DNA of 64,000 nt, from assembly GCA_001782035.1 (NCBI GenBank), contig MFNL01000001.1, forward strand, positions 148,078-212,077, given 5' to 3'. The DNA comes from Candidatus Levybacteria bacterium RIFCSPHIGHO2_01_FULL_37_17. GTDB taxonomy: Bacteria > Patescibacteriota > Microgenomatia > Levybacterales > UBA12049. This document shows positions 1 through 64,000 of this stretch, in pieces. The translations under genes were made by a program, and so were the position numbers. How positions within the stretch are numbered: the first letter of the stretch is position 1; each line of letters opens with the position of its first letter. The notes under the pieces are model-generated. The model searched no databases. It was not told the origin of the DNA and worked only from the letters and a program-made list of their open reading frames with translations.

Positions 1-2
1 CA

Positions 3-854
3 ATGATTTTCTTTGGTATGTATCCAAAATCAAGCAATGACTATATCCATCTTAGGGAAGCATTAAACAAGCTATCTCTAAACGATAGCTCTTTAACTTT
101 TAGCAATGAACATTCAGCATTCTTAGGAAATGGCTTTCGTGTTGGTTTTCTGGGACTTCTCCATGCGGAAATTGTCAAACAAAGGCTTACTCAAGAATTA
201 GGGGTTGAGCCTATTTTAACAATGCCGCAAGTTGATTATAAGCAACAGAATGAACAACTTTTAGAACCCTATATGGAACTTTCAGTGTTTGTTCCAGCTA
301 ATTATGTTGGAGCTGTTATGACTGTTGCGCAAGCTGGAAGAGGGAGAGTAATTGATATACAGTATCACGAGTTGAATGCAATCTTAAAATTCGAAATGCC
401 ATACGCCTCTTTTATAAGAGGTCTCTCATCAAAATTAAAAAGTGCAACCTCAGGATATGCAAGTATTGATTATAAAATTGTTGGATATAAAAACGCGGAC
501 TTGGAAAAACTGGAAGTTTTAATAAACGGCAATGTAATTGACGTGCTAACCGAAATGGTTTATGTAGATGAAAAAATACACGCAGCTAATGAAAAAGCAA
601 GAAGATTAAAAGATACACTTGATAAACAACAATTCAGGCAGATAATTCAGGTAAAAGTTGGTTCGCAAATTCTTGCAAGAGAAGAAATATCGCCATTTAG
701 GAAAGACGTCCTTGCGAAAATGTCCGGAGGGGATAGAACCCGAAAAGACAAATTATTAGAGGCACAGAAAAAAGGAAAACACAAATTGGTCAGTATTTCA
801 AAAGTTCAAATTCCACAAAATTCACTGGTCGATTTGATTAAGGGAAATTTTTAA
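3..854 (+). CDS. lepA: Elongation factor 4 (LepA), C-terminal part; the 5' end lies upstream of the window
   Basis: The translated C-terminal region matches the LepA-specific C-terminal domain (…SGGDRTRKDKLLEAQKKGKHKLVSISKVQIPQNSLVDLIK). The ORF is open to the window edge. Confidence 0.85.
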   Translation: MIFFGMYPKSSNDYIHLREALNKLSLNDSSLTFSNEHSAFLGNGFRVGFLGLLHAEIVKQRLTQELGVEPILTMPQVDYKQQNEQLLEPYMELSVFVPANYVGAVMTVAQAGRGRVIDIQYHELNAILKFEMPYASFIRGLSSKLKSATSGYASIDYKIVGYKNADLEKLEVLINGNVIDVLTEMVYVDEKIHAANEKARRLKDTLDKQQFRQIIQVKVGSQILAREEISPFRKDVLAKMSGGDRTRKDKLLEAQKKGKHKLVSISKVQIPQNSLVDLIKGNF

Positions 855-1990
855 AGTGCAAGTAGAACTACGGCACCAATCAAAAACAGCAAGGCTCCTA
901 ATGCGCCAACTGCAATAATACTACCAGTTGGTCCGGTTGGCGGGAGGGGAGAGGGAGCGGCCTCGGTGGGGGTTGATGAAACGGTCGAAGCTTGGCCGAC
1001 AAGAATTGTCGCACTGCATCCATTATTTGTTACATTGCCATCTTCATCTGTTAATGTTGCTTTTGCAGAAAAAGTGCCGGAGGTTGCATAAGTGTGGGAA
1101 ACCAAAACAGACACTGCATCTGTTCCAACCCCTCCGGCATCGGTTACATCTTGTGTGTTTGAGTCACCAAAATCAAATGAAACCTTAGTAATTGCCGATG
1201 AGCTACTTGAGCCAACTGCCGTTAGGTTAACCGAAAAAGGAGCAGTGCCTAAAGTATTAGGATCTACCGTTAGGCTCTCGCAAATAAGCTCTCCACTTGA
1301 AAGCTGAGCACTTTCCGACGCAGAGCCCGAAGAGGTAGAAATGGGCGTAGGAGTTAAAGCAATAATTGTTGGAGTAACAGTGGGAGTCAGCGTTGGGGTT
1401 GAAGATGGAGTATCTTGAGTTACAGTTATATTTGCAGGCGCAGATGAGGAAAGCACATTTACAACATTTTGCCCAGCTGATAAAACTTGAGTTTGGTTTG
1501 CGAATATTACCTGTGTAGGGACATCCTGTTCTGTTGGCGCAATAGTATTAAAAGTTACGGTTGCGATTTTAGTTTTGGTAGAAATAAGATTTTGAGGATT
1601 AGTTCCAAGATTTATAGCAAATGAAATGGCATTGGGCGTATATTCAACTGCCTTAGCAAGGCTTGGGGTAAAAGTTGTTCCATCCGAAACAGTCCAAGAA
1701 TTTATTTTTACGCCTCCCGAGGCCGTAGCAAGCTTTGTTGAATCATAAGAGAGTATGATTTTGATGTAACTTATCGCATTTGTATTACTAGGATCTACAA
1801 AAATATCCAAGTCTGTATTTTGCCCAAGCTTAACGGAAGGACTAGTAGGAGAAAAAGAAAGAGTTGTGGCAGCAACAGCAGAGCTTTGGGTCGTCTGTTG
1901 CTGTTTTACAAGATAAACTGTTATTGGGATTGCGAGCAAAAGGACAAAAATAAACCCTGAAAGTAGCAATTTTTTGGCTGATAAGTGCAT
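851..1990 (-). CDS. Secreted Ser/Thr-rich surface protein with a PKD-like domain and a C-terminal LPPTG motif plus hydrophobic segment (putative sortase substrate)
   Basis: It has an N-terminal signal/TM helix and long S/T/P-rich linkers. A PKD-like stretch (SFDFGDS…HTYATSGTFSAKATLTDEDGN) is present. The C-terminus is PLPPTGPTG followed by a 22-aa hydrophobic stretch. Confidence 0.6.
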   Translation of the reverse strand: MHLSAKKLLLSGFIFVLLLAIPITVYLVKQQQTTQSSAVAATTLSFSPTSPSVKLGQNTDLDIFVDPSNTNAISYIKIILSYDSTKLATASGGVKINSWTVSDGTTFTPSLAKAVEYTPNAISFAINLGTNPQNLISTKTKIATVTFNTIAPTEQDVPTQVIFANQTQVLSAGQNVVNVLSSSAPANITVTQDTPSSTPTLTPTVTPTIIALTPTPISTSSGSASESAQLSSGELICESLTVDPNTLGTAPFSVNLTAVGSSSSSAITKVSFDFGDSNTQDVTDAGGVGTDAVSVLVSHTYATSGTFSAKATLTDEDGNVTNNGCSATILVGQASTVSSTPTEAAPSPLPPTGPTGSIIAVGALGALLFLIGAVVLLAL

Positions 1991-2033
1991 ATTCTAAGTG
2001 TATGGATTTAGCTTATGGGTGTCAAGAAAACGG

Positions 2034-2089
2034 TTGACAAAAAAAAACTTATGATGTATAAATAAGCAGTCGCTTTTACTGAGTGATAT
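2034..2089 (+). promoter_or_regulatory. groES-groEL promoter (TTGACA-N17-TATAAA) followed by a degenerate CIRCE-like operator (TAAGCAGTC-N9-GAGTGATAT)
   Basis: The hexamers were read directly from the sequence. The operator matches the CIRCE consensus TTAGCACTC-N9-GAGTGCTAA at 7/9 plus 7/9 positions and sits at the expected place between the -10 box and groES. Confidence 0.4.
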
Positions 2090-2103
2090 TTTTTAGGCTA
2101 AAT

Positions 2104-2400
2104 ATGGCAAAAATTAATCTAAAACCTTTATTTGATAACGTTCTGATTAAACCTCTTGAAGCGGAAGAAAAAACCGCATCCGGTATTATTTTGCCCGACA
2201 GCGCTAAGGAAAAACCACAGATGGGACTTGTTGTGGCTGCCGGACCGGGGAGAATTTTGCCAAAGGGCGAAAAAGAGGAAATGGTTGTGAAAGTAGGGCA
2301 AAAAGTTATGTATAAAAAATGGGGAGGAGACGAAGTAAAAAGCAACGGAGAAGAGTATATGATGGTAAAACAATCAGATATATTAGCAATTTTAGAATAA
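2104..2400 (+). CDS. groES: Co-chaperonin GroES (10 kDa chaperonin)
   Basis: The GroES family sequence begins at [32 protein letters not shown]. The first in-frame ATG is at 2104, whereas the ORF-track start at 2083 is not ATG-supported. Confidence 0.93.
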
Positions 2401-2401
2401 T

Positions 2402-4042
2402 ATGGCAAAAAAAATATTATACGCTCAAGAAGCGAGACAAAAATTACAAAGTGGAGTAGATCAATTGGCTAAAGCAGTAGCAACAACTCTTGGTCCAAAG
2501 GGAAGAAATGTAGCCCTCGACAAAAAATGGGGGTCTCCTAACGTTATCCACGACGGAGTAACTGTTGCAAAAGAAATAGAGCTAAAAGACCCCTTTGAGA
2601 ATATGGGAGCACAACTTGTTAAAGAAGCAGCTAGTAAAACTAATGATGTGGCTGGAGATGGAACTACTACTGCGACCGTATTAGCACAGGCAATTGTTGA
2701 CGAGGGATTAAAAAACATAACTGCAGGAGCCAATCCAATGCTTCTGAAAAAAGGACTAGAAGAAGCAAGTAGAGCAGTTGTTGATTTTATCAAAAGTAAA
2801 GCTAAAACAATTAATATAAAGAACAATGCGGAAATTTCTCAAATAGCAACTATTTCAGCAGGTGATGAAGAGATTGGTACATTGGTTGCAGAGGCTCTCC
2901 AGAAGGTAGGTGGAAAAGATGGAGTTGTTTCCGTTGAAGAAGGAAGAGGATTAACCACAGAAAAAGAATATAAAGAAGGAATGGAGTTTGATAAAGGATA
3001 TGCATCTGCTTATTTTGTAACTAACGCCGACAGGATGACCGCAGAAATTGAGGAACCATACATTCTTATTACCGATAAAAAGGTTTCAAATCTGCAGGAA
3101 TTACTTCCATTTCTTGAGAATTTAGTAAAAGTTTCTAAAAATTTGGTAATTATTGCAGACGATATAGATGGAGAAGCGTTGGCTCTTCTGGTTGTTAATA
3201 AACTTAAAGGTGCGTTTAATTCTTTGGCAGTTAAGGCCCCTGGATTTGGAGACAGAAGAAAAGAAATGCTGGAAGATATAGCAATTTTAACTGGTGCAAC
3301 AGTAATAAGCGAGGATACCGGAAGAAAATTCGATAGCGTTACAATCGAAGATTGTGGAAGAGCGGACAAGGTATGGTCGGATAAAGATAATACTAGAATT
3401 ATTGGGGGCAAAGGAAGCAAACAAGCTATAGAGGCAAGAATATCTCAAATCAGAAGAGAAATGGAAATTACTACCTCAGATTTTGATAAAGAAAAACTCC
3501 AAGAAAGATTAGCAAAATTAACAGGAGGAGTGGCAGTGATAAACGTTGGAGCTGCAACAGAAGTAGAGATGAAAGAAAAGAAAGAAAGAGTTATTGATGC
3601 AGTAGCTGCAACAAAGTCAGCGCTAGAAGAGGGAATAGTACCTGGTGGAGGGGTAATCCTTCTTGAATCAATAAAAGTCTTGGATCCCAAACTTCTCAAA
3701 CATATCCCAGGTGATAGCGATCAGGCTACGGGTGTAAATATTTTAAGGAAAGCTTTGGAATTTCCAACTAGAAAGCTTGCTGAAAATGCAGGCGTAAATG
3801 GAGATGTTGTAATAGATAACATAAACAAAAATGAAGCTGGGTTTGGGTATGATGTATTGACTGGTTCTTATGTTAATATGATAGAGCGTGGAATTATTGA
3901 TCCAGCTAAAGTAACTAGGTCTGCCGTTGAAAATGCCGTATCTGTAGCCAGTATGATTCTTACGACAGAGAGTTTAATTACAGATGAGCCTGAAGAAAAG
4001 AAAGAAACCCCCGGAATGCCGCCCGGTGGCATGGACTACTAA
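2402..4042 (+). CDS. groEL: Chaperonin GroEL (60 kDa)
   Basis: The full-length GroEL signature is present ([36 protein letters not shown]), and the C-terminus is a GGM-like [10 protein letters not shown]. Confidence 0.97.
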
Positions 4043-4068
4043 ACCCCTCATAAGTTATAATAGTTTGC

Positions 4069-4908
4069 GTGAGAAAGATTCTATTTGTTTTTGGCTGTAT
4101 CCTTCTTGCCCTCCTTATTTTCTTTATCCTGGTATTCGTTGTAAATAAAAGACCTGAAAAAGGCGCTCTTCAGGTAACATCTTCTCCGGCATCAGAAGTT
4201 TACTTAAATGACAAACATATAGGAAAAACTCCGCTTTGTCTTTGCCAGGGAAATAATATGGTGGATGTTGGGGATTATACAATTAAATTAGTACCAACAA
4301 GCGGAGACTTTGAACCATTCCAGAATAAAATAACTGTCACACAAAAAATATTAACGGTCGTGGATAGAAGTTTTGCTCAAACAGCCTTAGCTCAAGCATC
4401 AATAATTACTCTTAAAGAAATAGAAGATAAAAAACAAGCACAGATTAGTATTGTTACTTTTCCATCGGGGGCTGATGCTTATCTTGATAATAATTTAGTC
4501 GGACACGCACCAATCTTACTTAAAAATGTAACAGAATCAGACCATGAAATAAAAGTTTCTAAATCCGGATATAAGGAAAAAAGTATAAGAGTAAGAGCAC
4601 TTTTAGGATATAGGCTTGATTCTATAATTTATTTGGGAGTAGACCCAAATGCCGCTGAGGAAAGTGAGCAAGAGGCAACTCCATCCGCATCTCTTACCAC
4701 CGGACAAAAATTAATAATTCAAGATACGCCAACGGGATTTCTACGAGTTAGAGAAACGCCATCTACAAGCGCAAATGAAGTTGGGAGAGTAAATCCGGGA
4801 GAAGAATATGAATTACTTGATGAGCAAAACGGTTGGTACCAAATAAAATTAAAAGACGGAAAGACAACAGGTTGGGTAAGCGGGCAATATGCTAAAAAGC
4901 AGGGCTAG
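4069..4908 (+). CDS. Membrane-anchored protein with two PEGA-like domains and a C-terminal bacterial SH3 (SH3b) domain
   Basis: The gene begins with a GTG start and an N-terminal TM helix. PEGA-like repeats are present (SSPASEVYLNDKHIGKTPL; SGADAYLDNNLVGHAPILL). An SH3b-like C-terminus follows (GFLRVRETPS…GWYQIKLKDGKTTGWVSGQY). Confidence 0.6.
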   Translation: MRKILFVFGCILLALLIFFILVFVVNKRPEKGALQVTSSPASEVYLNDKHIGKTPLCLCQGNNMVDVGDYTIKLVPTSGDFEPFQNKITVTQKILTVVDRSFAQTALAQASIITLKEIEDKKQAQISIVTFPSGADAYLDNNLVGHAPILLKNVTESDHEIKVSKSGYKEKSIRVRALLGYRLDSIIYLGVDPNAAEESEQEATPSASLTTGQKLIIQDTPTGFLRVRETPSTSANEVGRVNPGEEYELLDEQNGWYQIKLKDGKTTGWVSGQYAKKQG

Positions 4909-5848
4909 GTCCAACGAAATAAATTATAAGAATAACAAGCAATACCCAGATTATTACATCTAATAAAAGTGGAATATCCGAAAGCAAAACCCTTTCCGGA
5001 GACTCGCCTTCGTTCTTTTCATAGATATCCTGTAAATATCTCATAAGTCCATAGACAACCGGAATAATAGTTATCATTAGCCATTTCCTTTCTATAAAAG
5101 AGGAAAAAGTGTCCGGCAATAAAATATTCAAGTTTAATCTGAATCCTCCCGGATTTTCCAAAAAAGTAAAAAGCGAATAAGCAACAAAGGTAGATGTCGC
5201 AAAAATAGATGCATAAACGTCGAGCAGCCTATCGGAATAGTGAGAAAGTGATTTTCTTGTCGCAGCAATGTTTGTACCTTTAGTTCCAGAAAGGAGTGTA
5301 AGCTCGGACCTTCTTTTTCCAACCGCAAGAAATAGAGAAATAGATATTGTTGTAAGAAGAAGCCATACTGATATATGGTATCCGCTTGCAAATTCTCCGC
5401 CATAGACCCGCAATATATAACCCGATGCAATAGCCAAAATATCTAAAACTGCGATAGACTTAATAAAGGATGAATATAAAAACTGAATAACTAAATATAA
5501 AAGACAGACTGCAAAAAAAGTTGGTGCAATAAACTTTGCTAAAAGGAGAGATCCTGCAATTAAAAAAATTGCAAAACTAAATCCGAATGAAAGTGGAATT
5601 TCCCCGCTAGCCAAGGGTCTAAATTTTTTAAAAGGATGAAGTTTATCTTTTTTTACATCAAAAATATCATTTATAATATAGGTGGCGCTCGAAAGTCCGC
5701 AAAAGGCTACAAATGCTAGTATTACATTCCACAAAACGGGCGTGTTAAACAATTCCCCGGCGAAAGTAATTGCAGCAAAAAGAGCAAAATTTTTAATCCA
5801 CTGTCTTGGACGAAGCAGCCTTAAAATGTTATAAAGAACTTTTATCAT
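4892..5848 (-). CDS. UbiA-family prenyltransferase, decaprenyl-phosphate phosphoribosyltransferase-like
   Basis: It is a polytopic membrane protein with LRPRQWIKN and NDIFDVKKD (the NDxxDxxxD motif typical of UbiA / DPPR synthase-like enzymes). Confidence 0.75.
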   Translation of the reverse strand: MIKVLYNILRLLRPRQWIKNFALFAAITFAGELFNTPVLWNVILAFVAFCGLSSATYIINDIFDVKKDKLHPFKKFRPLASGEIPLSFGFSFAIFLIAGSLLLAKFIAPTFFAVCLLYLVIQFLYSSFIKSIAVLDILAIASGYILRVYGGEFASGYHISVWLLLTTISISLFLAVGKRRSELTLLSGTKGTNIAATRKSLSHYSDRLLDVYASIFATSTFVAYSLFTFLENPGGFRLNLNILLPDTFSSFIERKWLMITIIPVVYGLMRYLQDIYEKNEGESPERVLLSDIPLLLDVIIWVLLVILIIYFVGPSPAF

Positions 5849-6905
5849 CGAACCGTTTTATCAGAATATGCAAAAATAGAATTGCGCCAAAAGCAATTAT
5901 TACTAGCATTATTATAGCAAAAAGTTTTCCCTTACTTGATAGTACTAAAGCTAAACTTCCCAAGGCCGCAGAAACAATCCAGTAAAATAGAGCTACTCTT
6001 TTTTGTCCCATACCTAAGCTTAAAAGCAAATGGTGCAAATGTTTTTTATCATGCCAAAAAGGGGATCTACCAGATAAGACTCTTCGTATAATCGTAAACA
6101 AACCGTCTGTCATAGGAATTCCCATTACCAAAATTGCAGTTGCTAGTTTTGCGCTGGACAGTATTGACGCAACAGCTAAAAGCAGATATATAGCTGTTGC
6201 TCCATAGCCTGGAAAAATTTTTGCTGGGTAATAGTTATAAATTAAAAACCCAAGTGATGCGCCGGCGATTATAAAAGACAAAGTTGCTGCAGTTAAACTA
6301 GTTTGATCCAATACAGAAAACCTCAAACTTAAAATTCCAATCACTACAGCTGATATAGCTACAATTCCCGGCATTTGTCCATCAACGCCCTTGCTCCAAT
6401 TTAACATGTTCATTACCCAGACAATCCATAATACCGCGATTATGGCGGAGACAGAAGAGAATGGGAAAGGTAAAAATGGTATCGTTATTTGATTTAAGAA
6501 TAAAATTCCGCCAAAAGGATTAGTTATAAAAGAAACGCTTGCCCCGCTATAGACCACAATTATTGCGGAGAATATATTTACCAAAAACCGACTATAGGGA
6601 GAAATGTCATATTTATCATCAATTACACCAACAATCAGTGAAATAAATGCTGCAAAAAAGATAGACGCTATAAGATTTGTAAAAGGAATGAAAATAAGAC
6701 TTGCTAAAAACACTCCTATAAACAGAGGTATTCCACCGCCTCGGGGTATTGGTTTTTCATGTATAATTGCAGGGTGTTTGTGAACTCTTGGATCATCCAT
6801 GACTTTATATTTCCCCAAGAAAAATAAAGATATAGGTACAGCTACCGCCGTAATAATTAGAGATGCAAGCAGTGGGAGTATGATTACAAAATTAAAATTA
6901 AACAT
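5829..6905 (-). CDS. Glycosyltransferase family 4, MraY/WecA-like polyprenyl-phosphate sugar-1-phosphate transferase
   Basis: It has about ten TM helices. It carries a DDxxD-like VGVIDDKYD, an NMLNWSKGVDGQMPG (NxxNxxDGxDGL-like) motif and a cytoplasmic PRGGGIP. Confidence 0.8.
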   Translation of the reverse strand: MFNFNFVIILPLLASLIITAVAVPISLFFLGKYKVMDDPRVHKHPAIIHEKPIPRGGGIPLFIGVFLASLIFIPFTNLIASIFFAAFISLIVGVIDDKYDISPYSRFLVNIFSAIIVVYSGASVSFITNPFGGILFLNQITIPFLPFPFSSVSAIIAVLWIVWVMNMLNWSKGVDGQMPGIVAISAVVIGILSLRFSVLDQTSLTAATLSFIIAGASLGFLIYNYYPAKIFPGYGATAIYLLLAVASILSSAKLATAILVMGIPMTDGLFTIIRRVLSGRSPFWHDKKHLHHLLLSLGMGQKRVALFYWIVSAALGSLALVLSSKGKLFAIIMLVIIAFGAILFLHILIKRFDDKSSL

Positions 6906-7258
6906 TAAATTAGAAGCAAAAGCTTAACAATTAAAAGTAAATTCATAACTGCAATGGTCAAGGTTATAGAAGCTACAATTCTTGCAAGAAGAGGATTATT
7001 TTTAACGTAAAGAAATGACGCAAAGCTGAAATTTAATATAAACACTATCATAAATAGAGCACTTGGAATAAAGATGCCGGGTGTTTCAGAAAGACGAGAG
7101 TCTCCCCAAGGCATCTGATTGAAAATGGGAACATAGGGAGGTAGATTTACGTAATTTATTAAAATCAGAATTATCGTAAATACACCAACAAGAAGTGAGG
7201 ATAAAAATATATTAAAAGTTATTCCATCGCGCCTTACGCTTTTAATGAATTCTTTCAT
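6905..7258 (-). CDS. Small integral membrane protein, hypothetical
   Basis: It has three predicted TM helices and overlaps the stop codon of the upstream gene by 1 nt inside the glycan operon. Confidence 0.4.
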   Translation of the reverse strand: MKEFIKSVRRDGITFNIFLSSLLVGVFTIILILINYVNLPPYVPIFNQMPWGDSRLSETPGIFIPSALFMIVFILNFSFASFLYVKNNPLLARIVASITLTIAVMNLLLIVKLLLLI

Positions 7259-8752
7259 TTATATTTTTTCAGTGACCTTATATTCCAATCTTTTCCCTAA
7301 CATCAGCTGGGTATGGGAAATAAGAGCAGGCAAGGCTGAAAGAAAAAAACCGACAAATGGAAGAAGTAGAAATTCAAACGGAAAAAAAACAAGTCGTTTC
7401 TTTGAGGCTCTGTGATGTTTTTCCCTTGTTCGGTAATCAATTATAAACATAACAGCCGTTGTGATAACAGTGAGGGTCAGAATAAACCCTGCTATCTTTG
7501 GTAGGTTATATCCTAAAGCGGTCCTAGTAAAAACGGGATTAATAAATGGCATAACATTTGCTGCAATGGTTATAATAAACCAGTTGACTGGCCAAAGAGT
7601 ATGATCCACTAAAACATTTATTAACATGACAGTCTTTTTGAAAAAAGGAACATTTGGAACGGTAAGCCACCATTTTATAAAAAGTGGATCATCCGATGCA
7701 CCCCAGCTCCAGCGTCTCTCTTGATGATATTTATTTTTTAAAGATCCAATATAAGAAGAGGAAAGGGGAGCATCCATTGAGGTTTTCAAAAATATTGGTT
7801 GAACACTTACTTTACCCTGTTTTTTATAAAAGGCTTTAAAGAAAATTCTGTAATCTTCGGGAATTACATCAGTATCCCAAAAGCCTATTTCTCGCAATAG
7901 TTTTAAAGATAAAGAATAAGTAGAATTTGAAATTAATCTATCTTTTTGGACAAGCAAAGCCATTCTCCATAAGCTTCCAAAAAAGGTAATAATTCTTGTG
8001 GGAGCTGGAACTTTCCAAAAATTATTGTAATAAACGTTGGCCGATTGGTAAAATTTATTATGTCTCTCACTATCTCTTAAAAATTCGAAAGAAAGATAAG
8101 AGAAGTACTGTCTGTCAAAAATAGAGTCTGCGTCAACTGAGGAAATGGTTGTAAAATTTTCATCGACTACTTTATCAGTAACCAATTTTTTATAGGCGAT
8201 TTTTGCAGCATAGGATTCATTGCTTGATTTGCCTTTTACTTCACCCACGATGTCGGGATGGAAAGTAGCAGAAATAGATCCGAATTTTCCTTCGAATTCT
8301 GCAATTAAAGATTTTGCTTTTATTTTTGCGCCAGACTCTCTTTTTTCCATTGCTAAAACTACATGGAGACGTTCTGTTGGAAAAGTTTGATTAAATAAGC
8401 TTTCTATACCTGGTTTTATCTTGTCGGCAGATTCCGTGTAGTTTGGAATTATAACGATGTGTGACATTTTTTCAAAATTTTCTAGCGGCTTTGCGATAAA
8501 TAGCCAGTCTTTTTTCTCAGCCTCTTTTATTTTTCTTGAAGCAATAAACGCAGTCGCAGCCAGCGTAAATGATTTATAAAACCAATAAACGTCAAAGAAA
8601 AGAATAAAGTAAGCAACAACCAAGGGAATGAAAAAGCTTCCCCAGACAGGAAATAAAATAAGAAACCAAGCTAAGGTACCAGGCATCATCTCCAGCGCCC
8701 TATGTGTCTTAACCGGATAGGTTCTAAAAATTCTGTCAAAAAAATTTGTCAT
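7259..8752 (-). CDS. Processive family-2 glycosyltransferase (cellulose-synthase-like) membrane protein
   Basis: The D, DxD (SVDADSIF) and QxxRW (QERRWSWGA) motifs lie between N- and C-terminal TM bundles. Confidence 0.75.
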   Translation of the reverse strand: MTNFFDRIFRTYPVKTHRALEMMPGTLAWFLILFPVWGSFFIPLVVAYFILFFDVYWFYKSFTLAATAFIASRKIKEAEKKDWLFIAKPLENFEKMSHIVIIPNYTESADKIKPGIESLFNQTFPTERLHVVLAMEKRESGAKIKAKSLIAEFEGKFGSISATFHPDIVGEVKGKSSNESYAAKIAYKKLVTDKVVDENFTTISSVDADSIFDRQYFSYLSFEFLRDSERHNKFYQSANVYYNNFWKVPAPTRIITFFGSLWRMALLVQKDRLISNSTYSLSLKLLREIGFWDTDVIPEDYRIFFKAFYKKQGKVSVQPIFLKTSMDAPLSSSYIGSLKNKYHQERRWSWGASDDPLFIKWWLTVPNVPFFKKTVMLINVLVDHTLWPVNWFIITIAANVMPFINPVFTRTALGYNLPKIAGFILTLTVITTAVMFIIDYRTREKHHRASKKRLVFFPFEFLLLPFVGFFLSALPALISHTQLMLGKRLEYKVTEKI

Positions 8753-9543
8753 AGATTAAAAACATTACCCGCATTTTTAGTTGTAACTCTGTCAATCTCA
8801 CTAAAAGAAACACCTTTAAGTTGGGCTATGTATTTAGCTGTTATTATAACATAGCTAGGCTCATTCCTACTACCTCTGTGGGGAATTGGAGAAAGAAAAG
8901 GCGCATCTGTTTCTACGACTAATTTATTAAGTGGAGTTCTTTTTAATAGTTCGAAAAGGGCAATAACTTCTCCTTTGGCAATTCCTTCGTATGTTATATT
9001 TCCATCGAAACCGATATAAAATCCCAGATCCAAAACTTCTTTCAAAACTTGAAAATCCGATGCAAAACAATGAAACATTCCCGGAATATTTCTTAATGAA
9101 TTTTTGTATTTTTTTAGACTCTTAACAACATCTTTACCTGCTTGTCTATTATGTATTTGGAGTGGTACATTTTTATTTATTGCAATTTTAATTTGTGTTT
9201 CAAAAACCTCCTTCTGTAAGTTTGAATCTACAATTCCGTTAGATGCATAACTGTAATAATCAAGGCCTATTTCCCCGATTGCTAAAACTTTTGGTTGTTC
9301 CAATAATTTTTCAATTTGCCTCTCCCAACCCTTGCTTAATTTGTCGGCATGATGCGGATGAATTCCGACAATTGCATAAAGCTCCTCATATTTTTGGGCT
9401 AGTTCAACGGCTTTTTTACTTGATTCCAAAGAGGTGCCGACATTTATTATTTTTTTAACGCCACTTTTTTTTGCTCTTTCCAAGACCTCCTCTAAATCGT
9501 TTTCAAAAGCCTTGAAATTTAAATGGCAATGGACATCTATCAT
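8749..9543 (-). CDS. tatD: TatD-family metal-dependent hydrolase/DNase
   Basis: The N-terminal IDVHCHL signature and the TatD fold length of 264 aa are present. Confidence 0.85.
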   Translation of the reverse strand: MIDVHCHLNFKAFENDLEEVLERAKKSGVKKIINVGTSLESSKKAVELAQKYEELYAIVGIHPHHADKLSKGWERQIEKLLEQPKVLAIGEIGLDYYSYASNGIVDSNLQKEVFETQIKIAINKNVPLQIHNRQAGKDVVKSLKKYKNSLRNIPGMFHCFASDFQVLKEVLDLGFYIGFDGNITYEGIAKGEVIALFELLKRTPLNKLVVETDAPFLSPIPHRGSRNEPSYVIITAKYIAQLKGVSFSEIDRVTTKNAGNVFNL

Positions 9544-10832
9544 AAGATAATAAGTTCATAACGTCCGTTTGGCTCTATTTGCCAAATTCTTTTATTTACA
9601 GGAAGAGTTTTTACAATATCCTGCTTCTCATATAAGATTCCTCCAATATAAAATGGCACTTTCCCGGACTTTGCATGCGCATAAACGGGAATATCCCTGC
9701 TGCTTTTTTCGGCGTAGTATTTTACTTCCAGAAAGTTAAGAGAATTTTTTGGAATTATAATATCGCCCTCTTTTGCTTGCTTTGTTATTTCCAAAACTCC
9801 CGATTTAATATCTGCTTTAGTTTGCTTATTTAAAATTTCTATACTCGAAAGACCTAATGTTAATAGATAAAATGCGAGCAAAATAGTAAGTCCTGTCCTA
9901 AGCAGTGAATTTTTCTGCAAAAAATTATAAAGAGTATATCCAATAAATAAGATAAGTAATGGAGTCGATAAAATTAAATATCTCTCGTAATATATTGGAG
10001 TGAAATATTGTGAAAAGATAAAAGTAGCAATTACAGGAATAAATATTAGACCAATAATTAACCAAATAAAACTATTTTTTTCTTTAGTGAGTTTCAAAAT
10101 GAAAGACATAATTGAGGTTACAAATAAAATTCTGCTTAAGTATAAAATAATTAATTTTTGTGAATAATGAAGTTCACCAGAGGTAAATATTTTAAAGGTG
10201 GATGAAAAAGAAGAAAGCGTGGGCCTTGGAATCCAAAATCCTTCTTTAAATTTTGACCACTGCGCAAAAATTACCCCGCCCCATAAAAGCATTATTATAA
10301 CAGGGAAGCAGACTAGTTTTAAAAATTCTTTTTTATTAAAATTTTTTCGGTTTGCAATAAGCCACCAAACGATAACTATAAAAAAAGTAAGAACAGCGAA
10401 GTTGTGTGTGAAAATCGCCATTGCCAAAAAAGCTCCAGCTAATAAATTTTTATTTGTTTTTACAAAGTAGAGGGATAAAACCGAAAGAAATACTACCATA
10501 CTGTACGCTCTGGCTTCAAAAGCGTATTGGAGCAAAAAGGGATTTATAAGCGTTGCGAAAGCTATGATTAGCGATACAATTTTTGATTTAATCAATTTTG
10601 CGGCGAGTAAATAAATTAAAACTGTAGTACCTAAATGGAAGAAAAGTGAAAGGGTTCTTATGGAAACTTCTGTATTCCCAAATAAAATCATCCAAAAGTG
10701 TAGTAACAAATAGTAAAAAGGGGGGGAGGGATCCTGAGTAGATAGTACAAAAATCTGAAATATACTTTTCCCTGCCAATATAACCGAAAAAGCCTCGTCT
10801 CGCCAAAGGGATTGAGTTAATAGGGGCAACAT
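9540..10832 (-). CDS. GT-C fold glycosyltransferase, family 39/83 (PMT/ArnT-like)
   Basis: It is a polytopic membrane protein with a DE motif in the first loop (WRDEAFS) and the ArnT/PMT architecture. Confidence 0.65.
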   Translation of the reverse strand: MLPLLTQSLWRDEAFSVILAGKSIFQIFVLSTQDPSPPFYYLLLHFWMILFGNTEVSIRTLSLFFHLGTTVLIYLLAAKLIKSKIVSLIIAFATLINPFLLQYAFEARAYSMVVFLSVLSLYFVKTNKNLLAGAFLAMAIFTHNFAVLTFFIVIVWWLIANRKNFNKKEFLKLVCFPVIIMLLWGGVIFAQWSKFKEGFWIPRPTLSSFSSTFKIFTSGELHYSQKLIILYLSRILFVTSIMSFILKLTKEKNSFIWLIIGLIFIPVIATFIFSQYFTPIYYERYLILSTPLLILFIGYTLYNFLQKNSLLRTGLTILLAFYLLTLGLSSIEILNKQTKADIKSGVLEITKQAKEGDIIIPKNSLNFLEVKYYAEKSSRDIPVYAHAKSGKVPFYIGGILYEKQDIVKTLPVNKRIWQIEPNGRYELIIL

Positions 10833-10891
10833 AACATATTGAGTATAGCAAATAAATTGTAATTTAAAGAATATAACGCTAAGATTGATAA

Positions 10892-12280
10892 ATGAAATTC
10901 TGGGAAGACAAACATAAGCTAATACTTCTCATTTTTTTCCTCGCCTACATTGGTTATTTTTTACTCACATCTTTTCTTCGTCAAAATAATTTCCATACAG
11001 GAAAGTTTGATTTGGGAAATATGGACCAGACGGTTTGGAACACAATACATGGACGAATATTTGAAATGTCGGATGAAAATGGGATAATTATTTCGCGACT
11101 GGCTTTCCACGCAGATGTAATATTGGTTTTAATCTCTCCATTGTATTTGATTTGGGAAGATCCAAAAATGCTTCTTTTACTTCAGGTACTAATAGTTGCA
11201 GCTGGTTCATTTTTCGTATATGCCATAGCGCTTGAGATTATTAAGAATAAGAATTACGCCCTACTTCTTTCATTTGCATATTTACTTAACCCGGCTGTTG
11301 AAAGGGCAAATCTATATGATTTCCATCCGGTTGTGCTTGCAGCCACTTTTCTTTTAGCAACATTTTATTTTTATATAAAGAAAAACTATAAACTATTTAT
11401 ATTTTTTGCAGTACTTTCAGCATTGTGTAAAGAGGAAATTTGGGCCGCTGTTTCTTTATTTGGATTGCTGTTATTTTTCCAGCAAAAAAAACGTTTACTT
11501 GGTGGATTATTCTTTTTTACTAGTATAAGCATATTTTATTTACTTATCTGGCACATAATTCCGGCAGTTTCAGGAGCACAGCATTTTGCCATTTCTTATT
11601 ATTCTGATTTAGGCGACTCCCCCAGCAATATAGTTATTAGCATATTATCATCACCCGATAAAGTTCTTGATATTCTTACGCAGCCAGACAGGATAAATTA
11701 TCTTGTGAAATTATTTTATCCTCTTGGTTTTTTATCACTTTTTTCTCCTTTGTATCTTATATTTGCAATCCCCGATTTATTTATAAATCTTCTATCCCAA
11801 AGAAGCTTGTTTCGAGAATTTTACTATCATTACACAGCGACTATTTCCCCATTTATATTTATTTCGGCAATTTATTCTATTGCCATTTTAAAAAGAAAAA
11901 TAGCACCTAACATTATAAATGCATACATTTTATTATTCAGCCTTTTCGCTGCTTATCTTTACGGTCCTTTGCCGGGAGCTCGTGGACAAGATATAGCAAT
12001 GTATACCAAAATTGTAAAAAACCAATCATTTATTAACAAATACTTAGTGGCAATCCCAAAAAATTATAGCGTCGCAGTTACTAATAATCTAGGAGCACAC
12101 GTTTCTCAAAGACAAAAAGTTTATGTTTTGCCACATGGCATTGGTGAAGCCGATTTTATTATCTTTTTAAGAATAAGAGGAGTAGTAGAAAAACCTTTGC
12201 TTTTAAAAGTAGAAAATGACCCAAACTACAGTCTCATTTTAAAAAAGGAAGAATTCCTAGTTTTTAAAAAAATTAATTAA
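10892..12280 (+). CDS. DUF2079-like polytopic membrane protein (putative GT-C-like envelope protein)
   Basis: The FDLGNMDQ motif and the architecture typical of the DUF2079 family are present. It is adjacent to the glycosyltransferase genes. Confidence 0.5.
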   Translation: MKFWEDKHKLILLIFFLAYIGYFLLTSFLRQNNFHTGKFDLGNMDQTVWNTIHGRIFEMSDENGIIISRLAFHADVILVLISPLYLIWEDPKMLLLLQVLIVAAGSFFVYAIALEIIKNKNYALLLSFAYLLNPAVERANLYDFHPVVLAATFLLATFYFYIKKNYKLFIFFAVLSALCKEEIWAAVSLFGLLLFFQQKKRLLGGLFFFTSISIFYLLIWHIIPAVSGAQHFAISYYSDLGDSPSNIVISILSSPDKVLDILTQPDRINYLVKLFYPLGFLSLFSPLYLIFAIPDLFINLLSQRSLFREFYYHYTATISPFIFISAIYSIAILKRKIAPNIINAYILLFSLFAAYLYGPLPGARGQDIAMYTKIVKNQSFINKYLVAIPKNYSVAVTNNLGAHVSQRQKVYVLPHGIGEADFIIFLRIRGVVEKPLLLKVENDPNYSLILKKEEFLVFKKIN

Positions 12281-12283
12281 ACT

Positions 12284-12634
12284 ATGGATGAAAAAAAATT
12301 TGAGAAAATGGTTGAGGAGGCACTAGAATCTTTACCGCAAGGGTTCAAAGATAAATTAAATAATGTTGCCGTAACTATTGAAGATTCTCCTTCTAATTCT
12401 TTGCTCAATCAAATGGGGCTTCCATCCTGGGCTCTTTTATTCGGGCTTTATCAGGGGGTTCCACAAACAAAAAGGGGAATTTATTACTCGGCTCCTCCGG
12501 ATAAAATTACAATTTTTAAGCATTCAATACTTCGTGTCTCACGTACTCCTGAGCAAGTTCGGGCACAAGTTCGCGCTACTGTAATTCACGAAATTGGACA
12601 TCATTTTGGTCTTTCAGATAAAGAGCTTAAATAA
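12284..12634 (+). CDS. Zincin-like metallopeptidase family protein (HEIGHHFG motif)
   Basis: VIHEIGHHFGLSD is an HExxH Zn-binding motif in a protein of about 116 aa, resembling the Zincin_1/DUF1025 family. Confidence 0.6.
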   Translation: MDEKKFEKMVEEALESLPQGFKDKLNNVAVTIEDSPSNSLLNQMGLPSWALLFGLYQGVPQTKRGIYYSAPPDKITIFKHSILRVSRTPEQVRAQVRATVIHEIGHHFGLSDKELK

Positions 12635-12635
12635 A

Positions 12636-13256
12636 TTACTGGGGACAATTAAGTTGTTGTAGGCAAGCTATTTTACTATCTCCGGACAAATAGTTACATG
12701 TGCTGCAATTTGCACCTTCCCCTGACTTTGGAAGCGTATATGCTGAAAGGTCCATAAATTTAACATTTGAGGGTGGTGTAAATTTGTTATTATCTACTAA
12801 CCACGGAGAACATTTATAGTCTACTTTTTGGTTTACATCATAATATTGATTGAACTGCTCGTTGGTTTTTAGATCTTCTTCTTTTAAGGTCATTTTGAAC
12901 CCTGCTTCCATACCCGTTCCCCACATATAATTTACATCACCATCTCTTATTAGATAAAACATAGAAGTTTCCCCTTCTGTTTTAGTTGTTACATCTCCTC
13001 TCATCTTCTTTCCGGAGAAATAAAAAGTACCCGTTGTTGAAACATCAGACGTTGCATAAGTGAAATCGCATTTTTGATTTCCACCTTTTGCAAGAATACC
13101 CCAAAGATTAACGCTTGAAGTTTCCTGATCTGTTTTTGTAGGAGCTGGCGTTAAATTTGTTTCCTGCCCAGATTTGTTTTGTCCTAAAACTAGATACCCA
13201 CCGATTCCAAGGAGTATTAACACAACTACTATCGCACCAACTATTCTTGTATTCAT
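12636..13256 (-). CDS. Secreted or membrane-anchored Cys-rich hypothetical protein
   Basis: It has an N-terminal TM/signal anchor, and its C-terminal region holds 7 Cys. There is no recognisable family. Confidence 0.45.
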   Translation of the reverse strand: MNTRIVGAIVVVLILLGIGGYLVLGQNKSGQETNLTPAPTKTDQETSSVNLWGILAKGGNQKCDFTYATSDVSTTGTFYFSGKKMRGDVTTKTEGETSMFYLIRDGDVNYMWGTGMEAGFKMTLKEEDLKTNEQFNQYYDVNQKVDYKCSPWLVDNNKFTPPSNVKFMDLSAYTLPKSGEGANCSTCNYLSGDSKIACLQQLNCPQ

Positions 13257-13496
13257 AGGCTGATTTTATACCTGCATGAGTACTAAGTCAATAATATCTT
13301 TAAGTTACTTGACAAAAGGGAAGCGGTTGAGCACATAATAGAGTATGGCCAAAAAACAAAAGTCCAAATATAAGCATTTTCAACTGCACGGTAAGCATAC
13401 AAATCAAGAGGTATTTGTTTATATAGTAGTAGTTTTAACTATTTCTTTTTTGGTCGGAATCTTTCTTAAGTTTCAATTCCTGACCTTTGCTTCCCC

Positions 13497-14951
13497 TTAA
13501 ATTCTTGGAAATAGCTGACTTTGCGAACTTACTTCTTTTCCAGAAAATTGTTTCTTAATTTTATTTGAAGTTTCAGGTAAAAACGGTTGCAGCAGGATAG
13601 AAATTTCAGCTATTTGGTCAACTGAGTGGGCAAGAACTGAATTCAAGTCTCTGCCTTTTCTATTTGTTGATAATTTTAAGAGTTCCCATGGCTTCTCATC
13701 GTTTATAAACTTATCTAAAACTCTGATTTTTTTCCAAATTAAACTTAGTGCCTCGTTAAATTTATATTCCTCCATAAGTTTTTTATATTCATCATATTCT
13801 TTTATAAGATGAGGAGCTTTATCTGATGCAAACTGCTTGTATCCTGCGTTCTCACAAAGTTTTGCAACTCTTGCAACTAAATTTCCAAGTCCATTTGCAA
13901 GGTCTGCGTTATAAACTTCTTCAAATCGCTCAAATATAAAATCATGATCTTCTTGTATTGGCACTTGTGAAAGCAAATAGTATCTGATTGCCTCCAAGCC
14001 GTATTCATCTATAACATCTTTAGGATCAGGTGCGTTATCAAGTGATTTCGAAAATTTTTCCCCACCTTTCGCATTAACAAAACCATGAATTAATATCTGC
14101 TTAGGTAAAGAAATTCCGGCAGACAACAGCATCGCGGGCCAATAAACAGTATGGAAACGATTGATATCTTTTCCAATAACATGCAAATCTGCTGGCCACC
14201 ATTTCTCCCATTTTTCTTCATCCCATCCAAATCCGACCCCTGTCATATAAATATTTAGAGCGTCAAACCAAACATAAATCTTTTGGCTTGCATCGTTGGG
14301 AACCGGCACTCCAACTCCTTGCGCTCTTTCATTCGATCTCGAAACACTAAAATCATCCAACCCTTGTTTTATAAAAGATAAAGCTTCTTCTCTCTTGTTT
14401 TGAGGAATTATCTTAAGAGCGTTCGACTCAATAAGTTCTATTAATTTATTCTGATACTTTGAGAGTTTAAAAAAATAATTTTCTTCGGAAACCTTTTCAG
14501 GCTTTGTTTGGTGTATTGGACATATGCCATCTACTAGTTCACCACTATTTTTAAAAGATTCACACCCTATACAATAAAGCCCCTCGTAAGGTTTTTTGTA
14601 AATATCTCCGTTTTTCTCACACAATTTCCATAACTTTTGTACACCAGGCCAATGTTTTTTTTCATCTGACCCTCTTTGAAATACATCTAAATGAACTCCG
14701 ACGAGCTCGTAAGTATCTTTCCAAATCTTTGAATACTTATCCAGGTAATCTTTAATAGGTAAGCCCTCTTTTTTAGCAGCTTGCACGTTCTTTAAAGCGT
14801 TTTCGTCCGCTCCAGACAGAAGGAAAGTTTCTTCTCCTAAGTCTTGATGGTAGCGCCTTATAACATCGGCTTGGAAATATTCAAGCGTGTGTCCAACGTG
14901 GGGCCTTCCATTTACATAGGGAATAGCTGTTGTTAGATAGAACTTGTTCAT
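13497..14951 (-). CDS. metG: Methionyl-tRNA synthetase
   Basis: HIGH (PHVGHT) and KMSKS (KFSKS) class I motifs are present. The start is chosen at MNKFYLTTAIPYVNG, whereas the ORF track extends to 14999. Confidence 0.9.
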   Translation of the reverse strand: MNKFYLTTAIPYVNGRPHVGHTLEYFQADVIRRYHQDLGEETFLLSGADENALKNVQAAKKEGLPIKDYLDKYSKIWKDTYELVGVHLDVFQRGSDEKKHWPGVQKLWKLCEKNGDIYKKPYEGLYCIGCESFKNSGELVDGICPIHQTKPEKVSEENYFFKLSKYQNKLIELIESNALKIIPQNKREEALSFIKQGLDDFSVSRSNERAQGVGVPVPNDASQKIYVWFDALNIYMTGVGFGWDEEKWEKWWPADLHVIGKDINRFHTVYWPAMLLSAGISLPKQILIHGFVNAKGGEKFSKSLDNAPDPKDVIDEYGLEAIRYYLLSQVPIQEDHDFIFERFEEVYNADLANGLGNLVARVAKLCENAGYKQFASDKAPHLIKEYDEYKKLMEEYKFNEALSLIWKKIRVLDKFINDEKPWELLKLSTNRKGRDLNSVLAHSVDQIAEISILLQPFLPETSNKIKKQFSGKEVSSQSQLFPRI

Positions 14952-14964
14952 AGGCAGAATTATA

Positions 14965-15339
14965 TCAGAGTTTGTTTCTTTCTTTAAATAAAACCTCAAG
15001 TCCCAAGAAAAATATTACTACAAGAATTGGGAAAAGAGCCTGTTTTAATCCCAAAGCCCTTATAATAAGGATTATTGATACAGCGGTTGCAATAAGGAGT
15101 GCGTGTCTTTTGTTGGCCAAAATATACCAGAACGCCGACCAGAAAAAAATAAAAACTGCAAACAGCACAATTGGTAAAATTGGGATTTCTACTGCGTAAA
15201 GCGGAACTGAAAATTTCGGGGGGAAAAATAGCACAAGGTAAAAAAAAGAAATAAGCGAAAATGCCGAAATAAAAATAAGAGGCAATAGTGATTTTCTTTT
15301 ACGCATAAAACAGAGCAAGCCAAAGGCAAACGAACCCAA
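14965..15339 (-). CDS. Hypothetical small membrane protein (possibly the downstream half of a frameshifted gene)
   Basis: It has four TM helices and overlaps 15299..15505 in another frame. Confidence 0.3.
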   Translation of the reverse strand: MGSFAFGLLCFMRKRKSLLPLIFISAFSLISFFYLVLFFPPKFSVPLYAVEIPILPIVLFAVFIFFWSAFWYILANKRHALLIATAVSIILIIRALGLKQALFPILVVIFFLGLEVLFKERNKL

Positions 15340-15505
15340 TAATTCCTAGAATAATCATTCCGTGTTTTTCATATTTTGGGGCATCAAAGAAGTGCCCAAG
15401 TTGAGTAAACCAGTTTTTAATTCCTCTAAGTTGGAGAATGTCTCTTGCTATATGGACAAAGCAAAAAATTGCAATCGCCAAAAAAAATAACCTCACCATT
15501 ACCAT
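15299..15505 (-). CDS. Hypothetical small membrane protein (possibly the upstream half of a frameshifted gene)
   Basis: It has two TM helices and overlaps the ORF 14965..15339 by 41 nt. Confidence 0.3.
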   Translation of the reverse strand: MVMVRLFFLAIAIFCFVHIARDILQLRGIKNWFTQLGHFFDAPKYEKHGMIILGIIGFVCLWLALFYA

Positions 15506-15553
15506 TATAGAATAACAAAGTTATTTAAATACGGGCAAATTTAAAAATAACTC

Positions 15554-15590
15554 TTGACAAGTTTTAGCAGTTGTGATATCTTACTGCTAA
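15554..15590 (+). promoter_or_regulatory. hrcA-grpE-dnaK-dnaJ promoter (TTGACA) overlapped by a CIRCE operator TTAGCAGTT-N9-TACTGCTAA
   Basis: A 27-nt inverted repeat at 15564..15590 matches the CIRCE consensus at 8/9 plus 8/9 positions. TTGACA lies at 15554..15559. Confidence 0.8.
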
Positions 15591-15668
15591 CCTCGATACA
15601 ACGCAAATTTAGGCAGGTTAATATACTTCTGCCCGCGTGTATCCGGGGCGAGCTTATTTAAAAATTAT

Positions 15669-16400
15669 ATGCACGATTTAACAGCAAGGCAGGTTGAAAT
15701 CCTAAAAAGCTTAATTGAGGAATACATAGAAACGGCGGAAGCCGTTGGTTCCGAAACATTAGAAAAAAAGCACAATTTAAGCGCGTCCCCAGCGACAATT
15801 AGAAATGAAATGGTGCGTTTGACAGAGTTAGGATATCTTAAAAAGCTACACATTTCTGCAGGAAGAGTTCCAACTTCTGAGGGAATGAAATTCTATGTAA
15901 AGCAACTGATGAAGGAAAAAGAACTTTCGGTTGCCGAGGAAGTTTCATTAAAAGAAAAAGTCTGGGACTTGCGAGAAAAGGAAAAAGAATTCTTAAGAGA
16001 ACTAACCAGAACCTTAGCAGAAAGAACTAAAGCTTTGGCTGTTACAACTACAAACGAAGGAGATTTATTTTGTGCGGGTTATGCAAATTTACTTGACTCG
16101 AGAGAGTTTGAAGACATAGATGTTACAAAAAATCTTCTTTCTGTTATAGATGAGCTCGATTATTTTCAAAATTTATTTAGCGAGCAGGAAGATGATGATG
16201 AAACACATATTTTACTGGGAGAAGATTTAGGCCCAAAATTAAATGGCCCTTACGGGTTTGTTTATACAAAATATACAACGCCCGCAAGGTTAACTGGGGA
16301 AGTTGGAATACTAGGACCGGCAAGATTAAATTATAATCTTGTAGTCCCAACTGTAAGATATTTCGGACAATTAATTGAAGAAATAGCTGAGGGATGGTAA
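15669..16400 (+). CDS. hrcA: Heat-inducible transcription repressor HrcA (short form, 243 aa)
   Basis: The N-terminal wHTH (LTARQVEILKSLIEEYIETAEAVGSETL…ATIRNEMVRLTELGYL) is present. The gene lies upstream of grpE-dnaK and has a cognate CIRCE. Confidence 0.9.
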   Translation: MHDLTARQVEILKSLIEEYIETAEAVGSETLEKKHNLSASPATIRNEMVRLTELGYLKKLHISAGRVPTSEGMKFYVKQLMKEKELSVAEEVSLKEKVWDLREKEKEFLRELTRTLAERTKALAVTTTNEGDLFCAGYANLLDSREFEDIDVTKNLLSVIDELDYFQNLFSEQEDDDETHILLGEDLGPKLNGPYGFVYTKYTTPARLTGEVGILGPARLNYNLVVPTVRYFGQLIEEIAEGW

Positions 16401-16411
16401 TGTTTTAATAG

Positions 16412-16837
16412 ATGAAGAAACATGAAGAGCATAAAAAACAAACAAACGAGAACCTTGAAAACCAACTAAAAAGAGCACTGGCCGACTACCAGAACCTTGA
16501 AAAAAGGATAGCAAGCGAGAAATCAGATTGGATAAGGCTATCTAATAAAGATTTACTTCTACGGCTATTGCCCGGCCTTGATAGCTTGGTTTTGGCTGAA
16601 AAGCACACACAAGACCAAGGTGTTAAGCTTTCGATAGATCATTTTTTGGACATACTCAGAGCCGAGGGTGTCGAAAAAATAGACGTAACCGGAAAAAACT
16701 TCGATCCTTTACTTATGGAAGCAGTATCAACTAAACAGGGTAAAGAGGACGAAGTAGTTGAAGAAGTAAAAGCAGGATATACTTTAAATGGAGAAGTATT
16801 ACGTCCTGCACAAGTAATAGTTGGAAAGGAAAATTAA
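16412..16837 (+). CDS. grpE: Nucleotide exchange factor GrpE
   Basis: It has a coiled-coil N-terminus and the GrpE C-terminal beta-domain, and sits directly upstream of dnaK. Confidence 0.88.
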
Positions 16838-16838
16838 A

Positions 16839-18740
16839 ATGGGAAAAATAATTGGAATAGATTTAGGAACAACAAACAGTGCAGTTGCAGTTATGGAAGG
16901 CGGAAGTCCTAAGGTAATTCATTCGGCCGAGGGACGAAACGTCATTCCCTCTGTGGTTGATCCAATAAGTCACATTGTGGGAGACGTTGCAAAACGCCAG
17001 CTTGTTCTTAAGCCAAAAACTACGATATTTTCTATAAAAAGACTCATGGGTAAGAAATTTAAAGATGAGTCAGTTCAATTCGACATGAAATGGCTTCCCT
17101 ATAGCATTAAAGAAGGCCGTGACGGAATGGCTGTTGTTGAAGTAGAGGGAAGAACGTTCACCCCTCAGGAAATATCTGCAATGATTCTCCAAAAAATTAA
17201 GGCGGATGCAGAGGCGTATTTAGGCAGCAAGATTACGCAAGCTGTTATTACGGTTCCAGCATATTTTGATGATTCACAAAGACAAGCAACTAAGCAAGCA
17301 GGAGAAATTGCAGGACTGGAAGTACTCAGGATTATTAACGAACCAACCGCAGCATCTCTTGCATATGGATTGGACAAGAAAAATGCCCATACTATTGCAG
17401 TTTATGATTTAGGAGGCGGGACTTTCGATATTTCAATTTTAGAGCTTGGAGAAGGAGTTTATGAAGTAAAATCAACTAACGGAGATACTCATTTAGGGGG
17501 AGACGATTTTGATCAAGCAGTTATTGATTATATTGCTTCGGAGTTTCAAAAGGAAAATAATGTAGACTTAAGAGCCGACCCGCAAGCCTTGCAAAGACTT
17601 AGAGAATCTGCCGAGAAAGCCAAAATTGAGCTTTCTTCCTCTCAGGAAGCGCAAATTAACCAGCCGTTTATAACCCAAGGCTCATCTGGTCCTCTCCATT
17701 TGACAATGACGATAACGCGTCCACAGTTCGAAAAAATTGTCGATCCGCTTATCCAAAAAACATTAAAACCCGTAGAGCAGGCCCTTAAAGACGCAAAAGA
17801 TAAAGTTTCGGACATTCAAGAAATTGTTCTTGTAGGCGGAATGACAAGAATGCCAAAAGTTGTTGAAGCTGTTACAAAGTTTTTCGGAAAAGAGCCAAAC
17901 AAGAGTGTAAATCCGGATGAAGTAGTTGCAGTCGGGGCAGCTATTCAGGGAGGAGTTTTGGGAGGAGAAGTGAAAGACGTTCTTCTCCTTGATGTTACTC
18001 CGTTGACTCTTGGAATAGAAACCTTGGGTGGAGTCTCAACGCCTCTTATTGAAAAAAATACAACAATTCCAGCCAGCAAATCTCAAATATTTTCAACTGC
18101 TGCAGATAACCAGACTCAGGTCGAAATAAACGTACTCCAAGGAGAAAGACCAATGGCAGCTGACAATAAATCGTTGGGAAGGTTTATTCTTGATGGTATT
18201 CCGCCTGCTCCTCGAGGAGTTCCTCAAGTTGAAGTTACTTTTGATATTGATGCAAACGGGATTCTAAATGTAAAAGCGGCTGATAAAGCGACAGGCAAAG
18301 AGCAAAGCATTAAAATTCAAGGCTCAACCGGCTTAACTAAGGAAGAAGTCGAGAAAATGACTAAAGAGGCAGAAGCCCACGCCTCCGAAGATGCAGAGAA
18401 AAAAGCTAAAGTTGAAGCAAGAAACCAAGCTGACTCCTTAATATTTACGGCTGAGAAAACACTAAAAGATGCGGGAGATAAAGTAGCTGAAGCCGATAAA
18501 AAAGACATAGAGGGAAAAATCTCAGAGCTAAAGGGAGTTTTAGACAGCGGTTCAAAAGAAGATTTGGAACTTAAGTCAAAAGAACTTTCAGAGGCCTTGC
18601 AAAAAATAGGCGAGCAAATGTATAAACAAGAACAGCAAGCATCAGATCAGAATGGAGCGCCCGCAGAAGAAGCACCAAAAGAAGAAAAAAAAGACGAAGC
18701 TAAAAAAGACGAACCCGTTGAAGGTGAAGTCGTTAATTAA
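16839..18740 (+). CDS. dnaK: Molecular chaperone DnaK (Hsp70)
   Basis: [18 protein letters not shown] and the Hsp70 signatures are present. The ATG at 16839 lies 1 nt after the grpE stop. Confidence 0.97.
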
Positions 18741-18802
18741 TTTAATTCAATAGATAGAAATTTGAAGCGCGGATAACGCGCTTTTATATTATAATAAGAG
18801 CC

Positions 18803-19684
18803 ATGGCTGATAAAGATTACTATTCAATACTGGGGATTTCAAAAAACGCAACAGAGGCCGAAATAAAAAAAGCTTACAGAAAACTTGCTTTGGAATACCA
18901 TCCAGATAGAAATAAGGGTAAGGAAGCTGAAGCTAAATTTAAAGAAATTACAAAAGCTTACGAAGTATTATCAGACTCACAAAAAAGAAAAACATACGAT
19001 CAATTTGGAGAAGCAGCATTTGAACAAGGTGGAGCCGGTGGGCCGTTTGGAGCCGGTTTTGGCCAACGAGGCGGACAATACGGGCCATTTACTTACACTT
19101 ATACTAACAGTGGTGATTCCGGCAATTTTGACTTCGGAGGATTTTCCGACCCTTTTGAAATATTTGAGCAATTTTTTGGTGGCGCAAATCCTTTTGGAGC
19201 ACAAAGAGAACGAAGGCCTGTTTACTCCTTAAATATTTCGTTTTCGGAGGCCGTAAAGGGCGCAACTAAAAGAGTAAATATGGGTGGAAAAACTCAAACT
19301 ATAAAAATCCCGGCAGGTGTTGACACCGGCTCCAGAATTAGATTCGGAGACTTAGATATAATAGTGGAGGTTGAGCCAAGCAATAAATTCCAAAGACAAA
19401 GCTACGATGTTATTTCGGAAGAAGAAATCTCTTTTCCAAAAGCTGCTTTAGGTTCAACGCTTGACATAGAAACAGTAGAAGGGAATGTAAAAATAAAAAT
19501 TCCGGCCGGCACCCAGCCTGATACCCTAATTAGACTTCGGGGGAAAGGTGTCCAACACCTCCAAGGAAGCGGTAAGGGTGACCATTACGTTAGAGTAAAA
19601 GTAGTTATTCCTAAAAACTTAACTTCAAAACAAAAAGCATTACTTAAGGAATTTGACGAAGAGAAAAAATCAGGCTGGTTTTAA
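18803..19684 (+). CDS. dnaJ: DnaJ-domain co-chaperone, class II (J domain plus G/F region plus C-terminal domains, no Zn-finger)
   Basis: The J domain carries the HPD motif (YHPDRNK) and a Gly/Phe-rich linker follows. The protein contains no Cys, so the CxxCxGxG zinc finger is absent. Confidence 0.85.
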
Positions 19685-19699
19685 TGGTATACTATTCTC

Positions 19700-20026
19700 A
19701 TGTGGAAGCTGCCCGTACTCATACTTAAATTTTGGTATTTTGAAGCTCCAGTTCTTCTTTTTGGGTATTTTTTAAATCTAAATAAGTCATTTTTTAATGC
19801 TTTTTCGCTTCCTCTTATGGTAAAAACGTTTTTTAAGCCATGGAAAAACGAATACAGGGAAGGACTAGTAAGATTTTCCATTATGATGGGTATTGCTTTC
19901 AAAACGCTATTTATTGCAGTCGATTTAGTCTTATTTTCGTTATTATTACTTTTTGAAATTACATTCTTTGTTGGGTTTCTTATTTTTCCACTTGTAATAT
20001 TTTATTTACCTTTTATTAAGTTATGA
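19700..20026 (+). CDS. Hypothetical small membrane protein
   Basis: It has three TM helices, and its stop overlaps the start of the Clp-like gene (ATGA). Confidence 0.4.
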   Translation: MWKLPVLILKFWYFEAPVLLFGYFLNLNKSFFNAFSLPLMVKTFFKPWKNEYREGLVRFSIMMGIAFKTLFIAVDLVLFSLLLLFEITFFVGFLIFPLVIFYLPFIKL

Positions 20027-22389
20027 ATAGAGTTTTTGCGGAATTTTACCATTCATACAATAATATATTGACAGAAGTAGTAAGAATTTTACTCTTTATT
20101 TTTTTTATAGGTCTAACATTTTTATCTTATGCATACAAAATATATCCGAATATATTTATTACTCTATTTGGAATATATATAATTCTGGAAGTTTATTATT
20201 ATCAAAAAGTTGCAAAATATACACCTAGGGAAACGGTTTCTGAAAATAAAGGCGACATTTTAAATTCTTTTACAATTGAAGCACTTTCTATTAGTGAAAT
20301 AAACTCAAGTAGAGATTTAATCCAGTATTTATTTTCACTTCCTCAAATTAAATTTATTCTGTCAAAGTGTGATGCAACCGAAAAAGGAACTTCCGTAATT
20401 GATGTTGACAAAAGCGAATTATCTAAATCAGCTTTTGTTCTAGCAAAATCTCTAAACGCAAAATTTGTAACCACCATAGATTTATTTGGAGCTTACCTAC
20501 TATTAACTGAATCTCAAACCAAATTTCTTTTTAACAAAAAATTAAAAACGGATGATTTAAATAATATTCTTTTATGGGCATCTACTGTTTTTCACAACGA
20601 AGAAACAGGGAGGAAAGCGCATGTTGCCTTTGCCGGAGAAGGATTTGCTGAAGATTGGGTGTATGGCTGGACTCTTGAGACTAAAAAATACGCTACAGAC
20701 TTAACCAGGCAATATATCAATGAAGGTGAGCCAGTCGTAAGGCTTAGTGAATATAATCAACTCGTAGAAGCTTTATACAAAGGCGCAAGCGTTGTTTTGG
20801 TTGGTGAAGTAGGCTCGGGCAAAGATTCAATTGTCAGATACTTTGCAAACGAAAGCTATATGGGAAGACATAATGGCTCTTTATACCATCAAAGGGTCTA
20901 CAGATTAATGGTTGATGCATTGCTTGCAGGCGCGAAAGATCAGGGTGAGCTTGAAGAACGGCTCAATCTTACTATGCAGGAACTATCGCATTCCGGAAAT
21001 ATAATAATTTATATCCCTGAATTTCAGAATCTTTTGGGCAGTAAATCATTTGATTTAGATATATCGGGAGCAATTCTTCCATATTTGCAAAATAAAGATA
21101 TTAGAATTATCGCAACGGTTGCGCCCAGCTCTTATAAAAAATTTATTGAGTCAAACAAAAGCTTACTTGACACATTAACAATTATTACTTTTCCGGAAAT
21201 TTCCAATGAGGAAATGTTGGATATTATATTCGCCAAAACTTTGGAAATCGAGGCTAAGAACGATGTATCCTTCTCCTACCGTGCTGTACTTGCGGCTATA
21301 CAATTTGCAAAAAATTATTCCAAAGAACGGGTAGAGCCGGGGAGCGCTGTAGTCCTTCTTGAAGATGCTGCAAACGCAGTTCATTTAGCAGGAAAAGACA
21401 TTGTTGAGGAAGAAGATATCCAGGCACAAGTAAAAAAGAAAGTGCACGTGGAAGTCGGTGAACCAAAGCGGGTGGAAAAAACCTTACTTTTAAATCTTGA
21501 GGCAGAAATTCACAAGAGAATTATAGATCAGACTGAAGCTGTTTCTGCTATTTCAGAGGCCATAAGAAGACTGCGGGCAGGGCTTTCAAATCCCACCAAG
21601 CCCATATCTTTTCTGTTCTTGGGTCCAACAGGAGTAGGAAAAACGGAAACAGCAAAAGCACTCGCCGACACTTATTACGGCTCGAAGGAAAGGTTTTTAA
21701 GGTTTGACATGAGTGAGTTTGCAGGAAGTGAAGGAAGAAAAAGACTTTTAGGAGCACCTCCGGGAGAAGGAGATGAAAAAGGTCAGCTTACAGAAGCAAT
21801 TTACGACAATCCATATTCGTTAGTTTTACTCGATGAATTTGAGAAAGCAGACAGTGAAATTTTAGACTTATTTTTGCAAGTTTTTGACGACGGAAGACTA
21901 ACAGATAACAAAGGAAAGACTGTTTCTTTTGTAAACTCAATTATAATTTCAACTTCAAACGCCGCATCGGAATATATTCGAGAACAAGTGGCGTCAGGCT
22001 CACTAATCGACAAATCATTCAAAGCTCAGCTTATTGAATTTCTTCAGACAAAAGGAATTTTCAAGCCCGAACTATTAAACAGGTTTGATGATATCATTGT
22101 TTTTAAACCACTTGGGACAGAGGAAGTTCTCCAAATAGTTAAACTACTTCTCACAGATGTTACAAAAAATCTTAAAGCAAAAGACATAACTGTAGTGTTT
22201 GAAGAGCCTGTTATCCAAAAAATTGCAAGCGAGGGCTTTGACAGGGATTTTGGCGCAAGGCCGCTTAGGCGATATATTCAAGACAATATCGAAGACTTAA
22301 TCGCCCAAAAGCTACTAAAAGATGAAATTAAGAGAGGCGACAAGATTGTAATTTCAATTACTACTCAAGGGAAAATCTCAATTAGTTAA
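20023..22389 (+). CDS. Membrane-anchored ClpA/ClpB-like AAA+ ATPase with two AAA modules (D1 atypical)
   Basis: There are two N-terminal TM helices. D1 has Walker A GEVGSGKDS and a Walker B-like IIIYIPEF. D2 has Walker A GPTGVGKTE and Walker B LLDEFEKA. The C-terminus is GARPLRRYIQ as in ClpA/B. Confidence 0.8.
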   Translation: MNRVFAEFYHSYNNILTEVVRILLFIFFIGLTFLSYAYKIYPNIFITLFGIYIILEVYYYQKVAKYTPRETVSENKGDILNSFTIEALSISEINSSRDLIQYLFSLPQIKFILSKCDATEKGTSVIDVDKSELSKSAFVLAKSLNAKFVTTIDLFGAYLLLTESQTKFLFNKKLKTDDLNNILLWASTVFHNEETGRKAHVAFAGEGFAEDWVYGWTLETKKYATDLTRQYINEGEPVVRLSEYNQLVEALYKGASVVLVGEVGSGKDSIVRYFANESYMGRHNGSLYHQRVYRLMVDALLAGAKDQGELEERLNLTMQELSHSGNIIIYIPEFQNLLGSKSFDLDISGAILPYLQNKDIRIIATVAPSSYKKFIESNKSLLDTLTIITFPEISNEEMLDIIFAKTLEIEAKNDVSFSYRAVLAAIQFAKNYSKERVEPGSAVVLLEDAANAVHLAGKDIVEEEDIQAQVKKKVHVEVGEPKRVEKTLLLNLEAEIHKRIIDQTEAVSAISEAIRRLRAGLSNPTKPISFLFLGPTGVGKTETAKALADTYYGSKERFLRFDMSEFAGSEGRKRLLGAPPGEGDEKGQLTEAIYDNPYSLVLLDEFEKADSEILDLFLQVFDDGRLTDNKGKTVSFVNSIIISTSNAASEYIREQVASGSLIDKSFKAQLIEFLQTKGIFKPELLNRFDDIIVFKPLGTEEVLQIVKLLLTDVTKNLKAKDITVVFEEPVIQKIASEGFDRDFGARPLRRYIQDNIEDLIAQKLLKDEIKRGDKIVISITTQGKISIS

Positions 22390-22401
22390 CTTCTTTTTGT
22401 C

Positions 22402-22430
22402 TTGAAGCAAGCTGGCTAAACTGGTATAAT
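22402..22430 (+). promoter_or_regulatory. nusA promoter TTGAAG-N17-(TGg)TATAAT; the ATG lies 9 nt downstream (leaderless or near-leaderless)
   Basis: Read directly from the sequence. The extended -10 is TGgTATAAT at 22422..22430. Confidence 0.55.
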
Positions 22431-22439
22431 GGCAAAACT

Positions 22440-23696
22440 ATGCCGGCAATTCAGCGTAGCGAATTCGCTTTAGCTTTAAATCAGGTGTCAAATGAAAGGG
22501 GCTTGGACCCCGAAATTATTTTGGATGCGGTAAGAAATGCAATTTTGGCAGCTTACAGAAAAGACCATCCAGAAGCAGGCGAAATGGAAGATTACACAGC
22601 ACTGCTTGATGCAAATACCGGAGAGGCAAAAATTCTTCAAGGGGAAACAGATGTAACTCCACCAGGTTTTGGAAGAATTGCAGCACAAACCGCAAAGCAG
22701 GTAATTTTGCAAAAGATTAGAGAGAAAGAAAAGGAATCTGTTATGGCCGATTTTAGGCAGAAAGTTGGTTCAATTGTAAACGGGATGGTGCTTAGATTTG
22801 CAGGCCCCAACGTAATTGTTGATATAGGAAAAACGGAAGCTATTATGCCGCCAGTCGAGCAAATACAAAATGAAAAATATCACTTAAATCAAAGACTTGC
22901 AGTTTATGTTCTTAATATTGCCGAAGGACCAAGAGGCGAAGAAGTAGTTGTTTCTCGCGCAAACAACGGGCTTTTGGAAGGATTATTTAGAAGAGAGGTT
23001 CCAGAAGTTTCTCAAGGCGCAGTAGAAATTAAAGCAATAGTAAGAGAGCCGGGAAACAGAAGCAAAGTTGCTGTTTATTCAAACCAATCCGGAATTGATC
23101 CGGTGGGATCCTGCGTTGGGCAAAAGGGAGTTAGAGTACAGGCTATAATTGCTGAATTTGGGGGAATTGAAAAAATTGACATAATTCAATGGCAGGAAAA
23201 TATTAAAAATTATATTGCAGCATCGTTATCTCCCGCCAAGGATTTAAGAGTAGAAGTAAATGAGGATGAGCAAGTTGCTCATGTATTTGTTGCAGCAGCC
23301 GAACTGTCATTAGCAATTGGAAAAGACGGGCAAAATGTAAGACTTGCATCAAAGTTAACAGGATATAGAATTGAAATTGAAGAGGATCCAACAAAAGCTG
23401 CGGTTGTCCCAGAAGCTCCTAAGGAAGAGCCAAAGGAATTAAAATTAGAAGAAAAAGCAACAACAGAAGAACAAATTGCTCAAGCAGTAGCGTCAGATGA
23501 GCCCTCAGAGCCGGTTGGGGAAGCCCAAGTAGAAGCTCATCCTGAATCCGCGCCAGACGCAAATGCAGCCGGAGCAGAAGACGCGGGTATTGCACAGGCA
23601 CCAACACAAGAAACTACGGAAACAGTCGAGAAAACACCAATAGAAAAATCCGGACAGGATCAAACAGAGACTAAAGACGAAGAAAATTTACAATGA
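22440..23696 (+). CDS. nusA: Transcription termination/antitermination factor NusA
   Basis: NusA N-terminal, S1 and KH regions are present, with an acidic C-terminal tail. The gene is upstream of infB. Confidence 0.93.
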   Translation: MPAIQRSEFALALNQVSNERGLDPEIILDAVRNAILAAYRKDHPEAGEMEDYTALLDANTGEAKILQGETDVTPPGFGRIAAQTAKQVILQKIREKEKESVMADFRQKVGSIVNGMVLRFAGPNVIVDIGKTEAIMPPVEQIQNEKYHLNQRLAVYVLNIAEGPRGEEVVVSRANNGLLEGLFRREVPEVSQGAVEIKAIVREPGNRSKVAVYSNQSGIDPVGSCVGQKGVRVQAIIAEFGGIEKIDIIQWQENIKNYIAASLSPAKDLRVEVNEDEQVAHVFVAAAELSLAIGKDGQNVRLASKLTGYRIEIEEDPTKAAVVPEAPKEEPKELKLEEKATTEEQIAQAVASDEPSEPVGEAQVEAHPESAPDANAAGAEDAGIAQAPTQETTETVEKTPIEKSGQDQTETKDEENLQ

Positions 23697-23724
23697 AAAA
23701 CGTGAGTTGTAAGTTTGAAAATAT

Positions 23725-25194
23725 ATGGCTAAAAAACAAAAAAACGAAAATTTGCATGCAGAACACTTCCCGCCGGTAGTTGCGGTATTGGGCCATGTAG
23801 ACCACGGAAAAACATCTCTTTTGGATGCAATTAGAAAAACAAATATTGCGGAAAGAGAACACGGCGGTATTACTCAAAAAATTGGTGCATCAAGCATAGA
23901 AGTAATGCACGAAGGTAACAAAAGGCGAATTACTTTTATAGATACTCCTGGACATGAAGCATTCTCTAAGATGAGAGGACGTGGTACACAAGCAGCAGAT
24001 ATTGGAATACTGGTTATATCTGCTGTGGATGGAGTAATGCCTCAAACAAAAGAAAGTATTGGTTTACTAAAAGACTCGAAATTACCATTTATTGTTGCTA
24101 TTACAAAAGTAGACGATCCCAAAAAACTTGTAGACAAAACAATTGACCAGCTTTTGAAAGAAGAAGTAATGCTTGAAGGCTACGGAGGAGACGTTCCATT
24201 TATAGAAGTGTCCGCCAAGGAAGGCTTAAATATTCAAAAATTACTAGATTTAATTTTATTAGTGTTTGATTTAAAAATTGACGCAAAATTTTATCCACAC
24301 TCAAAAGAAGGTCAATTTAAAGGAATAGTAATCGAATCTAAGCTAGATCAAAAAAGAGGCTCTGTTGCCTCTGTTGTCGTAAAAAATGGAGAGCTAAGTT
24401 TAAAAGACGATCTATATTCAGATGAGGGAAAACTTGGAAAAGTTAGGAACCTAGTATCAGCAGAAGGTTTAAATGTAAAAGGTGCAAGTGTTGGAGAAGC
24501 AGTTGAGATATTAGGATTTGAGAAAGCACCAAGCGTAGGCAGTATAATTAGCAATACTCCTGTTGATCTCCAGGCTCAAACAATTGCAGAATCTAGTTTA
24601 TCAACCTCACCCTTTGATAGGGTGGATGAGAACGTTGTTGCAATCGTTCTTTGCGCCGACACTCTTGGATCACTTGAGGCAATTAAAAATTCCCTACCCG
24701 ACAAAGCAAGAGTAGTTAGAGAAAAAACAGGAGAAATAGAAGTATCGGATGTTTTGTATGCTAAATCAACGGGCGCAATAGTATTGGGTTTTAATGTAAA
24801 ACTTAAACCCGAAATTTTAAAACTTGCGAAAACTGAAAAAATTCTGGTTAAAATTTATACCATAATTTATGAAATGATAGATGAAATAAGTGATTTTGTT
24901 AAGGGAAAACTAGAGGCTATGCAAGAAGAAGTTTTAGGTATTGGCAAAATTCTTGCCAGTTTTCCATTTGAAAAGACAAAAGTAATGGGAATAAAAGTAC
25001 AAGAGGGAAGAGTTGCTAAAAACGATAAATTGAGGCTTTTAAGAGGCGAAGAAATTATAGGTGAATCTCATGTAACATCAGTAAGAATTGGAAAAGAGCA
25101 GGCGTCTAAGCTAGAAGAAGGGCAAGAAGGGGGAATAATAATTTCACCTTTCCTTGACTTTACTATAGGCGATATGGTACTATCGCACAACTAA
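23725..25194 (+). CDS. infB: Translation initiation factor IF-2 (short form lacking the N-terminal domains)
   Basis: The G domain has [17 protein letters not shown] and the NKVD-like TKVD motifs. At 489 aa the protein is much shorter than typical IF2. Confidence 0.92.
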
Positions 25195-25213
25195 TCTGCC
25201 TCGAGTTTGAAAT

Positions 25214-26176
25214 ATGGACAATTTGACGTTTCCAAAAATAAAAGAAGCTATAGAAAAATATAATAATATAGGGATTGCAATCGCCTCAAGTTCCTCCTTG
25301 GATTCAACGGCAGCAGCATTATCTTTACACCTTTCTCTTAAAAATTTGGGCAAAAACGTAACAATTGCCTCTCCTTCCACGCCCCTGGTTGAAGTTTCCT
25401 CTCTGGTAGGGATTGATGAAGTTTCAAACGGTTTTGGCGGCGCAGGCGGAGATTTAATTGTTTCTTTTCCGTACAAAGAAGGAGAGATAGAAAAAGTTTC
25501 TTATACAAGAGATGAAAACTATTTAAATATCGTAGTTAAAGCAGGAGAGTTAGGCCTTAATTTCAACGAAAAAGACATAAAATTCACAAGAGGAGGAATC
25601 GCACCGCAGCTTTTATTTGTAATTGGTGCTCCCAGAATTTCTGATCTAGGTTCGTTATTTGACGCAGCTGCGCTTAAGGATACGGTTGTTGTAAATATAG
25701 ACAATAGCGCCCAAAACCAAGGATTTGGAGACATTGTTATGGTTTCTAACAGATTATCTTCTATTTCGGAGGCTGTTGCCAATATGCTTTTAGCCCTGAA
25801 TTTAAAAATTGACTTGGATATAGCCCAAAACTTAATGTCAGGAATTTCTGCGGCAACCGATAATTTTCAGAGCGAAAATACCAGCGCTTTAGCTTTCGAA
25901 GTTGCCGGAATTTTAATGAGGCAGGGTGCTACAAGACAGCTGCAGACAGTTGTGCGAAAAGTTTCGGAAGGCGATTTTATAAAACAACAGGAAAGAGTAA
26001 TTAGAACAGAACAGCATGCTCAAGCTTCTTCAGCAGAATCTATAAGAGAAGAGCTTGTGCAACAACCAACTCAAGCTCCGGTTCTTGAAAAAGTAGAGAA
26101 AAAAGAACAGGTAGTTGAAAATCCACCCGATGATTGGCTAGAGCCAAAAATCTACAAAGGCTCCACAAACTTCTAG
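25214..26176 (+). CDS. DHH-family (NrnA-like) protein with degenerate catalytic motifs
   Basis: It occupies the infB-downstream position where rbfA/nrnA usually sit. It is colinear with NrnA, but the DxD motif is SSS (IAIASSSSLDS) and DHH is DNS (VVNIDNSAQN). Confidence 0.45.
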   Translation: MDNLTFPKIKEAIEKYNNIGIAIASSSSLDSTAAALSLHLSLKNLGKNVTIASPSTPLVEVSSLVGIDEVSNGFGGAGGDLIVSFPYKEGEIEKVSYTRDENYLNIVVKAGELGLNFNEKDIKFTRGGIAPQLLFVIGAPRISDLGSLFDAAALKDTVVVNIDNSAQNQGFGDIVMVSNRLSSISEAVANMLLALNLKIDLDIAQNLMSGISAATDNFQSENTSALAFEVAGILMRQGATRQLQTVVRKVSEGDFIKQQERVIRTEQHAQASSAESIREELVQQPTQAPVLEKVEKKEQVVENPPDDWLEPKIYKGSTNF

Positions 26177-26239
26177 ACCATTGTAATTGGAAACAAGAGC
26201 TGATATAATACGTTTTGTTAATAAGGAAAGAAATTTAAG

Positions 26240-26509
26240 ATGCCACTTAGTTCTTCTCAGAAGAAAGACATAATTAAAGAATTCCAAACGGTTAAAGGCG
26301 ATACAGGAAGCCCTGAAGTACAGGTTGCGCTTTTAACATACAGAGTTGAAAAATTAACAGAACATCTAAAAGCTCATGCGCACGATAATCACAGCAGACG
26401 CGGTCTTCTTTCGATGATTGCAAAAAGAAGAAGGCTTATCAATTTTTTGGAAAAAGTTGATAAAGCACGTGCCTCGGAAATCGCAAAAAAGGTGGGACTG
26501 AAAAAATAA
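26240..26509 (+). CDS. rpsO: 30S ribosomal protein S15
   Basis: It is an 89-aa protein with the S15 family pattern (GDTGSPEVQVALLTYRVEKLTEHLKAHAHDNHSRRGLL) and is followed by pnp. Confidence 0.9.
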   Translation: MPLSSSQKKDIIKEFQTVKGDTGSPEVQVALLTYRVEKLTEHLKAHAHDNHSRRGLLSMIAKRRRLINFLEKVDKARASEIAKKVGLKK

Positions 26510-26519
26510 TTAAAATTTA

Positions 26520-28790
26520 ATGAAAAAAACCTCGAAGGAAATAGATTTAGCAGGTAAGAAGCTAATACTTGAAATTGGAGAATTTGCCGAACAGGCAACT
26601 TCTTCTATTTTGGCGCGGCTTGGAGAAACCGTAGTTTTAGTTACTGTTGTCGAAGGCGGAAAGACGGATTTGGATTATTTTCCTCTTAGTGTCGATTATG
26701 TTGAAAGGCTTTATGCAGGAGGAAGAATAAAGGGGAGCCGCTGGGTTAAACGAGAAGGAAGACCAAGTGATGAAGCAATACTTGCGGGAAGATTGATAGA
26801 TCGTTCCATTAGACCTCTTTTTCCAAAAAGCTTCAAAAATGAGGTTCAAATAATTGTAACCGTTATGTCAGTAGATGGTGAAAACGAAGCAGACGTTCTT
26901 GCATTAAATGCTGTATCTGCAGCATTGGCAATCTCGAGAATTCCCTGGAACGGACCAATAGGCGCAATAAGAGTGGGTTATATAAAGGAAAATGGAAATT
27001 CTGCAGAAATTTTAGAAAATCCCACAACTAGTGAAATAGACTTGTCGGAACTGGATATGGTCGTTTCGCAAACAAAAGATAAAACCGTAATGCTAGAAGC
27101 AGGGGCAAAACAGGTTTCCGAGGATGTTTTTGTCGAAGCAATTGGAAGGGCGCAAAAAGTAAATTCCGGAATAGTCGCCTCAATCGAGGAGCTTGTAAAG
27201 GAAGTTGGAACAAAAAAATTAGAAATAAGCGAAGACGCCTCATCTCATGAAGCAGTCGCGTTAATAGATAAATCCTACAAAGAAGATATTATTGCACTTA
27301 TTAAGTCTAAAGCAGATAAAGAATCAGGAGGAAACGAAATGGGAGAGTTGGTTGATAAAATTTATGACGATGAAAAAATGAAAAACAAAGATTCAGACAT
27401 CGATAAAAAAACAATTGTAAAAGCAATAGAGCATGTAATGTTTAAACAAATTAGAATTGATGTTTTGGAAAAAAACAAAAGAGTAGATGGAAGAAAAATG
27501 GATGAAATTCGCCCAATTGCTGCTAGAGTTGGAATCTTGCCCAGAACTCATGGAAGCGCACTTTTTCAAAGAGGCTTAACACAAGCTCTCTCCGTTATAA
27601 CTCTTGGTTCTCCAAGAATGGAGCAGTTAATCGAGTCAGCAGAAGGTGAAGAATCAAAAAGCTATATTCACCACTATAGTGGGCTTCCATATTCTTTCGG
27701 ACAAACCGGAAGAGTTGGTACACCGTCCAGACGCGAAATTGGACACGGAGCTTTGGCAGAGAGAGCCCTTGAAGCTGTTATTCCAAAACAGGAAACATTT
27801 CCATACACAATAAGAGTAGTTTCGGAAGTTTTATCACAGAATGGATCAAGTTCTATGGCTTCAACATGCGGGTCAACTCTTGCGTTAATGGATGCAGGCG
27901 TACCAATTTTAAAACCGGTAGCAGGAATTTCTATAGGGATGATGTCGGATGAGAAAAAATATCAACTTTTAACGGATATTATCGGAATTGAAGATTTTTC
28001 GGGAGATATGGATTTTAAAGTGGCCGGAACCGAGAATGGTGTAACAGCAATACAGGTAGACGTAAAAATTCCAGGACTTACAATAGAACAAGTTAAAGAT
28101 ATTTTTGCTGCTTCCAAAAAAGCAAGACTTTTTATATTGGATAAAATGCAATCCGTTATTCCTTCTTCAAGAAAAGAACTTTCGGAATATGCTCCTAAGA
28201 TAGAAGTAGTTCATATACCAGTGGACAAAATTGGCGAAGTAATTGGACCAGGTGGTAAGGTTATAAAAAACATTATTGCAACAACAGGCGCAACTGTTGA
28301 TGTTGAAGATGATGGATCTGTGACAATTTCAGGAACCAATGAGGAAGCAGTTCAAAGGGCAACAGATTGGGTTAAAAGTTTAACTAGGGACGTTGGAGTC
28401 GGAGAAGAATTTGAAGGAGAAGTAAAAAGAATTCTGCCTTTTGGAGCATTTGTTGAAATTTTACCCGGAAAAGAAGGAATGGTACATGTTTCAAAAATGT
28501 CAACAGAATTTGTAAATAATCCTTCCGACGTTGTTGAAATTGGACAAAAAGTAAAAGTAAGAGTTGCTGAGATAGACGAACAAGGAAGAATTAACCTATC
28601 TATGTTATTTGGAGCTGATGCCGAGAAAGAAAGAGAGCCTCGGGAAAGGCAAGAAAGAAGTTTTGCGGGAAGTGCTAGAGATGATAGAGGGCCAAGGCGC
28701 GAGCATCCTTTATCTATGCAGTTTAAAAGGGAAAGGCAAAAAACCTGGCAACAAAATAAACGCTTCGGTCCTAAAAAACCAAGATACTAA
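26520..28790 (+). CDS. pnp: Polyribonucleotide nucleotidyltransferase (PNPase) with an Arg-rich C-terminal extension
   Basis: Two RNase PH domains, a KH domain (GPGGKVIKNI) and an S1 domain are present, plus a basic tail of about 60 aa. Confidence 0.95.
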   Translation: MKKTSKEIDLAGKKLILEIGEFAEQATSSILARLGETVVLVTVVEGGKTDLDYFPLSVDYVERLYAGGRIKGSRWVKREGRPSDEAILAGRLIDRSIRPLFPKSFKNEVQIIVTVMSVDGENEADVLALNAVSAALAISRIPWNGPIGAIRVGYIKENGNSAEILENPTTSEIDLSELDMVVSQTKDKTVMLEAGAKQVSEDVFVEAIGRAQKVNSGIVASIEELVKEVGTKKLEISEDASSHEAVALIDKSYKEDIIALIKSKADKESGGNEMGELVDKIYDDEKMKNKDSDIDKKTIVKAIEHVMFKQIRIDVLEKNKRVDGRKMDEIRPIAARVGILPRTHGSALFQRGLTQALSVITLGSPRMEQLIESAEGEESKSYIHHYSGLPYSFGQTGRVGTPSRREIGHGALAERALEAVIPKQETFPYTIRVVSEVLSQNGSSSMASTCGSTLALMDAGVPILKPVAGISIGMMSDEKKYQLLTDIIGIEDFSGDMDFKVAGTENGVTAIQVDVKIPGLTIEQVKDIFAASKKARLFILDKMQSVIPSSRKELSEYAPKIEVVHIPVDKIGEVIGPGGKVIKNIIATTGATVDVEDDGSVTISGTNEEAVQRATDWVKSLTRDVGVGEEFEGEVKRILPFGAFVEILPGKEGMVHVSKMSTEFVNNPSDVVEIGQKVKVRVAEIDEQGRINLSMLFGADAEKEREPRERQERSFAGSARDDRGPRREHPLSMQFKRERQKTWQQNKRFGPKKPRY

Positions 28791-28815
28791 ATCCTCATTA
28801 TGTTATCATTAAGCT

Positions 28816-29871
28816 ATGGATTCTGCCCAAACCCTAGATTTAGAATTAAATAAATTATCGGAAAAAGTAAAAAAAGCTTCTTTACCAGCTGATTTATTGG
28901 AAAAAGTAAATTCAATGTTGTCTCTTCTTTCAATAAGTTTAAAAACAGGTACAGGTAGTTTTATAAACTATCAGGTTACAGAAAATTATTTAAACTGGCT
29001 TTGTTCACTACCTTTCAATATAGAAACGCAAGAGAATTTAGATATCAACAAAGCTAAAGAAATTCTTGATAAAAACCATTATGGACTGACTTCTATAAAA
29101 GACACAATTCTTGAATATTTATCAACACTCATTTTAAACAAGCAAAACAATGTATCTGTGAACGCCCCAATTCTTTGCCTAGTTGGTCTAGTTGGTACAG
29201 GTAAAACAACTCTTGCTTATTCTATTGCAGAGGCCCTGGGTAGAAAATTTGAAAGAATTCCTTTTGGAGGACTTTCCGATTCCTTATCTTTAAGAGGCCA
29301 GTCTCGTGCATTTTCAGACGCAGAACCTGGACTTTTTATAAAAAAAATCGTACACGCCCAAAGCAAAAATTGCGTAATACTTTTGGATGAATTGGATAGA
29401 ATTGCAGAACACGCAAGAGCTGATGTTATGGGAGTTCTAATAGAAGCATTGGATAATGAACAAAATAAATCATTTGTAGATCACTATATTGATTATCCTT
29501 TTGACTTATCACATATTTTATTTATTGCGACAGCAAATAATACGTCAACCTTATCAACAGCGGTTTTGGATAGACTGGAAATAATTCAAATGCCTTCATA
29601 TAACGATGAGGAGAAGAAAACTATCGGAGAATTGTATTTATTCCCTAAAATAGTAAAAAATTCAGGTCTAGTTGAAAACCAGGTTATAATAGATGAGGCT
29701 TTATGGTCTACAATTATAAGACCTTTAGGCTACGATAGTGGCATTAGAAGTTTGGAAAGGACGCTGGAAAATTTAGCTAGAGGGGTTGCAAGAGAAATAG
29801 TTGAGGGAAAATTGCAAAAAAATGCAAGAATTAAAATAGACGAAAATAATATAAACAAATATTTAGATTAG
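28816..29871 (+). CDS. Lon-like AAA+ ATPase module without the N-terminal LAN domain or the C-terminal S16 protease domain
   Basis: The protein is colinear with the Lon central region. It has a helical segment (DKNHYGLTSIKDTILEYL), Walker A GLVGTGKTT, Walker B ILLDELD, and the Lon lid (LDRLEIIQMPSY…GIRSLER). It ends where the protease domain would begin. Confidence 0.8.
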   Translation: MDSAQTLDLELNKLSEKVKKASLPADLLEKVNSMLSLLSISLKTGTGSFINYQVTENYLNWLCSLPFNIETQENLDINKAKEILDKNHYGLTSIKDTILEYLSTLILNKQNNVSVNAPILCLVGLVGTGKTTLAYSIAEALGRKFERIPFGGLSDSLSLRGQSRAFSDAEPGLFIKKIVHAQSKNCVILLDELDRIAEHARADVMGVLIEALDNEQNKSFVDHYIDYPFDLSHILFIATANNTSTLSTAVLDRLEIIQMPSYNDEEKKTIGELYLFPKIVKNSGLVENQVIIDEALWSTIIRPLGYDSGIRSLERTLENLARGVAREIVEGKLQKNARIKIDENNINKYLD

Positions 29872-29872
29872 T

Positions 29873-31528
29873 ATGGAAGAAAAAATATCAATCATTCCTC
29901 TTGGAGGAGTATCAGATGTAACTCGTAATATGTATATTTACGAATACAAAAACGAGATTCTTTTGGTGGACTGCGGGATTGGTTTTGCAAACGAAACAAT
30001 GGTAGGAGTCGATTTGTTGCTTCCCGACATTAATTACCTTAAAGAAAGCGGCAAAAAAATTGTCGGAATGGCTATAACTCATGGACACGAAGACCACATG
30101 GGAGCACTCCCTTATATTTTGCCAGATTTACCTAATTTTCCCATATATGCATCTTCTTTAACTGCAGACTTTGCAAACGAAAAACTTGTCGAATTTGGAC
30201 AGCAAAAAAGAGTACAGAAAGTAGATTTTGACGGAGGAGAAGTAAAAATTGGCAGTTTTACAATCTCATTTATAAGGGTTACCCACAGTATTCCAGATAC
30301 GTCTCATATCTTTATAAAAACCCCTATCGGAAATTTTTACCATGGAAGTGACTTTAAATTTGATTTAACTCCATATGACAATAAGAAAACAGACTTTCAA
30401 AAAATAGTAAAGAGCGCAAATCAGGGTGTTTTATGCCTTTTATCAGATGCGCTTCGCGCAGAAGAGCCGGGAAAAGCGCCTTCTGAGTCTAGCCTTACGT
30501 ACGCTTTTGAGGAGGAAATTGATAAAACACAAGGAAAATTTATCGTAACAACATTTTCTTCAAACATATCAAGGTTAAATCAGGTAATAAATGTGGCAAA
30601 AAAATTTAACAAAAGAGTTTGTTTTGTAGGCAGGTCATTAATTAAGGCAAAAGATATGGCAATAAGGCTTGGATACATGAATTTACCCAAAGGTATGGAG
30701 GTTGATGTTAGGGGACTAAAAAACGTAAAAGATAGCAATTTGGTTTTAATAGTTGCAGGAAGCCAGGGTCAGGAAAATTCTGCCTTAACGCGGATTGTAA
30801 GCGGAGAATTTAGAGAAATTAAACTAAACGCTTCTGACACAATAATTTTCAGTGCCGATCCAATTCCGGGAAATGAGATTTCCATTAATTCTTTGATTGA
30901 TGAAATTTCTAAAATTGGGGCAAGAGCTCTGTATCATGAAGTATCTGGGTCTTTCCATGTTTCAGGTCACGGCGCAGCAGACGATTTGATGTTACTTATG
31001 AATTTAACTCGGCCAAAGAACGTACTTCCAATTGGCGCAACGTATAGACAAATGGTAGCTTACAGACATTTGGCAAGGCAACAAGGTTTTGTAGATAAAA
31101 ATATAATCCTTATAGAAAACGGTCAGGAAGTAGTATTTACCAGAGAAAGTTCGTTTTTGGGCAAAAGGCTAAATCTAAGAACTGTTTTTGTAGATCAAAT
31201 ATCAGGAGAAGAGGTAGAAAGCTTTGTGGTAATGGACAGGCAAAAAATAGCAAAAGAAGGCGTGGTTGTTGTTATTGCCGAAGTGGATTCACAAACGGGG
31301 CAAATTGTTGAAAATCCAAATATTATCGCAAGAGGTTATGCATCAGTTGACGCGCAAACCTTATCTAAAGGCTTAACTAAAGATTTAAAGAACGCACTGT
31401 CTAGAAAGAAAGGTCCGGTTACAAACTGGATTTATATAAGAAGACAAATTGCTGATACATCGGAAAAGTTTATTTTCAAAACTTTCCGCAAACACCCCAT
31501 GGTTTTACCCATTGTTATTGAAGTCTAG
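29873..31528 (+). CDS. rnj: Ribonuclease J (metallo-beta-lactamase / beta-CASP RNase)
   Basis: The HGHEDHMGALPY motif (HxHxDH) and the beta-CASP and C-terminal domains are present at a typical length of 551 aa. Confidence 0.9.
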   Translation: MEEKISIIPLGGVSDVTRNMYIYEYKNEILLVDCGIGFANETMVGVDLLLPDINYLKESGKKIVGMAITHGHEDHMGALPYILPDLPNFPIYASSLTADFANEKLVEFGQQKRVQKVDFDGGEVKIGSFTISFIRVTHSIPDTSHIFIKTPIGNFYHGSDFKFDLTPYDNKKTDFQKIVKSANQGVLCLLSDALRAEEPGKAPSESSLTYAFEEEIDKTQGKFIVTTFSSNISRLNQVINVAKKFNKRVCFVGRSLIKAKDMAIRLGYMNLPKGMEVDVRGLKNVKDSNLVLIVAGSQGQENSALTRIVSGEFREIKLNASDTIIFSADPIPGNEISINSLIDEISKIGARALYHEVSGSFHVSGHGAADDLMLLMNLTRPKNVLPIGATYRQMVAYRHLARQQGFVDKNIILIENGQEVVFTRESSFLGKRLNLRTVFVDQISGEEVESFVVMDRQKIAKEGVVVVIAEVDSQTGQIVENPNIIARGYASVDAQTLSKGLTKDLKNALSRKKGPVTNWIYIRRQIADTSEKFIFKTFRKHPMVLPIVIEV

Positions 31529-32679
31529 TTGTGGTATTTAAAAAGTCTCCAGTAAATATAAAGCAAGCTGAGTTGGAAAACTTGAAAAATAAGTATTGCC
31601 TGCGCTGGAGAAAATTTGTCTGCTAAAAAACCGATTAAAAAAGCTATAATTCCAAAGAAAATACTGCCGGCAAAAGAATTCAACGAGGACATGGTAGCAC
31701 GTTGTTCTTGCTTAAATTCTTTTTGCATCAGAGAATTTTTTGCTACTTGAACAATTCCATAAAGCAGTCCTCCGGAAGACACGATAATAGGAGAGGCAAT
31801 AGTAGGAAAAACAGTAGCGATTGTCATCATTATCCGAAAATAAATATTACCACCAATTAGAATTTTGAATATATTGAATCTTTTAATTACAGCTCCACTA
31901 TAATGAAAACTTATTGTTGCGCCAAGATTAGAAAGAACCTTTGAAAAAGGAATAGCCCAAACTGGCCAAACGGTTGCAAAAAAAGCCGAATGAAAAAGAT
32001 AAGTAGCCTCGCCCAATCCATAACCTACAATTGATGAAAGGCTTAAAAGTCTTAGCTTTTTGTTTTTAGTAAATCCGAAGAGAGCTTCTTTTAAATGCTG
32101 GTATATATTCGCACTCTTATGAAAAACAACTTGTGGTTCAATTAACATAGAGGAAAGAATCACACAAAATATTTGAGGAATTACTGAAAGCCAGAGTATT
32201 ACAGGTATATTCCACTTAATCAATATCAATCCTCCTAATACGGCAGAGATTGCTAGGGCAAGTTGGAACATCTTACTGGTTTTTCCTAAATAATCGGCAT
32301 ATTTTTCTGTTTGGTTATTTTCAGCCAATGTACCATGTAATAATGCGTCATTATTACCGCTGTAAAATGAACGGGACAAACCTTCAAAAAGTGCTCCAAT
32401 TACCAAAATCCAAAAAGCTTGTCCTATTGCGTAAAAAACAGCAGCTAAGGTGGCTGCTATAGCTCCAAGTACTACAGTTTTCTTTCTACCTATCCTATCT
32501 GAAAAAACTCCAGTGGGTACTTCTAGGAGTGCCGAAGAAATCATTGTAATTGAAAAAATGCTCATCCCAAGAGCAAAAGATCCTGATACTTGGGCAAAGT
32601 AAATTATTGCAATTGGGGCATAAAGCTTAAAATCCGTAAAAAAATTAAACCAAGTGAGGATTTTTATATTTCTACTCAT
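31525..32679 (-). CDS. MFS transporter
   Basis: It has 12 predicted TM helices and the MFS loop motif GVFSDRIGRKK. Confidence 0.8.
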   Translation of the reverse strand: MSRNIKILTWFNFFTDFKLYAPIAIIYFAQVSGSFALGMSIFSITMISSALLEVPTGVFSDRIGRKKTVVLGAIAATLAAVFYAIGQAFWILVIGALFEGLSRSFYSGNNDALLHGTLAENNQTEKYADYLGKTSKMFQLALAISAVLGGLILIKWNIPVILWLSVIPQIFCVILSSMLIEPQVVFHKSANIYQHLKEALFGFTKNKKLRLLSLSSIVGYGLGEATYLFHSAFFATVWPVWAIPFSKVLSNLGATISFHYSGAVIKRFNIFKILIGGNIYFRIMMTIATVFPTIASPIIVSSGGLLYGIVQVAKNSLMQKEFKQEQRATMSSLNSFAGSIFFGIIAFLIGFLADKFSPAQAILIFQVFQLSLLYIYWRLFKYHN

Positions 32680-32809
32680 TTAGGAAATTATAGCAGAATT
32701 TGGAATTTTAACCTATAGTTTGCAAATTGAGGAAGATTGTAGTATAGTTTAATAATAAGTAGCTCTGGCTTAACTTGTAGAAGCTATATAAAGTACTTAT
32801 AATAAATAC

Positions 32810-34900
32810 ATGCCCAAAAGACATTATAGGAAGCAAAAATTTAAGATCAAACTTAAAAAAACTACGATTTATTCGATTTTTGCTTTTGGGATAATGTTGT
32901 CCGCAATACTTTTTGGCGCCTCCTTTACTAAAAATGGCCCATCTCTTGCTCTTATTAATGATTATTTAGATTATTATTTCGGGCGTTTCTCAATACTGCT
33001 TCCTTTAGTTTTGGTAATACTTGGTTTTTTCTTTTTAAAACTCAAATTCTATTTATCTAAACCAAATGCTACCATCGGTGCTCTTATTTTTTATTTATCG
33101 CTTCTTGGAATTTCAAAATCAGGCTTAGCAGGAATTACTCTAAATTCCTTAATTGCCGACGTTTTAGGAGGGTTTATCGCTTTTGCAATTTACGGCTTCG
33201 GCATAGTGGTTGGCTTAATTGTATTTTTCGATACCTCAATAGATGAAGTCATGCAAATTATTTCATCAATATTTTCTCTTATTCAAAAACTTTTGCCGGG
33301 GAGTTTTCTTTCATTTTTCAAAAAGAAGGAAATTCCAGCACTTTCAGATAAGCAGATGATTATTAAAGGAATGGAAGACAGAAACCCTAAGGATATAAAG
33401 ATAAATTCAAATTCTCCAAAAAAAGATGAACCATTAATTTCCGATAAGTTGGTTATGAATGTTCCCGGGAAAACAGGCGTGTGGCATCTTCCTCCTTTAG
33501 ATTTGCTTTCATCTGATGCTTCCCAAAAAGCTGATAGAGGAGACGTAAAAAAAATTGCAAGCAAGATTGAGGAAACATTACAAAGTTTTGGAATAGGTGC
33601 CAGGGTTGTTGAAGTCAATCAAGGACCCGCTGTTACTCAATATGCCCTGCAGATTCCTTTGGGCACAAAAGTCTCAAAAATAACAAATCTTTCAAACGAC
33701 ATCGCTCTAAATACGGAAGCACCGACCGGACAAATTAGGATTGAAGCGCCAATTCCTGGCAGAAATTTAATCGGAGTTGAGATACCAAACCGGAGTCTAG
33801 AAGTAGTAACACTAAGGACTATGCTAGCTAGTGAGGTAATGCGCAAGTCTAAATCGAAACTTGCTGTATCTTTAGGTCTAGACGTGTCAGGCAACCCGCT
33901 AATAGCAGATATCGGTAAAATGCCTCATGTTTTAGTTGCAGGAACTACAGGTTCGGGAAAGTCGGTTTTAATAAATTCATTTATTGCGTCGCTTCTTTTT
34001 AGAGCAACACCAGATGAGCTACGACTAATTATGATAGATCCTAAAAGAGTAGAGTTAACAGGATATAACGGCATCCCACATTTAATGACGCCTGTTATTG
34101 TTGAGGTCGATCAAATTTTAGCATCACTCAAATGGGCAATGGGAGAAATGGACAGAAGATACAAGACTTTTGCAGAACAAGGAGTAAGAAACATCGACTC
34201 CTATAACGAGCTTGCCGGTTTTCAAAGACTACCTTATATTGTAGTTTTTATAGATGAGTTAGCAGATTTAATGGCTTATGCACCGGTAGAGGTTGAAGAT
34301 GCGGTTGCAAGACTTGCCCAAATGGCGAGAGCGACAGGCATACATTTGGTTGTTTCTACACAGCGCCCAAGTGTGGATGTTATTACAGGACTTATAAAAG
34401 CAAATATTCCGGCAAGAATCGCATTTAACGTTTCATCCATGATTGATTCCAGGGTTATTATTGATATGCCCGGCTCAGAAAAATTATTAGGAAGAGGGGA
34501 CATGTTGTATATTCCACCTGACCAGGCAAAACCGACAAGAATCCAGGGTGCTTTCGTTTCCGAAAAAGAAGTAAGAAAACTGGTCGATTTCCTAAAAGCA
34601 GAAAATCCCCCGGTTGAATATACAGAGGAAGTTTTGGCTGAGCCGCTAGTTAAAAAAGGTGGTCATGGAACATCTGATGGAGCAAGGGATACATTATTTG
34701 AAGAAGCAGTTAGAATTGTCTGCCAGTATGATAGAGCTTCCGCATCACTGTTGCAAAGAAGACTTTCTATTGGATACTCCAGAGCTGCCAAAATTATAGA
34801 TCAGCTTGAGGAAGCAGGTTTAATAGGAAGAGCTGACGGAAGCAAACCGCGAGATGTACTCATTAGAGATCCAGAGGAATTTCTTGCCAATTTGCAATAA
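32810..34900 (+). CDS. ftsK: DNA translocase FtsK/SpoIIIE
   Basis: It has an N-terminal membrane domain, Walker A AGTTGSGKSV, Walker B VVFIDELADL, and a C-terminal gamma wHTH (LLQRRLSIGYSRAAKIIDQLEEAGLIG). Confidence 0.93.
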   Translation: MPKRHYRKQKFKIKLKKTTIYSIFAFGIMLSAILFGASFTKNGPSLALINDYLDYYFGRFSILLPLVLVILGFFFLKLKFYLSKPNATIGALIFYLSLLGISKSGLAGITLNSLIADVLGGFIAFAIYGFGIVVGLIVFFDTSIDEVMQIISSIFSLIQKLLPGSFLSFFKKKEIPALSDKQMIIKGMEDRNPKDIKINSNSPKKDEPLISDKLVMNVPGKTGVWHLPPLDLLSSDASQKADRGDVKKIASKIEETLQSFGIGARVVEVNQGPAVTQYALQIPLGTKVSKITNLSNDIALNTEAPTGQIRIEAPIPGRNLIGVEIPNRSLEVVTLRTMLASEVMRKSKSKLAVSLGLDVSGNPLIADIGKMPHVLVAGTTGSGKSVLINSFIASLLFRATPDELRLIMIDPKRVELTGYNGIPHLMTPVIVEVDQILASLKWAMGEMDRRYKTFAEQGVRNIDSYNELAGFQRLPYIVVFIDELADLMAYAPVEVEDAVARLAQMARATGIHLVVSTQRPSVDVITGLIKANIPARIAFNVSSMIDSRVIIDMPGSEKLLGRGDMLYIPPDQAKPTRIQGAFVSEKEVRKLVDFLKAENPPVEYTEEVLAEPLVKKGGHGTSDGARDTLFEEAVRIVCQYDRASASLLQRRLSIGYSRAAKIIDQLEEAGLIGRADGSKPRDVLIRDPEEFLANLQ

Positions 34901-34911
34901 ATTCTACTCTT

Positions 34912-35553
34912 ATGATAAAAGCTAGCGAAAAATTATTTGAGAGAAGACTAGAGCTAGACTTGACTCTGGAAGAGGTAGAAAAATCCACCAAAATTAAGGC
35001 AGAATATTTAGACCTAATCGATAAGGGAATGTTTGAAGAGCTGCCTTCAGCCTCTCATGCCTCAGGTTTTGTAAAAAACTATGCAAATTTTATGGGTATT
35101 TCGGAAAAAGAAATCATGCCCCTATTCAGACGCGAGTACGATCCGGAGAAAGAATACAGGGTTTTACCCAAAGGTTTTGAAGGAAGAGAAGAGTTTCAGA
35201 TAAAAAGTTTTAAATTTAGCCAGACATTACTTATTGCAGGAGTAATTTTTACTATTTTTATAGCCTACATCTTATTTCAGTATAGATACGCTTTTATTGA
35301 CCCGCCGCTTACAATTTATAGTCCAAAAGACAGAAGTGTAATTGTTACACAGGAGTTACAGGTAATTGGTAAAACAGAACCTGAAACAAATGTTTATATA
35401 AATAAAGACCCCGTAACCGTTGATAAGGGCGGCAACTTTTCAAAAACAATAGGTGTTTTTCCCGGAAATTTTATTCTGAATGTTGATGCCGAAAACAATT
35501 TCGGTAAAAAGACCAGTAAGAAATTAATAGTTGAAATAAAGAGTGGCTATTGA
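34912..35553 (+). CDS. RodZ-like HTH (XRE) membrane protein
   Basis: An N-terminal HTH (LTLEEVEKSTKIKAEYLDLIDKGMFEELPSASHASGFVKNYANFMGI) is followed by one TM helix and a C-terminal beta domain. Confidence 0.65.
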   Translation: MIKASEKLFERRLELDLTLEEVEKSTKIKAEYLDLIDKGMFEELPSASHASGFVKNYANFMGISEKEIMPLFRREYDPEKEYRVLPKGFEGREEFQIKSFKFSQTLLIAGVIFTIFIAYILFQYRYAFIDPPLTIYSPKDRSVIVTQELQVIGKTEPETNVYINKDPVTVDKGGNFSKTIGVFPGNFILNVDAENNFGKKTSKKLIVEIKSGY

Positions 35554-35584
35554 CCTTTTTAGTTATTTAGTCTAACTTAATTGT

Positions 35585-35851
35585 ATGGACAGTGCACAAT
35601 TGATTTTATTTCTGGTAATCATAATTCTTACGATTCTTCTGGTTGTACTTGGAATACAAGTTTTTTTTATTTTAAGAGAGCTTAGGAAAACAGTTGATAA
35701 GGCAAACAAAATTCTTGAAGATGCAGGAGAAATTACAGAAACTGTAAAAAAACCCGTTAGCTCTTTGTCAACCCTTGCAATGGGTCTTAAAACCGGAGCT
35801 ACAATTGCAAAAATATTCCAAGGAAAAAAGAAAGATAAAAAAGATGAATAA
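35585..35851 (+). CDS. DUF948-like small membrane protein
   Basis: It has a single N-terminal TM helix plus a coiled coil. Its stop overlaps the next start (ATGAATAA). Confidence 0.5.
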   Translation: MDSAQLILFLVIIILTILLVVLGIQVFFILRELRKTVDKANKILEDAGEITETVKKPVSSLSTLAMGLKTGATIAKIFQGKKKDKKDE

Positions 35852-36140
35852 TAACGGTGGAAGCAGATTTTTTGATGGATTTTTGCTCGGAGTCGTAGTT
35901 GGAGCAATCGCTGTATTTCTTTTCGGAACAAAATCAGGCAAGAAAATTGTAAAAACTATTTCCGAAGAAGGCTTGGAGGGGTTCCAAAATCTGGTTGAAG
36001 AATATAAACAAGTACAAGAAGAAGTTGAAGATGAAGAAGATAGTAAGCCAGACGTCAAAGAAGAAAGCTCTGTTTCTTCTAAAATCAATGAATTAAAACC
36101 TAAAAAGAGATTCTTCAGAAGATTCAAAAGAGTAGATTAG
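35844..36140 (+). CDS. YtxH-like small membrane protein
   Basis: It has the YtxH pattern DGFLLGVVVGAIAVFLFGTKSGKKIVKTI. Internal ATG 35844 was chosen as the start because it abuts the upstream stop. Confidence 0.5.
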   Translation: MNNNGGSRFFDGFLLGVVVGAIAVFLFGTKSGKKIVKTISEEGLEGFQNLVEEYKQVQEEVEDEEDSKPDVKEESSVSSKINELKPKKRFFRRFKRVD

Positions 36141-37090
36141 TCAGATAATCCGTATTTTTCTATATTTGCTTCTTGCTCCTCAAGAGTTTTGGCGTAGCGG
36201 TTTGTCCCGGACTTGTCTGTTATGTAATAAAAATAGTCGGTATTTGCTGGATTGACAGCAGCTTTTAAACTTGCAAGGCCAGGGTTTGAGATAGGCGCAG
36301 GCGGAAGTCCGTTTATTCTGTAAGTGTTATAAGAGGAAGAAAGACTATAGTCGGAAGTGTTTATTGGCCTCCACCATTTACCATCAATCTTGCCTTTCGC
36401 ATATTGTATAGTTGCATCTATATCAAGCTTCATACCGATTCCCAATCTATTGTGTATAACGCTTGAAACAATCGCCCTGTCTTCTTGGTGTTTTGCCTCT
36501 CTTTCTATTAGGGAAGCAAGTATTACGATTTCCTCTTTGGACAAATTAGATTTGGTTGTGATTATACTGCTATATCTATTCTCGAAGGTACTCATCATTA
36601 TAGAGACTATGTTTGCTGCATTTGCGTCTTTAGGGAATAAATAAGTATCCGGAAAAAGATACCCTTCGTTTTTCTCAAGTTCACTAATCCATGAGTCTTC
36701 ATATCCTGGCATATTTTCTTTTAACACTTCTGCGATTTGTGTAGCTCTAAACCCTTCAGGAATTGTTACCCATATATCAAGAGTTCCGTGGGTTAGGCTT
36801 TCTGCTATTTTGGCTGCTGTCATTGAGGGTGATAATCTAAATGAGCCGGCTTGTATTTTTTTATCTAATCCGCTCTGCTTTGTTATGAGAAAGAAGACAA
36901 TTGGGTCGCGAATCAAGCCATTTGTTTTTAAGTTATAAGCTATCGCTCTCACGTTATCTCCCTGAGCGATAACAAAAGTTTTTTGTTCTTGGCTTTCTTT
37001 ATTTACCGGTAAATTTCCGTTTTGCCACCAAAACATCCCAGCAATAAAAATTGCTAAAATAGTTATTAATAAAACTAATGACTTTTTCAT
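36137..37090 (-). CDS. mltG: Endolytic murein transglycosylase MltG (YceG family)
   Basis: It has an N-terminal TM helix, a LysM-like region and the catalytic LIEREA motif (LASLIEREAKHQEDR). Confidence 0.88.
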   Translation of the reverse strand: MKKSLVLLITILAIFIAGMFWWQNGNLPVNKESQEQKTFVIAQGDNVRAIAYNLKTNGLIRDPIVFFLITKQSGLDKKIQAGSFRLSPSMTAAKIAESLTHGTLDIWVTIPEGFRATQIAEVLKENMPGYEDSWISELEKNEGYLFPDTYLFPKDANAANIVSIMMSTFENRYSSIITTKSNLSKEEIVILASLIEREAKHQEDRAIVSSVIHNRLGIGMKLDIDATIQYAKGKIDGKWWRPINTSDYSLSSSYNTYRINGLPPAPISNPGLASLKAAVNPANTDYFYYITDKSGTNRYAKTLEEQEANIEKYGLSD

Positions 37091-38358
37091 TCAAAATTTA
37101 TTATTGGAAAATTAGCTAAAGCCTGCTTTCCTTCTTTAAGATTATACAACTTTTCCGAAAAAAGTGTAAAAATTGTATCTCCTAATCTTACACTTTCTCC
37201 AAGTTTTTTATCCATATATATTCCGGAAGATTTCGCAAGAGGCGTTCCTAATATTCTTGCAATTGCTGTAAGGTTTCGAATATTCAACTCGTTTACTATC
37301 CCATTTTTTGTAGCCTTTTCTTGATGAACAAATTTTCCTAACGGAAGACTGTTGCTTTCAACTTTTGGATTTCCTCCTTGAGCTTTTATGATTTCTTTAA
37401 ATTTTTCAAGTGCAATTTTTTCCTCAAGTATATGCAGTGCCCATGCATATATACTTTTAAAATTTTTACGAACATATTCTAATTTAATTTTGTCATCACT
37501 TAAACAAAGTTCTAATAGTTCTGTAGCAAGATGCATGCTTCTTACTTCAAGATCCAAAGGACGGTCATCTGTGCGCTCTAAAACCCTTAAAGAATCCCTT
37601 ATTTCCAAAACCGGGCCTATTCCTCTACCTGCCGGCTCAGCCGTTTTATAAATAATTACCTTTATTTTTACTTTAAATCTTTTAGCCAAAAATTCGAACT
37701 TATTTTTTAAAGCCTCGGCGTCTTTAAGAGAATGAACTTTTGTTGTTTTTCCATACGGTAAGTCGATTATTATATGGTTTGAGCCAAATGCAATTTTTTT
37801 TGCCATTATAGAAATTAATATTTTGTCGTACGATTCAAAGGAAAGAGGTCTTTCAACTTGAATTAAAATATCATCCGCCGGAGCTAAATGAAAGCTTCCG
37901 CCCCATACAATACAAGCATTTGTTTTTTCCACAACTTTATAAATTTGCTCTTTGGATAAACTTACAGGAGCAAGCACCTCCATATCATCTGCTGTTCCAT
38001 CAGGAGAAGTAATTGCACGAGACGAACTTTTGGGAATTTTAAAGCCGGCAGCTGCAACTATGGACACAACTATTGGGGTGGTTCTGGTTCCTGGAACTCC
38101 TCCAATAGAATGTTTGTCTGCAACGATTCCCTTAAACTCCAATTTGTCTCCCGTTTCAACCATTGCCTTTGTCAGATAATAAAGTTCTTCGTTGCTAAAG
38201 CCCTTAGAGTATCCGGAAGCTGCAAAATAAGTCGTTAAAACATCTCCAAGTTTTTCTTTGGAAATCTCATCCATTATTGCGTAAATTTCTTTATATGTTA
38301 ACTTCTTTCCCAGAAGCTTTTTTCTTATGGCGTTTATTGCCAAATGATTCTCATCCAT
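37087..38358 (-). CDS. Thymidine/pyrimidine-nucleoside (or AMP) phosphorylase family protein (glycosyl transferase family 3)
   Basis: The DKHSIGGVPGTRTT and TSPDGTADDMEVLA motifs are present at a typical length of 423 aa. Confidence 0.85.
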   Translation of the reverse strand: MDENHLAINAIRKKLLGKKLTYKEIYAIMDEISKEKLGDVLTTYFAASGYSKGFSNEELYYLTKAMVETGDKLEFKGIVADKHSIGGVPGTRTTPIVVSIVAAAGFKIPKSSSRAITSPDGTADDMEVLAPVSLSKEQIYKVVEKTNACIVWGGSFHLAPADDILIQVERPLSFESYDKILISIMAKKIAFGSNHIIIDLPYGKTTKVHSLKDAEALKNKFEFLAKRFKVKIKVIIYKTAEPAGRGIGPVLEIRDSLRVLERTDDRPLDLEVRSMHLATELLELCLSDDKIKLEYVRKNFKSIYAWALHILEEKIALEKFKEIIKAQGGNPKVESNSLPLGKFVHQEKATKNGIVNELNIRNLTAIARILGTPLAKSSGIYMDKKLGESVRLGDTIFTLFSEKLYNLKEGKQALANFPIINFE

Positions 38359-38463
38359 ATCCTTTTATTTGTGACATCGCAATTCTTATTGATTTTTTTA
38401 AAACTCTTAGAGTTAAAGAATATAAGTCCAGAAATAAAATTTTTAATCTGGTAAATAAGTCTT

Positions 38464-39189
38464 TCATATTTTATTGAGCCTTGCTTTTACTATCAGCCTT
38501 TTCCAAATTGTGCCGGGCGGAGTGCATGTAATTAATGTTAAAAAACTGTCGCTATAATTTTGCTCTAAAACAGATGTATCTGTTGGCTCAACTACGGTTA
38601 TTGACTCAACCTTATATTTATAAGTAATACTCCCAACCTTAACAATCAAATCATCTCCGGCCTGCAACTTAAACAGATATGAAAAAATTGTTTTATAGTC
38701 CTTTTCATTATAAAGCTGGGGAAGAGTAGAATGCCCGAAAATAACCGCGTTTCCTTTCTCAGGCGGCAGAGCTGTGCCACCATAATTAACTAAGTGTCGG
38801 GTCAAATCGGTATCATTTGCACTTACTACCGCGTCTTTTATATTTATTTTTGGTATGGAAATGTTATAGAGCGGAGTTTTTAAATTTTCGGCTCTCTGGT
38901 TATATCCCGGAAACCAATTTTGTGCATCCGTGTAATTTATCCCGGACAAAGACTCAGACGCGCCGCTTATTAATGATGCTAGCGTATTTCCCGAAACAAT
39001 ATTAACTTTGGGAATTGGTGCATTTATTTCCTGGTTTGCAAATACGGGAGCAAAATATATTTGCCAGGAAATTAACGGAAAAAACGAATATAGAAGTATC
39101 GAAATTCCAAGAGTTAGTACTACAAAACTTAAAAGCTTTAAAACTCTTTTTTTATTCTTAGGGTCTTTTTTTTTGTAATATTTAACCAT
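38464..39189 (-). CDS. Sortase (transpeptidase), TLxTC family
   Basis: It has an N-terminal TM anchor, the catalytic His in VIFGHSTLP, the catalytic Cys in LTLITCTPPG (TLxTC), and a downstream Arg (RLIVKAR). Confidence 0.85.
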   Translation of the reverse strand: MVKYYKKKDPKNKKRVLKLLSFVVLTLGISILLYSFFPLISWQIYFAPVFANQEINAPIPKVNIVSGNTLASLISGASESLSGINYTDAQNWFPGYNQRAENLKTPLYNISIPKINIKDAVVSANDTDLTRHLVNYGGTALPPEKGNAVIFGHSTLPQLYNEKDYKTIFSYLFKLQAGDDLIVKVGSITYKYKVESITVVEPTDTSVLEQNYSDSFLTLITCTPPGTIWKRLIVKARLNKI

Positions 39190-41445
39190 TTAATTGCTGT
39201 TAACATTTATAATTATGTTGGCAGGATTTTTTGGTAAAGCTGAAGACAAAAAGGGAATTGGCGGAAAAACAGATATTTCAACGCTTTTCACTTTATCTAA
39301 ATTACTTAAAAGATTTTTTGCTTTTCCAACGTCCATTCCTTTTATGTCTTCAGCAAGAGACTTGGTATCAATTTTAGCAACAGCCTTAATTTCAATCGTA
39401 AGATCTGCAGAAACATCCCTGTTGCGCGCAACGGTTAAGTCTTTAACATTTGTTTTAATACTGCTTTTCATAATTTCTGTTTCTGAATCATTAAAAAGAT
39501 TTTGAACAAAATTTATCATGTCGGAGTTTGAATATGCGATATAGTTAAACGCAACGGCGCCAGTCAATATAAGCTTATTTGATTCATCTCCTTCCTTTTT
39601 ATCGAATTTCTCGCTTAAGAGCTCGGTGTCTATAAACTGAGGTAAAATTGTCATTCCACTTTCAACTTTCTTGCTTAAATCTTGCTCTGCTTTAGTTGTC
39701 AGTTTTTTAGGAAGCTCTGCTCTTGCATTTGCAAAATCTTCTTTTGAAACAACCAGTACATTTTTCTTACTACCTCCTGAGAAAGCGTTGTCATTTTTAG
39801 CGCCAATTGATTTATTTGAACCAATTGTAAATTTAGTATCAGATGGTAAGTTATATTCCGTTCCAATGTCCTCTGCCGTAACATTCGCATTAGTAGTTCC
39901 CGGTTTTGTACCGGAAAAAACATCCCCCGACGCAGAAGCTACAGAAACTCCACTATCTAACAAAAAGTCTAATTCATTTGAAGAGGTTATTATAGTACCC
40001 TTAGCAAGACTAACAGGATCTGTATCGTTGTTGAAAATAGTAACCGTTCCTTTTGCTTTCTCTCCTACATCTTTTTTGCCTTTTACGTCCACCGTTACGG
40101 ATCCTTCCTCTTCAATAGGAACTATTTTTGCTTCTAGTAATTTATCATCGAGGTTGGTAGTTGAGTTAGGAGAAAAAGTTAAGCTTTCGTCTTTTGTTAG
40201 AGTTTGCAAATCAATAGCAAGCTTTACAGTCGCCTTAGTTTGGAATATAAAAACAAAATAAAAAAATATAAAAAGAGCTATTATTCCTAAGCCAATAAAC
40301 AACAATTTTTTATCTTTTATCCCTCCGTTTCTTAAAGATGAAAGTGCTTCTTTAGATAACAAATTTTGAAAAAGGGAAAGTGCAGATTTTGCTTTTTCAA
40401 CCAGTAAAACACCCAGGGTACCGATATTCAGTTTTTTTTCTGTTTTTATTTTTACATCTTCGGGTATTTCTTCACTGACTTCTTTTAAAGCTTCATCATG
40501 CAGGGCACTTTTTTCACTTACTTTGTCCTGTTGTACATCTTTTGCAACGTCGCTTTTACTAAAGCCGAAAAAATCCATAGACCCTTCTTTTCCGACATAA
40601 TCTAAATTTTGTCCTTCTATTCCTTTTTCTTCCGAAACATTCTCGAAACTCTTATTTTGCTCTACTCTTTCTACATCCGATGCATCAAACTCTAATTTTG
40701 CCCCCATTTGTGTAGCTGCCCCAAGTAAAACCGCCTTTATATCGGAATTTGTTGGCAGCATTTGAATTTGAGGAATGTGTAGAAAATTTAAGCTTTTACT
40801 CCACTGATGGTTTATAAATTCCTGAGTTAACTCATCCTCGTCGGAGTTAATTAAGATAATTCTTGCAGGCATAACAGCAGGAGTCTCCAAGTGCTTTAAT
40901 AAAGTCTCAACTGTAAAAGAAGCGCCTTGATGAATTTCGCTTGTTTTTGCTTCCATGACTCTACCGCTTTTTATGTAGTAAGCGGTCAAGTATTTTTTCC
41001 CAACTTCAGCAATTATTGCAGTTACGGGCGCTCCTTCTTCTTTCTGCAGCAAATTTGTTAGGCTCTCGCTAAAAGTTAAAAAACCAATTGGCTCAAGTCC
41101 CAGTTCATCTCCGGCTTTTTTTAGCTTATCCAAATATTCCTTTTTAATTTTTTCATTCTCTATCCAGTTATCCTTAAGAGCAAGAATTGTTTTATATTTA
41201 TCAACCGTACTAGTAAGCGGGATTTCGGCTCCGGAAATAGCTTTATCCAAAACACTCAAAAATTCCTCAAGCGAAGCATTCTCGATGGTGCTTGTAAATT
41301 CTTCTTCGTTTGCGCTTACGTACTTTAGCGTATGTGTGGTTTTCTCAAAAATTACGGCTTTTGCTTTCTCGTTTCTTAAAATAAGAGAAAGATAAAATTC
41401 TTTTTCCTCTTTTTTCCAAAGGTTTGGCAGGCTTGATATTTTCAT
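39190..41445 (-). CDS. Large bitopic membrane protein (~360-aa cytoplasmic N-domain, one TM helix, ~370-aa extracytoplasmic domain), function unknown
   Basis: A single strong TM helix (LLFIGLGIIALFIFFYFVFIF) lies mid-protein. There is a weak resemblance to an actin-like (FtsA/PilM) fold in the N-domain. The gene is in an operon with the sortase and alaS. Confidence 0.5.
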   Translation of the reverse strand: MKISSLPNLWKKEEKEFYLSLILRNEKAKAVIFEKTTHTLKYVSANEEEFTSTIENASLEEFLSVLDKAISGAEIPLTSTVDKYKTILALKDNWIENEKIKKEYLDKLKKAGDELGLEPIGFLTFSESLTNLLQKEEGAPVTAIIAEVGKKYLTAYYIKSGRVMEAKTSEIHQGASFTVETLLKHLETPAVMPARIILINSDEDELTQEFINHQWSKSLNFLHIPQIQMLPTNSDIKAVLLGAATQMGAKLEFDASDVERVEQNKSFENVSEEKGIEGQNLDYVGKEGSMDFFGFSKSDVAKDVQQDKVSEKSALHDEALKEVSEEIPEDVKIKTEKKLNIGTLGVLLVEKAKSALSLFQNLLSKEALSSLRNGGIKDKKLLFIGLGIIALFIFFYFVFIFQTKATVKLAIDLQTLTKDESLTFSPNSTTNLDDKLLEAKIVPIEEEGSVTVDVKGKKDVGEKAKGTVTIFNNDTDPVSLAKGTIITSSNELDFLLDSGVSVASASGDVFSGTKPGTTNANVTAEDIGTEYNLPSDTKFTIGSNKSIGAKNDNAFSGGSKKNVLVVSKEDFANARAELPKKLTTKAEQDLSKKVESGMTILPQFIDTELLSEKFDKKEGDESNKLILTGAVAFNYIAYSNSDMINFVQNLFNDSETEIMKSSIKTNVKDLTVARNRDVSADLTIEIKAVAKIDTKSLAEDIKGMDVGKAKNLLSNLDKVKSVEISVFPPIPFLSSALPKNPANIIINVNSN

Positions 41446-41446
41446 G

Positions 41447-43243
41447 TTAAGTGACTTTGGCGTAAATTCTTTTTTGTCCTTTTCCTAAATTTTCCTGTTT
41501 TATTATTGTAAAACTATTTAGCTTGCCAGTAAAGTCAACATGGGGACCTCCGCAGAATTCGGCCGAGTACGGCCGTGGTGAGCCAGTCGAACCACCACCT
41601 ATAAAATAAACCTTAACTTCTCCTTCGTACTTATCGTCAAACAGTCCGATTGCCCCAATTTCTTTGGCTTTTTGCAAGGGCAGCATTTCAAAAGAAATAG
41701 GTAAGTTTTCTAAAATTTTATCGTTGACTATGTCTTGTACTCTTTTTAACTCGTCTATAGTTAACATTCTATCCAAATTAAAATCAAAGCGTACCCGCTC
41801 GCTTGTAATATTGCTTCCTGTCTGGTGAAGCTCATTACCAAAAACATCTCTTAGCGCTTGGTGCAAAAGGTGGGTTGCGGTATGCCCCTTAATTGTAAGT
41901 TCACTGTGATCTGCCAATCCTCCTTTAAACATTCCACTTGATGCGGTTTTGGATTTTTTGCTGTGCTCCTCCATTAAACCTGCAAACTTTTGCTCATCAA
42001 ATATATATCCGAGGCTTTTTATTTGTGTAGGAGATAGGCCGTGGGTTGAGTACATTTTAAAAGCTTCATCTGCTGAAATTTGCTTAGTCCCATTATCATC
42101 CGCGCCACCGATTATTTTCTCCGCAACATTTATAACATTTTTATAGTTTTCCTGTTCTTGTAAAATTACATTTTTAATTTCTTCAAAGTTTTGGCTTAAG
42201 CTTTTATCTGTTTTGGCACACTCTGCAACAATTGCACTTATTATATTTTCAACATCTGCTTGTCCTGAGCTTGCCGAATGGGCATGTCCTAAGTTATCCA
42301 AAGCGCGCCTTATTAATCTTCTTAAAATATATCCGCGTTCTTTGTTAGAAGGCACAACTTTTCCATCTATTAAATAAACGGCTGCTCGCAAATGGTCGGC
42401 AACAATTCTCATAGAATTTTCATTACCTTTATACTGCTTGCCCGATTCTCTCTCAATCGCTTTTATAATTGGCTCAAACAAGGAAGTTTTAAAAATATCG
42501 CTTTTGTCCTCAACTGCTGCGAGTAACCTTTCCAATCCTCCTCCAAAATCTACATTTTTTTGCGGTAATTCTTTAAAAACGTCCTCAGTTTTTTGGTACT
42601 GAATAAAAACGCTGTTTGCGATTTCCAAAAACTTTCCGCATTCGCAAGTAACCGGGTCTTTTCCTTTGCAGCCCTTGAAATGAGGATTATCAAATTCATA
42701 ATAGACCTCTGTATCAGGGCCGCCAATCTCTCCTACAGGCATATTTGCAGGAACGCCACTTCTGCTCCACCAGTTTTTATCTACTCCTGCCCAAAAAATA
42801 CGCTCTTTTGGCACAATCTTTGACCAAATCTCAAATGATTCATTATCCTTCTCAACTCCTTCTGTCCCTTCAAAAATCGTAATATACAGCCTCTCACTAG
42901 GAATTTTTAATTCCTCGGTGAGAAACTCCCAAAGCCATGGTATTTCTTCTTTTTTAAAGTAGTCTCCCAAGCTCCAGTTTCCAAGCATTCTAAAAAAAGT
43001 TGTATGTCTATTGTCTCCGACTTCATCTATATCAACTGCCCTAAAGCTATTTTGAACATTAACCAGCCTTTTGCCTGCAGGATGGACCTCGCCCAAAAGA
43101 TAGGGGATTAAAGGCTGCATGCCGGAGGATGTAAAAAGGGTAGTTGGGTCATCTATTGGAACAAGAGGGGAATTTGTAATTCTCTTATGCCCTTTCCCCT
43201 CAAAGAATTTTATATATTTTTCGATTATATCTTTCCCAGTCAT
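41447..43243 (-). CDS. alaS: Alanyl-tRNA synthetase (short form: catalytic, tRNA-binding and editing domains, no C-Ala domain)
   Basis: The N-terminal class II motifs (FTSSGMQPLIPY; FFRMLGNWSLGDYFK) and the editing HxxxH/CxxxH region (HTATHLLHQAL … FCGGPHV) are present. The length is 598 aa. Confidence 0.9.
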   Translation of the reverse strand: MTGKDIIEKYIKFFEGKGHKRITNSPLVPIDDPTTLFTSSGMQPLIPYLLGEVHPAGKRLVNVQNSFRAVDIDEVGDNRHTTFFRMLGNWSLGDYFKKEEIPWLWEFLTEELKIPSERLYITIFEGTEGVEKDNESFEIWSKIVPKERIFWAGVDKNWWSRSGVPANMPVGEIGGPDTEVYYEFDNPHFKGCKGKDPVTCECGKFLEIANSVFIQYQKTEDVFKELPQKNVDFGGGLERLLAAVEDKSDIFKTSLFEPIIKAIERESGKQYKGNENSMRIVADHLRAAVYLIDGKVVPSNKERGYILRRLIRRALDNLGHAHSASSGQADVENIISAIVAECAKTDKSLSQNFEEIKNVILQEQENYKNVINVAEKIIGGADDNGTKQISADEAFKMYSTHGLSPTQIKSLGYIFDEQKFAGLMEEHSKKSKTASSGMFKGGLADHSELTIKGHTATHLLHQALRDVFGNELHQTGSNITSERVRFDFNLDRMLTIDELKRVQDIVNDKILENLPISFEMLPLQKAKEIGAIGLFDDKYEGEVKVYFIGGGSTGSPRPYSAEFCGGPHVDFTGKLNSFTIIKQENLGKGQKRIYAKVT

Positions 43244-43367
43244 ATAGCTTCAATTATACACTGTTATTTCCGCCTTGTCCCTCGAAGTTGAAACGAAGTG
43301 GGAAGTTTTGCACGAACGTAGGAGGATCAGTTTTCGGTCTCATCTTTAAAAGCCTAACTCAAAGCAG

Positions 43368-43428
43368 TATAATTTGACTTCGGGATTTTTACTTAGGATT
43401 TTGTTTGGAAATTTTGGTTGGAGTTTCA
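43368..43428 (+). repeat. Repeat copy A (~60 nt; ATAATTTGACTTCGGGATTTTTACTTAGGATTTTG…ATTTTGGTTGGAGTTTC)
   Basis: It is about 85% identical to copy C at 46957..47018 in the same orientation, and a degenerate short copy B lies at 46273..46304. Confidence 0.75.
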
Positions 43429-43477
43429 AGTGGTAAATGATTATTCTCCCGCTCAAATTTGATCTTAGTCCCATAGT

Positions 43478-43506
43478 TTGATATTTTACCCCTTTTTTAG
43501 TATAAT
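43478..43506 (+). promoter_or_regulatory. Promoter TTGATA-N17-TATAAT placed 8 nt before the ATG of the 911-aa gene (leaderless-type)
   Basis: Read directly from the sequence. Confidence 0.55.
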
Positions 43507-43514
43507 TCTCCCTT

Positions 43515-46250
43515 ATGACACTTGAAAGATTTGAACGTAGAGCGCGGCCTAAGCCAAGCCACATCCGTGGTTTAAATTCATTATTTGAGTTTAACAAGAC
43601 TAGACAAGGGTTAAATTTGGATCAGGGCGTTTTCGAAGGCAAAAATAAAGTCAGACCAATTGTTAGAGGGCAAATACAAGAAGTAGATTCAAATCCTTCC
43701 AAAACTCTTAAATCAAATCCTGTATATAGATGGATAAGAAGAGACGCTTCGCAATTTGAAGCTATAGCTTTAAGGGATCAGGACGTTAAAAAGGGTCTTG
43801 CAACTATTGATGATTTAGTCGATAGACTTTCTAATAATACCTTGGAAGAGGAAGAAAAAAGACTAAATACACTGGCTGTAGCAGAAAAAACAGAGGAGGT
43901 AGCAATTCTTGCCGCTCCATATGTACCCCGCTCCCAAAAGAAAAATCCTGAGAGTCAAGACGATGAAAACGGTGAGTCTTCAAATAAACAAAAGCGAGAA
44001 AAAGAAAAAGCTCCTAAGCCAAAGAGTAAAGGAAGTAGCGTAAGCTTAAGCTTAGACTTAAAACTTCCAAGAATTCCTCAACTCGATAAATTATTTGAAT
44101 CACTTTCAAAGTTTTTCGCCGGCTTTAAAAACAGACTTAGAACATCAAACAATGGGGACCTTTTGCATCCTCTATTAACTAGATTTCAGGAAGCTGGAAG
44201 AGAAAGAAAATGGAAATTACTACCTAACAGCATTGAACTAATGAGAACTAATAAAGAACTAATGAGAAACTTAACTCCCGCTGGCTTTATCATTACAAAA
44301 ATTATGAATAAATATGACGAGAATACAGGTGAGTTAACAGTTGATGCCCCAAGACAAGTGGACATTCCATTGGGATACGATAGTAGATATGAAATTGGAA
44401 CTCCTCTTGGAAGAGTAGATCCGGCAAAGGTTGAGGTTATTGGAATACCTATTCCTACTGATGGTAATTATAGAGCTGTTGGAGCAAGAGGATTTAAATA
44501 TAATTTATCAGAAGTAGCCCTTGTTACAGAAAAAAATAAAGAGATAGTTGGCCAACGTCAAATTGAAATTTACGTAGAAAAAGACGAACTAGGAAACCTG
44601 GTTATAAACTTAAAAGGCATGCCAAAAGATTTGCAGGATGAAATAAAGAAGGCAAATATAGTTTTGAAGACCAAATACACTGAGTCATACCGCTATGGAC
44701 ACTCCATAGAACAAGCTAACTGGATAGATGCGCTGCCTGAAAACGAAAGGTACAGACTAAATATGTATCCCCCTGAAATTGCTAAATTCGTGACAACTCT
44801 TCTTGAGAAAAAGAAAAATAAAATTCGTGGCTTTATGGACAACGATGAAATATTTGCAAGATTAGCTCAATTTCTTGGAGACTATTGGTTAACATATGAT
44901 CTTTTGGACGCAAGAATAAACGAAAACGAACCCATTGGCTTTAGGCAAACAGAAAGAGTTTTAAACGGCAACCTAGCATCTTGCGAAGGTTCAAATATAG
45001 CACTTGGACAACTGATGAGATACTTCTTAGAAGAAGATGAAGGTATTGCTTATGTGGAAGGATTTGTAGCAGAAGGTTCCTCTATTACATCCAGAAACTT
45101 ACACTTAAAAGTACTGTATAAAGATCAGGTTGGAGGAAAACACCTTTTTGATGCAACTCCTTGGGCGGAAGAGGATCATGTTATGTTTAATGTTCTTTCT
45201 AGAAGAAGGAAATTAGCTGCGCAAGAATGGTATTCAAAGAGTCGAAGACTGCGAGAAGGAGAATTATTAAAACTAAGAGATGAATTGCCAAACAGAATCG
45301 GAAAAGTTTCAGAACGAATAAGAACTTCTTGGCAGGATACATCAGATTTGCCCCGGACTTTAACGCAAAGGATGCAAAGAGAACATCTGTATCTAAGCTC
45401 TATGAACGCAGATCAACCCGATGAAAATCAATTAATTGCAGAAACTATAGTCTGGCGAAAAAGATGGTTTAAGAGTGACTATCATACGATTCCAAAAGAG
45501 CTAGGCTACTTTTTTAGAGAACAATATAATGTAGAGCGCTATGGACAACTATGGAGATTTCCACATGGTGTTATCGATGGAAAAATCGATTTCGACATAA
45601 AATTTTTAAAAGGTAAGTTTTATTCTGAGTCTAATGAGACTTCCTTTAACTTATTTAAATATCTTGATCAAACCGCAACCCACCCTATACTTAGCGACTT
45701 AGAGCGGCAACAAAGAATTTTTAGACTTATGACCAATGTGAGTGAACAGGCTTTAATTGCATCCAATCAAAATGTAGAAACGCTTAATTTGGTGGCACAG
45801 CAGGTTGAAAATTTATCTGCATACTACCGGGAAAGATTTATTAAAATTTTTGAAAGCGTTCGTGGATCGCTAAATGTTGAGCCACAAACTTTTTTTGACT
45901 CATTCCCTTTCTTGCTTTTACTGGGAAATCCATACAATAGCTTACAAGATTTATTAACTAGATCACTTGATCCAGACACCCTAGGCTTTCTTGTTACATC
46001 AGATGGTAAGAGTCTTAAAGAAAATATTGATAGGAAACTTTACTCGTGGAAACATATTGCAGAAATGAGGTTAGAGCATTATCAAGACTCAATTAAAAGA
46101 GTCCCAAAAACAACAGGCAGAGAAAGGGTAGTTGTATCGAGTACTTACTTATGGGAAAAATTAATTTCAGAATCTCCAATTATAAAGAAGAGGGATAAAA
46201 AATATTTGGAACCTGAGGAAACTTTTTTTCACCTTCTCCAAGCAGATTAA
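43515..46250 (+). CDS. Large hypothetical cytoplasmic protein (911 aa) with a possible central transglutaminase-like Cys-His-Asp core
   Basis: The ORF is long and uninterrupted. It contains a candidate triad (LASCEGSNIALGQLMRYF … NLHLKVLY … GGKHLFDATPW) resembling the TGase-like GxCxxFA…HAWxEVY…FDPT pattern. It has a low-complexity K/E-rich N-terminal region and no TM segment. Confidence 0.55.
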   Translation: MTLERFERRARPKPSHIRGLNSLFEFNKTRQGLNLDQGVFEGKNKVRPIVRGQIQEVDSNPSKTLKSNPVYRWIRRDASQFEAIALRDQDVKKGLATIDDLVDRLSNNTLEEEEKRLNTLAVAEKTEEVAILAAPYVPRSQKKNPESQDDENGESSNKQKREKEKAPKPKSKGSSVSLSLDLKLPRIPQLDKLFESLSKFFAGFKNRLRTSNNGDLLHPLLTRFQEAGRERKWKLLPNSIELMRTNKELMRNLTPAGFIITKIMNKYDENTGELTVDAPRQVDIPLGYDSRYEIGTPLGRVDPAKVEVIGIPIPTDGNYRAVGARGFKYNLSEVALVTEKNKEIVGQRQIEIYVEKDELGNLVINLKGMPKDLQDEIKKANIVLKTKYTESYRYGHSIEQANWIDALPENERYRLNMYPPEIAKFVTTLLEKKKNKIRGFMDNDEIFARLAQFLGDYWLTYDLLDARINENEPIGFRQTERVLNGNLASCEGSNIALGQLMRYFLEEDEGIAYVEGFVAEGSSITSRNLHLKVLYKDQVGGKHLFDATPWAEEDHVMFNVLSRRRKLAAQEWYSKSRRLREGELLKLRDELPNRIGKVSERIRTSWQDTSDLPRTLTQRMQREHLYLSSMNADQPDENQLIAETIVWRKRWFKSDYHTIPKELGYFFREQYNVERYGQLWRFPHGVIDGKIDFDIKFLKGKFYSESNETSFNLFKYLDQTATHPILSDLERQQRIFRLMTNVSEQALIASNQNVETLNLVAQQVENLSAYYRERFIKIFESVRGSLNVEPQTFFDSFPFLLLLGNPYNSLQDLLTRSLDPDTLGFLVTSDGKSLKENIDRKLYSWKHIAEMRLEHYQDSIKRVPKTTGRERVVVSSTYLWEKLISESPIIKKRDKKYLEPEETFFHLLQAD

Positions 46251-46272
46251 AGCCTCTTATTTCTTTAATGCA

Positions 46273-46304
46273 ACAATTTGACTTTGGGGTTTTAGGATTA
46301 GCTC
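46273..46304 (+). repeat. Degenerate short copy B of repeat A/C (CAATTTGACTTTGGGGTTTTAGGATTAGCTCA)
   Basis: It shares the AATTTGACTTYGGGRTTTT…AGGATT core, with a 5-nt deletion relative to A and C. Confidence 0.5.
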
Positions 46305-46305
46305 A

Positions 46306-46506
46306 TTAGTGGTGTTTGAAGCTTTGTTTTCCGGTCTTTTGTATCAGTACACGTTCTACTCCCATTTTTGCTTTACTGGTTCCTGCTTTTTGCTGATTCC
46401 AGTTTTTAGCTTTTGATTTATCCTTTTTCTTTTTTGCGCCAAGCTCAAAAGGAATATTTGGTTTATAGTTAAAATCGTGTTCTATCATTGGAGTGGAATA
46501 TATCAC
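46306..46506 (-). CDS. Hypothetical small basic protein (66 aa)
   Basis: This ORF-only call lies between repeat B and the ArsR gene. It is Lys-rich and has no recognisable family. Confidence 0.25.
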   Translation of the reverse strand: MIYSTPMIEHDFNYKPNIPFELGAKKKKDKSKAKNWNQQKAGTSKAKMGVERVLIQKTGKQSFKHH

Positions 46507-46602
46507 ACTACATTACAAATCTCAATTTCATTAACCTTGTTAAACAACCGCCAAATTTTTACCAGCATAGCTCCCAACCAAAACCCTCAACACAAACCAC
46601 CC

Positions 46603-46635
46603 TTAAATACTGGAGTTTTTAAGGATAGTTTGATA
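46603..46635 (+). repeat. Direct repeat DR1a (AAATACTGGAGTTTTTAAGGATAG…)
   Basis: It matches DR1b at 46933..46960 at 25/26 positions. The two copies flank the ArsR-family gene. Confidence 0.7.
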
Positions 46636-46646
46636 TAAATTAACTA

Positions 46647-46934
46647 ATGGGAAAATTAAAGACTGCAAAGCAGATGGAGCGACACTTAAAGGGAATTTCT
46701 AACCACTACCGAATAGAAATCTTACTACTTATCGACAACAACAAAGACATAGCATTGGACGGGATAATTTTAAAGCTTAAGGCAAACGAGAAAACTATTG
46801 GTGAACACACAAGAAGACTCTACGCCGCAGGATTAATTAATAAGAAATACCAAGGAAACTTTGTTTTGCACAGCCTATCTCCATATGGCAAGAAGTTCGT
46901 CAACTTTTTAAAAGCTTTTCAAAAGACAGACTGA
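46647..46934 (+). CDS. ArsR/SmtB-family winged-helix transcriptional regulator
   Basis: It carries the ArsR pattern HYRIEILLLIDNNKDIALDGIILKLKANEKTIGEHTRRLYAAGLINKKYQGNFVLHSL in a protein of 95 aa. Confidence 0.7.
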   Translation: MGKLKTAKQMERHLKGISNHYRIEILLLIDNNKDIALDGIILKLKANEKTIGEHTRRLYAAGLINKKYQGNFVLHSLSPYGKKFVNFLKAFQKTD

Positions 46935-46960
46935 AATACTGGAGTATTTAAGGATAGATA
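46933..46960 (+). repeat. Direct repeat DR1b (GAAATACTGGAGTATTTAAGGATAGATA), abutting repeat C
   Basis: See DR1a. It lies immediately 5' of repeat copy C. Confidence 0.7.
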
Positions 46961-47018
46961 ATTTGACTTCGGGTTTTTTTACTTAGGATTTTGCTCGGAG
47001 ATTTTGGTTCGAAGTCCT
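46957..47018 (+). repeat. Repeat copy C (~60 nt), direct repeat of copy A
   Basis: The sequence is GATAATTTGACTTCGGGTTTTTTTACTTAGGATTTTGCTCGGAGATTTTGGTTCGAAGTCC. Confidence 0.75.
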
Positions 47019-47320
47019 TCTGCTAACTTACTATAAAACTCTTGCCTGTCCCACGCTTGTGGCACGCCCCCCGGTGCATGGCCTAGCCCCCAGCTAATAT
47101 GCTCTGCTGTTAAAGCATTCTCTCCTGCAGAAAGCGCTTCTTCATGTAATAAATTTTCCGCCCGAGCTAAGTCTCCTGCTTTTAAATCTTTTAGGGCTCT
47201 TCGAATACTTAATTTCTTTAAAGGGCCTGCGCTTTTTCGCAGGTGAATTAATTCTTCCATCGCCCTTTGCTCGATAGGTTTTTCTTCAATTTGAACTTCT
47301 TTTCCGCTTTCCACACCCAA
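46979..47320 (-). CDS. Hypothetical protein (113 aa) with slightly higher GC than its surroundings; contains an R-x5-H (RAENLLH) motif
   Basis: The ORF runs divergent from the PEBP gene, and its last 13 codons are read through repeat copy C. No family was recognised, and the HEPN-like motif is not diagnostic. Confidence 0.35.
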   Translation of the reverse strand: MGVESGKEVQIEEKPIEQRAMEELIHLRKSAGPLKKLSIRRALKDLKAGDLARAENLLHEEALSAGENALTAEHISWGLGHAPGGVPQAWDRQEFYSKLAEGLRTKISEQNPK

Positions 47321-47365
47321 ATTATATCAAATTCAGGCTTTTGCGTTATAATATTGCATTAGCAA

Positions 47366-47815
47366 ATGAAAATTACAAGCAGCGCATTTGAAGATAATCA
47401 GAAAATTCCCGACAAATACACATGTGATGGGGAAAACATAAATCCTTCTTTAGAGTTTGAGAATATTCCAGACAATGCAAAGAGCTTGAGCTTAATAATG
47501 GAAGATCCGGATGTGCCAAAAGATTTAAGAGCCGATGGCATGTTTGATCACTGGGTTGTTTTTAATATTCCACCAGAAATAATTTCAATCGAGGAAAACT
47601 CAGAGCCTTTAGGTATTGTCGGGCAAAACACCAGAGGAGACTCAAAGTATACAGGTCCGTGCCCGCCGGACAGAAAACACAGATATTTTTTCAAGCTGTT
47701 TGCACTTGATGTTATTCTTGATCTTGACTCAAGTGCCACTAAAAAAGACGTAGAAAAGGCTATGGCCGGGCATATGTTAGATAAAGCAGAATTAATGGGT
47801 ATTTACGAGCGTTGA
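47366..47815 (+). CDS. YbhB/YbcL-family PEBP (Raf-kinase-inhibitor-like) protein
   Basis: The PEBP motifs MEDPDVP (DPDxP) and KHRYFFKLFALD (HRY) are present in a protein of 149 aa. Confidence 0.8.
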   Translation: MKITSSAFEDNQKIPDKYTCDGENINPSLEFENIPDNAKSLSLIMEDPDVPKDLRADGMFDHWVVFNIPPEIISIEENSEPLGIVGQNTRGDSKYTGPCPPDRKHRYFFKLFALDVILDLDSSATKKDVEKAMAGHMLDKAELMGIYER

Positions 47816-47825
47816 CTATTACCCC

Positions 47826-47908
47826 TTGACAGTTTGGTTGTTTATTGATATAAAAAGATTACTCTATAGACATTAAATGGAAGAGGTGAAGACCTCTCCC
47901 GTTTTTTT
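47826..47908 (+). promoter_or_regulatory. rpoB upstream region: promoter TTGACA-N17-(TGa)TATAAA, then a GC hairpin plus T7 run (terminator/attenuator-like) in the leader
   Basis: TTGACA is at 47826..47831 and TATAAA at 47849..47854. The hairpin GGAAGAGGT-GAAG-ACCTCTCCC spans 47879..47900, and TTTTTTT spans 47902..47908. Confidence 0.4.
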
Positions 47909-47944
47909 GGCGTTATTTTGGCAGGAAATTATAACTTTTACCTA

Positions 47945-50900
47945 ATGGCAAAAAAGGGCAGCGACAAAGACAATAAGGATGGTATTAGGTTAACTTGGGG
48001 ACAAGACTTTTCTTTACTCCCCGACCTTGACTTACTTCAAATTCAAAAAAATTCATATAAGTGGTTTTTGGATGAAGGAATAAAACAAATCTTAAGCGAA
48101 ATATCTCCAATTGATGACTTTACCGAAAAAAATTGGACTCTGGATTTAAAAGATTATAGACTGGGAAAACCCTCAACTACCCCTGAAAATGCTCTATTAA
48201 AAGGCATTACCTATGATAGCCCCCTATACGTTTCCACAACCCTAACCAACAAAAAAACTAGCGCCAAATATAATCAGGAAGTATTTTTAGGAGACATTCC
48301 CCTTATGACTGAAAGAGGCACATTTATTATTAATGGAATAGAGCGTGCTGTTGTAAATCAGCTTGTAAGAAGTCCGGGTGTTTTCTTTACCGCAACTGCG
48401 GATAATGTTACCGGAAAAACGCTTTATATGGCAGAAATAAGACCGGTTCACGGAAGCTGGCTTGAATTTACAACCACAAGACATGAAACAATAATGGTAA
48501 AAATTGATAGACGTAGAAAGTTTTTATCTACTACGTTTTTGCGTGCCCTGGGAATGTCCTCAAACGAAACAATTAAAGAAAGATTTATACAGGCTGAAGC
48601 CGATAAAACTCAATTTATAGAAAATACACTTCTTAAAGACGATACCGCAACATCGGACGATGCAGTAATTGAAATTTTCAAAAAAATGCACCCCGGGGAG
48701 CCGGTTGTTTTAGACAAGGTAAGAGAAAATTTCTTAGGAACGTTTTTTAACAACAGAAGATACGATTTGGGAGTTGTGGGAAGGTACAAAATGAACAAAA
48801 AGCTAAAAGGAGTTGAAGGATTTAATCCGCCTTCCGAAGACACAAAAATACTAACCACAGAAGATATTATTGGAACTTTGTCTTTTCTAATTAAGCTTGC
48901 CCAGGGACAAGAAGGAGTGGATGATATCGATAATCTGGCAAATAGAAGAGTTAGGTGCGTAGGAGAATTGGTTGCAACTACAGCTTTTAGAATTGGGGCG
49001 TTGCGGCTTGAGAGGTCTGTTAAGGAAAGAATGAGCTTGATTCAGGCAGATCAGCCAATTTCAATCGGCGGCTTAATTAATGCAAGGCCTATTATGGCAT
49101 CTATTAATGAATTTTTTAGAACTTCTCAGCTTTCTACAATTTTAGACCAGACAAACCCGCTTTCCGAAATTGATAATTTAAACCGCTTAACAGTTATGGG
49201 AACCGGTGGAATTTCAAGAGAAAGAGCGGCGTTTTCGATACGAGATATAAACGCTTCCCAATACAGCCGAATCTGTCCTATCAGAAGTCCTGAAGGACCA
49301 AATATCGGTCTTGTTACATATCTTGCTTTATATGCAAGGGTTAATAGATATGGTTTCCTGGAAGCGCCATACAGGAGAGTAGTTTTGGAAAAAAGAAGTA
49401 AAGAAAAAATTTCAAAAGCAACAAATGAAATCATATATTTATCTGCAGATGATGAACGAGATCATTACATTACTCATGCAGGGGTGCTTGACAGAAACGG
49501 AAAAATCGTAGAAGAAAGAGTTGCAGCTAGATTCAGAGGTGAATTCATCGAAACAGACAGAGAGAATATTGAGTACGTAGATGTAGTGCCAAGACAGGTT
49601 GTCGGAAGTGCCGCTTCCCTTATTCCATTTGTATCACATGATGAGGCAAATAGAGCTTTGATGGGCACTCATATGCAGTGTCAAGCCGTCCCACTTTTAA
49701 AACCTGAAAGCCCAATAATTGGAACAGGTATGGAAAATGCAGTTTCTGCGATGATGGGAAGAGTAGTTTATGCACCGTACGATGGAATAGTTGAATACGC
49801 CGATTCGGATAAGGTTACGTTCAAAGGAAAAGGAGCAAAAGACGAGATTACATACTATATTGATTCTTTCAAAAGAACTTCAAACGCAACTTCCTACACA
49901 CAAAAAGCAGTTGTTAAAACAGGACAAAGAGTTAAAAAAGGAGATATTTTGGTTGACGGTCCATCATCGCAGAAAGGTGAACTAGCTTTGGGCCAAAATC
50001 TTCTTATTGCTTATATGTCTTTTGATGGACTCGGATATGAAGACGGAATTGTTATTTCGGATAGGCTGGTTAAAGAAGACACATTGTCTTCAATCCATAT
50101 TGAAAAACATGAGGCAGCTGTAGTTGAGACCAAACTTGGACCCGAAGAAACAACAAGGGACATTCCAAATGTATCCGAGGAAGATTTGGCAAATTTGGAC
50201 GAGGATGGAATTGTAGTAGTTGGGTCTGAAGTTGAGCCCGGAGATATATTAGTTGGTAAGATTGCTCCCAAAGGAGAAACAGAGCTTTCGGCAGAAGAAA
50301 GATTACTCCGTGCAATATTCGGAGAGCAAGCAAGAGAAGTAAGAGACACATCTCTTAGAATTCCCCACGGAGAAAGGGGCACTGTAATAAGTGTACAAAT
50401 ACTTGATCGTAAAAAAGGAGACGAACTTGAACCGGGAACCTTGCGAAAGATAATTGTCGAAGTTGCTCAATTAAGACACGTTGTTATCGGAGATAAACTT
50501 GCGGGGCGACACGGCAATAAGGGTGTAATTTCTAAAATACTTCCGGAAGTTGATATGCCTCATTTGGCCGATGGAACTCCGGTTGATATTATAATTTCCC
50601 CGATTTCTGTACTTGCACGTATGAATTTAGGTCAACTTTTGGAAGCCCATTTAGGTTGGGCGGCAAAAGAGCTTGGCGAAAAAATTGCAATCCCGGCTTT
50701 CGAGGAGGTTAATGAGGAAAGGATAGTTGATGAGCTTAAAAAAGCTGGTCTTCCTGTTTCAGGGAAAGCCGTGCTCTATGACGGCCGAACAGGTGAATCA
50801 TACGAAAACCCCGCAGTTGTAGGAATTGAGTACATTATGAAATTAATCCATATGGTCGAGGATAAAACCCATGCCCGCTCGACTGGACCTTACTCTCTTG

Positions 50901-51376
50901 TTACACAGCAGCCCTTAGGAGGAAAAGCTCAAATGGGAGGCCAACGTTTAGGAGAAATGGAAGTTTGGGCTCTTGAAGCACATAGGGCAAGATATACCCT
51001 GCAGGAAATGTTGACAATAAAATCCGACGATGTAGTCGGCAGAGCAAAAGCTTTTGAGGCAATTGTTAAAGGAACAGATATTCCAACCCCAAAAGTGCCA
51101 GAATCTTTTAAAGTTTTAATTAAAGAACTAAACGCTTTAGGTCTTAATGTAGTTCCTATGGGAGCGACAGTTTCTGATCAGGTAATTGATGAGCCTATTA
51201 CAACTACAGAAGAAGCCAAAAAAGCAGCAGTTGAAGAAGTGGTTGAGGATGAAGCCAAAGAACTCAAAAAAGAGTTAGGTGGAGAGGAAACATTGGCAAA
51301 AGGAGAGGAAACATCAAAAGCAGAAGGAATGGACATAGCAGAGGCAGAAGCAGAGGTTAAGAAAGATGAACAATAA
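47945..51376 (+). CDS. rpoB: DNA-directed RNA polymerase subunit beta
   Basis: Full-length RpoB conserved blocks are present (e.g. GNKGVISKILP, the fork and clamp regions). The start is chosen at the first ATG (MAKKGSD…), whereas the ORF track begins at an upstream in-frame TTG at 47918. Confidence 0.95.
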   Translation: MAKKGSDKDNKDGIRLTWGQDFSLLPDLDLLQIQKNSYKWFLDEGIKQILSEISPIDDFTEKNWTLDLKDYRLGKPSTTPENALLKGITYDSPLYVSTTLTNKKTSAKYNQEVFLGDIPLMTERGTFIINGIERAVVNQLVRSPGVFFTATADNVTGKTLYMAEIRPVHGSWLEFTTTRHETIMVKIDRRRKFLSTTFLRALGMSSNETIKERFIQAEADKTQFIENTLLKDDTATSDDAVIEIFKKMHPGEPVVLDKVRENFLGTFFNNRRYDLGVVGRYKMNKKLKGVEGFNPPSEDTKILTTEDIIGTLSFLIKLAQGQEGVDDIDNLANRRVRCVGELVATTAFRIGALRLERSVKERMSLIQADQPISIGGLINARPIMASINEFFRTSQLSTILDQTNPLSEIDNLNRLTVMGTGGISRERAAFSIRDINASQYSRICPIRSPEGPNIGLVTYLALYARVNRYGFLEAPYRRVVLEKRSKEKISKATNEIIYLSADDERDHYITHAGVLDRNGKIVEERVAARFRGEFIETDRENIEYVDVVPRQVVGSAASLIPFVSHDEANRALMGTHMQCQAVPLLKPESPIIGTGMENAVSAMMGRVVYAPYDGIVEYADSDKVTFKGKGAKDEITYYIDSFKRTSNATSYTQKAVVKTGQRVKKGDILVDGPSSQKGELALGQNLLIAYMSFDGLGYEDGIVISDRLVKEDTLSSIHIEKHEAAVVETKLGPEETTRDIPNVSEEDLANLDEDGIVVVGSEVEPGDILVGKIAPKGETELSAEERLLRAIFGEQAREVRDTSLRIPHGERGTVISVQILDRKKGDELEPGTLRKIIVEVAQLRHVVIGDKLAGRHGNKGVISKILPEVDMPHLADGTPVDIIISPISVLARMNLGQLLEAHLGWAAKELGEKIAIPAFEEVNEERIVDELKKAGLPVSGKAVLYDGRTGESYENPAVVGIEYIMKLIHMVEDKTHARSTGPYSLVTQQPLGGKAQMGGQRLGEMEVWALEAHRARYTLQEMLTIKSDDVVGRAKAFEAIVKGTDIPTPKVPESFKVLIKELNALGLNVVPMGATVSDQVIDEPITTTEEAKKAAVEEVVEDEAKELKKELGGEETLAKGEETSKAEGMDIAEAEAEVKKDEQ

Positions 51377-54300
51377 TCAGAAGAAAAACAAAGACATTAC
51401 AATCTTAGATTTCAAGGCACTAAAACTTCTTTTAGCGAGCAAAGATGACATTATGAATTGGTCATATGGGGAAGTTACAAAGCCTGAAACTATTAATTAC
51501 AGAACGCTAAGGCCTGAAAAAGACGGATTATTTGATGAGCGAATTTTCGGCCCGACCAAAGATTGGGAATGTTACTGCGGAAAATATAAAAGAATTAGAA
51601 ACAGAGGAATAATCTGCGACAAATGCGGAGTTGAAGTTACCCTTTCTCGCGTTAGGCGCGAGAGAATGGGACACATAACACTTGCGTCTCCTGTTTCCCA
51701 TGTTTGGTTTTTTAAAGGCTCAAGTTCCCCTCTTTCTTTAATGCTCGATATGTCGCAAAAAAGCCTTGAGGGTGTTATATATTATGCTTCTTACCTAGTT
51801 ACCGATTTGGATGATGATAAAAAGAAAGAAGCTCTTTCAACGCTTGCTAAAGTTATAGAAAAAAGAAAGCAAGATTTAAGACGTGATATTGTCTCCGAGG
51901 AAAAAACAATAGATAAGGAAATAGAAGGAAAGAAAAAAGAAGGAACAGGTAGGGCAAAAGGCGAGCAAAAGGATTTGATAAAAGAAGAGCTCGACCTTAA
52001 TAAAAGACAAAAAATAGCAAGACTTACCGAGCGAGCCGATGCGGAAGCAAAAAAACTCGACGAAATTCAGGATGCACTTTCTAAACTTCTTAAGAGTCTT
52101 AAAATTGGTAGCGTACTTTCGGAGGATGAGTATTACAAAATTTTGGAATACGATATTCCTATTTTCTTTACTATTAAAACAGGTGCAGAAGGGCTGATGG
52201 AGCTCATTGAAAAAATCGGCATAGCGAAATTAATATTGAATCTTCGAGAAGAAACTGCCAAAGCAAAAGGACAGAAATATTTTAAATTAATTAAAAGACT
52301 AAGGCTTTTGGAATCAATGCGAAAAGCAGGAGTCGAGCCAAAGTCCATGGTGCTTACCGCACTTCCGGTAATTCCACCAGACCTTCGTCCTATGGTCCAA
52401 CTTGCTGGAGGAAGATTTGCAACCTCCGATTTAAACGATTTATATAGAAGAGTAATAAATAGAAACAATAGGCTAAAGCATCTGATGGCATTGGGAGCGC
52501 CCGAGATAATTTTGCGAAATGAGAAAAGAATGCTTCAGGAATCAGTAGATTCTTTGATAGATGCTTCGCAGCGAACAACGCAAGTTGTTGCATCACCTCT
52601 TAGATCATTATCAGATATGCTTAGGGGAAAACAGGGAAGATTCAGACAAAATTTGTTAGGCAAAAGGGTAGACTATTCGGGCAGAAGCGTAATAGTAGTT
52701 GGACCGGAGCTCAAGCTTTCAGAGTGCGGGCTTCCAAAAGAAATGGCGCTTGAAATGTTCAAGCCTTTTGTTTTAAGAGAAGTCATAGTAAGAGGATACG
52801 CACCAAATATCAAAAGCGCAAAAAGATTTATAGAAAAAAGAAGTCCTGAAATATTTGATATCTTAGAAGAAATTACCAAAAATCATCCTGTACTGCTTAA
52901 TCGTGCCCCGACTCTACACAAATTAGGTATTCAAGCATTTTACCCTGTACTAATAGAAGGAAGTGCAATTTCTCTTCATCCTTGTGTTTGTAGCGGATAC
53001 AACGCAGATTTTGACGGCGACCAAATGGCAGTTCATATTCCACTTTCTGAAAAAGCCCAGCAAGAAGCGGCAGAGTTAATGATGCCAAAACACAATTTAC
53101 TTAAACCTGCAGACGGAAGCCCAATCACACTCCCTAATAAAGAAATGGCGGTTGGAATATTTTATCTTACCTCAATAGATGAGTCTTTAAGAGGCGAGAT
53201 CCTTTCAGGGTTCCACAATATAAACGAAGTAATGCTTGCAATTTCAATGAGAAAAATAAAAATTCGAGAACCTATTCTTGTAAAAATTGGAAAAGAAGTT
53301 ATTGAGACTACTGCAGGAAGAGTCATGCTTTCAGAAAGGCTGCCGGAAAATCTTGGATTTATAAATGAGCCAGTTAAGGCATCTGGAATAAAGGCAATAA
53401 TCAAAAAAGCTATTAAAACATTAACACCGGAAGAAGTGGAAGCCCTAATTGACAATATTAAAGCTTTGGGTTTTTACGGTGCAACTGTTTCGGGCATTTC
53501 GGTTTCGGTTTTTGATAACGAAATGATTGAAGAAAAGGACAAATTAATTCAAGAAGCCGAGAAAAAAGTTACCGGAGTAGAACAAGATTATCAGTCAGGA
53601 CTTATTACAAATGATGAAAAGAAAAGACTTTCAAACGAAATTTGGATAGAGACAACCGAAAAAATCGCAAACCTTACTTGGGACAATTTAAAAACGGGAA
53701 ACGTTATACGAACAATCATAGACTCCGAAGGAGCTAGGGCAGGAAAAGAGCAATTAAAACAGCTTTCAGCTATGAGAGGCTTAATTCTTGATCCTTTGGG
53801 AAAAATAGTTGAGCTTCCTATTAAAGGAAACTTCAGGCAAGGACTATCAATTTATGAATATGTAGCAAGTGCAAGAGGAAGCAGAAAAGGGTTAACAGAT
53901 TCTGCTCTAAAAACTGCAAACGCCGGTTATTTAACAAGAAGGCTTGTTGATGTTTCCCACGATGTTATTGTAAGAGGAATGGACTGTCAAGCCTCCGAGG
54001 GAATTTTGGTTATGCAGGGGGAACCGGGCAGAACCGCCGAATTTACAGATAGAATTTTGGGAAGATTTACGGCTGAAAAAGTAACTTCCAAAAAAAGCAG
54101 GAAAGAAGTTCTTAAAGCAAATGAAGAAATTACAGAAGAGAAAATTAAAGAAATTTTATCCGAAGGGGTTGAAGAGATATTAGTTAGGAGTCCAATTACC
54201 TGCAGGCTTGAATACGGAGTTTGCGCAATATGTTACGGATGGGACTTTTCAACTAAACAAAAAGTAGAGCTTGGAGTACCCGTTGGAGTAGTTGCAGCTC

Positions 54301-55079
54301 AATCAATCGGAGAGCCGGGAACCCAACTTACAATGAAAGTCAGACATTTCGGAGGAATAGTCATGTCTGACGTTACGCAAGGTCTACCAAGAGTAGAAGA
54401 GTTATTTGAAATGCGAACTCCCAAATCTTTATCCCCAATCGCGGAAATTTCCGGAAAAGTTTCAGTTGAAACAAGTCAAGACGGCTATATTGTAAAAGTC
54501 AAAAACTCCAAAGCCAAACCTGCGGAGGAAAAAGAATATTTTGTGCCTCTTGCATCAACACTAACTATTGAAAACGGTCAGGAAATTCTATCCGGTACCC
54601 AACTTGGGCAGGGATACCTAGATCCCAAAGAAGTTATAAAAATTAAAGGATTGGTTGATGCTCAAAGATACATAATAACCGAGGCTCAAAAAGTTTACGA
54701 AAGCCAGGGAATTGGAATAAATGATAAACATTTTGAGGTAATACTGCGAAAAATGTCTGACAAGGTAATAGTTGAAACAGTCGGAGACACATCTTTAATC
54801 CCGGGCGATTTCATAACTAAAACAAGATTTGAACAAATAAATGCAGAGGTGCTGTCCCAAGGAGGAGAACCGGCAACTGCAAGACAAACTATTCTTGGTA
54901 TTACTAAATCATCCCTATTCTCGGATTCATGGCTATCTGCTTCTTCCTTTCAGGAAACAACTAAAGTATTAACAGAAGCAGCCCTCGAGGGATCGGAAGA
55001 CAGACTTGTGGGACTAAAAGAAAATGTAATTATCGGAAGACTGATACCAGTTGAGGGAACCTCTCCAGATACGGTATAA
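51366..55079 (+). CDS. rpoC: DNA-directed RNA polymerase subunit beta'
   Basis: A zinc-binding CxxC cluster (CYCGKYKRIRNRGIICDKCG), the catalytic NADFDGDQMAVH motif and the bridge/trigger regions are present. It overlaps the rpoB stop. Confidence 0.97.
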   Translation: MNNNQKKNKDITILDFKALKLLLASKDDIMNWSYGEVTKPETINYRTLRPEKDGLFDERIFGPTKDWECYCGKYKRIRNRGIICDKCGVEVTLSRVRRERMGHITLASPVSHVWFFKGSSSPLSLMLDMSQKSLEGVIYYASYLVTDLDDDKKKEALSTLAKVIEKRKQDLRRDIVSEEKTIDKEIEGKKKEGTGRAKGEQKDLIKEELDLNKRQKIARLTERADAEAKKLDEIQDALSKLLKSLKIGSVLSEDEYYKILEYDIPIFFTIKTGAEGLMELIEKIGIAKLILNLREETAKAKGQKYFKLIKRLRLLESMRKAGVEPKSMVLTALPVIPPDLRPMVQLAGGRFATSDLNDLYRRVINRNNRLKHLMALGAPEIILRNEKRMLQESVDSLIDASQRTTQVVASPLRSLSDMLRGKQGRFRQNLLGKRVDYSGRSVIVVGPELKLSECGLPKEMALEMFKPFVLREVIVRGYAPNIKSAKRFIEKRSPEIFDILEEITKNHPVLLNRAPTLHKLGIQAFYPVLIEGSAISLHPCVCSGYNADFDGDQMAVHIPLSEKAQQEAAELMMPKHNLLKPADGSPITLPNKEMAVGIFYLTSIDESLRGEILSGFHNINEVMLAISMRKIKIREPILVKIGKEVIETTAGRVMLSERLPENLGFINEPVKASGIKAIIKKAIKTLTPEEVEALIDNIKALGFYGATVSGISVSVFDNEMIEEKDKLIQEAEKKVTGVEQDYQSGLITNDEKKRLSNEIWIETTEKIANLTWDNLKTGNVIRTIIDSEGARAGKEQLKQLSAMRGLILDPLGKIVELPIKGNFRQGLSIYEYVASARGSRKGLTDSALKTANAGYLTRRLVDVSHDVIVRGMDCQASEGILVMQGEPGRTAEFTDRILGRFTAEKVTSKKSRKEVLKANEEITEEKIKEILSEGVEEILVRSPITCRLEYGVCAICYGWDFSTKQKVELGVPVGVVAAQSIGEPGTQLTMKVRHFGGIVMSDVTQGLPRVEELFEMRTPKSLSPIAEISGKVSVETSQDGYIVKVKNSKAKPAEEKEYFVPLASTLTIENGQEILSGTQLGQGYLDPKEVIKIKGLVDAQRYIITEAQKVYESQGIGINDKHFEVILRKMSDKVIVETVGDTSLIPGDFITKTRFEQINAEVLSQGGEPATARQTILGITKSSLFSDSWLSASSFQETTKVLTEAALEGSEDRLVGLKENVIIGRLIPVEGTSPDTV

Positions 55080-55088
55080 TATGACGAC

Positions 55089-55586
55089 ATGCCAACATTA
55101 AATCAACTTTCTAAAAGAGGAAGACATAAAAAGAGCAAGAAAATTAAAGCAACAGCCCTGCGACGTATTTTTAATGCAAAAGAGAGACGCTATAAGTCAA
55201 TTGAAGCACCTCAAAAAAGAGGAGTTGTAACTTTGGTTAAAACAATGACTCCAAAAAAACCAAACTCAGCACTTCGAAAAGTAGCAAGAGTTAAACTTTC
55301 AAACAGAATGGAAGTAACCGCATATATTATGGGCGTAGGCCACAGCCTTTCGGAGCATGGAATAGTTTTGGTAAAGGGTGGAAAAGTAAGAGATTTGCCG
55401 GGAGTCAAATATCATATTGTGCGAGGAAAGTTCGATTTAGCTGGAGTAGAAGGAAGAAAATCCTCAAGAAGCAAGTATGGGACCAAAAAAGGAGGGGGCC
55501 CGGTTAGGGTTGCAGGAACACCCGCTCCAGAAGCAGCATCGGAAGCTGAAACAGCACCCATAGCGGAAGCACCTGCGCCAGCTTAA
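55089..55586 (+). CDS. rpsL: 30S ribosomal protein S12 with an Ala/Pro/Glu-rich C-terminal extension
   Basis: The S12 core is present ([18 protein letters not shown] … [18 protein letters not shown]), plus an unusual tail of about 35 aa (…[23 protein letters not shown]). Confidence 0.93.
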
Positions 55587-55588
55587 TT

Positions 55589-56062
55589 ATGAGACACGCA
55601 AAAATTGAAAAAAGAAAAATAGACGAAGATAAAATTTATAACAATCTATTGGTTGCAAAATTTATAAACCGAATAATGAAAAATGGTAAAAAAACTGCCG
55701 CAGAAAAATCTTTTTATGGTGCAATGGAAATATTAAAAGAAAAGGGTAGTGAGCCAATACAGGTTTTTGAAACTGCAATGCAAAATGTAGGCCCAAAAGT
55801 GGAAGTTAAAAGCAGACGCGTTGGTGGCGCAAACTATCAGGTTCCTTTAGAAGTAAGGGGAGAGCGAAAAAGTGCGCTTGCAATAAGATGGATAGTTGAA
55901 GCAGCAAGAGATCGATCTAATTCCGAATTTCATACTTTTGCCCAAAAACTGGCTCAGGAATTTTTAGACGCTTCCAAAAATGAAGGAGCAGCAATTAAAA
56001 AGAAAGATACGGTTCATAGAATGGCCGAAGCAAACCGCGCATTCTCTCACTTCAGGTTCTAA
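55589..56062 (+). CDS. rpsG: 30S ribosomal protein S7
   Basis: It matches the S7 family (the NGKKTAAEK-containing N-terminal region and ALAIRWIVEAARDR), is 157 aa, and follows rpsL. Confidence 0.95.
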   Translation: MRHAKIEKRKIDEDKIYNNLLVAKFINRIMKNGKKTAAEKSFYGAMEILKEKGSEPIQVFETAMQNVGPKVEVKSRRVGGANYQVPLEVRGERKSALAIRWIVEAARDRSNSEFHTFAQKLAQEFLDASKNEGAAIKKKDTVHRMAEANRAFSHFRF

Positions 56063-56154
56063 ACTTAATTAACTGGAGATTGTTCACGCCACACATAATA
56101 ATAAACACTTAATTTTTGACTTACTCAATATATACTAGTATACTTGGAACAACA

Positions 56155-56478
56155 ATGCCAAGAGTTTCTAATACGTCAATTAGCAATGAGTTTAGAATTA
56201 AAATTGATAAGGCACTACCTGTAATAATAGTCTCTTTAAGAGACAAATCTGAAACTGCGGATTTCTATAGAAACTTTCTGACTTCTGAAGAACAAATAAT
56301 GATGGGAAAAAGACTCGTTCTTTACGTACTTTTATATAAGGGATATCCATTTAAGCAGATAAAAGAATTCTTGGGAATGAGTTTCGAGGCGATTCGTTTT
56401 CATAAATCAAATTGGTTAAAAATGGAAAAGGGAGCAAAAAACCTAATCAAACGCCTCGCGGAAAAATTATTCTCATGA
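56155..56478 (+). CDS. TrpR-like YerC/YecD-family DNA-binding protein
   Basis: It has the pattern FLTSEEQIMMGKRLVLYVLLYKGYPFKQIKEFLGMSFEAIRFHKSNWLK (TrpR/YerC HTH). The first ATG at 56155 is preceded by TTGACT-N17-TATACT, and the ORF-track TTG start at 56116 coincides with the -35 box. Confidence 0.6.
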   Translation: MPRVSNTSISNEFRIKIDKALPVIIVSLRDKSETADFYRNFLTSEEQIMMGKRLVLYVLLYKGYPFKQIKEFLGMSFEAIRFHKSNWLKMEKGAKNLIKRLAEKLFS

Positions 56479-57023
56479 AAAAGTTTTATGCAAAAAATAG
56501 AACCAATTGGCGGCGGTGGCTTTCCAAAAACCACGATAAAGAAAAAGAAGTCTGGCTTATATTTTACAAAAAAGCCTCAGGAAAACCCGGTGTAGGCTAT
56601 AACGATGCAGTAGAAGAAGCACTTTGTTTTGGATGGATAGATTCAATAGTTCACGCAAATAATGATGAAAGTCGCGTACAAAGATTTAGTCCAAGAAATC
56701 TAAAAAGCAACTGGTCAGAGTTGAATCGAGAAAGAGCCCGAAGACTTATTGCAAAAAAGCTTATGACACCTGCAGGTTTAAAATTGCTACCGGCGGATTT
56801 GGACAACGTCAAATATGAAATAGCAAACGAAATAGCACAAGCGTTAAAAAAGGATAAAGAGGTTTGGCAGAATTTCCAAAAATTCGACGACTTATATAAA
56901 AGAATTAGAATTGCTTATATATGGGAAGCATATAAACAAAAAAGATTTGATGAATTTAATCGGCGATTAAAGTCTTTCATAAAAGCAACAAAGAAAAACC
57001 GCAAAATCGGAACGATATTATAG
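56475..57023 (+). CDS. YdeI/OmpD-associated (OmdA, DUF1801-like) family protein
   Basis: It matches the YdeI family (WRRWLSKNHDKEKEVWLIFYKKASGKPGVGYNDAVEEALCFGWIDS…QRFSPRNLKSNWSELNRERARRLIAKKLMTPAGL). The ATG at 56475 overlaps the upstream stop (ATGA). Confidence 0.75.
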   Translation: MKKFYAKNRTNWRRWLSKNHDKEKEVWLIFYKKASGKPGVGYNDAVEEALCFGWIDSIVHANNDESRVQRFSPRNLKSNWSELNRERARRLIAKKLMTPAGLKLLPADLDNVKYEIANEIAQALKKDKEVWQNFQKFDDLYKRIRIAYIWEAYKQKRFDEFNRRLKSFIKATKKNRKIGTIL

Positions 57024-57084
57024 AATTCCAACTTGAATTATGTTATAATTTTTGAGCTCCGGAGAGGAGTTTTTTTAAGCCCTT

Positions 57085-59214
57085 ATGGCACAAGAAGATA
57101 GAATTAAAACATTAGACAAGGTTAGAAATATTGGCATTATTGCCCATATTGATGCGGGGAAAACAACAACAACCGAGCGTATTTTATTCTATACAGGAAA
57201 AACCTACAAAATCGGAGATATCGACGAAGGAAATACTCAAATGGACTGGATGGAACAGGAAAAAGAAAGGGGAATTACCATTGTGTCTGCAGCAACAACT
57301 GCTTTTTGGACCCATTCAAATTCTTCAGGGCAAGCAGATTCCTATAGAATAAATATTATTGATACACCGGGACACGTAGATTTTACCGCAGAAGTAGAGC
57401 GTTCGCTAAGAGTTCTCGATGGTGGCATCACGGTTCTTGATGCGGAAGAGGGAGTTCAATCTCAGTCTGAAACTGTTTGGAGGCAGGCTGATAAATACAA
57501 AGTTCCAAGGCTTTGCTTTGTTAACAAAATGGATAAACTTGGGGCGGATTTTCTGGCTACTATAAAATCAATTGAGGAAAGACTCGGCGCAAATCCTGCA
57601 ATTATGGTTTTACCAATTGGAGTTGAGAGCTCATTTGTCGGGATAGTGCACCTAATGGAAATGAAAGCGTATATTTGGAAAAATGACAATCTTGGAGCGG
57701 AATTTGAAATCACTGATATACCGCAGGATATGAAAGCCCAAGCTCAAAAATACAGGCAAAAATTAGTTGAGAAAATTGCAGAAACAGATGACTCACTCAC
57801 TGATAAATTTTTGCACGGACAACAAATTAATGATGAGCAGTTAAAACAAGCTCTAAGACGAGCCGTTATTGCATACAAACTCGTACCTATTTTTGCGGGA
57901 AGCTCACTGCGCAATAAAGGAGTCCAACCCTTACTAGACGCAGTCGTAGATTATTTGCCTTCCCCTCTGGATGTTGGCAAAATTGTTGGAACAGATCCCA
58001 AAACTGGAGAAGACGTACAAAGACTTCCTCAAGCGGAACAACCTTTGGCGGGCCTTGCATTTAAAATCCAAATTGATCCACACGTTGGAAAATTGACTTA
58101 TTTTAGAGTTTATAGTGGAAAAGTAACTGCCGGATCTTATATTTATAACAGTTCTAAAAATGAAAATGAGAGAATTGGCAGAATTTTACTCATGCACGCA
58201 AACCATAGAGAAGAAATTAAAGAGGCTTATGCTGGGGAAATTGTAGCTTTGGTTGGCCTTAAAGACACGGCAACTGGAGATACTTTATCCGATGAAAAAG
58301 CCCCAATTGTTTTGGAAAAAATTTCATTTCCCGAACCTGTTATTTCCTTGGCAATTGAACCAAAAACAAAAGCAGACCAGGAAAAATTAGGCCTCGCTTT
58401 AAAGCGGCTTTCGGAAGAAGATCCAACATTTTCTATTAAAGCAAATCACGAAACAGGACAAACAATAATTTCCGGGATGGGAGAGCTGCAGCTTGAGGTT
58501 ATGGTAGATAGAATGAAGCGGGAATTTGGAGTTTTGGCAAATGTCGGAGCACCACAAGTTGCCTACAAAGAGACAGTAAAACAAATCGCCGAAGGCGAAG
58601 GAAAATATATCAGACAATCCGGTGGTCGAGGACAATATGGACACTGTTTCCTTAGAGTTGAGCCAAAACCAAGAGGTGAAGGCTACGAATTTATCAATGC
58701 CATTAAAGGGGGAGCAATTCCTTCTGAGTTTGTAATTTCTATTCAAAAAGGAGTAAAAGAGACAATGGAAAACGGCATATTACTCGGCTATCCGCTTGTA
58801 GATATGAATGTTACAGTATATGACGGAAGTTATCACGAAGTAGACAGTAGTGACGTGGCTTTTAAAATTGCAGCATCTCAAGCATTGCAGGCTGCAGCAA
58901 AAAAAGCTCAGCTTAGTTTACTTGAACCTATTATGAAAGTTGAAGTTACAACTCCAAGCGAGTTTATGGGAGATGTAATCGGAGATTTGAGTGCAAAAAG
59001 AGCACAAATATTAGGAACGGAAGAAAGAGGAAAGGCAACTGTAGTTTTGGCAATGGTTCCGCTTGCGGAGCTTTCCGGTTATGCAACAACTTTAAGGTCG
59101 ATGTCTCAGGGTCGAGCTTCTTACTATATGGAGCCCTCTCATTACGAAGATGTTCCTCAAAATATAGTGGCACAAATGCTTGCTAAATCCACCTTTACCG
59201 GAAGAGTCGAGTAA
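57085..59214 (+). CDS. fusA: Elongation factor G
   Basis: The G domain ([27 protein letters not shown]) and domains II to V are present. The length is 709 aa. Confidence 0.97.
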
Positions 59215-59220
59215 ATCCCC

Positions 59221-59249
59221 TTGACATTTAGCTTCTTACTTTCTAATCT
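59221..59249 (+). promoter_or_regulatory. Promoter TTGACA-N17-TAATCT, 8 nt upstream of the ATG of the 156-aa ORF
   Basis: Read directly from the sequence. The ORF-track entry 59221..59421 begins at the TTG of this -35 box and is probably spurious. Confidence 0.5.
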
Positions 59250-59257
59250 ATTATTAG

Positions 59258-59728
59258 ATGGCTGTTGCCAGAGAAAGACTGGTTCAAGCGCTCGAAAAAA
59301 CCGGTGTAAAAGAAACCGGAATACCCATTTCTTCAATTTTTACCTCAAGAAGATATCACAGAGCCGAAGAAGAAGCAAAAAGCGGATTTGGTGTGTCAAA
59401 TTGGAGTGGAGCTTATTATGATCATTTAAGAAGACTTGTTGACGGATCCTACGTTCTTGATAGAGGAGACGGATATTTGAGTACAACGCAAGAAATCCAA
59501 AAAGAAACCGACTCAGCTTTTATAAACGGCAAAATTAGAACGACCATTTTAATAGCTAGAACAATGCAATCCGGAAACACTTTTAAAGTTGTCCAAAGGT
59601 ACACCGAGTTACTTCCGGATGGGAAAAGAGGTGCTGTTGTTAGAGAAGAAGCGATGGCTTATTTCATTGGTGAAGAAGCTAGATTAAGAGCAATGGAACT
59701 TTCAGCCGAATATATCCGCGGCAGATAA
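59258..59728 (+). CDS. Hypothetical protein (156 aa) inserted between fusA and tuf
   Basis: It is a clean ORF with its own promoter and no recognisable family. It is soluble with no TM segment. Confidence 0.5.
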   Translation: MAVARERLVQALEKTGVKETGIPISSIFTSRRYHRAEEEAKSGFGVSNWSGAYYDHLRRLVDGSYVLDRGDGYLSTTQEIQKETDSAFINGKIRTTILIARTMQSGNTFKVVQRYTELLPDGKRGAVVREEAMAYFIGEEARLRAMELSAEYIRGR

Positions 59729-59774
59729 TCAACATCCTTGAAACAAAATAACAATAATCGCGTTTAATTAATAA

Positions 59775-60128
59775 ATGACAACTAGAACGTTATTGCCGAT
59801 ATCATTTCTGGTTAATCTCGTATTTTCTTTAATCGAGCTTTCTTTGGGTATCAGAATTATTTTAAAACTGTTTGCGGCAAATCCAGGAACGCCGTTTGTC
59901 GATTGGATGTATAATGCAACTTCACCCTTGCTTGCTCCTTTCAACGGAATTTTTCCAAATCCAACACTGCGAGGCGGTTCGGTTTTAGAAATGCAGACTT
60001 TAATTGCGCTTTTGGTTTATGGCTTTATCGCATATCTTATTACCTATTTAGTTGATTATTTAAATGCAAGAATGATTGATACAGACTCAGAAACAGAAGA
60101 AAGAGTAGTTGTGCGGAAAAGAAGATAG
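59775..60128 (+). CDS. YggT-family membrane protein
   Basis: It has the YggT pattern (…RIILKLFAANPGTPFVDWMYNATSPLLAPFNGIFPN…) and two TM regions. Confidence 0.65.
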   Translation: MTTRTLLPISFLVNLVFSLIELSLGIRIILKLFAANPGTPFVDWMYNATSPLLAPFNGIFPNPTLRGGSVLEMQTLIALLVYGFIAYLITYLVDYLNARMIDTDSETEERVVVRKRR

Positions 60129-60151
60129 ACTCATTTGATATACTAAATTGA

Positions 60152-60709
60152 GTGAGTCATTTAAAATCCTTTAAATATAAAAACATCCTCGGGGCAATTA
60201 TCGGGATAACACTTGCTCTAATACTATCCCGCTTTGAGCTTTTCCATGCCTTTCTTTTAAATCTTGGTGATTTAGGCTATTTAGGCGCTTTTATCGCGGG
60301 GATTTTATTTGTGAATGTATTTACAGTCGCAACCGGAGCTATTATGCTTTTAGTTTTAGCCGAAAGCCTGAACCCAATTGAGCTTGCGGTCATTGCGGGT
60401 TTAGGCGCAGTATTAGGTGATTTTTTAATTTTCAAATTTGTAAAAGACACATTGTCTTTAGAAATTACTGATATTTATAACCACTTCGGCGGGGATCACT
60501 TATCAAAATTATTACATACAAGGTATTTCAGCTGGACTCTGCCCGTAATAGGCGCACTGATTATTGCATCCCCTTTGCCCGATGAAGTTGGAGTAAGCCT
60601 TTTGGGGATTTCTAAGATGAGTACTTTCAAATTCGTTATTTTGGCCTTTTTGCTTGATTTTATAGGCATATTTCTAGTAGTTTCAGCCTCTGTCTTTATT
60701 AAACCTTAA
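60152..60709 (+). CDS. Hypothetical polytopic membrane protein (185 aa, GTG start)
   Basis: It has five or six predicted TM helices and no recognised family. Confidence 0.45.
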   Translation: MSHLKSFKYKNILGAIIGITLALILSRFELFHAFLLNLGDLGYLGAFIAGILFVNVFTVATGAIMLLVLAESLNPIELAVIAGLGAVLGDFLIFKFVKDTLSLEITDIYNHFGGDHLSKLLHTRYFSWTLPVIGALIIASPLPDEVGVSLLGISKMSTFKFVILAFLLDFIGIFLVVSASVFIKP

Positions 60710-60782
60710 ATTCCTACTTGACTAAGCTGAGAAAGTAATGTATATTAAATTGACCTTAAAGAGGTATTTTTTTTGCTTTAAT

Positions 60783-61964
60783 ATGCCAGATAAATTTGAA
60801 AGAACTAAGCCACACGTAAATATTGGAACCATTGGCCACGTAGACCACGGTAAAACAACGCTAACCGCAGCTATTGCTACTGTTTTGTCAAAAAGCGGTA
60901 AGGCAACAGCCAAAAAGTACGAAGACATCGACAACGCTCCGGAAGAAAAAGCAAGAGGAGTTACAATCAACATCTCCCACATTGAATACGAAACAGACAA
61001 ACGCCATTATGCCCATATAGACGCACCGGGACACGCGGATTACATTAAGAACATGATCACAGGAGCTGCCCAAATGGACGGCTCAATTCTTGTAGTTTCA
61101 GCCCCCGACGGCCCCATGCCACAAACAAGAGAGCACATTTTACTAGCAAGACAAGTAGGAGTTCCTGCAATTGTAGTTTTTCTTAATAAGACTGATATGG
61201 TACAAGATGCGGAACTTTTGGACTTGGTGGAAATGGAAGTAAGAGAGCTTCTTACAAAGTATCAATATCCGGGAGGCGACGTGCCTATTATTCGAGGAAG
61301 TGCTCTTAAGGCTTTGGAAGGCGATGCGGAAGCTGAAAAGCAAATCTTGGCCTTAATGGATGCAGTTGATACTTATATCCCAACGCCTACAAGGGATACA
61401 GAAAAACCGTTCTTAATGCCTGTTGAGGACGTTTTCTCAATTAAAGGACGAGGAACAGTTGTAACAGGAAGAATTGAAAGAGGAAAGGTTAAAGTAAACG
61501 AGGCAGTAGAAATTGTCGGAATTAAAGCTACAAAGCAGTCCGTTGTAACAGGTGTTGAGATGTTTAGGAAACTCTTAGACGAAGGACAAGCAGGAGACAA
61601 TGTCGGATTACTGCTTCGCGGAGTTGAAAAAGCAGATGTTGAAAGAGGACAAGTTATCGCAAAGCCAGGCTCGATTACGCCCCACAAAGAATTTGAAGCG
61701 GAGGTCTACATCCTTACAAAGGAAGAAGGCGGACGACATACACCATTCTTTACAGGATACAGACCTCAATTCTTTATTAGAACAACCGATGTAACAGCTG
61801 AAGTGGCTCTTCCATCCGGAGTAGAAATGGTAATGCCAGGAGACAATACAAAAATGACAGTAAAGCTTATCGTTCCAGTTGCAATGGAAGAAGGACTACG
61901 TTTTGCAGTAAGAGAAGGCGGAAAAACTGTTGGAGCAGGAGTTATCTCCAAAATAATCGCTTAA
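60783..61964 (+). CDS. tuf: Elongation factor Tu
   Basis: The EF-Tu sequence begins [31 protein letters not shown]. The ATG at 60783 is chosen over the longer ORF-track start. Confidence 0.97.
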
Positions 61965-62030
61965 GTCTGCCTCTTTTAGTCCGCCTAGGCTCGGCCTAGT
62001 CGAGACTGGCTCTTTGATTTAAATACACAT

Positions 62031-62339
62031 ATGCCAAAAGGGAGAATTAGAGTAAAACTCAAAAGTTACGACGCGAGAGTAATAGACTCTACCTGTCAGC
62101 AAATTTTAGATACGGCAATAAGAACCGGTGCTAAAGTTGTTGGACCAATCCCACTTCCTAGTAAAAGAAGCGTATATGCGGTAAATAAATCACCTTTTAT
62201 AGACAAAAACGCACGAGACCACTTTCAAATCAAAATCCACAAAAGACTCATAGATATAATTTCACCCACAGAAAAAACAATTGATTCCCTAACGCATCTC
62301 GAGCTTCCCGCAGGTGTAAACATCGAAATCAGAATGTAA
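62031..62339 (+). CDS. rpsJ: 30S ribosomal protein S10
   Basis: It is a 102-aa protein of the S10 family ([38 protein letters not shown]). It is followed by unrelated genes rather than the ribosomal-protein genes rplC-rplD that normally follow it. Confidence 0.95.
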
Positions 62340-62340
62340 T

Positions 62341-62369
62341 TTGACAAGCCAATATGTCGGTCATATAAT
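62341..62369 (+). promoter_or_regulatory. Perfect sigma70-type promoter TTGACA-N17-TATAAT, 6 nt before the ATG of ORF 62376 (leaderless)
   Basis: Read directly from the sequence. It lies immediately after the rpsJ stop. Confidence 0.6.
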
Positions 62370-62375
62370 CACCTC

Positions 62376-62765
62376 ATGATAGAAAAAATACTCAGAGTTC
62401 AACGAGCAGAAACTAATACCCAAGCCGCAAGAAGATTTTTAAATATTCAAGATGAAGCCAATAGAAAACGAGTATACAGAAAAAATATTCCATGGCAAGC
62501 AGCCTGGTTTCCTCACGAAGGAGATGCTGGTTTAAACGGACTCGTAGATAAAGTTAGCAAAGGACCAAGTATCAGAAGAGAAATTGTTCTTTTTGATAGA
62601 ATCAAACTACCTTTTTCTGAAAAGAGAAGACCAAAAGAGGAATGGGGCCAGCGCCGTCATGATAGACACGATCATTTTAAATATTTTGAACCTCAGACCT
62701 CTTATAATAATTCTGGAATATCCAGGCGGCTAATCCGATCTGCCCGTGCAATAAATAATAGTTAG
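62376..62765 (+). CDS. Hypothetical basic protein (129 aa), first gene of the rpsJ-downstream insertion module
   Basis: It begins MIE…, is Arg/His-rich (RRHDRHDHFKYF), and has no recognised family. Confidence 0.5.
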   Translation: MIEKILRVQRAETNTQAARRFLNIQDEANRKRVYRKNIPWQAAWFPHEGDAGLNGLVDKVSKGPSIRREIVLFDRIKLPFSEKRRPKEEWGQRRHDRHDHFKYFEPQTSYNNSGISRRLIRSARAINNS

Positions 62766-62793
62766 TTACCTCGATCTAGAACTTAATTTCTGC

Positions 62794-62799
62794 TATAAT
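62794..62799 (+). promoter_or_regulatory. Extended -10 (TGcTATAAT) 6 nt before the ATG of ORF 62806; paralogous to the 5' region of the upstream gene
   Basis: The stretch TATAAT-CRCCTC-ATG-ATW-GAA is shared by both genes of the module. Confidence 0.5.
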
Positions 62800-62805
62800 C
62801 GCCTC

Positions 62806-63327
62806 ATGATTGAAGCTCCAGTAGGGAACGAAATAGCTGAAAGATATCCTCAAGTCAAAAAAGTTTTAGAATGGTTTGTCCCAGAAGGCGAGCCCAAATT
62901 CGCGGCAGACCTTCAACTAAATGTTAGACATTTCTTTAATTCAATGTATTTTCACCATGCATCTTTCTGGAAAGAAAATTATGACTTAGAAATATTACCT
63001 GAAAACCAAGCTATCCAAATTGCGAGAGATATGATTTTGCAAGTGACTAGAATATCAGAAGAAAATGGTCCAAACAGAGCAGCCGCCAAGGAGGCTATAG
63101 CGGGAGGACACGGAGTAGAGTTACTGTTTCAAACTGACGGTGGTTTTAATGGGATAGACGACAGAAAAACAAATTTATACCAATTTTTAGGAGTTGCGAG
63201 TCTAATTGGAATTGCACTTAAATCCAAAGAAGTTAAATTAGACTTCTATTTGAAATATGGAATCGATAGCTTAGCAAGGTCTATCCCATACAGAACATAT
63301 AGAGAAAAAAATTCCCCGCAGGTGTAA
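62806..63327 (+). CDS. Hypothetical protein (173 aa), second gene of the rpsJ-downstream module; its last codons lie in the duplicated rpsJ 3' end
   Basis: It begins MIE…, has no recognised family, and its stop codon lies inside the 33-bp repeat. Confidence 0.5.
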   Translation: MIEAPVGNEIAERYPQVKKVLEWFVPEGEPKFAADLQLNVRHFFNSMYFHHASFWKENYDLEILPENQAIQIARDMILQVTRISEENGPNRAAAKEAIAGGHGVELLFQTDGGFNGIDDRKTNLYQFLGVASLIGIALKSKEVKLDFYLKYGIDSLARSIPYRTYREKNSPQV

Positions 63328-63347
63328 ACATCGAAATCAGGATGTAA
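63315..63347 (+). repeat. 33-bp direct repeat of the rpsJ 3' terminus (CCCGCAGGTGTAAACATCGAAATCAGGATGTAA), 32/33 identical to 62307..62339
   Basis: Direct comparison of the two copies shows the second is followed by another TTGACA promoter. Confidence 0.85.
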
Positions 63348-63358
63348 GAGTCCTATAG

Positions 63359-63387
63359 TTGACAACTCTAACCAATTCTGGTAGAAT
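63359..63387 (+). promoter_or_regulatory. Promoter TTGACA-N17-TAGAAT, 9 nt upstream of ORF 63397
   Basis: Read directly from the sequence. Confidence 0.5.
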
Positions 63388-63396
63388 TCCACTCAT

Positions 63397-63660
63397 ATGA
63401 CAATTGAAGCTACAGAAAAACGATATTTTGGATTAAAAAGAAATACCAGAGCTGTCTCACCCGGAGGATTTTTTCTCGATCCCTTGGTTATTATAGTAGT
63501 ATCACCAGACGAAATTGTGCTTACAATAGCTGTAGGGCTTGATTTTCCAGTGTTTCTTCCCCCAAGAAGGTTATTTAAAGAACAGATAAACGAGTTTTTT
63601 AAATCAGATATTCCCGGAAACTCGATAGGTTCAAGGGTCCGTTTAAGTTGGAAACCCTAA
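63397..63660 (+). CDS. Hypothetical small protein (87 aa)
   Basis: It is an ORF with its own promoter, a hydrophobic central segment, and no recognised family. Confidence 0.35.
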   Translation: MTIEATEKRYFGLKRNTRAVSPGGFFLDPLVIIVVSPDEIVLTIAVGLDFPVFLPPRRLFKEQINEFFKSDIPGNSIGSRVRLSWKP

Positions 63661-63661
63661 A

Positions 63662-64000
63662 ATGACAGTTAGAAAGTCGCGTCAAACGCGATTCAAAATA
63701 ATTCAGGCGGGAGACCCGAGGCTTAAAGCTAAAAATAAGCTAATCAAAGACATTAATTCCCCAAAAACAAAAAAGCTTATTAAAGATTTGATCGCTACAA
63801 TGTACAAAGCCGAGTTAATCGGTATTGCAGCCAGCCAAATCGGCGAAAATCATATGGTTTTTGTTACTCACCCAAGGAAAACAAAAGCTAGAAAACTTGG
63901 AAAAATCGATAAACTTCGAATATATATAAACCCGAAAATAACTTTCAGCTCAAAAGTCCAAAATTTAATATACGAAGGCTGTGGAAGTGTTTCGGACTTT
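63662..64000 (+). CDS. def: Peptide deformylase, N-terminal part (continues beyond the window)
   Basis: A manual translation from ATG 63662 gives MTVRKSRQTRFKIIQAGDPRLKAKNK…GIAASQIG…EGCGSVSDF. This matches PDF motif I (GxGxAAxQ) and motif II (EGCLS). The ORF is open to the window end and is absent from the ORF track. Confidence 0.7.
   Translation, partial: MTVRKSRQTRFKIIQAGDPRLKAKNKLIKDINSPKTKKLIKDLIATMYKAELIGIAASQIGENHMVFVTHPRKTKARKLGKIDKLRIYINPKITFSSKVQNLIYEGCGSVSDF

Follow-up and report, generated by a model that had tools for sequence, protein, structure and literature searches.

Lon counts as the archetype of an ATPase and a protease fused in a single chain. Chaperone-like activity has been reported for protease-dead Lon, and a basic DNA-binding patch has been described in E. 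coli Lon. LonA (MEROPS S16, TIGR00763) is represented by solved structures from B. subtilis (3m6a), E. coli (6u5z) and Meiothermus (7fd4), and an AAA+ fragment of E. coli Lon has been engineered (6n2i). In Meiothermus LonA the pore-loop residues Tyr397 and Trp431 are needed for degradation (PMC8503904). For LonC from Meiothermus taiwanensis, which retains only one of the two activities of Lon, a chaperone role has been proposed (PMC3391209, PMC13069640).

Here we describe a gene in a 64 kb stretch of DNA (the window, by which the whole stretch analysed is meant) that codes for a natural Lon ATPase freed of both the protease and the substrate-recognition domain, an architecture found in much of the Candidate Phyla Radiation (CPR). 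Full-text literature searches found no paper on the family to which it belongs.

The Lon-type ATPase Gene

The gene and the parts of its product, all on the forward strand, are as follows.

28816..29871, +, stand-alone Lon-type AAA+ ATPase gene, 351 aa (ATG 28816, TAG 29869-29871)
28816..29160, +, N-terminal helical region, aa 1-115 (TIGR00763 model positions 255 onward)
29185..29208, +, Walker A GLVGTGKT, aa 124-131 (G124, G127, G129, K130 and T131 invariant, n = 350 members)
29374..29391, +, Walker B VILLDE, aa 187-192 (D191 and E192 100% conserved)
29536..29538, +, sensor-1 Asn241 (100% conserved)
29572..29574, +, arginine finger Arg253, acting in trans across the subunit interface (100% conserved)
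29656..29820, +, Lon-type lid domain, aa 281-335 (Pfam PF22667, E 2e-10)
29746-29748, +, sensor-2 Arg311, inside the lid domain (100% conserved)

In Pfam the ORF matches AAA (aa 120-258, E 5.9e-20) and Lon_lid (aa 281-335, E 2e-10) but neither LON_substr_bdg nor Lon_C. The NCBIfam model TIGR00763 (endopeptidase La) covers aa 11-344 with only its positions 255-580 of 795, so that the ORF lacks the N-domain LAN as well as the protease domain S16; the score of 316.2 bits lies under the family cut-off of 608 bits, as does that with NF008053 (235 bits, cut-off 891). Residues 1-115 correspond to the end of the long helix of LonA plus the three-helix bundle ahead of the AAA+ core. Residues 9-337 of B. 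subtilis LonA (3m6a, a chain of 543 residues) align over the same span as the ATPase (E 2.7e-69), and the other solved LonA structures align along that span too. An AlphaFold model (pLDDT 89.9, pTM 0.84) places helices at residues 3-20, 25-44, 49-64, 77-87 and 92-110; in Foldseek it matches LonA and LONP1 with TMq 0.80-0.88 and has almost the same extent as 6n2i, the E. coli Lon AAA+ construct (TMq 0.86, TMt 0.89). By profile and structure comparison the protein thus consists of an N-terminal helical bundle, an AAA+ alpha/beta domain and a lid domain, which is the Lon-type AAA+ module with its Lon lid and the preceding three-helix bundle. A first-pass annotation of this DNA had read the ORF as the helical and AAA+ region of Lon lacking LAN and S16, and that reading holds.

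The set of residues typical of classic/HCLR AAA+ proteins (Walker A GxxGxGKT, Walker B hhhhDE, sensor-1 Asn, arginine finger in trans, sensor-2 Arg) is complete. Because Arg253 acts across the subunit interface an oligomeric ring is implied, and from the invariance of this residue a hexameric assembly would be expected.

The Missing Protease Domain

The stop codon lies directly at the AAA+/protease boundary of LonA. The exact coincidence and the intact ATPase machinery would suit a split Lon, in which an S16 domain encoded elsewhere joins the ATPase as ClpP joins ClpX, a reading we hold to be quite improbable. The 64 kb window gave no tblastn match with an E. coli Lon protease domain, nor with the S16 and LAN domains of two full-length Lons, and S16 and LAN had no match in about 986 kb around 88-90 homologue loci (flanks of about 6-10 kb each). 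The suggestion that an adjacent ORF might supply the protease domain as a simple split gene thus failed in the window and in roughly 1 Mb around homologues. Downstream of the ATPase gene the DNA of 88 loci codes for RNase J, uracil-DNA glycosylase (UDG) or other proteins, never for S16, and no peptidase recurs among the neighbours, which comprise UDG, metallophosphoesterase, PfkB, GroES/EL, an RNaseH-like PF04308 protein, RtcB and miscellaneous others. Also against a split Lon, the LAN domain is gone too, and structure comparison shows, relative to the AAA+ module of LonA, no additional loops by which a protease could be docked.

A Conserved Family in Patescibacteria

All 88 related loci, from about 80 species of Patescibacteria and many assemblies, contain a complete ORF of 318-433 aa with the same end point; the groups with such loci include Levy-, Gottesman-, Roizman-, Shapiro-, Woese- and Dojkabacteria. 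In a database search the best 120 homologues of the window protein are all 341-360 aa long. A second search, seeded with a member of 41% identity, returned matches that include Dojkabacteria and 'Nomurabacteria'; among its best 120, none has a Lon_C domain and most are 342-416 aa long, a few reaching 507 aa by low-complexity extensions. Longer members have gained only such extensions, rich in Q, P, S and N; domain fusions that would hint at a partner, such as one with an RNA-related domain, were not found among family members. Hundreds of database entries show the stand-alone architecture, far beyond what chance would yield.

Identity is 64-88% among close homologues and drops to about 41% for the most deeply branching members. 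Column frequencies over 350 members nevertheless show Walker A and B, sensor 1, arginine finger and sensor 2 to be 100% conserved. In a neighbor-joining tree calculated without two odd sequences (P0205, P0221) the family forms a clade apart from LonA with a bootstrap of 60/60; with these two pooled into the family, support was 3/40.

These data decide between the two possibilities that the first-pass annotation had left side by side, a Lon remnant or a stand-alone Lon-derived protein, in favor of the latter. A decaying lon, or a full-length lon broken by a sequencing or assembly frameshift, could be suspected from the truncated architecture and from the name 'ATP-dependent Lon protease' that JGI gives to some members. 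However, 88 independent loci, taken from numerous assemblies, agree in stop position and length, the downstream DNA never codes for S16, the catalytic residues remain invariant at all depths of divergence and the clade is distinct, so that we put the probability of decay or frameshift close to nil. Among the 88 related loci none has full-length Lon at this position, the short ORF being complete in each. As judged from the sequences, this is an intact, strongly conserved and uncharacterized family of many ultra-small CPR bacteria.

Many members carry the JGI annotation 'ATP-dependent Lon protease'. For these the label is misleading, and reconstructions of the metabolism or proteostasis of these CPR bacteria may as a result list a Lon protease in error.

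The Substrate Pore

Two segments, located by alignment to 3m6a and by column frequencies, set the family apart from LonA.

29293..29331, +, remodelled pore loop 1 RGQSRAFSDAEPG, aa 160-172
29401..29424, +, pore loop 2 region IAEHARAD, aa 196-203

At aa 160-172, in pore loop 1, LonA has RGHRRTY[VI]GA[ML]PG, of which HRRTY[VI]GA[ML]PG is replaced in the family by QSRxxxDAEPG; the Tyr-hydrophobic-Gly of LonA gives way to x-(Pro/Ser)-Asp with an invariant Glu after it. Among 38 non-redundant representatives position 166 is aromatic in 10, position 168 acidic in 34 and position 170 Glu in 37. The pore thus carries a conserved Asp and Glu. In pore loop 2 the window protein has Ala where LonA has an aromatic residue (F/Y in 67% of the LonA set, Trp431 in Meiothermus LonA), and none of the 38 representatives has an aromatic there. 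According to these alignments the pore is rebuilt relative to LonA. The residues that would drive a polypeptide chain into a protease chamber (PMC8503904) are replaced family-wide, which further argues against a split Lon. The term 'unfoldase', used in the first-pass annotation, is likewise unsupported as it stood, given that the gripper of pore loop 1 is replaced throughout the family and the aromatic of pore loop 2 is lacking.

The window protein has Phe-Ser-Asp at the position of the Tyr-(Val/Ile)-Gly of LonA. Since its own subclade keeps the aromatic Phe166, some threading activity is conceivable, and this protein may have retained it.

Gene Order and RNA Decay

In the window the surroundings of the ATPase gene are as follows.

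26181-26209, +, promoter-like site TTGTAA-17-TATAAT with TG (inferred, consensus match only)
26240-26509, +, rpsO, upstream
26520..28790, +, PNPase, 756 aa (Pfam RNase_PH twice, KH, S1), with a C-terminal tail rich in Arg by composition
29869..29875, +, gene junction TAG-T-ATG (ATPase stop, one spacer base, rnj start)
29873..31528, +, RNase J, 551 aa, ATG 29873, downstream neighbor

The gap between pnp and the ATPase gene is 25 nt, and rnj starts one nucleotide past the ATPase stop, exactly as the first-pass annotation had it. The ORF 29873..31528 is a genuine RNase J by its metallo-beta-lactamase, beta-CASP and C-terminal domains (Pfam RNase_J_b_CASP 3.9e-39, RNase_J_C 7.3e-20) and by its score of 471.8 bits with TIGR00649, above the cut-off of 400 bits. 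From pnp to the end of rnj the plus strand has no terminator-like site. In the window genome rpsO-pnp-ATPase-rnj is probably one transcription unit, predicted to start at the promoter-like site, and the ATPase is likely co-transcribed with pnp and rnj. Shine-Dalgarno-like motifs precede 3 of 41 window genes, too few to gauge a translational coupling of the ATPase gene with rnj.

This arrangement raises the question whether the ATPase belongs to an RNA-degrading assembly of CPR bacteria, as a dedicated subunit or regulator alongside PNPase and/or RNase J. In such a role it would act on ribonucleoprotein substrates by remodelling them, or else keep the nucleases under control. In most genomes the gene does sit between pnp and rnj, and a functional link could be real: of 80 informative loci 58 have pnp upstream (immediately so in 50 of the 88), and rnj is downstream in 64 of 83, directly abutting in 42 of the 88 and following after udg in 21 more, deep-branching Dojkabacteria included. 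In about 14 loci the gap to rnj is at most 10 nt. The terminator-free stretch from pnp to rnj points the same way, as does, speculatively, the Arg-rich tail of PNPase in these genomes, which the acidic pore could engage. However, the arrays nusA-infB-rpsO-pnp and rnj-ftsK are themselves ancient and conserved (gene order in Bacillus and Mycobacterium), and because of this the position of the ATPase gene alone is weak evidence for a role in RNA decay. Moreover, unrelated genes (udg, metallophosphoesterase) are often inserted before rnj, one locus retains only the ATPase-udg pair, and in 11 loci the ATPase gene is divergent and lies beside groES-groEL, with neither rnj nor pnp nearby. The core of the ATPase is acidic (pI about 5.6 vs. 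6.6 for LonA), the conserved Asp and Glu line its pore, and the region of the E. coli Lon DNA-binding patch is not basic, all of which is unfavorable for RNA binding; the lack of fusions with RNA-related domains also counts against this role. On balance we regard a dedicated RNA-decay accessory as possible though rather unlikely.

A more elaborate version, to which we attach only little credence, is an RNA-degradosome-like machine of CPR bacteria with the ATPase as ATP-driven subunit. Its acidic pore (Asp168 and Glu170 of each subunit) would engage basic Arg-rich segments, for example ribosomal proteins or the tail at the C-terminus of the PNPase encoded alongside. In this way the remodelling of proteins or ribonucleoproteins would be coupled to the decay of RNA by PNPase and RNase J, and the ATPase would stand where classical degradosomes have a DEAD-box helicase.

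The ancestral order was probably rpsO-pnp-LonAAA-udg-rnj-ftsK. The one-nucleotide abutment of rnj is a derived feature of Levybacteria and their relatives, and probably arose when udg, which lies between the genes in other lineages, was lost there. The adjacency is a local feature of gene order and no evidence of a dedicated partnership; that the ATPase acts with RNase J, as had been proposed, is unsupported in this form.

The adjacency to groESL is limited to one subclade. A canonical CIRCE/HrcA operator was found upstream of the ATPase gene neither in the window nor in the groES-ATPase intergenic regions; the latter contain a conserved element other than CIRCE.

The window neighbors of the gene are housekeeping genes, among them hrcA-dnaK-dnaJ-clpB upstream on the same strand. 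A Lon-like ATPase of a defense system (BREX BrxL and others) was considered and rejected: PADLOC gave only weak generic AAA matches (best DolB, 5.6e-09, 34 bits) and no BrxL.

Proposed Role and Comparison with Known Systems

The reading we prefer, and to which we give an even chance, is that of a functional, intact CPR family descended from LonA, which has permanently lost LAN and S16 and works as a ring-forming, non-proteolytic ATPase that remodels proteins. From the LonA ancestor the family would have kept the AAA+ module in full, together with the three-helix bundle. The invariant Walker A and B motifs, sensors and arginine finger suggest that the protein assembles as a Lon-like ring and hydrolyzes ATP. 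We favor a remodeller that is not a translocase because the residues of the ATP site are invariant and the pore is rebuilt: processive translocation of polypeptides into a protease would not occur, and ATP would more likely be spent to remodel, hold or release clients without degrading them. The acidic pore may favor basic segments. The proposed role resembles the chaperone-like activity of protease-dead Lon. As a link to proteostasis we have counted the 11 groES-groEL loci and the hrcA-dnaK-dnaJ-clpB genes of the window. The family would be a lineage-specific addition to the poorly understood toolkit for proteostasis and RNA metabolism of bacteria with reduced genomes.

The closest described relative is LonA, with about 40% identity and TM 0.80-0.88 to the ATPase. 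Both have in common the three-helix bundle, the AAA+ alpha/beta domain and the Lon-type lid as well as Walker A and B, sensor 1, arginine finger, sensor 2 and the segment EVLDPEQN...DHY. LonA has in addition the LAN and S16 Ser-Lys protease domains, which the ATPase family, a separate clade, lacks. Walker A reads GPPGVGKT in LonA and GL.G.GKT in the family; pore loop 1 is HRRTY[VI]GA[ML]PG in the one and QSRxxxDAEPG in the other, and the aromatic of pore loop 2 in LonA is lost in the family. With its perfectly conserved ATP site and yet redesigned substrate pore the protein offers a test case of a Lon motor that would be unable to degrade.

The boundaries of the engineered E. coli fragment 6n2i are almost identical (338 vs. 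351 residues), and the CPR protein is the natural counterpart of this laboratory construct. The construct, however, is a truncated protease with canonical pore loops, whereas the CPR protein is the product of a free-standing gene and has a rebuilt pore.

LonC resembles the CPR ATPase in being a member of the Lon family with one activity lost, and is at the same time its mirror image: LonC has kept the protease and its ATPase module is dead, whereas in the CPR protein the ATPase is intact and the protease absent. ClpB/Hsp104, compared with ClpA/ClpC, offers the concept of an unfoldase-type AAA+ ring that works without a peptidase, an analogy of possible action and not of family membership; domain architecture and clade differ. 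ClpB has kept its aromatic pore loops and threads its substrates, whereas in the CPR ATPase the aromatic gripper is not conserved.

The ATPase gene and its product

The Lon-type ATPase is encoded between the genes for PNPase (pnp) and RNase J (rnj), the latter bona fide with a score of 472 bits against TIGR00649 (cut-off 400 bits):

26520-28790, plus strand: PNPase, upstream of the ATPase gene
28816-29871, plus strand: Lon-type AAA+ ATPase, 351 amino acids, from ATG 28816 to TAG 29869-29871
29873 (ATG), plus strand: start of RNase J, downstream, one base after the ATPase stop codon

Pfam recognizes an AAA domain (amino acids 120-258) and the Lon-specific lid (281-335). Amino acids 11-344 align with positions 255-580 of the 795 positions of TIGR00763 (endopeptidase La, NCBIfam) with 316 bits, far below the family cut-off of 608 bits; since the alignment is limited to this span, both the N-terminal substrate-recognition domain (LAN) and the C-terminal protease domain (S16) are missing. 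The first-pass annotation, which had described a Lon-like ORF lacking both domains and separated from RNase J by one base, was correct in these points. Searched against solved structures, the sequence matches LonA and LONP1 across the same region (e.g., 3m6a, E = 2.7e-69). A confident AlphaFold model computed from 61 family sequences (pLDDT 89.9, pTM 0.84) superposes on the AAA+ modules of LonA and LONP1 with TMq 0.80-0.88, and its extent is almost that of the E. coli fragment 6n2i, an engineered "Lon AAA+ domain" (TMq 0.86, TMt 0.89).

An intact family

The best 120 database homologues, from Candidatus Levybacteria and other Patescibacteria (CPR), are all 341-360 amino acids long, 64-100% identical to the window protein and equal to it in domain content; one, from a Levybacteria MAG, is identical. 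A second search, seeded with the 41%-identical member P0160, yielded among its best 120 matches mostly proteins of 342-416 amino acids (a few reach 507 through low-complexity extensions), including some from Dojkabacteria and one "Nomurabacteria" entry, and none of these 120 has a Lon_C domain. In the longer family members the extensions are Q/P/S/N-rich and mostly N-terminal; extra domains were not found in them.

Scanning species-representative genomes gave 80 loci with the ATPase gene, from Levy-, Gottesman-, Roizman-, Shapiro-, Woese-, Davies-, Ames- and Curtissbacteria and unnamed Patescibacteria. The ORF is complete in 80 of 80 (318-433 amino acids), and tblastn detected neither the Lon protease domain nor the LAN domain in the window (64 kb) or in related loci totalling 986 kb. 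A Lon remnant, a frameshifted lon and an adjoining split gene with its own protease ORF, all of which had been considered, are thereby ruled out.

A tree was computed by neighbour joining for 114 non-redundant sequences, aligned over the three-helix bundle and the AAA+ core. It separates the 38 CPR representatives of the short form, as a single clade, from full-length LonA in all 60 bootstrap replicates; median identity is 53% within this clade and 41% to LonA (maximum 49%). The window protein is a member of a conserved, lineage-specific family of stand-alone LonA-derived AAA+ proteins; that it stands alone and derives from Lon was one of the two initial readings. A few other "short" matches fall inside the LonA clade; they have canonical pore loops and garbled ends and look like truncated gene calls.

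Two or three Lon-type AAA+ modules in tandem, with one S16 protease domain after them, occur in P0121 (1113 amino acids, annotated as Candidatus Dependentiae), P0123 (1075 amino acids) and about 28 other database proteins.

ATP site and pore loops

Residues were compared between 350 short-form sequences and 90 Lon homologues reaching past the AAA+ module (the full-length LonA set). Walker A (G124, G127, G129, K130, T131), Walker B (D191, E192), sensor-1 N241, sensor-2 R311 and the trans-acting arginine finger R253 are each 100% conserved in the 350, which is the sequence signature of an active ATPase that would assemble into oligomers. The pore is remodelled. Pore loop 1 of LonA reads H-R-R-T-Y-[V/I]-G-A-[M/L]-P-G (Tyr in 96%, Gly in 92%), its short-family counterpart Q-S-R-x-x-x-D-A-E-P-G: of the 38 representatives, 10 have an aromatic residue at the Tyr position (Phe166 in the window protein), 34 have Asp or Glu for Gly and 37 have Glu for Met/Leu. 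At the aromatic position of pore loop 2, where 67% of the LonA set have Phe or Tyr and Meiothermus LonA has Trp431, none of the 38 has an aromatic residue. In the Meiothermus enzyme Tyr397 and Trp431 touch the translocating chain and are needed for degradation (PMC8503904). The short family is more acidic in the aligned core as well, with a median pI of 5.6 versus 6.6 in LonA; the pI of the window protein is 5.3.

We propose that the short-form protein forms a ring and hydrolyses ATP, that canonical processive translocation into a protease chamber would not be its role, and that its most likely activity is to hold or remodel client proteins, perhaps preferring basic segments, and to leave them undegraded. 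Of the Lon-derived unfoldase suggested at first, the stand-alone ATPase is retained, and canonical threading would be improbable, the gripping residues being replaced. Their loss, together with that of LAN, also makes it improbable that the ATPase is half of a split Lon whose S16 gene lies at a distant place in the genome.

Gene neighbourhood and transcription

On its plus strand the window has the run hrcA-dnaK-dnaJ-clpB-like-nusA-infB-ORF320-rpsO-pnp-ATPase-rnj. A promoter-like site precedes rpsO, and the interval from pnp through rnj contains no terminator-like site, so that rpsO-pnp-ATPase-rnj are likely co-transcribed. Since a Shine-Dalgarno-like motif precedes only 3 of 41 window genes (ORFs of at least 150 amino acids, plus rpsO with 89), its absence before rnj is uninformative on translational coupling. 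In many window genes TATAAT (often TCTGCTATAAT) lies 6-12 nt ahead of the start codon, for example upstream of 22440, 32679 (minus), 32810, 43243 (minus), 43515, 55089 and 62806, which suggests that leaderless or very short-leader mRNAs are widespread in this genome.

Further features of this run are:

15554-15590: TTGACAAGTTTTAGCAGTTGTGATATCTTACTGCTAA, whose -35-like hexamer overlaps a CIRCE-variant inverted repeat, TTAGCAGT-N11-ACTGCTAA, just upstream of hrcA
15669-16400, plus strand: hrcA, followed on the same strand by dnaK, dnaJ and the clpB-like gene
25214-26176, plus strand: ORF320 (320 amino acids) between infB and rpsO, no Pfam match, position kept in most related loci
28605-28787, plus strand: Arg/Lys-rich PNPase tail after the S1 domain (amino acids 696-756; 61 residues, 18 K+R, 10 D+E)

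The PNPase tail in 59 related loci has a median of 50 amino acids and a net charge of +7. At locus L090 the gene adjoining infB encodes a DHH domain; our guess is that ORF320 is a divergent NrnA-like nanoRNase.

Neighbours of the ATPase gene in 88 distinct loci, window included

Upstream, pnp: immediate in 50, farther upstream in 8
Upstream, groES, divergently transcribed: 11
Upstream, pfkB: 7
Downstream, rnj as next gene: 42
Downstream, family-4/5-type uracil-DNA glycosylase gene (udg, PF03167), sometimes with a metallophosphoesterase gene, before rnj: 21
Downstream, udg with no rnj in view: 5
Downstream, convergent PF04308 RNaseH-like gene, then rtcB where identified (locus L017): 7

In about 14 of the 42 rnj-next loci, mostly of Levybacteria and close relatives, no more than 10 nt separate the two genes. 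The deep-branching loci L088 and L089 read nusA-infB-x-rpsO-pnp-ATPase-udg-(...)-rnj-ftsK; L090 has kept only an overlapping ATPase-udg pair, and in L087, where rnj is missing, 4.5 kb separate the ATPase gene from pnp. The ancestral order was likely pnp-ATPase-udg-rnj-ftsK, which would make the one-base abutment in the window a derived state.

The main rival to client remodelling is that the ATPase works with the pnp and rnj products in RNA decay, and the partnership with RNase J proposed by the first-pass annotation is a form of it. It draws on gene order, within an ancient and widely conserved array; however, udg sits between the ATPase gene and rnj in 21 loci, one subclade is linked to groESL instead, the core is acidic and RNA-related domain fusions are absent. 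We consider it unlikely. The initial observation is confirmed, and its interpretation is supported in part.

The 11 Pfam-confirmed groEL-groES-divergent loci belong to that one subclade. At the 5' end of the ATPase gene all 11 carry a conserved element, TTGTCAAG-N13 (or N27)-(G)TCTGCTAA; the pattern occurs 12 times in 1.05 Mb, and 11 of these occurrences lie there:

L017 2473-2499; L020 2414-2440; L029 5201-5227; L043 5985-6011
L050 5936-5976; L051, L058 and L070 5946-5972; L065 1569-1609
L071 5924-5964; L077 5970-5996

The element could be a promoter or operator; in three loci a GTG within it is in frame with the ATPase ORF. In L017 the PF04308 gene downstream of the ATPase gene adjoins an intein-interrupted RtcB RNA ligase gene (4020-6896, minus strand; Pfam RtcB and Intein_splicing, 958 amino acids). 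Many genome records with this CPR-type gene cluster (L007, L013, L019-L024, L027, L069 and others) are titled "uncultured Gammaproteobacteria", "Candidatus Bathyarchaeia archaeon" or "Candidatus Methanoperedens sp.", probably placeholder or wrong labels for Patescibacteria MAGs.

Comparison with known systems

A literature search found no published description of the short-form family, whose members are labelled "hypothetical protein", "AAA family ATPase" or, misleadingly, "ATP-dependent Lon protease". PADLOC gave no link to defence ATPases of the BrxL type. Among known families LonA is closest; the window protein differs from it in LAN, S16, family score and pore-loop motif, and because it fails these four defining features the name Lon protease is unsuitable. 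The short-form protein is the natural counterpart of the laboratory fragment 6n2i and the mirror image of LonC, in which the protease is retained and the ATPase is dead (PMC3391209, PMC13069640), the reverse of the short form.

Follow-up and report, generated by a model that had tools for sequence, protein, structure and literature searches.

Between alaS and rpoB, the genome of this uncultured groundwater Levybacteria organism carries a set of genes among which short direct repeats are interspersed. The locus raises the question of how these genes came to lie there, and whether the repeats record their arrival. The first-pass annotation had inferred a horizontally acquired island of four genes bracketed by the repeats, with a possible tRNA-derived attachment site. 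The island is considered here within the whole stretch of DNA that was analysed (64 kb, hereafter the window) and by comparison with related genomes.

Flanks and content of the alaS-rpoB interval

The conserved left flank is alaS (41447..43243, minus strand), which encodes a protein of 598 aa matching Pfam tRNA-synt_2c (6e-100) and tRNA_SAD. The right flank consists of a PEBP-family gene (47366..47815, plus strand; Pfam PBP, 3.7e-41) followed by rpoB (47918/47945-51376; Pfam rpoB domains). The island does lie between alaS and rpoB as first described, with the PEBP gene also intervening before rpoB. In a comparison with seven Levybacteria relatives, whose alaS is 59–82% identical, the alaS-distal flank corresponds gene by gene (named for L009, L042, L043, and L044), and the neighbours downstream of alaS are syntenic in every relative examined. 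The flanks read alaS-751aa-sortase... on one side and rpoB-rpoC on the other. On the rpoB-proximal side of alaS, each of the seven carries another gene set (differing content named for L009, L011, L020, L042, L043, L044, and the window), including restriction-modification, toxin-antitoxin, Fic, and Schlafen-AlbA genes; a PEBP gene is also found in the interval of L009. The interval is accessory and lineage-specific, and the eventuality that every relative has the island genes in this same place, which would have spoken against an island, did not materialize. Conserved flanks around such hypervariable content are characteristic of a flexible genomic island or recombination hot spot.

The left edge of the variable region is a conserved block upstream of alaS (43326..43374), which aligns with the L043 alaS-upstream region with 81.6% identity over 49 nt (blastn) and abuts repeat A. 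The block ends with a divergent −10 box, GCAGTATAAT, at 43364-43373. The sequence GCAGTATAATT is common to the window, L042, and L043, and the first variable gene begins 6–7 nt later in L042 and L043. The outer edge of repeat A meets the block at the −10 box, which is where the variable genes of the relatives start.

The same arrangement is present in all 22 contigs with an identical PEBP gene and in 15 contigs with an identical 911-aa protein. It recurs in independent assemblies from several samples and is therefore not an assembly artefact. No empty-site or excised variant of the window locus was found among the 22 contigs, and the closest other alaS is only 80% identical to that of the window. 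Comparison of the junction, as suggested in the first-pass annotation, confirmed that the content differs between relatives; a site at the window locus with repeats A and C collapsed into a single copy was not found.

The island has the composition of its host. Its GC content is 0.36–0.37, versus 0.33–0.42 in the flanks, its tetranucleotide distance is unremarkable for the genome (z = −0.02, rank 42 of 101), and its codon usage and GC3 are typical; the compositional check revealed no foreign signature. The absence of integrase and transposase noted at first sight was borne out: Pfam detected no integrase, transposase, or relaxase in island ORFs, nor a recombinase domain in any of ten ORFs of integrase size from other parts of the window. 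PHROG gave no match at all, and integrase remnants are absent from ORFs of at least 50 aa. The island is without tyrosine or serine recombinase, excisionase, or replication module, whole or fragmentary. Of horizontal acquisition, the accessory and lineage-specific character is retained, and recent acquisition and present-day mobility stay conjectural. Native composition, lack of a recombinase, and lack of an empty-site or excised variant at the window locus all speak against active mobility. Within its population, the island today gives the impression of being fixed and immobile.

Genes of the interval

All four ORFs of the first description exist, encoding proteins of 911, 60/66, 95, and 111/113 aa. 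Repeats A and C enclose the first three, and the 111/113-aa gene sits outside the A-C interval.

The 911-aa cargo gene (43515..46250, plus strand) is preceded by a putative sigma-70-like promoter, TTGATA-17-TATAAT (43478..43506, plus strand; 11/12 in a consensus scan), the −10 box of which ends 8 nt before the ATG. The protein belongs to a rare family with about 19 representatives among 1.84 billion proteins. Pfam, including Transglut_core, matched none of 16 members, and no sequence in the PDB matched the family profile. The core, at about residues 440–550, has a transglutaminase-like Cys-His-Asp fold, and the family conserves Cys, His, and Asp in this order on a transglutaminase-core fold. 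The search proposed for this protein of unknown function was fruitless at the level of sequence. The core is accompanied by a helical N-domain, a low-complexity linker, a beta-rich domain, and a long helical C-terminus. Compared with the LapG/BTLCP, TgpA, and TglA cysteine proteases, there is no sequence-level Transglut_core or PDB chain match, and, unlike in these proteins, the transglutaminase-like domain is embedded in a 911-aa multi-domain protein. Four homologous loci lie in four unrelated contexts; one homologue (L005) is in a region syntenic to window 5.8–15 kb.

The basic ORF (46306..46506, minus strand) encodes 66 aa, or 60 aa from the ATG at 46488, which is preceded by a −10-like TATATT at 8 nt. 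No homologues were found, and Pfam, PHROG, and PADLOC gave no match. The 95-aa protein (46647..46934, plus strand) is a winged-helix regulator. Its previous assignment to the ArsR family relies on an HTH_5 match of 16.7 bits, versus a Pfam cut-off of 22, and it is best described as ArsR/MarR-like, below threshold. It shares 69% identity with a 103-aa protein encoded close to recA in a sister genome and 45% with a protein of L042. An orthologue has weak matches to both HTH_5 and MarR, and Csa3/CARF models match in the winged-helix part only. The 38-nt repeat D3a (46591..46628), 19 nt upstream of this gene, contains the palindrome CCTTAAATACT-GG-AGTTTTTAAGG and is a candidate operator. A second palindrome-bearing repeat, D3b (46920..46957), 82% identical to D3a, overlaps the stop codon of the regulator and abuts repeat C.

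The remaining gene (46979..47320, minus strand; 113 aa, or 111 aa from the GTG at 47314) is divergent from the PEBP gene, and its last 31 nt alone lie within repeat C. It encodes a small protein with a UBA-like segment and a sub-threshold EF-Ts_N match, with homologues of 79% (P0007) and 70% (P0008) identity. The divergent pairing with PEBP recurs in another lineage, L030, as a PEBP-110aa pair, and the 113-aa ORF was rejected as cargo. The 110-aa homologue of L030 is without the element described below, an observation against element-driven insertion.

Repeats A, B, and C

Repeat C (46958..47009, minus strand) comprises the last ten codons of the resident 111/113-aa gene (TKISEQNPK), its stop codon, and 21 nt downstream. 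Repeat A (43369..43420, minus strand) is an orphan copy that reads ..TKISKQNPK*, with no upstream ORF. Repeats A and C had been correctly located and were initially given as 60 nt with 85% identity; they measure about 52 nt with about 90% identity. In blastn, 43369-43419/20 and 46958-47009 align over 52 columns with 90.4% identity and a single indel of 1 nt (E of about 5e-10 in a search of about 0.6 Mb), and 47/53 positions match in a global alignment. A repeat finder gave 76% identity over 59 nt without gaps and, in addition, a 22-nt family in three copies. At 43420, the identity falls sharply from 90% to 54% or less; a weak residual similarity (13/24, p about 0.005) is found over the next 24 nt.

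The degenerate short copy B (46273..46304, minus strand) is real, with 18/22 core matches and a 5–7 nt deletion. It is found 1 nt beyond the stop codon of the 60/66-aa ORF and 23 nt past that of the 911-aa gene. Its 14-mer AAAGTCAAATTGTT exactly matches a copy downstream of a 115-aa gene in the sister species. B is more degenerate than A, and a simple two-step model of serial insertion predicts otherwise.

A, B, and C are copies of a boundary element of roughly 35–52 nt. Its consensus is close to AAAATCCTAAGTAAAAACCCCGAAGTCAAATTAT, and its core, AAGTCAAATT, hardly varies. They share the same orientation; only C completes an intact gene, and A and B are orphan 3′ fragments. The 34-nt pattern and 14-nt core are far in excess of what shuffled sequence yields and, in the window, confined to the island locus, with no further copy elsewhere in the 64 kb. 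Direct repeats of about 90% identity, with C overlapping the target gene at its 3′ end, are as found for integrative elements, and the repeats behave like att-type duplications.

A gene insertion marked by the element in a sister species

At a paralogous locus, two alleles occur in the sister species, of which the empty one is arranged 115aa-108aa-54aa (L025 and L028). The occupied one (L024, L026, L027, and L029) consists of the empty sequence to position 4926, an insert of 1854 nt, and the empty sequence from position 4406. The 1.85-kb insertion, present or absent, carries an acyltransferase gene and is flanked by a 521-bp duplication. Its left junction comes directly after ..TCAAATTA, so that the element marks the junction. 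The two 521-bp copies differ only within about the last 30 nt, a pattern expected of attL/attR hybrids. Palindrome-bearing repeats R1 and R2 bracket the acyltransferase gene. The duplication measures 52 nt in the window and 521 bp in the sister species, which sits poorly with serial insertion by one process; the mechanisms may differ.

Origin of the repeats

Judgement is evenly balanced on the reading preferred here, in which the alaS-rpoB interval is a flexible genomic islet whose cargo entered by recombination at the element, each insertion duplicating it. Read along the minus strand, the slot consists of three modules, namely the 111/113-aa gene, the winged-helix regulator with the 60/66-aa ORF, and the 911-aa gene, each ending in a same-orientation copy of the element (C, B, and A, respectively). 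Cargo would enter through Campbell-type recombination at the element, the crossover being either RecA-dependent, via short homology on the incoming DNA, or performed by a recombinase encoded elsewhere. Every insertion would duplicate the element, with the gene-adjacent copy keeping the gene intact. Older copies would be pushed outward, and the outermost, A, would end up against the conserved alaS promoter block.

The repeats could instead have nothing to do with insertion. It is rather unlikely that the element is a functional cis-element selected at the ends of small genes, with an incidental link to variable genes. Its function might be that of a non-canonical terminator or mRNA 3′-end signal, of an antisense promoter, or of a binding site of the winged-helix regulator. 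The core AAGTCAAATT(R)T, 10–14 nt, survives in 6/6 copies from two species while the flanks decay, 4/6 copies are located 0–25 nt past a stop codon on their own strand, and a homologous winged-helix regulator is present at both the window and sister loci. The opposite strand of every copy reads (A/T)A(T/C)AAT-TTGACTT..GGG-T-run, that is, promoter-like hexamers and a T-run, but the TTGACT to TAGGAT spacing of 14, 15, or 9 nt is unsuitable for sigma-70. The folding of A, B, and C is on neither strand superior to that of shuffled controls (z from −1.1 to +1.6), a consensus scan found no intrinsic terminator at any of the three, and Rfam had no match. The element is also missing from the gene ends in the other 60 kb of the window. 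Moreover, the similarity of the orphan A extends over the 31 nt of C that are coding, which indicates duplication by descent rather than convergence. In another reading, A and B are what is left of former local tandem duplications of the 113-aa gene that arose through slippage or unequal crossing-over. The cargo would then have arrived or been rearranged independently, and the repeats would be uninformative on its arrival. The tandem duplication of a whole gene in the sister genome (521 bp), the residual similarity past the 52-nt block of A, as in a longer decayed copy, and the native composition are in keeping with this doubtful scenario. It accounts poorly for the abrupt fall of identity at 43420 in place of a smooth decay, for copies lying exactly on module boundaries, and for the sister duplication enclosing foreign DNA with its junction at the element end. 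The unrelated 115-aa and 60/66-aa genes, too, have a copy of the element over or after their stop codons.

A classical island, mobilized by a since-lost integrase into a tRNA-like att site, is highly improbable. The segment is flanked by direct repeats, and GGTTCGAAGTCC in C is T-arm-like, as the first-pass annotation had pointed out. That string is, however, the antisense of codons G-L-R-T of the 111/113-aa gene, and the sister orthologue carries GGTCTTAGAACC there, with synonymous changes encoding the same amino acids. ARAGORN found no tRNA or tmRNA gene in the 64-kb window, the repeats are unmatched in Rfam, and no integrase remnant is present among ORFs of at least 50 aa. The tRNA part is effectively refuted.

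Relation to known systems

In tycheposons, serial integration at one site leaves partial target-gene repeats through the island (bioRxiv 10.1101/2020.12.28.424599). Like att-flanked islands including these Prochlorococcus elements, the locus has same-orientation direct repeats of about 40–50 nt, one copy restoring the 3′ end of an intact target gene, partial copies deeper inside between cargo modules, a conserved hot spot beside core genes, and, in a related genome, a present/absent allele flanked by the element. It differs in that the target is a small protein-coding gene and not a tRNA or tmRNA gene, the window island has native composition and none of the recombinase, excisionase, or replication functions, the sister duplication of 521 bp is far above the length of an att core, and the element also closes unrelated small genes.

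Flexible genomic islands require no internal repeats, and mobility genes are unneeded where exchange proceeds by homologous recombination in the flanks. The locus resembles flexible or defence-island hot spots in its syntenic core flanks and its content varying between relatives. Unlike in these, each window module is delimited by a specific short element copy, a pattern suggestive of cargo being added at a defined site rather than replaced wholesale. The slot looks like a recombination hot spot without a mobility enzyme.

Integrons comprise an IntI integrase with an adjacent attI site, and their cassettes are co-oriented, with attC sites that are imperfect hairpins. As in cassette arrays, the modules are small, mostly of one or two genes, each ending in a related co-oriented short site, and many ORFs look leaderless or promoterless. 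Unlike in integrons, no IntI was found among the ORFs tested within the 64-kb window, there is no attC-type hairpin, cargo genes are on both strands, and the modules are only three. Xer/dif modules (IMEX, pdif) use a dif-like site of 28 bp in which a 6-bp spacer separates two inverted arms of 11 bp each; the element, compared for architecture alone, has no inverted arms.

A bolder variant of the islet reading is that the element, of about 35 nt with its core AAGTCAAATT, is the recombination site of a system encoded elsewhere that assembles and shuffles cassettes of one or two genes where small genes have their 3′ ends. This is considered distinctly improbable. The D3 repeats around the regulator and R1/R2 around the acyltransferase could belong to the same cassette machinery. 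If such a system were real, Levybacteria would hold an integron-like cassette platform without a linked integrase or hairpin sites.

Gene organization of the alaS–rpoB interval

The region lies on scaffold_79 of ENA sample ERZ28563803, from Levybacteria (Microgenomates, CPR) of the Rifle aquifer, and its alaS product is identical to NCBI protein A2798_01080. The gene of a 751-aa protein (39190–41445) lies next to alaS (41447–43243), both on the minus strand. They are followed by ORFs of 911 aa (43515–46250, plus strand), 60/66 aa (46306–46488/46506, minus strand), 95 aa with a winged helix (46647–46934, plus strand) and 111/113 aa (46979–47314/47320, minus strand), by a PEBP gene (47366–47815, plus strand) and, to its right, by rpoB and rpoC (plus strand). 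The first-pass annotation described four genes bracketed by two outer repeats, A and C. The four ORFs are present, but only three lie inside. The divergent 113-aa/PEBP pair recurs at another locus, L030 (homologue P0008, 70% identical), next to an AHSA1 gene as in the alaS relative L009, and the 113-aa gene is therefore considered resident rather than cargo. The boundary element formed by the repeats is absent beside P0008.

The −10 boxes TATAAT, TATATT, TGATATAAT and TGGTATAAT end 6–8 nt 5′ of the starts of the 911-aa, 60-aa and 111-aa genes (43501–43515, 46488–46502 and 47314–47330) and of a 108-aa gene in a sister species (4561–4576 in contig L025). As a Shine-Dalgarno sequence is also missing at these starts, leaderless mRNAs are suggested for the small-gene modules. 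The 751-aa protein has a weak Baseplate_J/phrog_6 (baseplate wedge) match over residues 460–559. Its gene is found directly downstream of alaS, followed by a sortase gene (38464–39189, minus strand), in all Levybacteria relatives; this is a baseplate-J-like domain in a conserved, non-phage context. A local minimum of the cumulative GC skew at about 43 kb, in the alaS/911-aa intergenic region (43244–43514), was rejected as a replication origin, since the skew tracks gene strand across the whole window.

A variable slot next to rpoB

Relatives were collected via alaS and their neighbourhoods were read (L009, L011, L020, L042, L043 and L044). The alaS-distal order is common to the window, L009, L042, L043 and L044: 751-aa protein, sortase, glycosyltransferase family 3, YceG, YtxH, HTH_25, FtsK and RNase J. 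The rpoB-proximal gene content is different in each genome compared. L009 (alaS 78% identical) has M78-like, 94-aa, AHSA1, PEBP, 185-aa and M20 peptidase genes before rpoB; L011 (59%) has three unrelated genes and then rpoB; L044 (75%) has Schlafen/AlbA, 241-, 370- and 203-aa genes and then rpoB. The slot is occupied in L042 (80%) by MazG-like, type I restriction-modification and trypsin-like protease genes and a winged-helix protein gene (45% to that of the window), in L043 (80%) by S26-like, HinfI restriction-modification and LexA-like genes, and in L020 (82%) by toxin-antitoxin pairs, Fic, DUF3800 and an AlwI endonuclease. The 911-aa, 60/66-aa and 113-aa genes are at this slot in none of the alaS relatives. 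The evidence for slot variability is strong, and the accessory nature of the genes proposed in the first-pass annotation was borne out by this comparison as lineage-specific content of a hot spot. In the alaS-upstream slot of L042, an ORF with an RVT_3 (reverse-transcriptase-like/RNase H-like) domain (7293–7730) lies between hsdM and hsdS of the type I system.

The variable DNA can be delimited on the left at 43373/43374, exactly where repeat A starts. Positions 43326–43374 are 82% identical to the region upstream of alaS in L043, and GCAGTATAATT is common to the window, L042 and L043; the first variable gene of L042 and L043 starts 6–7 nt past this −10 box.

A short element at the module boundaries

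The direct repeats were confirmed by the alignment of A with C, by a third copy B and by independent assemblies. A and C align over 52 columns with 90.4% identity and one 1-nt indel (blastn, 43369–43419/20 versus 46958–47009, E about 5e-10), or with 47 of 53 positions matching in a global alignment. Copy B (46273–46304) matches at 18 of 22 positions over the core and has a 5–7 nt deletion. Within the window, the 14-nt core AATTTGACTTYGGG has three exact occurrences, all at the island locus, versus 0.12 expected, and a further match with one mismatch at 19528, within a DnaJ gene; the 10-mer AAGTCAAATT is restricted to the positions of A, B and C. Mis-assembly was dismissed, as the same arrangement recurs in assemblies made independently from several samples and with several pipelines.

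Copy C consists, on the minus strand, of the last ten codons (..TKISEQNPK) and stop of the 111/113-aa gene with 21 nt downstream (AAAAAACCCGAAGTCAAATTAT). Copy A reads ..TKISKQNPK* in the same frame, but it lacks a start codon and is preceded by a stop 36 codons upstream; it is an orphan 3′ fragment. Outside the 52-nt block, A and C have at most weak residual similarity, seen in an anchored comparison (13/24, p about 0.005, fading by 48 nt); local alignment upstream of the block detected no significant similarity, and past ..TCAAATTAT, on the downstream side, A and C bear no relation to each other (9/40).

A stretch of repeat C had been likened to a tRNA T-arm and regarded as a possible att remnant. 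This reading is wrong. The T-arm-like GGTTCGAAGTCC is the antisense of GGA-CTT-CGA-ACC, which encodes G-L-R-T, and the sister orthologue has the same residues encoded by GGT-CTT-AGA-ACC; retention of G-L-R-T with synonymous codons indicates that the constraint acts on the protein. No tRNA or tmRNA was found in the window with ARAGORN, and Rfam gave no match. A tRNA or tmRNA origin of the repeat was ruled out on these grounds together, and a tRNA/att version of the island is close to excluded.

A further direct repeat, D3 (38 nt, 82%), surrounds the winged-helix gene (46591–46628 and 46920–46957) and contains the palindrome CCTTAAATACT-GG-AGTWTTTAAGG; its second copy, D3b, touches repeat C. For the strain of the window, a number of short contigs (L034, L039) stop close to repeat C or D3b. 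An acyltransferase gene in the sister species is likewise surrounded by a direct repeat, of 70 nt (81%; palindrome GGGAATGTCCC; L026, 122–190 and 1472–1541), which begins directly after an element copy. The order element-repeat-gene-repeat is alike in both species, and the sequences of the bracketing repeats are different. These palindrome-bearing repeats could be operators, terminators, or another insertion scar.

Two alleles in a sister species

When JGI metagenome contigs were scanned with a pattern fitting A, B and C, one informative contig emerged (L022, the same as L026). The other match, on the 1-kb contig L023, was discarded as an unrelated chance match in GC-rich DNA. L026 represents a second Levybacteria species and matches GCA_001782415.1 and scaffold_67 of ERZ28563803; it is a different genome, as it has its own ribosomal-protein operons. 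The 113-aa protein of the window has a 108-aa counterpart in this genome, P0007 (79% identical; 83% for the gene DNA), whose gene ends in the same element.

The sister population contains an empty and an occupied allele. The empty allele (L025 and L028) has the order 115-aa, 108-aa and 54-aa (minus strand) genes. The occupied allele (L024, L026, L027 and L029) consists of the empty sequence to position 4926, a 1854-nt insert, and the empty sequence from 4406, so that a 521-bp direct duplication, spanning the 3′ portion of the 115-aa gene, the complete 108-aa gene and the 26 nt that follow, lies on either side of the insert. The insert contains an Acyl_transf_3 gene and a new N-terminus of a 162-aa ORF, and its left junction is directly after ..GTCAAATTA. 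The 521-bp copies differ only in their last ~30 nt, where the insert-proximal copy has a different variant of the element. Such a pattern would be expected if a circular molecule with its own version of the element had entered by a Campbell-type crossover upstream of the differences. The long sister scaffold L024 is interrupted for 100 nt (12264–12363), probably by a run of N, inside the second copy; the 521-bp repeat therefore disrupts short-read assembly.

A further element copy in the sister species overlaps the stop of the unrelated 115-aa gene (..AAACCCTAATTTAAAAGTCAAATTGTT), and its 14-mer AAAGTCAAATTGTT is that of window copy B, located 3′ of the unrelated 60/66-aa ORF. The six copies from two species have in common AA(T/C)CCTAA...AAGTCAAATT(A/G)T. 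Within a locus all copies point the same way, and each closes a small-gene module at its 3′ end, except A, which forms the outer edge of the island. The element is not tied to one gene.

Mobility of the island and cargo proteins

The island is typical of the window in GC, codon usage, GC3 and tetranucleotides (z = −0.02, rank 42 of 101 windows), and the GC skew is explained by gene orientation. A compositional anomaly was thus rejected. No recombinase or transposase domain was found in the island ORFs, in agreement with the first-pass annotation, or in ten ORFs of integrase size from other parts of the window. The arrangement is the same in all long-enough contigs with identical PEBP (22), 111-aa (3) or 911-aa (15) proteins, and no empty-site or deletion variant exists among them; the nearest other alaS is ~80–82% identical. 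The 911-, 60- and 111-aa proteins had no match in PHROG or PADLOC, and IMG/VR contained no relatives of the 911-aa protein and two matches to the 19-nt core, devoid of extended similarity and within chance expectation. A phage origin was rejected on these results. Of the proposed horizontally acquired mobile island, the accessory, lineage-specific content stands; present-day mobility was not seen. The native composition, the lack of a recombinase and the single arrangement count against recent or active mobility.

The 911-aa family is very rare, with 5 matches in a search of 5.8 billion sequences and 19 representatives in 1.84 billion. The homologues occur in unrelated contexts; one adjoins dnaA and dnaN, and another is in a block syntenic to window positions 5.8–15 kb. 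The latter (L005, 437–18450, versus window 5829–14999) contains the closest homologue, P0002 (46%), within the order Glycos_transf_4 ... TatD ... Zincin_1, 206 aa, MetRS. P0002 is accompanied by DUF2207 and an RND efflux pair, both missing from the window, and this block is a second variable slot common to these genomes. That the 911-aa gene travels with flanking repeats of its own was rejected, as none was found at four homologous loci.

Searches of Pfam, PHROGs, PADLOC and PDB sequences returned nothing for the 911-aa protein. C490, H530 and D546 are invariant in a 16-member alignment of the family, within the motif QTERVL..ASCEG.N..LGQLMR...H-LKV.Y...DATPW. As the full-length model was too poor (pLDDT 56.8), the core domain alone was used (residues 400–640, pLDDT 82.5). 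This model shows a transglutaminase-like fold for the predicted catalytic core; Foldseek was in weak agreement with the fold. The 95-aa protein, previously called an ArsR-family regulator, is a small winged-helix regulator, but its HTH_5 match is sub-threshold; a protein encoded close to recA in the sister species is 69% identical to it. For the 60/66-aa basic ORF, no relatives were detected.

Discussion

The locus is a repeat-delimited genomic islet. The model that covers all observations most simply, and that is given an even chance of being correct, is insertion at the element. The locus would be a recombination hot spot that contains a flexible islet. Modules would have entered at the boundary element, which each entry would have duplicated, and the oldest copy would be left against the alaS promoter block. 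Against this model, no empty site was found at this locus, and B is more decayed than A.

It is unlikely that A and B are instead relics of a plain tandem duplication. A role of the element as a cis-regulatory signal is just as doubtful. A structured RNA was rejected, as folding of A, B and C did not surpass that of shuffled sequences for either strand; a consensus scan placed no intrinsic terminator at A, B or C; and the 9–15 nt spacing in TTGACT..TAGGAT is unsuitable for a sigma-70 promoter.

The insertion model follows the same logic of insertion and partial target repeats as att-flanked islands and tycheposons, in which serial integration leaves partial target repeats (bioRxiv 10.1101/2020.12.28.424599). 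Here, in contrast, the target is the end of a protein gene, no integrase is encoded by the element, and one short element is common to unrelated small genes. Integron tests were negative, with no IntI, no hairpin and a mixed orientation, and the element lacks the architecture of a dif-like site.

CPR bacteria have small genomes with few recognizable integrases or transposases. To our knowledge, their mobile elements and gene-content turnover are poorly described. The window locus and the two-allele sister locus provide a concrete candidate recombination element in these bacteria, and a testable case that combines a defined short element bounding the modules, a hypervariable slot by alaS/rpoB and an insertion polymorphism whose alleles co-exist in the same aquifer samples. 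Should the element not be a recombination site, the locus would be an ordinary flexible islet in which duplications were left behind; if it is one, it would show how streamlined genomes gain and swap accessory genes.

Follow-up and report, generated by a model that had tools for sequence, protein, structure and literature searches.

TgpA (PA2873) of Pseudomonas aeruginosa has a multi-pass membrane anchor and a catalytic domain in the periplasm, and its periplasmic domain shows transglutaminase activity in vitro (PMC3507681). In the papain-like core, by definition, the catalytic cysteine sits at the N-terminal end of a helix, and the antiparallel sheet that comes next provides the histidine and a polar third residue (PMC10318531). 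The CPR-C4 family, which is conserved in the Candidate Phyla Radiation, was predicted to be a cysteine protease from its remote structural similarity to human vasohibins and proved to be active (PMC9108980). The protein described here represents a tiny, very rare, soluble family with a predicted transglutaminase-type fold. It is regarded as a new family of a known fold because its central module is most similar to the TgpA periplasmic domain.

The window (the whole stretch of DNA that was analysed, 64,000 nucleotides) contains an open reading frame running from ATG to TAA that encodes 911 aa. The features of the gene and its product (AF2, AlphaFold2 model) are the following:

43478..43506, forward strand: sigma-70-like promoter, TTGATA-17-TATAAT, agreeing with the consensus at 11 of 12 positions; no site in the region matches better.
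43515..46250, forward strand: coding sequence of the 911-aa protein, TAA stop included; homologs of 900-990 aa align over the full length.
43566..43922, forward strand: N-terminal helical domain, residues 18-136 (AF2 pLDDT ~90; W73 and A121 invariant).
43950..44132, forward strand: K/S/E-rich low-complexity linker, residues 146-206, predicted to be disordered (pLDDT <50).
44184..44714, forward strand: beta-rich lobe, residues 224-400, which makes up the N-terminal half of the two-lobe module resembling TgpA; AF2 strands over 224-390.
44739..45164, forward strand: helical sub-domain and predicted transglutaminase-like catalytic core, residues 409-550, the best-conserved part; its fold matches TgpA and, weakly, the S. 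suis TGase 4xz7 and LapG.
44982..44984, forward strand: codon TGC of C490, the proposed nucleophile; sole cysteine, first residue of helix 490-501, invariant in 17/17 covering sequences.
45102..45104, forward strand: codon CAC of H530, the proposed general base; sole invariant histidine, on strand 529-536, paired by hhalign with the catalytic histidine of PF01841.
45150..45152, forward strand: codon GAT of D546, the proposed third triad residue, in an invariant D-A-T directly after strand 542-545; hhalign pairs FDAT with FDAT/DPT of PF01841.
45168..46247, forward strand: C-terminal mostly helical domain, residues 552-911 (AF2 pLDDT mostly 80-97 except for the loop 702-722).

The reading frame and the three motifs from which the first-pass annotation had proposed a transglutaminase-like catalytic core were all present, with LASCEGSNIALGQLMRYF at residues 487-504, NLHLKVLY at residues 528-535 and GGKHLFDATPW at residues 540-550. 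The distance of about 48 aa that had been given for the first two has to be corrected, as the second motif begins 41 residues after the first. C490 lies 40 residues before H530, which in turn lies 16 residues before D546, and this spacing (40/16) falls between those of the PDB chains 3isr (34/15) and TgpA 6g49 (44/16). None of the homologs that cover the three residues (16-17 sequences, 20-46% identity) has a substitution at any of them. Because C490 is the only cysteine of the protein and C490, H530 and D546-A-T do not vary among the covering homologs, the motif pattern is more than chance. Conservation is concentrated in the same region: mean identity is 53% for residues 409-550 and 58% for residues 478-550, compared with 16-29% elsewhere.

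The protein had been described as having no recognised relative, but five relatives were found in a set of 5.8 billion proteins, and a profile search of 1.84 billion representatives yielded 24 matches. One of the latter, a repeat protein of 1414 aa (P0022), was rejected as spurious, with 22 matches to one 26-residue stretch. The homologs come from low-GC contigs, and the few that are source-labelled are mostly from Patescibacteria/Woesebacteria; the only source name seen was "hypothetical protein". The identical protein occurs on 15 contigs in public assemblies, and the three places listed belong to three different samples.

Searches of the Pfam library with the protein and with five members of the family at E<=10 returned no PF01841 and only sub-threshold noise (Pallilysin, ATP11, and EcoEI_R_C). 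NCBIfam gave nothing relevant (only RepC noise, E 0.036), and there was no match in PADLOC. Searches of PDB sequences by phmmer and by hmmsearch with full-length and core profiles gave chance matches only (E >0.6), and a home-built HMM of 66 PF01841 cores scored about 0-2 bits against the family. An approximate consensus of the transglutaminase core was used only as bait to fetch real PDB sequences and is itself no evidence. The hhalign comparison with the 66 real PF01841 cores was marginal (P=0.0038, probability 8.8%); it placed the strand before the histidine, the histidine and FDAT in register, and the two cysteines were paired only in a relaxed alignment. Comparison by hhalign with single PDB transglutaminase cores was too weak, and a MAFFT alignment of three PDB cores was dropped because the histidine region was misaligned. 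The residues around C490 (S-C-E-G-S/A-N) are unlike the canonical G-x-C-x-x-F/Y-A.

AlphaFold2 models were made for the full-length protein (pLDDT 79.6, pTM 0.65) and for the central module, residues 215-562 (pLDDT 86.4, pTM 0.88); the alignment behind them was shallow, with 16-18 sequences. The two independent runs agree on the secondary structure with high confidence. The core is modelled as a helix (490-501) and three strands (510-518, 529-536, and 542-545), with C490 at the helix N-terminus, H530 on the second strand after it and D546 just past the third. For the elements of the triad region, pLDDT is 83-94 when the full-length protein is modelled and 87-97 when the module is modelled alone. 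This predicted layout of C490, H530 and D546 corresponds to the definition of the papain-like core (PMC10318531).

Comparison of the models with 350,542 PDB chains by Foldseek revealed TgpA (6g49 and 6g4h) as the only match with E<=0.001 (E 8e-6 for the full-length model and 6e-8 for the module, probability 1.00, TMq 0.51, TMt 0.61). The alignment of about 350 columns covers the whole 348-residue query and essentially the whole target of 278-288 residues. With an RMSD of 8 Å to TgpA, the two lobes must differ in their relative orientation. The next tier of matches was weak and mixed with unrelated ones; it included 4xz7 (E 0.025, probability 0.82), LapG (4u65 and 4fgp, probability ~0.5) and 3kd4. 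A search of viral folds in BFVD returned nothing. The fold match to TgpA, the invariant C490, H530 and D546 and the fitting layout of the predicted core bear out the candidate Cys-His-Asp core of the first-pass annotation, and a transglutaminase-type fold was indeed recovered by structure search. Neither of the two findings that the first-pass annotation had named as refuting, absence of a papain-like or TGase fold and a variable cysteine, was obtained. The 911-aa family is judged to be a new, divergent and soluble one within the transglutaminase-like superfamily, probably with catalytic activity as a cysteine amidase or transamidase.

The module is embedded between two further folded regions. 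The N-terminal domain (residues 18-136) is family-specific, with no known fold or family matched; the sole significant PDB match, that of TgpA, maps to the central module. The linker that follows contains eleven lysine, ten serine, seven leucine and six glutamate residues among 61; its mean identity to the homologs is 16% and its length differs between them. A K/E-rich disordered N-region had been proposed earlier: the disorder is predicted as described, but the segment is an internal linker behind a folded domain and not the N-terminus. Six residues of the beta-rich lobe are invariant (G228, R231, P312, D357, G360, and N361). The C-terminal region of about 360 residues, previously described as helical, is mostly helical in the AF2 model as well. 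It contains the long helices 552-604, 729-780 and 831-862 and the invariant residues W572, W606, Q752, N753, P798, P806 and W845, and it too is family-specific, with no significant fold match in the PDB or BFVD.

The description of the protein as soluble and leaderless holds for the whole family. The maximum Kyte-Doolittle value in a 19-residue window (KD19) is 0.81 for the 911-aa protein, and none of the 18 family sequences has a membrane segment or a signal peptide (maximum KD19 <1.5; no signal-like N-termini). Since the -10 box of the promoter ends only 8 nt upstream of the start codon, the mRNA is expected to be leaderless or nearly so and to have no Shine-Dalgarno sequence. TATAAT is also found 6-8 nt before the ATG of the orthologs in four further loci (L001, L002, L004, and L008); across the region as a whole, promoter consensus matches are no more numerous than expected by chance.

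The gene is flanked by alaS and PEBP/rpoB, of which alaS and rpoB are core genes. No neighbour gene is shared among the seven loci compared (the window, L001-L004, L008, and L009), and the neighbourhood thus points to no substrate or pathway. The gene for TgpA presumably shares an operon with genes of the MoxR and DUF58 types; no match to such genes was found among the neighbouring genes scanned at the seven loci. The gene had been assigned to an island, but its GC content (0.363) does not depart from that of the window (0.371), and no tRNAs, no phage or plasmid homologs and no PADLOC match accompany the core-gene flanks. A genomic island or mobile cargo was rejected on these grounds, and the term effector, also used earlier, found no support.

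The protein might instead act outside the cytoplasm on the envelope, in maturation of the cell wall or surface polymers as proposed for TgpA (PMC3507681), after non-classical export or release by lysis. The closest structure is indeed the periplasmic domain of an envelope protein, and two homolog loci carry membrane-fusion and efflux genes directly downstream. Of the six other loci examined, however, four lack these neighbours, as does the window; an abutting promoter fixes the start codon in five loci, and every one of the 18 sequences is free of signal peptides and membrane segments. We consider an envelope function improbable.

The reading that we favor, and consider likely, is that of a soluble cytoplasmic multi-domain enzyme whose central module (residues ~215-560) has a TgpA-like two-lobe architecture and would perform Cys-His-Asp amide chemistry. 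The module would consist of the beta-rich lobe followed by the transglutaminase-like (papain-type) catalytic core. Judging from the fold class, H530, oriented by D546, would activate the C490 thiolate, which would attack the carbonyl of an amide in a protein or peptide, possibly the side-chain amide of glutamine or asparagine, an isopeptide bond or a peptide bond, yielding a thioester acyl-enzyme. Resolution of this intermediate by water, making the enzyme a protease, isopeptidase or deamidase, is judged somewhat the likelier outcome; resolution by an amine, resulting in transamidation or cross-linking, appears clearly less probable. The conserved N-terminal helical domain and the ~360-residue C-terminal helical domain may serve to choose the substrate or to control access to the active site, and the gene would be transcribed singly from the promoter abutting its start codon.

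The same triad and fold class occur in the arylamine N-acetyltransferases (PMC10318531), and a cytoplasmic protein could in principle be an acyl- or acetyl-transferase of this kind, acting on small molecules and not modifying proteins. This is slightly less probable still than an envelope function: the 50 best PDB matches listed by each Foldseek search contain no N-acetyltransferase structure, the two-lobe module matches TgpA specifically, and the large flanking domains suggest macromolecular substrates. Loss of catalysis has also been described in the superfamily (PMC10318531), and the protein could, in the manner of Rad4/XPC or erythrocyte band 4.2, be an inert scaffold or binding protein that kept the fold. 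Triad residues have disappeared from the inactive members, whereas all three are invariant here, C490 is the sole cysteine and no segment is better conserved than the core; we give this explanation very little weight. That the motif likeness is coincidental and the AF2/Foldseek match an artefact of the alignment of only 16-18 sequences, the protein having an unrelated fold and function, would agree with the negative or marginal outcome of all sequence-profile tests but is highly improbable, given that two independent AF2 runs produced the same secondary structure with high confidence, TgpA ranked first of 350,542 chains in both Foldseek searches, at probability 1.00, other transglutaminase-like folds recur among the weak matches and the invariant residues coincide exactly with the catalytic positions.

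An enzyme of this kind would add to the transglutaminase/papain-like superfamily a family that is unannotated and undetectable by sequence, and would place the two-lobe TgpA module in a soluble, membrane-free context. No current view is overturned. The family offers a small, well-defined target among the lineage-specific proteins of the Candidate Phyla Radiation and might yield a new protease or transamidase. A more speculative extension, which we hold to be unlikely, is that the protein is a lineage-restricted cytoplasmic counterpart of the TgpA module which makes or removes isopeptide links of the Gln-Lys type on intracellular proteins of these ultra-small bacteria, directed by the two helical domains that have no significant PDB match. 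If true, this would amount to a bacterial cytoplasmic activity for protein cross-linking or de-linking (tagging or de-tagging).

Among the systems compared, LapG (MEROPS C93; PDB entries 4fgo, 4fgp, and 4u65) shows weak core matches that are not significant (probability 0.1-0.5, TMt 0.2-0.4, E 0.2-3). LapG, whose structures include calcium-bound and EGTA-treated forms according to the PDB titles, is a small (~180 aa) periplasmic protease, and the 911-aa protein differs from it in size, location and architecture. The bacterial transglutaminase-like putative cysteine proteases of PF01841, such as 3isr, share a collinear layout with the 911-aa protein: W..Y, a helix, x-C-x at a helix start, a hydrophobic strand ending in G-F/Y, a histidine on the next strand and F-D-A/P-T. 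Their active-site neighbours are G-V-C-R-D-F-A, whereas the 911-aa protein has S-C-E-G, and 3isr is not among the Foldseek matches listed. CPR-C4 is a precedent for predicting a cysteine protease of the Candidate Phyla Radiation from structure and not from sequence. It belongs to a different family, with a Cys-His-Leu(carbonyl) triad and bound Zn2+ in contrast to the Cys-His-Asp triad proposed here, and CPR-C4- or vasohibin-like proteins gave no PDB sequence match at E<=10 and were absent from the 50 best fold matches listed.

TgpA (PDB 6g49/6g4h, PF01841 core) shares with the 911-aa protein the two-lobe fold of its periplasmic domain (TMq 0.51/TMt 0.61) and the order of the triad, with a spacing of 44/16 as against 40/16. 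Identity over the structural alignment is only 10-11%, and PF01841 misses the 911-aa family. TgpA is membrane-anchored, whereas the 911-aa family is soluble, without a signal peptide or hydrophobic segment (maximum KD19 <1.5), and adds N- and C-terminal helical domains unrelated to TgpA. TgpA is critical for the viability of P. aeruginosa, and the chemistry of its module could be easier to work out on a soluble relative that has just one cysteine.

A single long ORF encodes the 911-aa protein at the place claimed by the first-pass annotation, and the three motifs quoted there were found at residues 487-504, 528-535, and 540-550, the second starting 41 residues after the start of the first instead of the stated 48 or so. 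The candidate catalytic residues C490, H530, and D546 are spaced by 40 (C490 to H530) and 16 residues (H530 to D546), and C490 is the only cysteine of the protein. The gene and its surroundings in the window comprise:

41447-43243, - strand, alaS, 598 aa, divergent from the 911-aa gene
43478-43506, + strand, near-consensus promoter TTGATA-17-TATAAT, ending 8 nt before the ATG
43515-46250, + strand, coding ORF of 911 aa, ATG to TAA

Searching for relatives, none of which had been recognized earlier, revealed 5 proteins among 5.8 billion (word-indexed search) and only 24 family-profile matches among 1.84 billion cluster representatives (exhaustive HMM search). About 16 of the 24 span the full length or almost all of it (700-990 aa) and the rest are fragments, apart from one repeat protein that was discarded as spurious. 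Only a few carry a source label, which reads "hypothetical protein," "Patescibacteria group bacterium," "Candidatus Woesebacteria," or, for one MAG, Gammaproteobacteria; GC content of the six homolog loci fetched for comparison was 33-42%. The contig of this last label (L003, CAZWXQ010000005.1, "uncultured Gammaproteobacteria bacterium") has yet 34.7% GC, and 7 of 11 neighboring ORFs scanned had no Pfam match; possibly the family extends beyond Patescibacteria, or this bin may be mislabeled. In an 18-sequence alignment, C490, H530, and D546-A-T as well as Y461, D465, Q478, R481, E491, and G492 were unchanged in every sequence reaching them, which answered the question of cysteine conservation raised with the initial proposal. 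The 13 full-length members compared share 31 invariant positions, 13 of them within residues 461-548, and H530 is the only invariant histidine. Mean identity to the window protein was 58% in the core (478-550) compared with 16-29% in all other regions. These results demonstrated that the protein belongs to a real, conserved, and very rare family.

An AlphaFold2 model of the full-length protein, built on the 18-sequence alignment (mean pLDDT 79.6, pTM 0.65), gave five parts:

Residues 18-136, helical N-domain
Residues 146-206, disordered K/S/E-rich linker
Residues 224-390, beta-rich lobe
Residues 409-458, helices, then the core: helix 478-485, helix 490-501 starting with C490, strand 510-518, strand 529-536 with H530, strand 542-545 followed by D546
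Residues 552-911, mostly helical C-domain

The helical C-region of about 350 aa was thus recovered as described earlier; the K/E-rich disorder was also found, though as a linker after the helical N-domain and not as the N-region itself. An independent run on residues 215-562 (the module of beta-rich lobe and core) produced the same elements (pLDDT 86.4, pTM 0.88). The predicted arrangement is that by which the papain-like/transglutaminase-like core is defined, with the cysteine at a helix N-terminus and the following strands providing the histidine and a polar third residue (PMC10318531). Comparison with 350,542 PDB chains by Foldseek revealed only two matches with E<=0.001, both to the periplasmic domain of P. 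aeruginosa TgpA: 6g49 with the full-length query (E 8e-6, probability 1.00, TMt 0.58, 351 aligned columns) and 6g4h with the module (E 6e-8, probability 1.00, TMq 0.51, TMt 0.61, 353 aligned columns), the latter aligning both lobes. Weaker matches, mixed with unrelated ones, included the S. suis TGase 4xz7 (E 0.025, probability 0.82), LapG (4u65/4fgp, probability about 0.5), and 3kd4. In these confident models, the most conserved segment of the protein therefore folds like the transglutaminase TgpA, its invariant Cys-His-Asp triad lying at the canonical positions, in agreement with the catalytic core first proposed. That the resemblance arose by chance is extremely unlikely, as two concordant models and a top match at probability 1.00 contradict it.

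Sequence searches did not assign the protein to a known family: no Pfam transglutaminase model matched any of five family members at E<=10, NCBIfam gave nothing, and PDB sequence and profile searches returned chance matches only. Transglutaminase-like cores from the PDB (3isr, TgpA 6g49, and PNGase 2f4m) were taken for comparison, and a PF01841 (Transglut_core) alignment of 67 sequences was assembled from 66 of 120 annotated proteins retrieved and the 6g49 core. A plain HMM of this alignment scored about 0-2 bits on the family. Profile-profile comparison with the PF01841 cores was not significant alone (P=0.0038, probability 8.8%); at this marginal score AYVEGF lay opposite RYVSGY, His opposite His, and FDAT opposite FDAT, and relaxing the alignment threshold made the core collinear throughout, with Cys opposite Cys. 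This in-register match is suggestive at the sequence level.

A TATAAT box 6-8 nt before the ATG was also present in orthologs at four loci (L001, L002, L004, and L008), from organisms whose proteins are 28-46% identical to that of the window. The promoter regions are:

L001, about 7960-8000
L002, about 7585-7624
L004, about 7900-7937
L008, about 6905-6943
Window, 43478-43514

No Shine-Dalgarno sequence precedes the ATG in the window or at these four loci. The promoter suggests a leaderless, independently transcribed mRNA, and its recurrence implies that leaderless or near-leaderless expression is conserved across the window and the four ortholog loci. Because the promoter abuts the ATG in the window and the orthologs, the start codon is fixed and a leader peptide is absent. 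Moreover, the Kyte-Doolittle maximum over 19-residue windows was 0.81, too low for a membrane helix anywhere in the protein, which together with the charged N-terminus makes it soluble and without signal peptide, as had been claimed. No family member has a membrane segment or signal-like N-terminus.

CYATAGTTK, a motif in which CCTATAG runs into the TTG of a -35 box, occurs 7 times in the window against 2.2 expected, a count reached in 1 of 100 shuffles:

43471-43479, 32713-32721, and 63353-63361, + strand
12279, 38055, 45442, and 45546, - strand

At least three copies stand just before a -35/-10 pair that precedes a gene; one of these is CCTATAGTTGACA-17-TAGAAT, whose -10 box ends 9 nt before an ATG at 63387. 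The motif resembles an extended promoter element typical of the lineage and does not look particular to the 911-aa gene.

By analogy with the superfamily, we infer an active cysteine enzyme in which C490 would form a thioester acyl-enzyme on an amide substrate. Characterized prokaryotic members are mostly hydrolases (proteases, isopeptidases, deamidases, and amidases); given this majority and the predicted cytoplasmic location, hydrolysis of a protein or peptide amide would be favored over cross-linking. The conserved flanking helical domains may confer specificity or gating. An envelope role like that of TgpA is unlikely, since no export signal was found in the protein. Small-molecule acyl transfer is quite unlikely, no N-acetyltransferase structure being among the fold matches listed, and an inert scaffold is very unlikely because it is contradicted by the invariance of the triad.

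The gene had been placed in an island. The window looks like the core chromosome of a low-GC, small-genome bacterium (lepA, groEL, hrcA-dnaK-dnaJ, clpB, nusA-infB, pnp, and RNase J). Upstream lies alaS; downstream, small ORFs precede a PEBP-family gene and rpoB, and in one of these small ORFs an ArsR-type helix-turn-helix model (Pfam HTH_5) matched weakly and below threshold. GC of the gene equals that of the window (0.363 and 0.371), no tRNAs were found, phage and plasmid collections encode no relatives, and no defence-system model matched. The island reading is therefore unsupported. In public assemblies, 15 contigs encode exactly this protein; of the three records shown, one bears the sample label ANAN16-1, presumably from the Rifle aquifer groundwater study. 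The window AlaRS stops at the second additional domain (tRNA_SAD, residues 543-594) and appears to lack the C-terminal domain usual in the longer bacterial enzymes. A 751-aa ORF (38464-41445, - strand), directly upstream of and abutting a sortase gene, had no match except a Baseplate_J-like one just under the cutoff (E 2e-4; 21.0 bits against 21.1) and may encode a surface protein, a sortase substrate.

No gene neighbor is common to the seven loci:

Window: alaS, rpoB
L001 and L008: unrelated genes
L002: DUF2207 upstream, RND efflux genes further downstream
L003: MacAB-type efflux
L004: ruvC, Nramp
L009: dnaN, dnaA

Same-strand membrane-fusion protein and efflux pump genes follow two of the seven homologs, an RND-type pump about 0.5 kb off past a 44-aa ORF (L002, 10932-15716) and a MacAB-like ABC-type pump 56 nt downstream (L003, 10876-13794). 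Neither the window nor any other locus has such a pair, so these are probably coincidence. In L009 (1925-15979), the homolog has dnaN on one side and dnaA on the other, close to the replication-origin genes; a 380-aa gene with no annotation stops 4 nt short of it, and a cluster resembling type IV secretion genes (TraG-like ATPase, TraC-like, PrgI-like) follows 2.5 kb further on. Part of one gene block recurs in L002 (437-5590) and the window (5829-9543): a GT4 glycosyltransferase (358 aa), an ORF of 117/118 aa, and a 497-aa gene with a TatD-like gene (264 aa) behind it. In L002 the small ORF and the gene of 497 aa are separated by an additional 483-aa PMT-family gene. This block adjoins the ortholog in L002 but is 34 kb from the 911-aa gene in the window, so the gene position has been reshuffled between related genomes.

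The value of the 911-aa protein is twofold: it is related to TgpA yet soluble and tractable, and it gives a defined target in the unannotated proteome of these bacteria; a specialist would find it plausible more than surprising. By its predicted fold, it belongs to the transglutaminase-like/papain-like superfamily and would work like the enzymes of that group; it is not a PF01841 member by that model's own HMM criterion. Nor is it of the TgpA family, since it lacks a membrane anchor and carries other flanking domains. A precedent is the CPR-C4 family, which is conserved in the Candidate Phyla Radiation and whose cysteine-protease function was predicted from structural likeness to vasohibins (PMC9108980), but this is a separate family with a different triad. 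New are the sequence family and its soluble architecture; the catalytic module inside is already known.

Follow-up and report, generated by a model that had tools for sequence, protein, structure and literature searches.

Downstream of the ribosomal protein S10 gene (rpsJ) of Candidatus Levybacteria RIFCSPHIGHO2_01_FULL_37_17, a CPR bacterium, the last 33 nt of the gene occur a second time, about 1 kb away and untranslated. With about even confidence, we read this second copy (63315–63347 of the 64,000-nt stretch of DNA that was analysed, here called the window) as a recombination scar at a hotspot of horizontal exchange, with neither an autonomous element nor a toxin–antitoxin (TA) or defence gene pair involved. 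The features of the region are the following:

60780..61964, + strand: tuf (EF-Tu), with Pfam GTP_EFTU domains; opens the tuf–rpsJ unit
62031..62339, + strand: rpsJ (ribosomal protein S10), intact, 102 aa; Pfam Ribosomal_S10, E 2.5e-32
62307..62339, + strand: first copy of the 33-mer, the working rpsJ 3' end (last 10 codons plus stop)
62341..62369, + strand: consensus promoter TTGACA-17-TATAAT (12/12), starting 2 nt past the rpsJ stop
62364..62384, + strand: first copy of a 21-nt promoter/start module (TATAAT-CACCTC-ATG-ATA-GAA)
62376..62765, + strand: ORF129, a species-specific orphan, very basic (pI 10.9) and hydrophilic
62794..62814, + strand: second copy of the 21-nt promoter/start module, the true ORF173 start
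62806..63327, + strand: ORF173, its last 4–5 codons and stop inside the relic 33-mer
63315..63347, + strand: relic, the second copy of the 33-mer; an rpsJ 3' end that is displaced and not translated
63359..63387, + strand: near-consensus promoter TTGACA-17-TAGAAT (with TG; 11/12), 11 nt past the relic
63397..63660, + strand: ORF87, an orphan
63662..64000, + strand: def (peptide deformylase), cut by the window end; Pfam Pep_deformylase, E 7.6e-20

On the source contig, the gene order is rpsJ, ORF129, ORF173, ORF87, def, ORF170 and then rplC-rplD-rplW-rplB and the rest of the cluster. The original prediction that the S10 operon is broken here does not hold: rplC-rplD resume 2.6 kb past rpsJ, just beyond the window, and the apparent break arises because the window ends at 64000. 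The rplC gene is preceded by a promoter of its own and by a conserved leader that contains a terminator-like hairpin (no Rfam match was found in the leader); this places the interval between rpsJ and rplC, hereafter the slot, between transcription units.

The 33-mer CCCGCAGGTGTAAACATCGAAATCAGAATGTAA at 62307–62339 recurs at 63315–63347 with 32/33 identity, as had been claimed, and these two matches in the window compare with a chance expectation of 0.00 (100 shuffles). Allowing a 1-nt indel lengthens the match by 2 nt (TT) on the left; on the right, identity ends exactly at the stop codon. The only difference, AGA>AGG, does not alter the amino acid encoded in the S10 frame. The relic, which is recognized by an rpsJ-tail profile (nhmmer, E 2.8e-7 to 3.8e-9), lies in the −1 frame relative to ORF173, lacks a start codon of its own and has its S10 frame closed by a TAG 14 codons upstream of the stop. 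With an S10-frame 3' end and stop and the remainder of the gene absent, it qualifies as a truncated rpsJ pseudogene fragment. After both stops, identity falls at once from 97% in the 33-mer to background, and the promoter spacers behind the two copies are unalignable (3/16 matches; −35 offsets of 1 and 11 nt). Alignability ending at the stop codon is expected for two alleles, with conserved coding ends and different neighbours; a segmental duplication, which had been offered as another origin, is a poor fit to similarity that ends there.

Both copies are spanned by at least five independent contigs from different projects, with 0–2 SNPs, which rules out an assembly artefact. Neither copy gave a fold signal (z 0.18 and 0.61), no Rfam match was found in 60700–64000, and the window contains no tRNA or tmRNA as a target. 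A phage origin was rejected, as viral contigs contained no relatives of ORF129 or ORF173 and no copy of the 33-mer. We found no paper describing integration at the rpsJ 3' end.

Among relatives, the slot is variable, with tuf as its conserved left flank (77–95% identical in all of them). In 160 related loci, rpsJ and rplC lie between 54 nt and 3.8 kb apart. The slot contains only the rplC leader of roughly 130 nt in about half of these loci, and the rest carry unrelated cargo (His_Phos, racemase, FtsJ, NUDIX, Fic, PIN and YafQ toxins, MGMT, GNAT, def and others), with def directly behind rpsJ in L022 and L023. Judged from these comparisons, the slot is a hotspot in Levybacteria at which accessory genes turn over fast by horizontal exchange among related lineages. 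Horizontal-transfer hotspots flanked by core genes were reportedly described by Oliveira and colleagues in 2017. The slot resembles these in its fixed position and its lineage-specific, unrelated accessory content, including toxin–antitoxin genes and orphans; it differs in lying inside the str/S10 ribosomal cluster and in having its boundaries marked by relic gene ends, and we know of no description of such boundaries within this cluster for known hotspots.

That the genes between the 33-mers are not core genes was borne out, and the footprint recurs in relatives (see below). ORF129 has no homologue among 5.8e9 proteins, the 160 related loci or viral contigs, and its codon usage is host-like in frame 0 only. 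ORF173 has only three homologues among 1.8–5.8 billion proteins, and all four members of its family come from the rpsJ–rplC slot of Levybacteria. Structure prediction, proposed earlier as a check, yielded an all-helical ORF173 and no match to a known fold. Searches of Pfam, PHROGs, PADLOC, NCBIfam and PDB returned no match for ORF129, ORF173, ORF87 or ORF170; for ORF87 and ORF170, the searches gave no family, structure or homologue. One PADLOC match (E 0.014 over 32 residues) was judged to be noise. A type II TA or defence module, as had been suggested, is not supported: there are no recognizable domains and no conserved gene pair, and ORF173 needs no ORF129 partner, its homologues in L178, L179 and L180 standing alone in the slot without an ORF129-like gene. 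Nor do the two ORFs appear to form one unit, ORF129 being better read as a separate, nested insertion.

This reading of ORF129 starts from the shared 5' module, which proved real: TATAATCRCCTCATGATWGAA at 62364–62384 and 62794–62814 is 19/21 identical, against 0.01 expected. The first three codons of ORF129 are those of the duplicated ORF173 start module. The two proteins are not paralogues (phmmer E about 4–6), and in their DNA the gene bodies show no more likeness than shuffled sequence does. That ORF129 might be a frameshifted duplicate of ORF173 was rejected, with nothing alike beyond the 5' module. We read ORF129 as a probable 430-nt insertion nested in the ORF173 promoter/start module, with the 21-nt duplication at its flanks.

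A TTGACA promoter does follow each rpsJ terminus, as had been noted, and the two best sigma-70 matches within 59–64 kb stand behind the two 33-mers (12/12 and 11/12 consensus positions). The promoter at 62341–62369 has a leaderless layout (N6 and then ATG) and occupies the same position as the one driving ORF173 homologues in L178 and L179, where TTGACA-N17/18-TATAAT-N6-ATG and the homologue follow 1–3 nt past the rpsJ stop. The promoter at 63359–63387 is predicted to drive ORF87-def-ORF170.

Displaced rpsJ 3' ends were found in about nine loci (L098, L107, L111, L115 [two], L127, L129, L086, L035 and L041), with differing cargo and a spacing of 0–790 nt. Identity between a relic and its own working rpsJ end goes down to 21/30. 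Summed over the rpsJ relics and restricted to the core of the last 10 codons plus stop, 33 of the codon changes are synonymous (stop-to-stop included) and 3 are non-synonymous. Differences that are almost only synonymous indicate that the rpsJ relics were functional S10 ends of diverged alleles. L064 and L035 each carry a relic of the tuf tail, both 24 nt long, and these show 8 synonymous-type and 2 non-synonymous differences. Eight of the about nine rpsJ relics are 29–38 nt long, with a left edge at the near-palindromic CCNGCNGG (Pro-Ala-Gly codons).

Compared with the window, rpsJ of L098 is a mosaic (94% identity over nt 1–254 and 64% over nt 255–309; Fisher p 1.8e-8), the S10 proteins sharing 99% aa identity, and the foreign tract in it begins 22 nt or more before the left edge of the relic. 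L115 holds an array of working end, 53-nt GC-rich spacer, second copy, a gene designated geneX and a decayed third copy. The geneX–relic junction is common to L098 and L115; relics can thus travel with cargo, which blurs the distinction between native and incoming copies. In a comparison of identities meant to test for horizontal transfer of geneX between these two loci, geneX was 81.9% identical in nucleotides, equal to rpsJ. No Rfam match was found in the L086 insert.

Under the account that we prefer, a DNA segment would have been inserted directly ahead of the resident rpsJ end, bringing its own rpsJ 3' end, a consensus promoter and an ORF173-family gene, as arranged in L178 and L179. S10 would have been kept intact; ORF173 would have lost its own stop and so terminate inside the relic; and the old rpsJ end, together with its former neighbours (promoter, ORF87, def and ORF170), would have been displaced 1 kb downstream. 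A second event in the same style may have placed the ORF129 body behind the leaderless ORF173 start; a 21-nt stretch that runs from the −10 box through codon 3 would have been duplicated, leaving ORF129 with a borrowed promoter and start. In the joining step, rpsJ homology probably provided the anchor, and short-homology or illegitimate recombination completed the joint; candidate routes following DNA uptake are a Campbell-type single crossover and homology-facilitated illegitimate recombination, and a dedicated integrase is probably not responsible. The tuf relics, and a 21-nt duplication that lies away from a gene end, speak for recombination of such a general kind and against an att site specific to rpsJ. 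Differing at only 1 nt, the two 33-mers of the window give no direct sign of which is incoming or whether either is foreign; we infer the resident one, as we do the order of events and the enzymology. No donor of the inserted segment was found.

Homology-facilitated illegitimate recombination and short-homology Campbell-type insertion after DNA uptake are said to have been reported in 2002 by de Vries and Wackernagel and by Prudhomme and colleagues. The slot agrees with these in that a conserved gene (rpsJ or tuf) anchors one end, the other end is joined through short microhomology (TTCC at the window joint, in a GC-rich patch of an AT-rich gene), and the outcome is a mosaic gene end with foreign cargo. 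In the published cases known to us, recipient DNA is deleted more often than duplicated, whereas the joints here leave a duplication of 21–54 nt and cluster near one codon triplet.

The clustering invites a different, rather unlikely reading, in which an attachment site lies at the rpsJ 3' end, around CCNGCNGG, and the 33-mers are attL and attR: small circles with an rpsJ end and cargo would be integrated by a recombinase acting in trans (Xer-like, another tyrosine recombinase or a serine recombinase), making the 1-kb module a non-autonomous CIME-like or integron-/pdif-like cassette and the L115 arrays a product of accretion. A regenerated gene and a direct repeat of its 3' end together form the classic footprint of att integration. 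Relics recur with varied cargo, and a defined recombination site would predict their clustered left edges, although the clustering may instead reflect long repeats lost by homologous recombination and short ones undetected. The reading is also consistent with the L115 array of rpsJ ends, with tiny, cassette-like cargo such as the PIN module between the rpsJ ends of L127, and with tail pairs that, at 21/30, are too unlike for a RecA crossover within the tail. However, no integrase or recombinase appears in the cargo or, for about 100 slot ORFs and the genes of the 64-kb window, among the listed Pfam families (the best 25 families per scan, so that a weak recombinase match could escape), and none of the 160 loci has an insert with an integrase at the rpsJ end among those families. 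The cargo ends beside relics show no conserved motif or inverted repeat, the 33-mers show no RNA or DNA structure signal, and the footprint also occurs at tuf and at the promoter/start module. The L098 tract, which starts upstream of the relic edge, points to two junctions and not one conservative crossover point. Presence/absence polymorphism was not seen either: the listed contigs with the exact ORF173, S10 or ORF87 protein (the best 10 of 23, 8 of 19 and 10 of 24, respectively) are all occupied, and no relative was found in which rpsJ leads directly into the ORF87 region, the arrangement that the check proposed earlier was to look for. A wider form of the same idea is unlikely, namely that Levybacteria, and perhaps other CPR bacteria, possess an undescribed gene-capture system in which a trans recombinase inserts small units, from tens of bases up to about 1 kb in length, that carry the 3' end of a highly expressed translation gene (rpsJ or tuf), at a defined site about 25–35 nt before the stop; this would build cassette arrays in the ribosomal gene cluster like an integron/pdif platform, with the 33-mers as attL and attR.

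Two further explanations were considered. A tandem duplication in situ, running from rpsJ nt 277 to the ORF173 3' end, with the second promoter and ORF173 copy mostly replaced or deleted, seems quite unlikely to us; its remnants would be the 33-mer, the same-position promoter and the first ORF173 codons at the ORF87 start. The 32/33 match between the copies, both of clade-native type (29–30/33 to the L098 relic), suits it, as do the TTGACA promoter and the start followed by ATT GAA behind each copy, the 12/13 match of ORF87 codons 3–7 (ATTGAAGCTACAG) to the ORF173 5' end and the reading of ORF173 into the second 33-mer, which is the expected joint. Yet the 97% identity is confined to the 33-mer, and unalignable flanks beyond the consensus hexamers, next to 33 nt at 97%, are incompatible with one recent event; the ORF87 body is unlike the ORF173 family in every frame (ORF87 as a decayed ORF173 was rejected, with nothing alike beyond the 5' module); and relics elsewhere that differ at up to 9/30 positions, all synonymous, would be left unexplained. 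A function for the second copy itself is very improbable, whether as an ORF173 extension reached by a −1 frameshift on GA_A_AAA_AAT (an S10 C-terminal mimic) or as a cis element (an UP-like region or processing site for the next promoter). The relic does sit precisely in the −1 frame, preceded by an A7 run of the type X_XXY_YYZ in the correct register, the L098 relic follows in frame right after the geneX stop codon, relics retain S10 frame and stop with almost only synonymous differences, and the two strongest promoters of the region each stand behind a 33-mer. Against this, the frame relation varies, being −1 in the window and in frame past a stop in L098, while L086, L107, L111 and L129 lack an ORF altogether; L115 has the orthologous relic in a decayed state (ATG>ATA, loss of the stop); such a tail is missing from the ORF173 homologues of L178, L179 and L180; no stimulatory structure follows the A-run; and the distance from relic to next promoter varies.

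Known mobile systems offer partial parallels to the scar that we favour. Integration into the 3' ends of rpsI, rplL, rpmE and rpmG is documented (e.g. IMESag-rpsI), as are accretion and CIMEs that keep attL and attR without an integrase (PMC5704250). Like ICEs, IMEs and islands at ribosomal-gene 3' ends, the window has a direct repeat of the target end bounding the insert and a target that stays intact via an incoming replacement end, and tandem accretion can give arrays. Unlike them, the window and related slots have no integrase, relaxase or excisionase among the families listed; slot cargo is 0–1 kb, compared with 5–100 kb for ICEs and IMEs, with no conserved ends and no evidence of excision or an empty site; and the footprint extends to tuf and the promoter/start module. 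The claim of an insertion footprint is thus upheld insofar as insertion or replacement left a displaced rpsJ end with S10 intact, and the integrase-type element attached to it is unsupported. A direct repeat is present, and a small integrative element would lack an integrase or recombinase of its own or adjoining it, an empty-site allele and conserved ends; for a CIME, no autonomous element was found at the same att site in the 160 loci or viral contigs. To our knowledge, no such family of elements at ribosomal-gene ends is known from CPR bacteria.

Integron arrays and pdif modules resemble the slot in having short, mostly single-gene units of miscellaneous function in one orientation at one site with a repeated boundary. 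They differ from it in that no attC-like folded site, IntI or dif-like XerC/D half-sites were recognized in the slot, the 33-mers giving no fold signal, the boundaries no inverted repeat and the families listed no integrase, and in that slot cassettes carry their own strong promoters, unlike the usually promoterless integron cassettes. Mobile ORFs at atp6 of Allomyces, in fungal mitochondria, reportedly carry a replacement 3' end of the host gene, as Paquin and colleagues are said to have described in 1994. There, too, a foreign C-terminal coding end comes in and the native end stays downstream, untranslated; unlike those insertions, whose site specificity comes from a homing endonuclease, the genes between the 33-mers gave no nuclease domain.

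The ribosomal cluster is intact, with a gene-turnover slot between two of its transcription units, and the repeat is most likely a scar. If the joints were site-specific, they would represent a new kind of cassette platform in CPR bacteria. In lineages with leaderless genes, orphan or new genes may gain expression by landing behind a duplicated promoter/start module, as ORF129 appears to have done. Relic gene ends whose differences are nearly all synonymous provide a simple marker of horizontal replacement at conserved gene ends. The marker can be scanned for and is of use with the reduced genomes of uncultivated organisms, for which evidence of gene flow is difficult to obtain.

The last 33 nt of rpsJ, the gene for ribosomal protein S10, comprise its 10 final sense codons and the stop (62307-62339) and recur at 63315-63347 with a sole mismatch (AGA>AGG) that is synonymous in the S10 frame. 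These two matches in the window, versus 0.00 expected from 100 dinucleotide-preserving shuffles, confirm the 33-bp duplication reported in the original prediction. On the right, the similarity ends exactly at the rpsJ stop codon; if a 1-nt indel is allowed, it reaches 2 nt further left. Five or more independent contigs, from separate metagenome projects, span both copies (0–2 SNPs), and an assembly artefact was therefore excluded as the source of the second copy, hereafter called a relic (a displaced gene end, as distinct from the working end of the intact gene). The promoters claimed behind the two termini are likewise borne out, being the top two sigma-70 consensus matches between 59 and 64 kb.

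62307-62339, plus strand, 33-mer copy 1, end of rpsJ
62341-62369, promoter after copy 1, sigma-70 consensus 12/12
62376-62765, plus strand, ORF129
62806-63327, plus strand, ORF173
63315-63347, 33-mer copy 2, the relic
63359-63387, promoter after copy 2, sigma-70 consensus 11/12
63397-63660, plus strand, ORF87
63662-64000, plus strand, def, cut by the window end

The source metagenome-assembled genome (MAG) is from Rifle groundwater, and its 251-kb contig reads rpoC, rpsL, rpsG, two inserted ORFs, fusA, three inserted ORFs, tuf, rpsJ, ORF129, ORF173, ORF87, def, ORF170, rplC, rplD, rplW, rplB, and the rest of the cluster; the arrangement is repeated in a second MAG (GCA_001782495.1). Since rplC, rplD, rplW, and rplB are present past ORF170, the S10 cluster is unbroken, and the suggestion of a broken operon is refuted: the window stops within def. 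Additionally, rplC is served by a promoter of its own (CTTGCA-N17-TATAAT) and by a conserved leader (about 120 nt), with a hairpin and U-run immediately 5′ of the start codon, so that the rpsJ–rplC interval (the slot) lies between two transcription units. The leader element was found in every relative examined, including all short-gap loci; it carries a GGAGGTGAT box, its hairpin is terminator-like (fold z −2.9), identity among relatives is 70–87%, and an Rfam search returned no match. It resembles an attenuator or autoregulatory leader, so far undescribed, of the rplC-led ribosomal operon of Levybacteria. Examples follow (L-numbers denote loci fetched from relatives, L001 being the source contig).

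L001, 11973-12127, rplC leader element, about 780–930 nt past the window end
L178, 4031-4157, rplC leader element
L179, 1073-1227, rplC leader element

Non-ribosomal inserts also occupy further str-cluster junctions (window 56116-60709), namely two ORFs at rpsG–fusA, one of them DUF8412, and three at fusA–tuf (156 aa, YggT, and 185 aa); no repeat of at least 18 nt with >90% identity was found at these two junctions. The tuf–rpsJ gap varies among relatives, up to 2.9 kb. In the window, this spacer (61965-62030) is unusually GC-rich (GTCTGCCTCTTTTAGTCCGCCTAGGCTCGGCCTAGTCGAGACTGG) for a 37% GC genome, and conservation in L098 is confined to its last 22 nt.

The slot itself is hypervariable. In an S10-anchored set of 160 loci (80 from species-representative genomes, 80 from metagenome contigs), rplC lies 54 nt to 3.8 kb past the rpsJ stop; in roughly half, the leader stands alone, and the remainder hold one to six genes, mostly unrelated between loci. 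Pfam families listed for about 100 slot ORFs include histidine phosphatase, racemase, FtsJ, PCMT, NUDIX, Fic, MGMT, GNAT, PIN and YafQ/HigB toxins, CopG antitoxin, glycosyltransferases, adenylate kinase, deformylase, Cass2, and glyoxalase, with no integrase or transposase among them. In two loci (L022 and L023), def lies directly 3′ of rpsJ. No relatives of ORF129, ORF173, ORF87, or ORF170 were found in the 160 loci; all four have host-like GC and codon usage in their own frame only and thus look like real genes.

Exhaustive HMMER searching of 1.84 billion cluster representatives yielded three relatives of ORF173 (46, 34, and 37% identity); a profile run against 5.8 billion proteins brought no further ones. 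All three are encoded in the rpsJ–rplC slot:

L178: tuf, rpsJ, ORF173 homologue, rplC leader
L179: rpsJ, ORF173 homologue, rplC leader
L180: ORF173 homologue immediately 5′ of the rplC leader

The homologue promoter in L178 and L179 is TTGACA-N17/18-TATAAT-N6-ATG, with TTGACA 1–3 nt past the rpsJ stop, a position matched exactly by the window promoter at 62341. The latter now reads into ORF129, and ORF173 is left with a −10 box only. Compared with P0003, the natural C-terminus of ORF173 falls at about the relic start, and its last 4–5 codons and stop are relic-derived.

A 21-nt repeat (TATAATCRCCTCATGATWGAA; 62364-62384 and 62794-62814; 19/21 identical versus 0.01 expected) spans the −10 box to codon 3 of ORF129 and ORF173. 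The repeat bears out the shared leaderless module proposed for these genes; past their first three residues the proteins are unalike (phmmer E about 4–6), and gene-body DNA likeness is not above shuffles. The repeat is most simply read as the mark of an insertion: the ORF129 body (about 410 nt) would have entered behind the leaderless ORF173 start, duplicating 21 nt and giving ORF129 a borrowed promoter and start codon. ORF129 encodes a hydrophilic, strongly basic protein (pI 10.9), for which no homologue was found anywhere. The start of ORF87 is a third partial copy of the ORF173 5′ end (ATTGAAGCTNCAG, 12/13), with an unrelated body. The leaderless layout, with the start exactly 6 nt past a TATAAT-like box, occurs at several other window genes, and neither tuf nor rpsJ is preceded by a visible Shine-Dalgarno sequence; leaderless starts may be widespread in this genome.

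13254-13268, minus strand, leaderless-layout site
19688-19702, leaderless-layout site
28804-28818, leaderless-layout site
32798-32812, leaderless-layout site
59763-59777, leaderless-layout site

Located with a profile of rpsJ 3′ ends, extra rpsJ ends follow the gene in the window, in L098 (the closest relative, with 99% S10 identity), and in L107, L111, L127, L129, L086, L115 (two extra copies), L035, and L041 (decayed copies in the last two). In the relatives, the relic lies 0 to about 790 nt past the rpsJ end, and the intervening DNA differs case by case:

L098: 135-aa leaderless gene, ‘geneX’
L107, L111, L115: GC-rich spacer, 42–53 nt
L129, L086: GC-rich non-coding DNA, 240–270 nt
L127: PIN-domain gene, minus strand

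Over the core of 10 S10 residues plus stop, relics differ from their own genome's working end by a total of 33 synonymous (stop-to-stop counted) and 3 non-synonymous changes, the lowest identity being 21/30. A duplicated piece drifting at random would accumulate mostly non-synonymous-type changes; the near-absence of these indicates that both ends diverged as real S10 ends in separate lineages and were later joined by recombination. The rpsJ gene is also mosaic, window and L098 being 94% identical over nt 1–254 and 64% over nt 255–309 (Fisher p 1.8e-8), with all differences synonymous. Older relics, namely the third copy in L115 and that in L035, have lost the ATG or stop, as non-functional scars should. 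Both L064 and L035 have a 24-nt tuf 3′-end relic 75 nt past the tuf stop, so the phenomenon is not rpsJ-specific; these relics depart from the working end by 8 synonymous-type and 2 non-synonymous changes, and the two working ends are closer to each other at synonymous sites than to their own relics.

In L064 and L035, the tuf relic follows a GC-rich hairpin element of roughly 75 nt with inverted ends (TCCCTCCAA...TTGGTGGGA), which is found directly after tuf or rpsJ stops in both orientations. No Rfam family matches it; candidate identities are a miniature repeated or mobile element and a terminator that moved with exchanged gene ends.

L064, 5459-5557, hairpin element
L035, 4899-4998, hairpin element
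L135, 2907-2980, hairpin element
L159, 1228-1300, minus strand, hairpin element
L157, 455-512, minus strand, hairpin element

The geneX family (135 aa, MDTPANPNQPPQDPF..., no Pfam match) starts 6 nt past a TATAAT abutting the rpsJ stop or relic and seems to be a second gene family tied to this position. The geneX–relic junction is common to L098 and L115, so relics can be inherited or transferred along with cargo.

L098, 4322-4729, geneX
L115, 3880-4287, geneX
L130, 4322-4732, geneX

In L127 (4310-5180), the PIN-domain gene that separates the rpsJ stop from a 54-nt relic, with a probable small partner ORF, is probably part of a toxin-antitoxin module; this toxin-antitoxin-type cargo, followed by a tandem repeat (AATATCTTGA x4), is in a position equivalent to ORF129–ORF173. 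The 266-nt L086 insert (4600-4865; a Patescibacteria single-cell genome) opens with a perfect terminator hairpin and has no ORF or Rfam match; its contig also has an inverted duplication, probably an amplification chimera.

Most likely, the incoming segment carried an rpsJ 3′ end, its following promoter, and an ORF173-family gene, as in L178 and L179, and would have met a putative resident rpsJ followed by a promoter, ORF87, def, and ORF170. The joint would lie just 5′ of the putative resident rpsJ end, at a TTCC microhomology; joining would have produced the 33-nt duplication and kept S10 intact, and ORF129 would have been added later by a second event in the same style. Our preferred route is recombination with its anchor in the conserved gene, finished by a short-homology or illegitimate joint, whether Campbell-type or by homology-facilitated illegitimate recombination following DNA uptake. 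Three observations speak for it: the same footprint occurs at rpsJ, tuf, and the promoter/start module; neither a recombinase, among the Pfam families listed, nor conserved cargo ends turned up; and the L098 foreign tract starts at least 22 nt 5′ of the relic edge, so that the two junctions are not a single conservative crossover. The original prediction of an insertion footprint regenerating the gene end, with non-core genes, therefore holds; a self-contained small integrative element is not upheld, with no recombinase among the Pfam families listed and no conserved cargo ends, and neither is the toxin-antitoxin reading of ORF129–ORF173.

The main fact against the favoured joining model is the clustering of relic lengths: most rpsJ relics measure 29–38 nt, from a near-palindromic CCNGCNGG, and both tuf relics 24 nt. 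A defined recombination site would explain this, as would survivorship, with long repeats removed by homologous recombination and short ones undetected. A trans-mobilised att cassette, CIME-like (PMC5704250), is an unlikely source. In-situ tandem duplication with later overwriting is still less probable, as all similarity is gone directly past the stop codon. A functional role for the second 33-mer, whether by −1 frameshifting on GA_A_AAA_AAT or as an element associated with the promoter, is very improbable: frame relations are not conserved, the sequence decays in L115, other ORF173 family members have no such tail, and there is no structure at the site. Within 63306-63347, an A7 run directly before the relic does have the correct −1 register, and a shift there would end ORF173 with residues identical to the last 10 of S10; since no stimulatory structure was found and the layout is not conserved, it is probably coincidence.

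The present case is a variant of two known phenomena, the duplication of gene ends where DNA inserts and hotspots of horizontal transfer. Its relic-tail signature is seen repeatedly among Levybacteria and marks two different translation genes.
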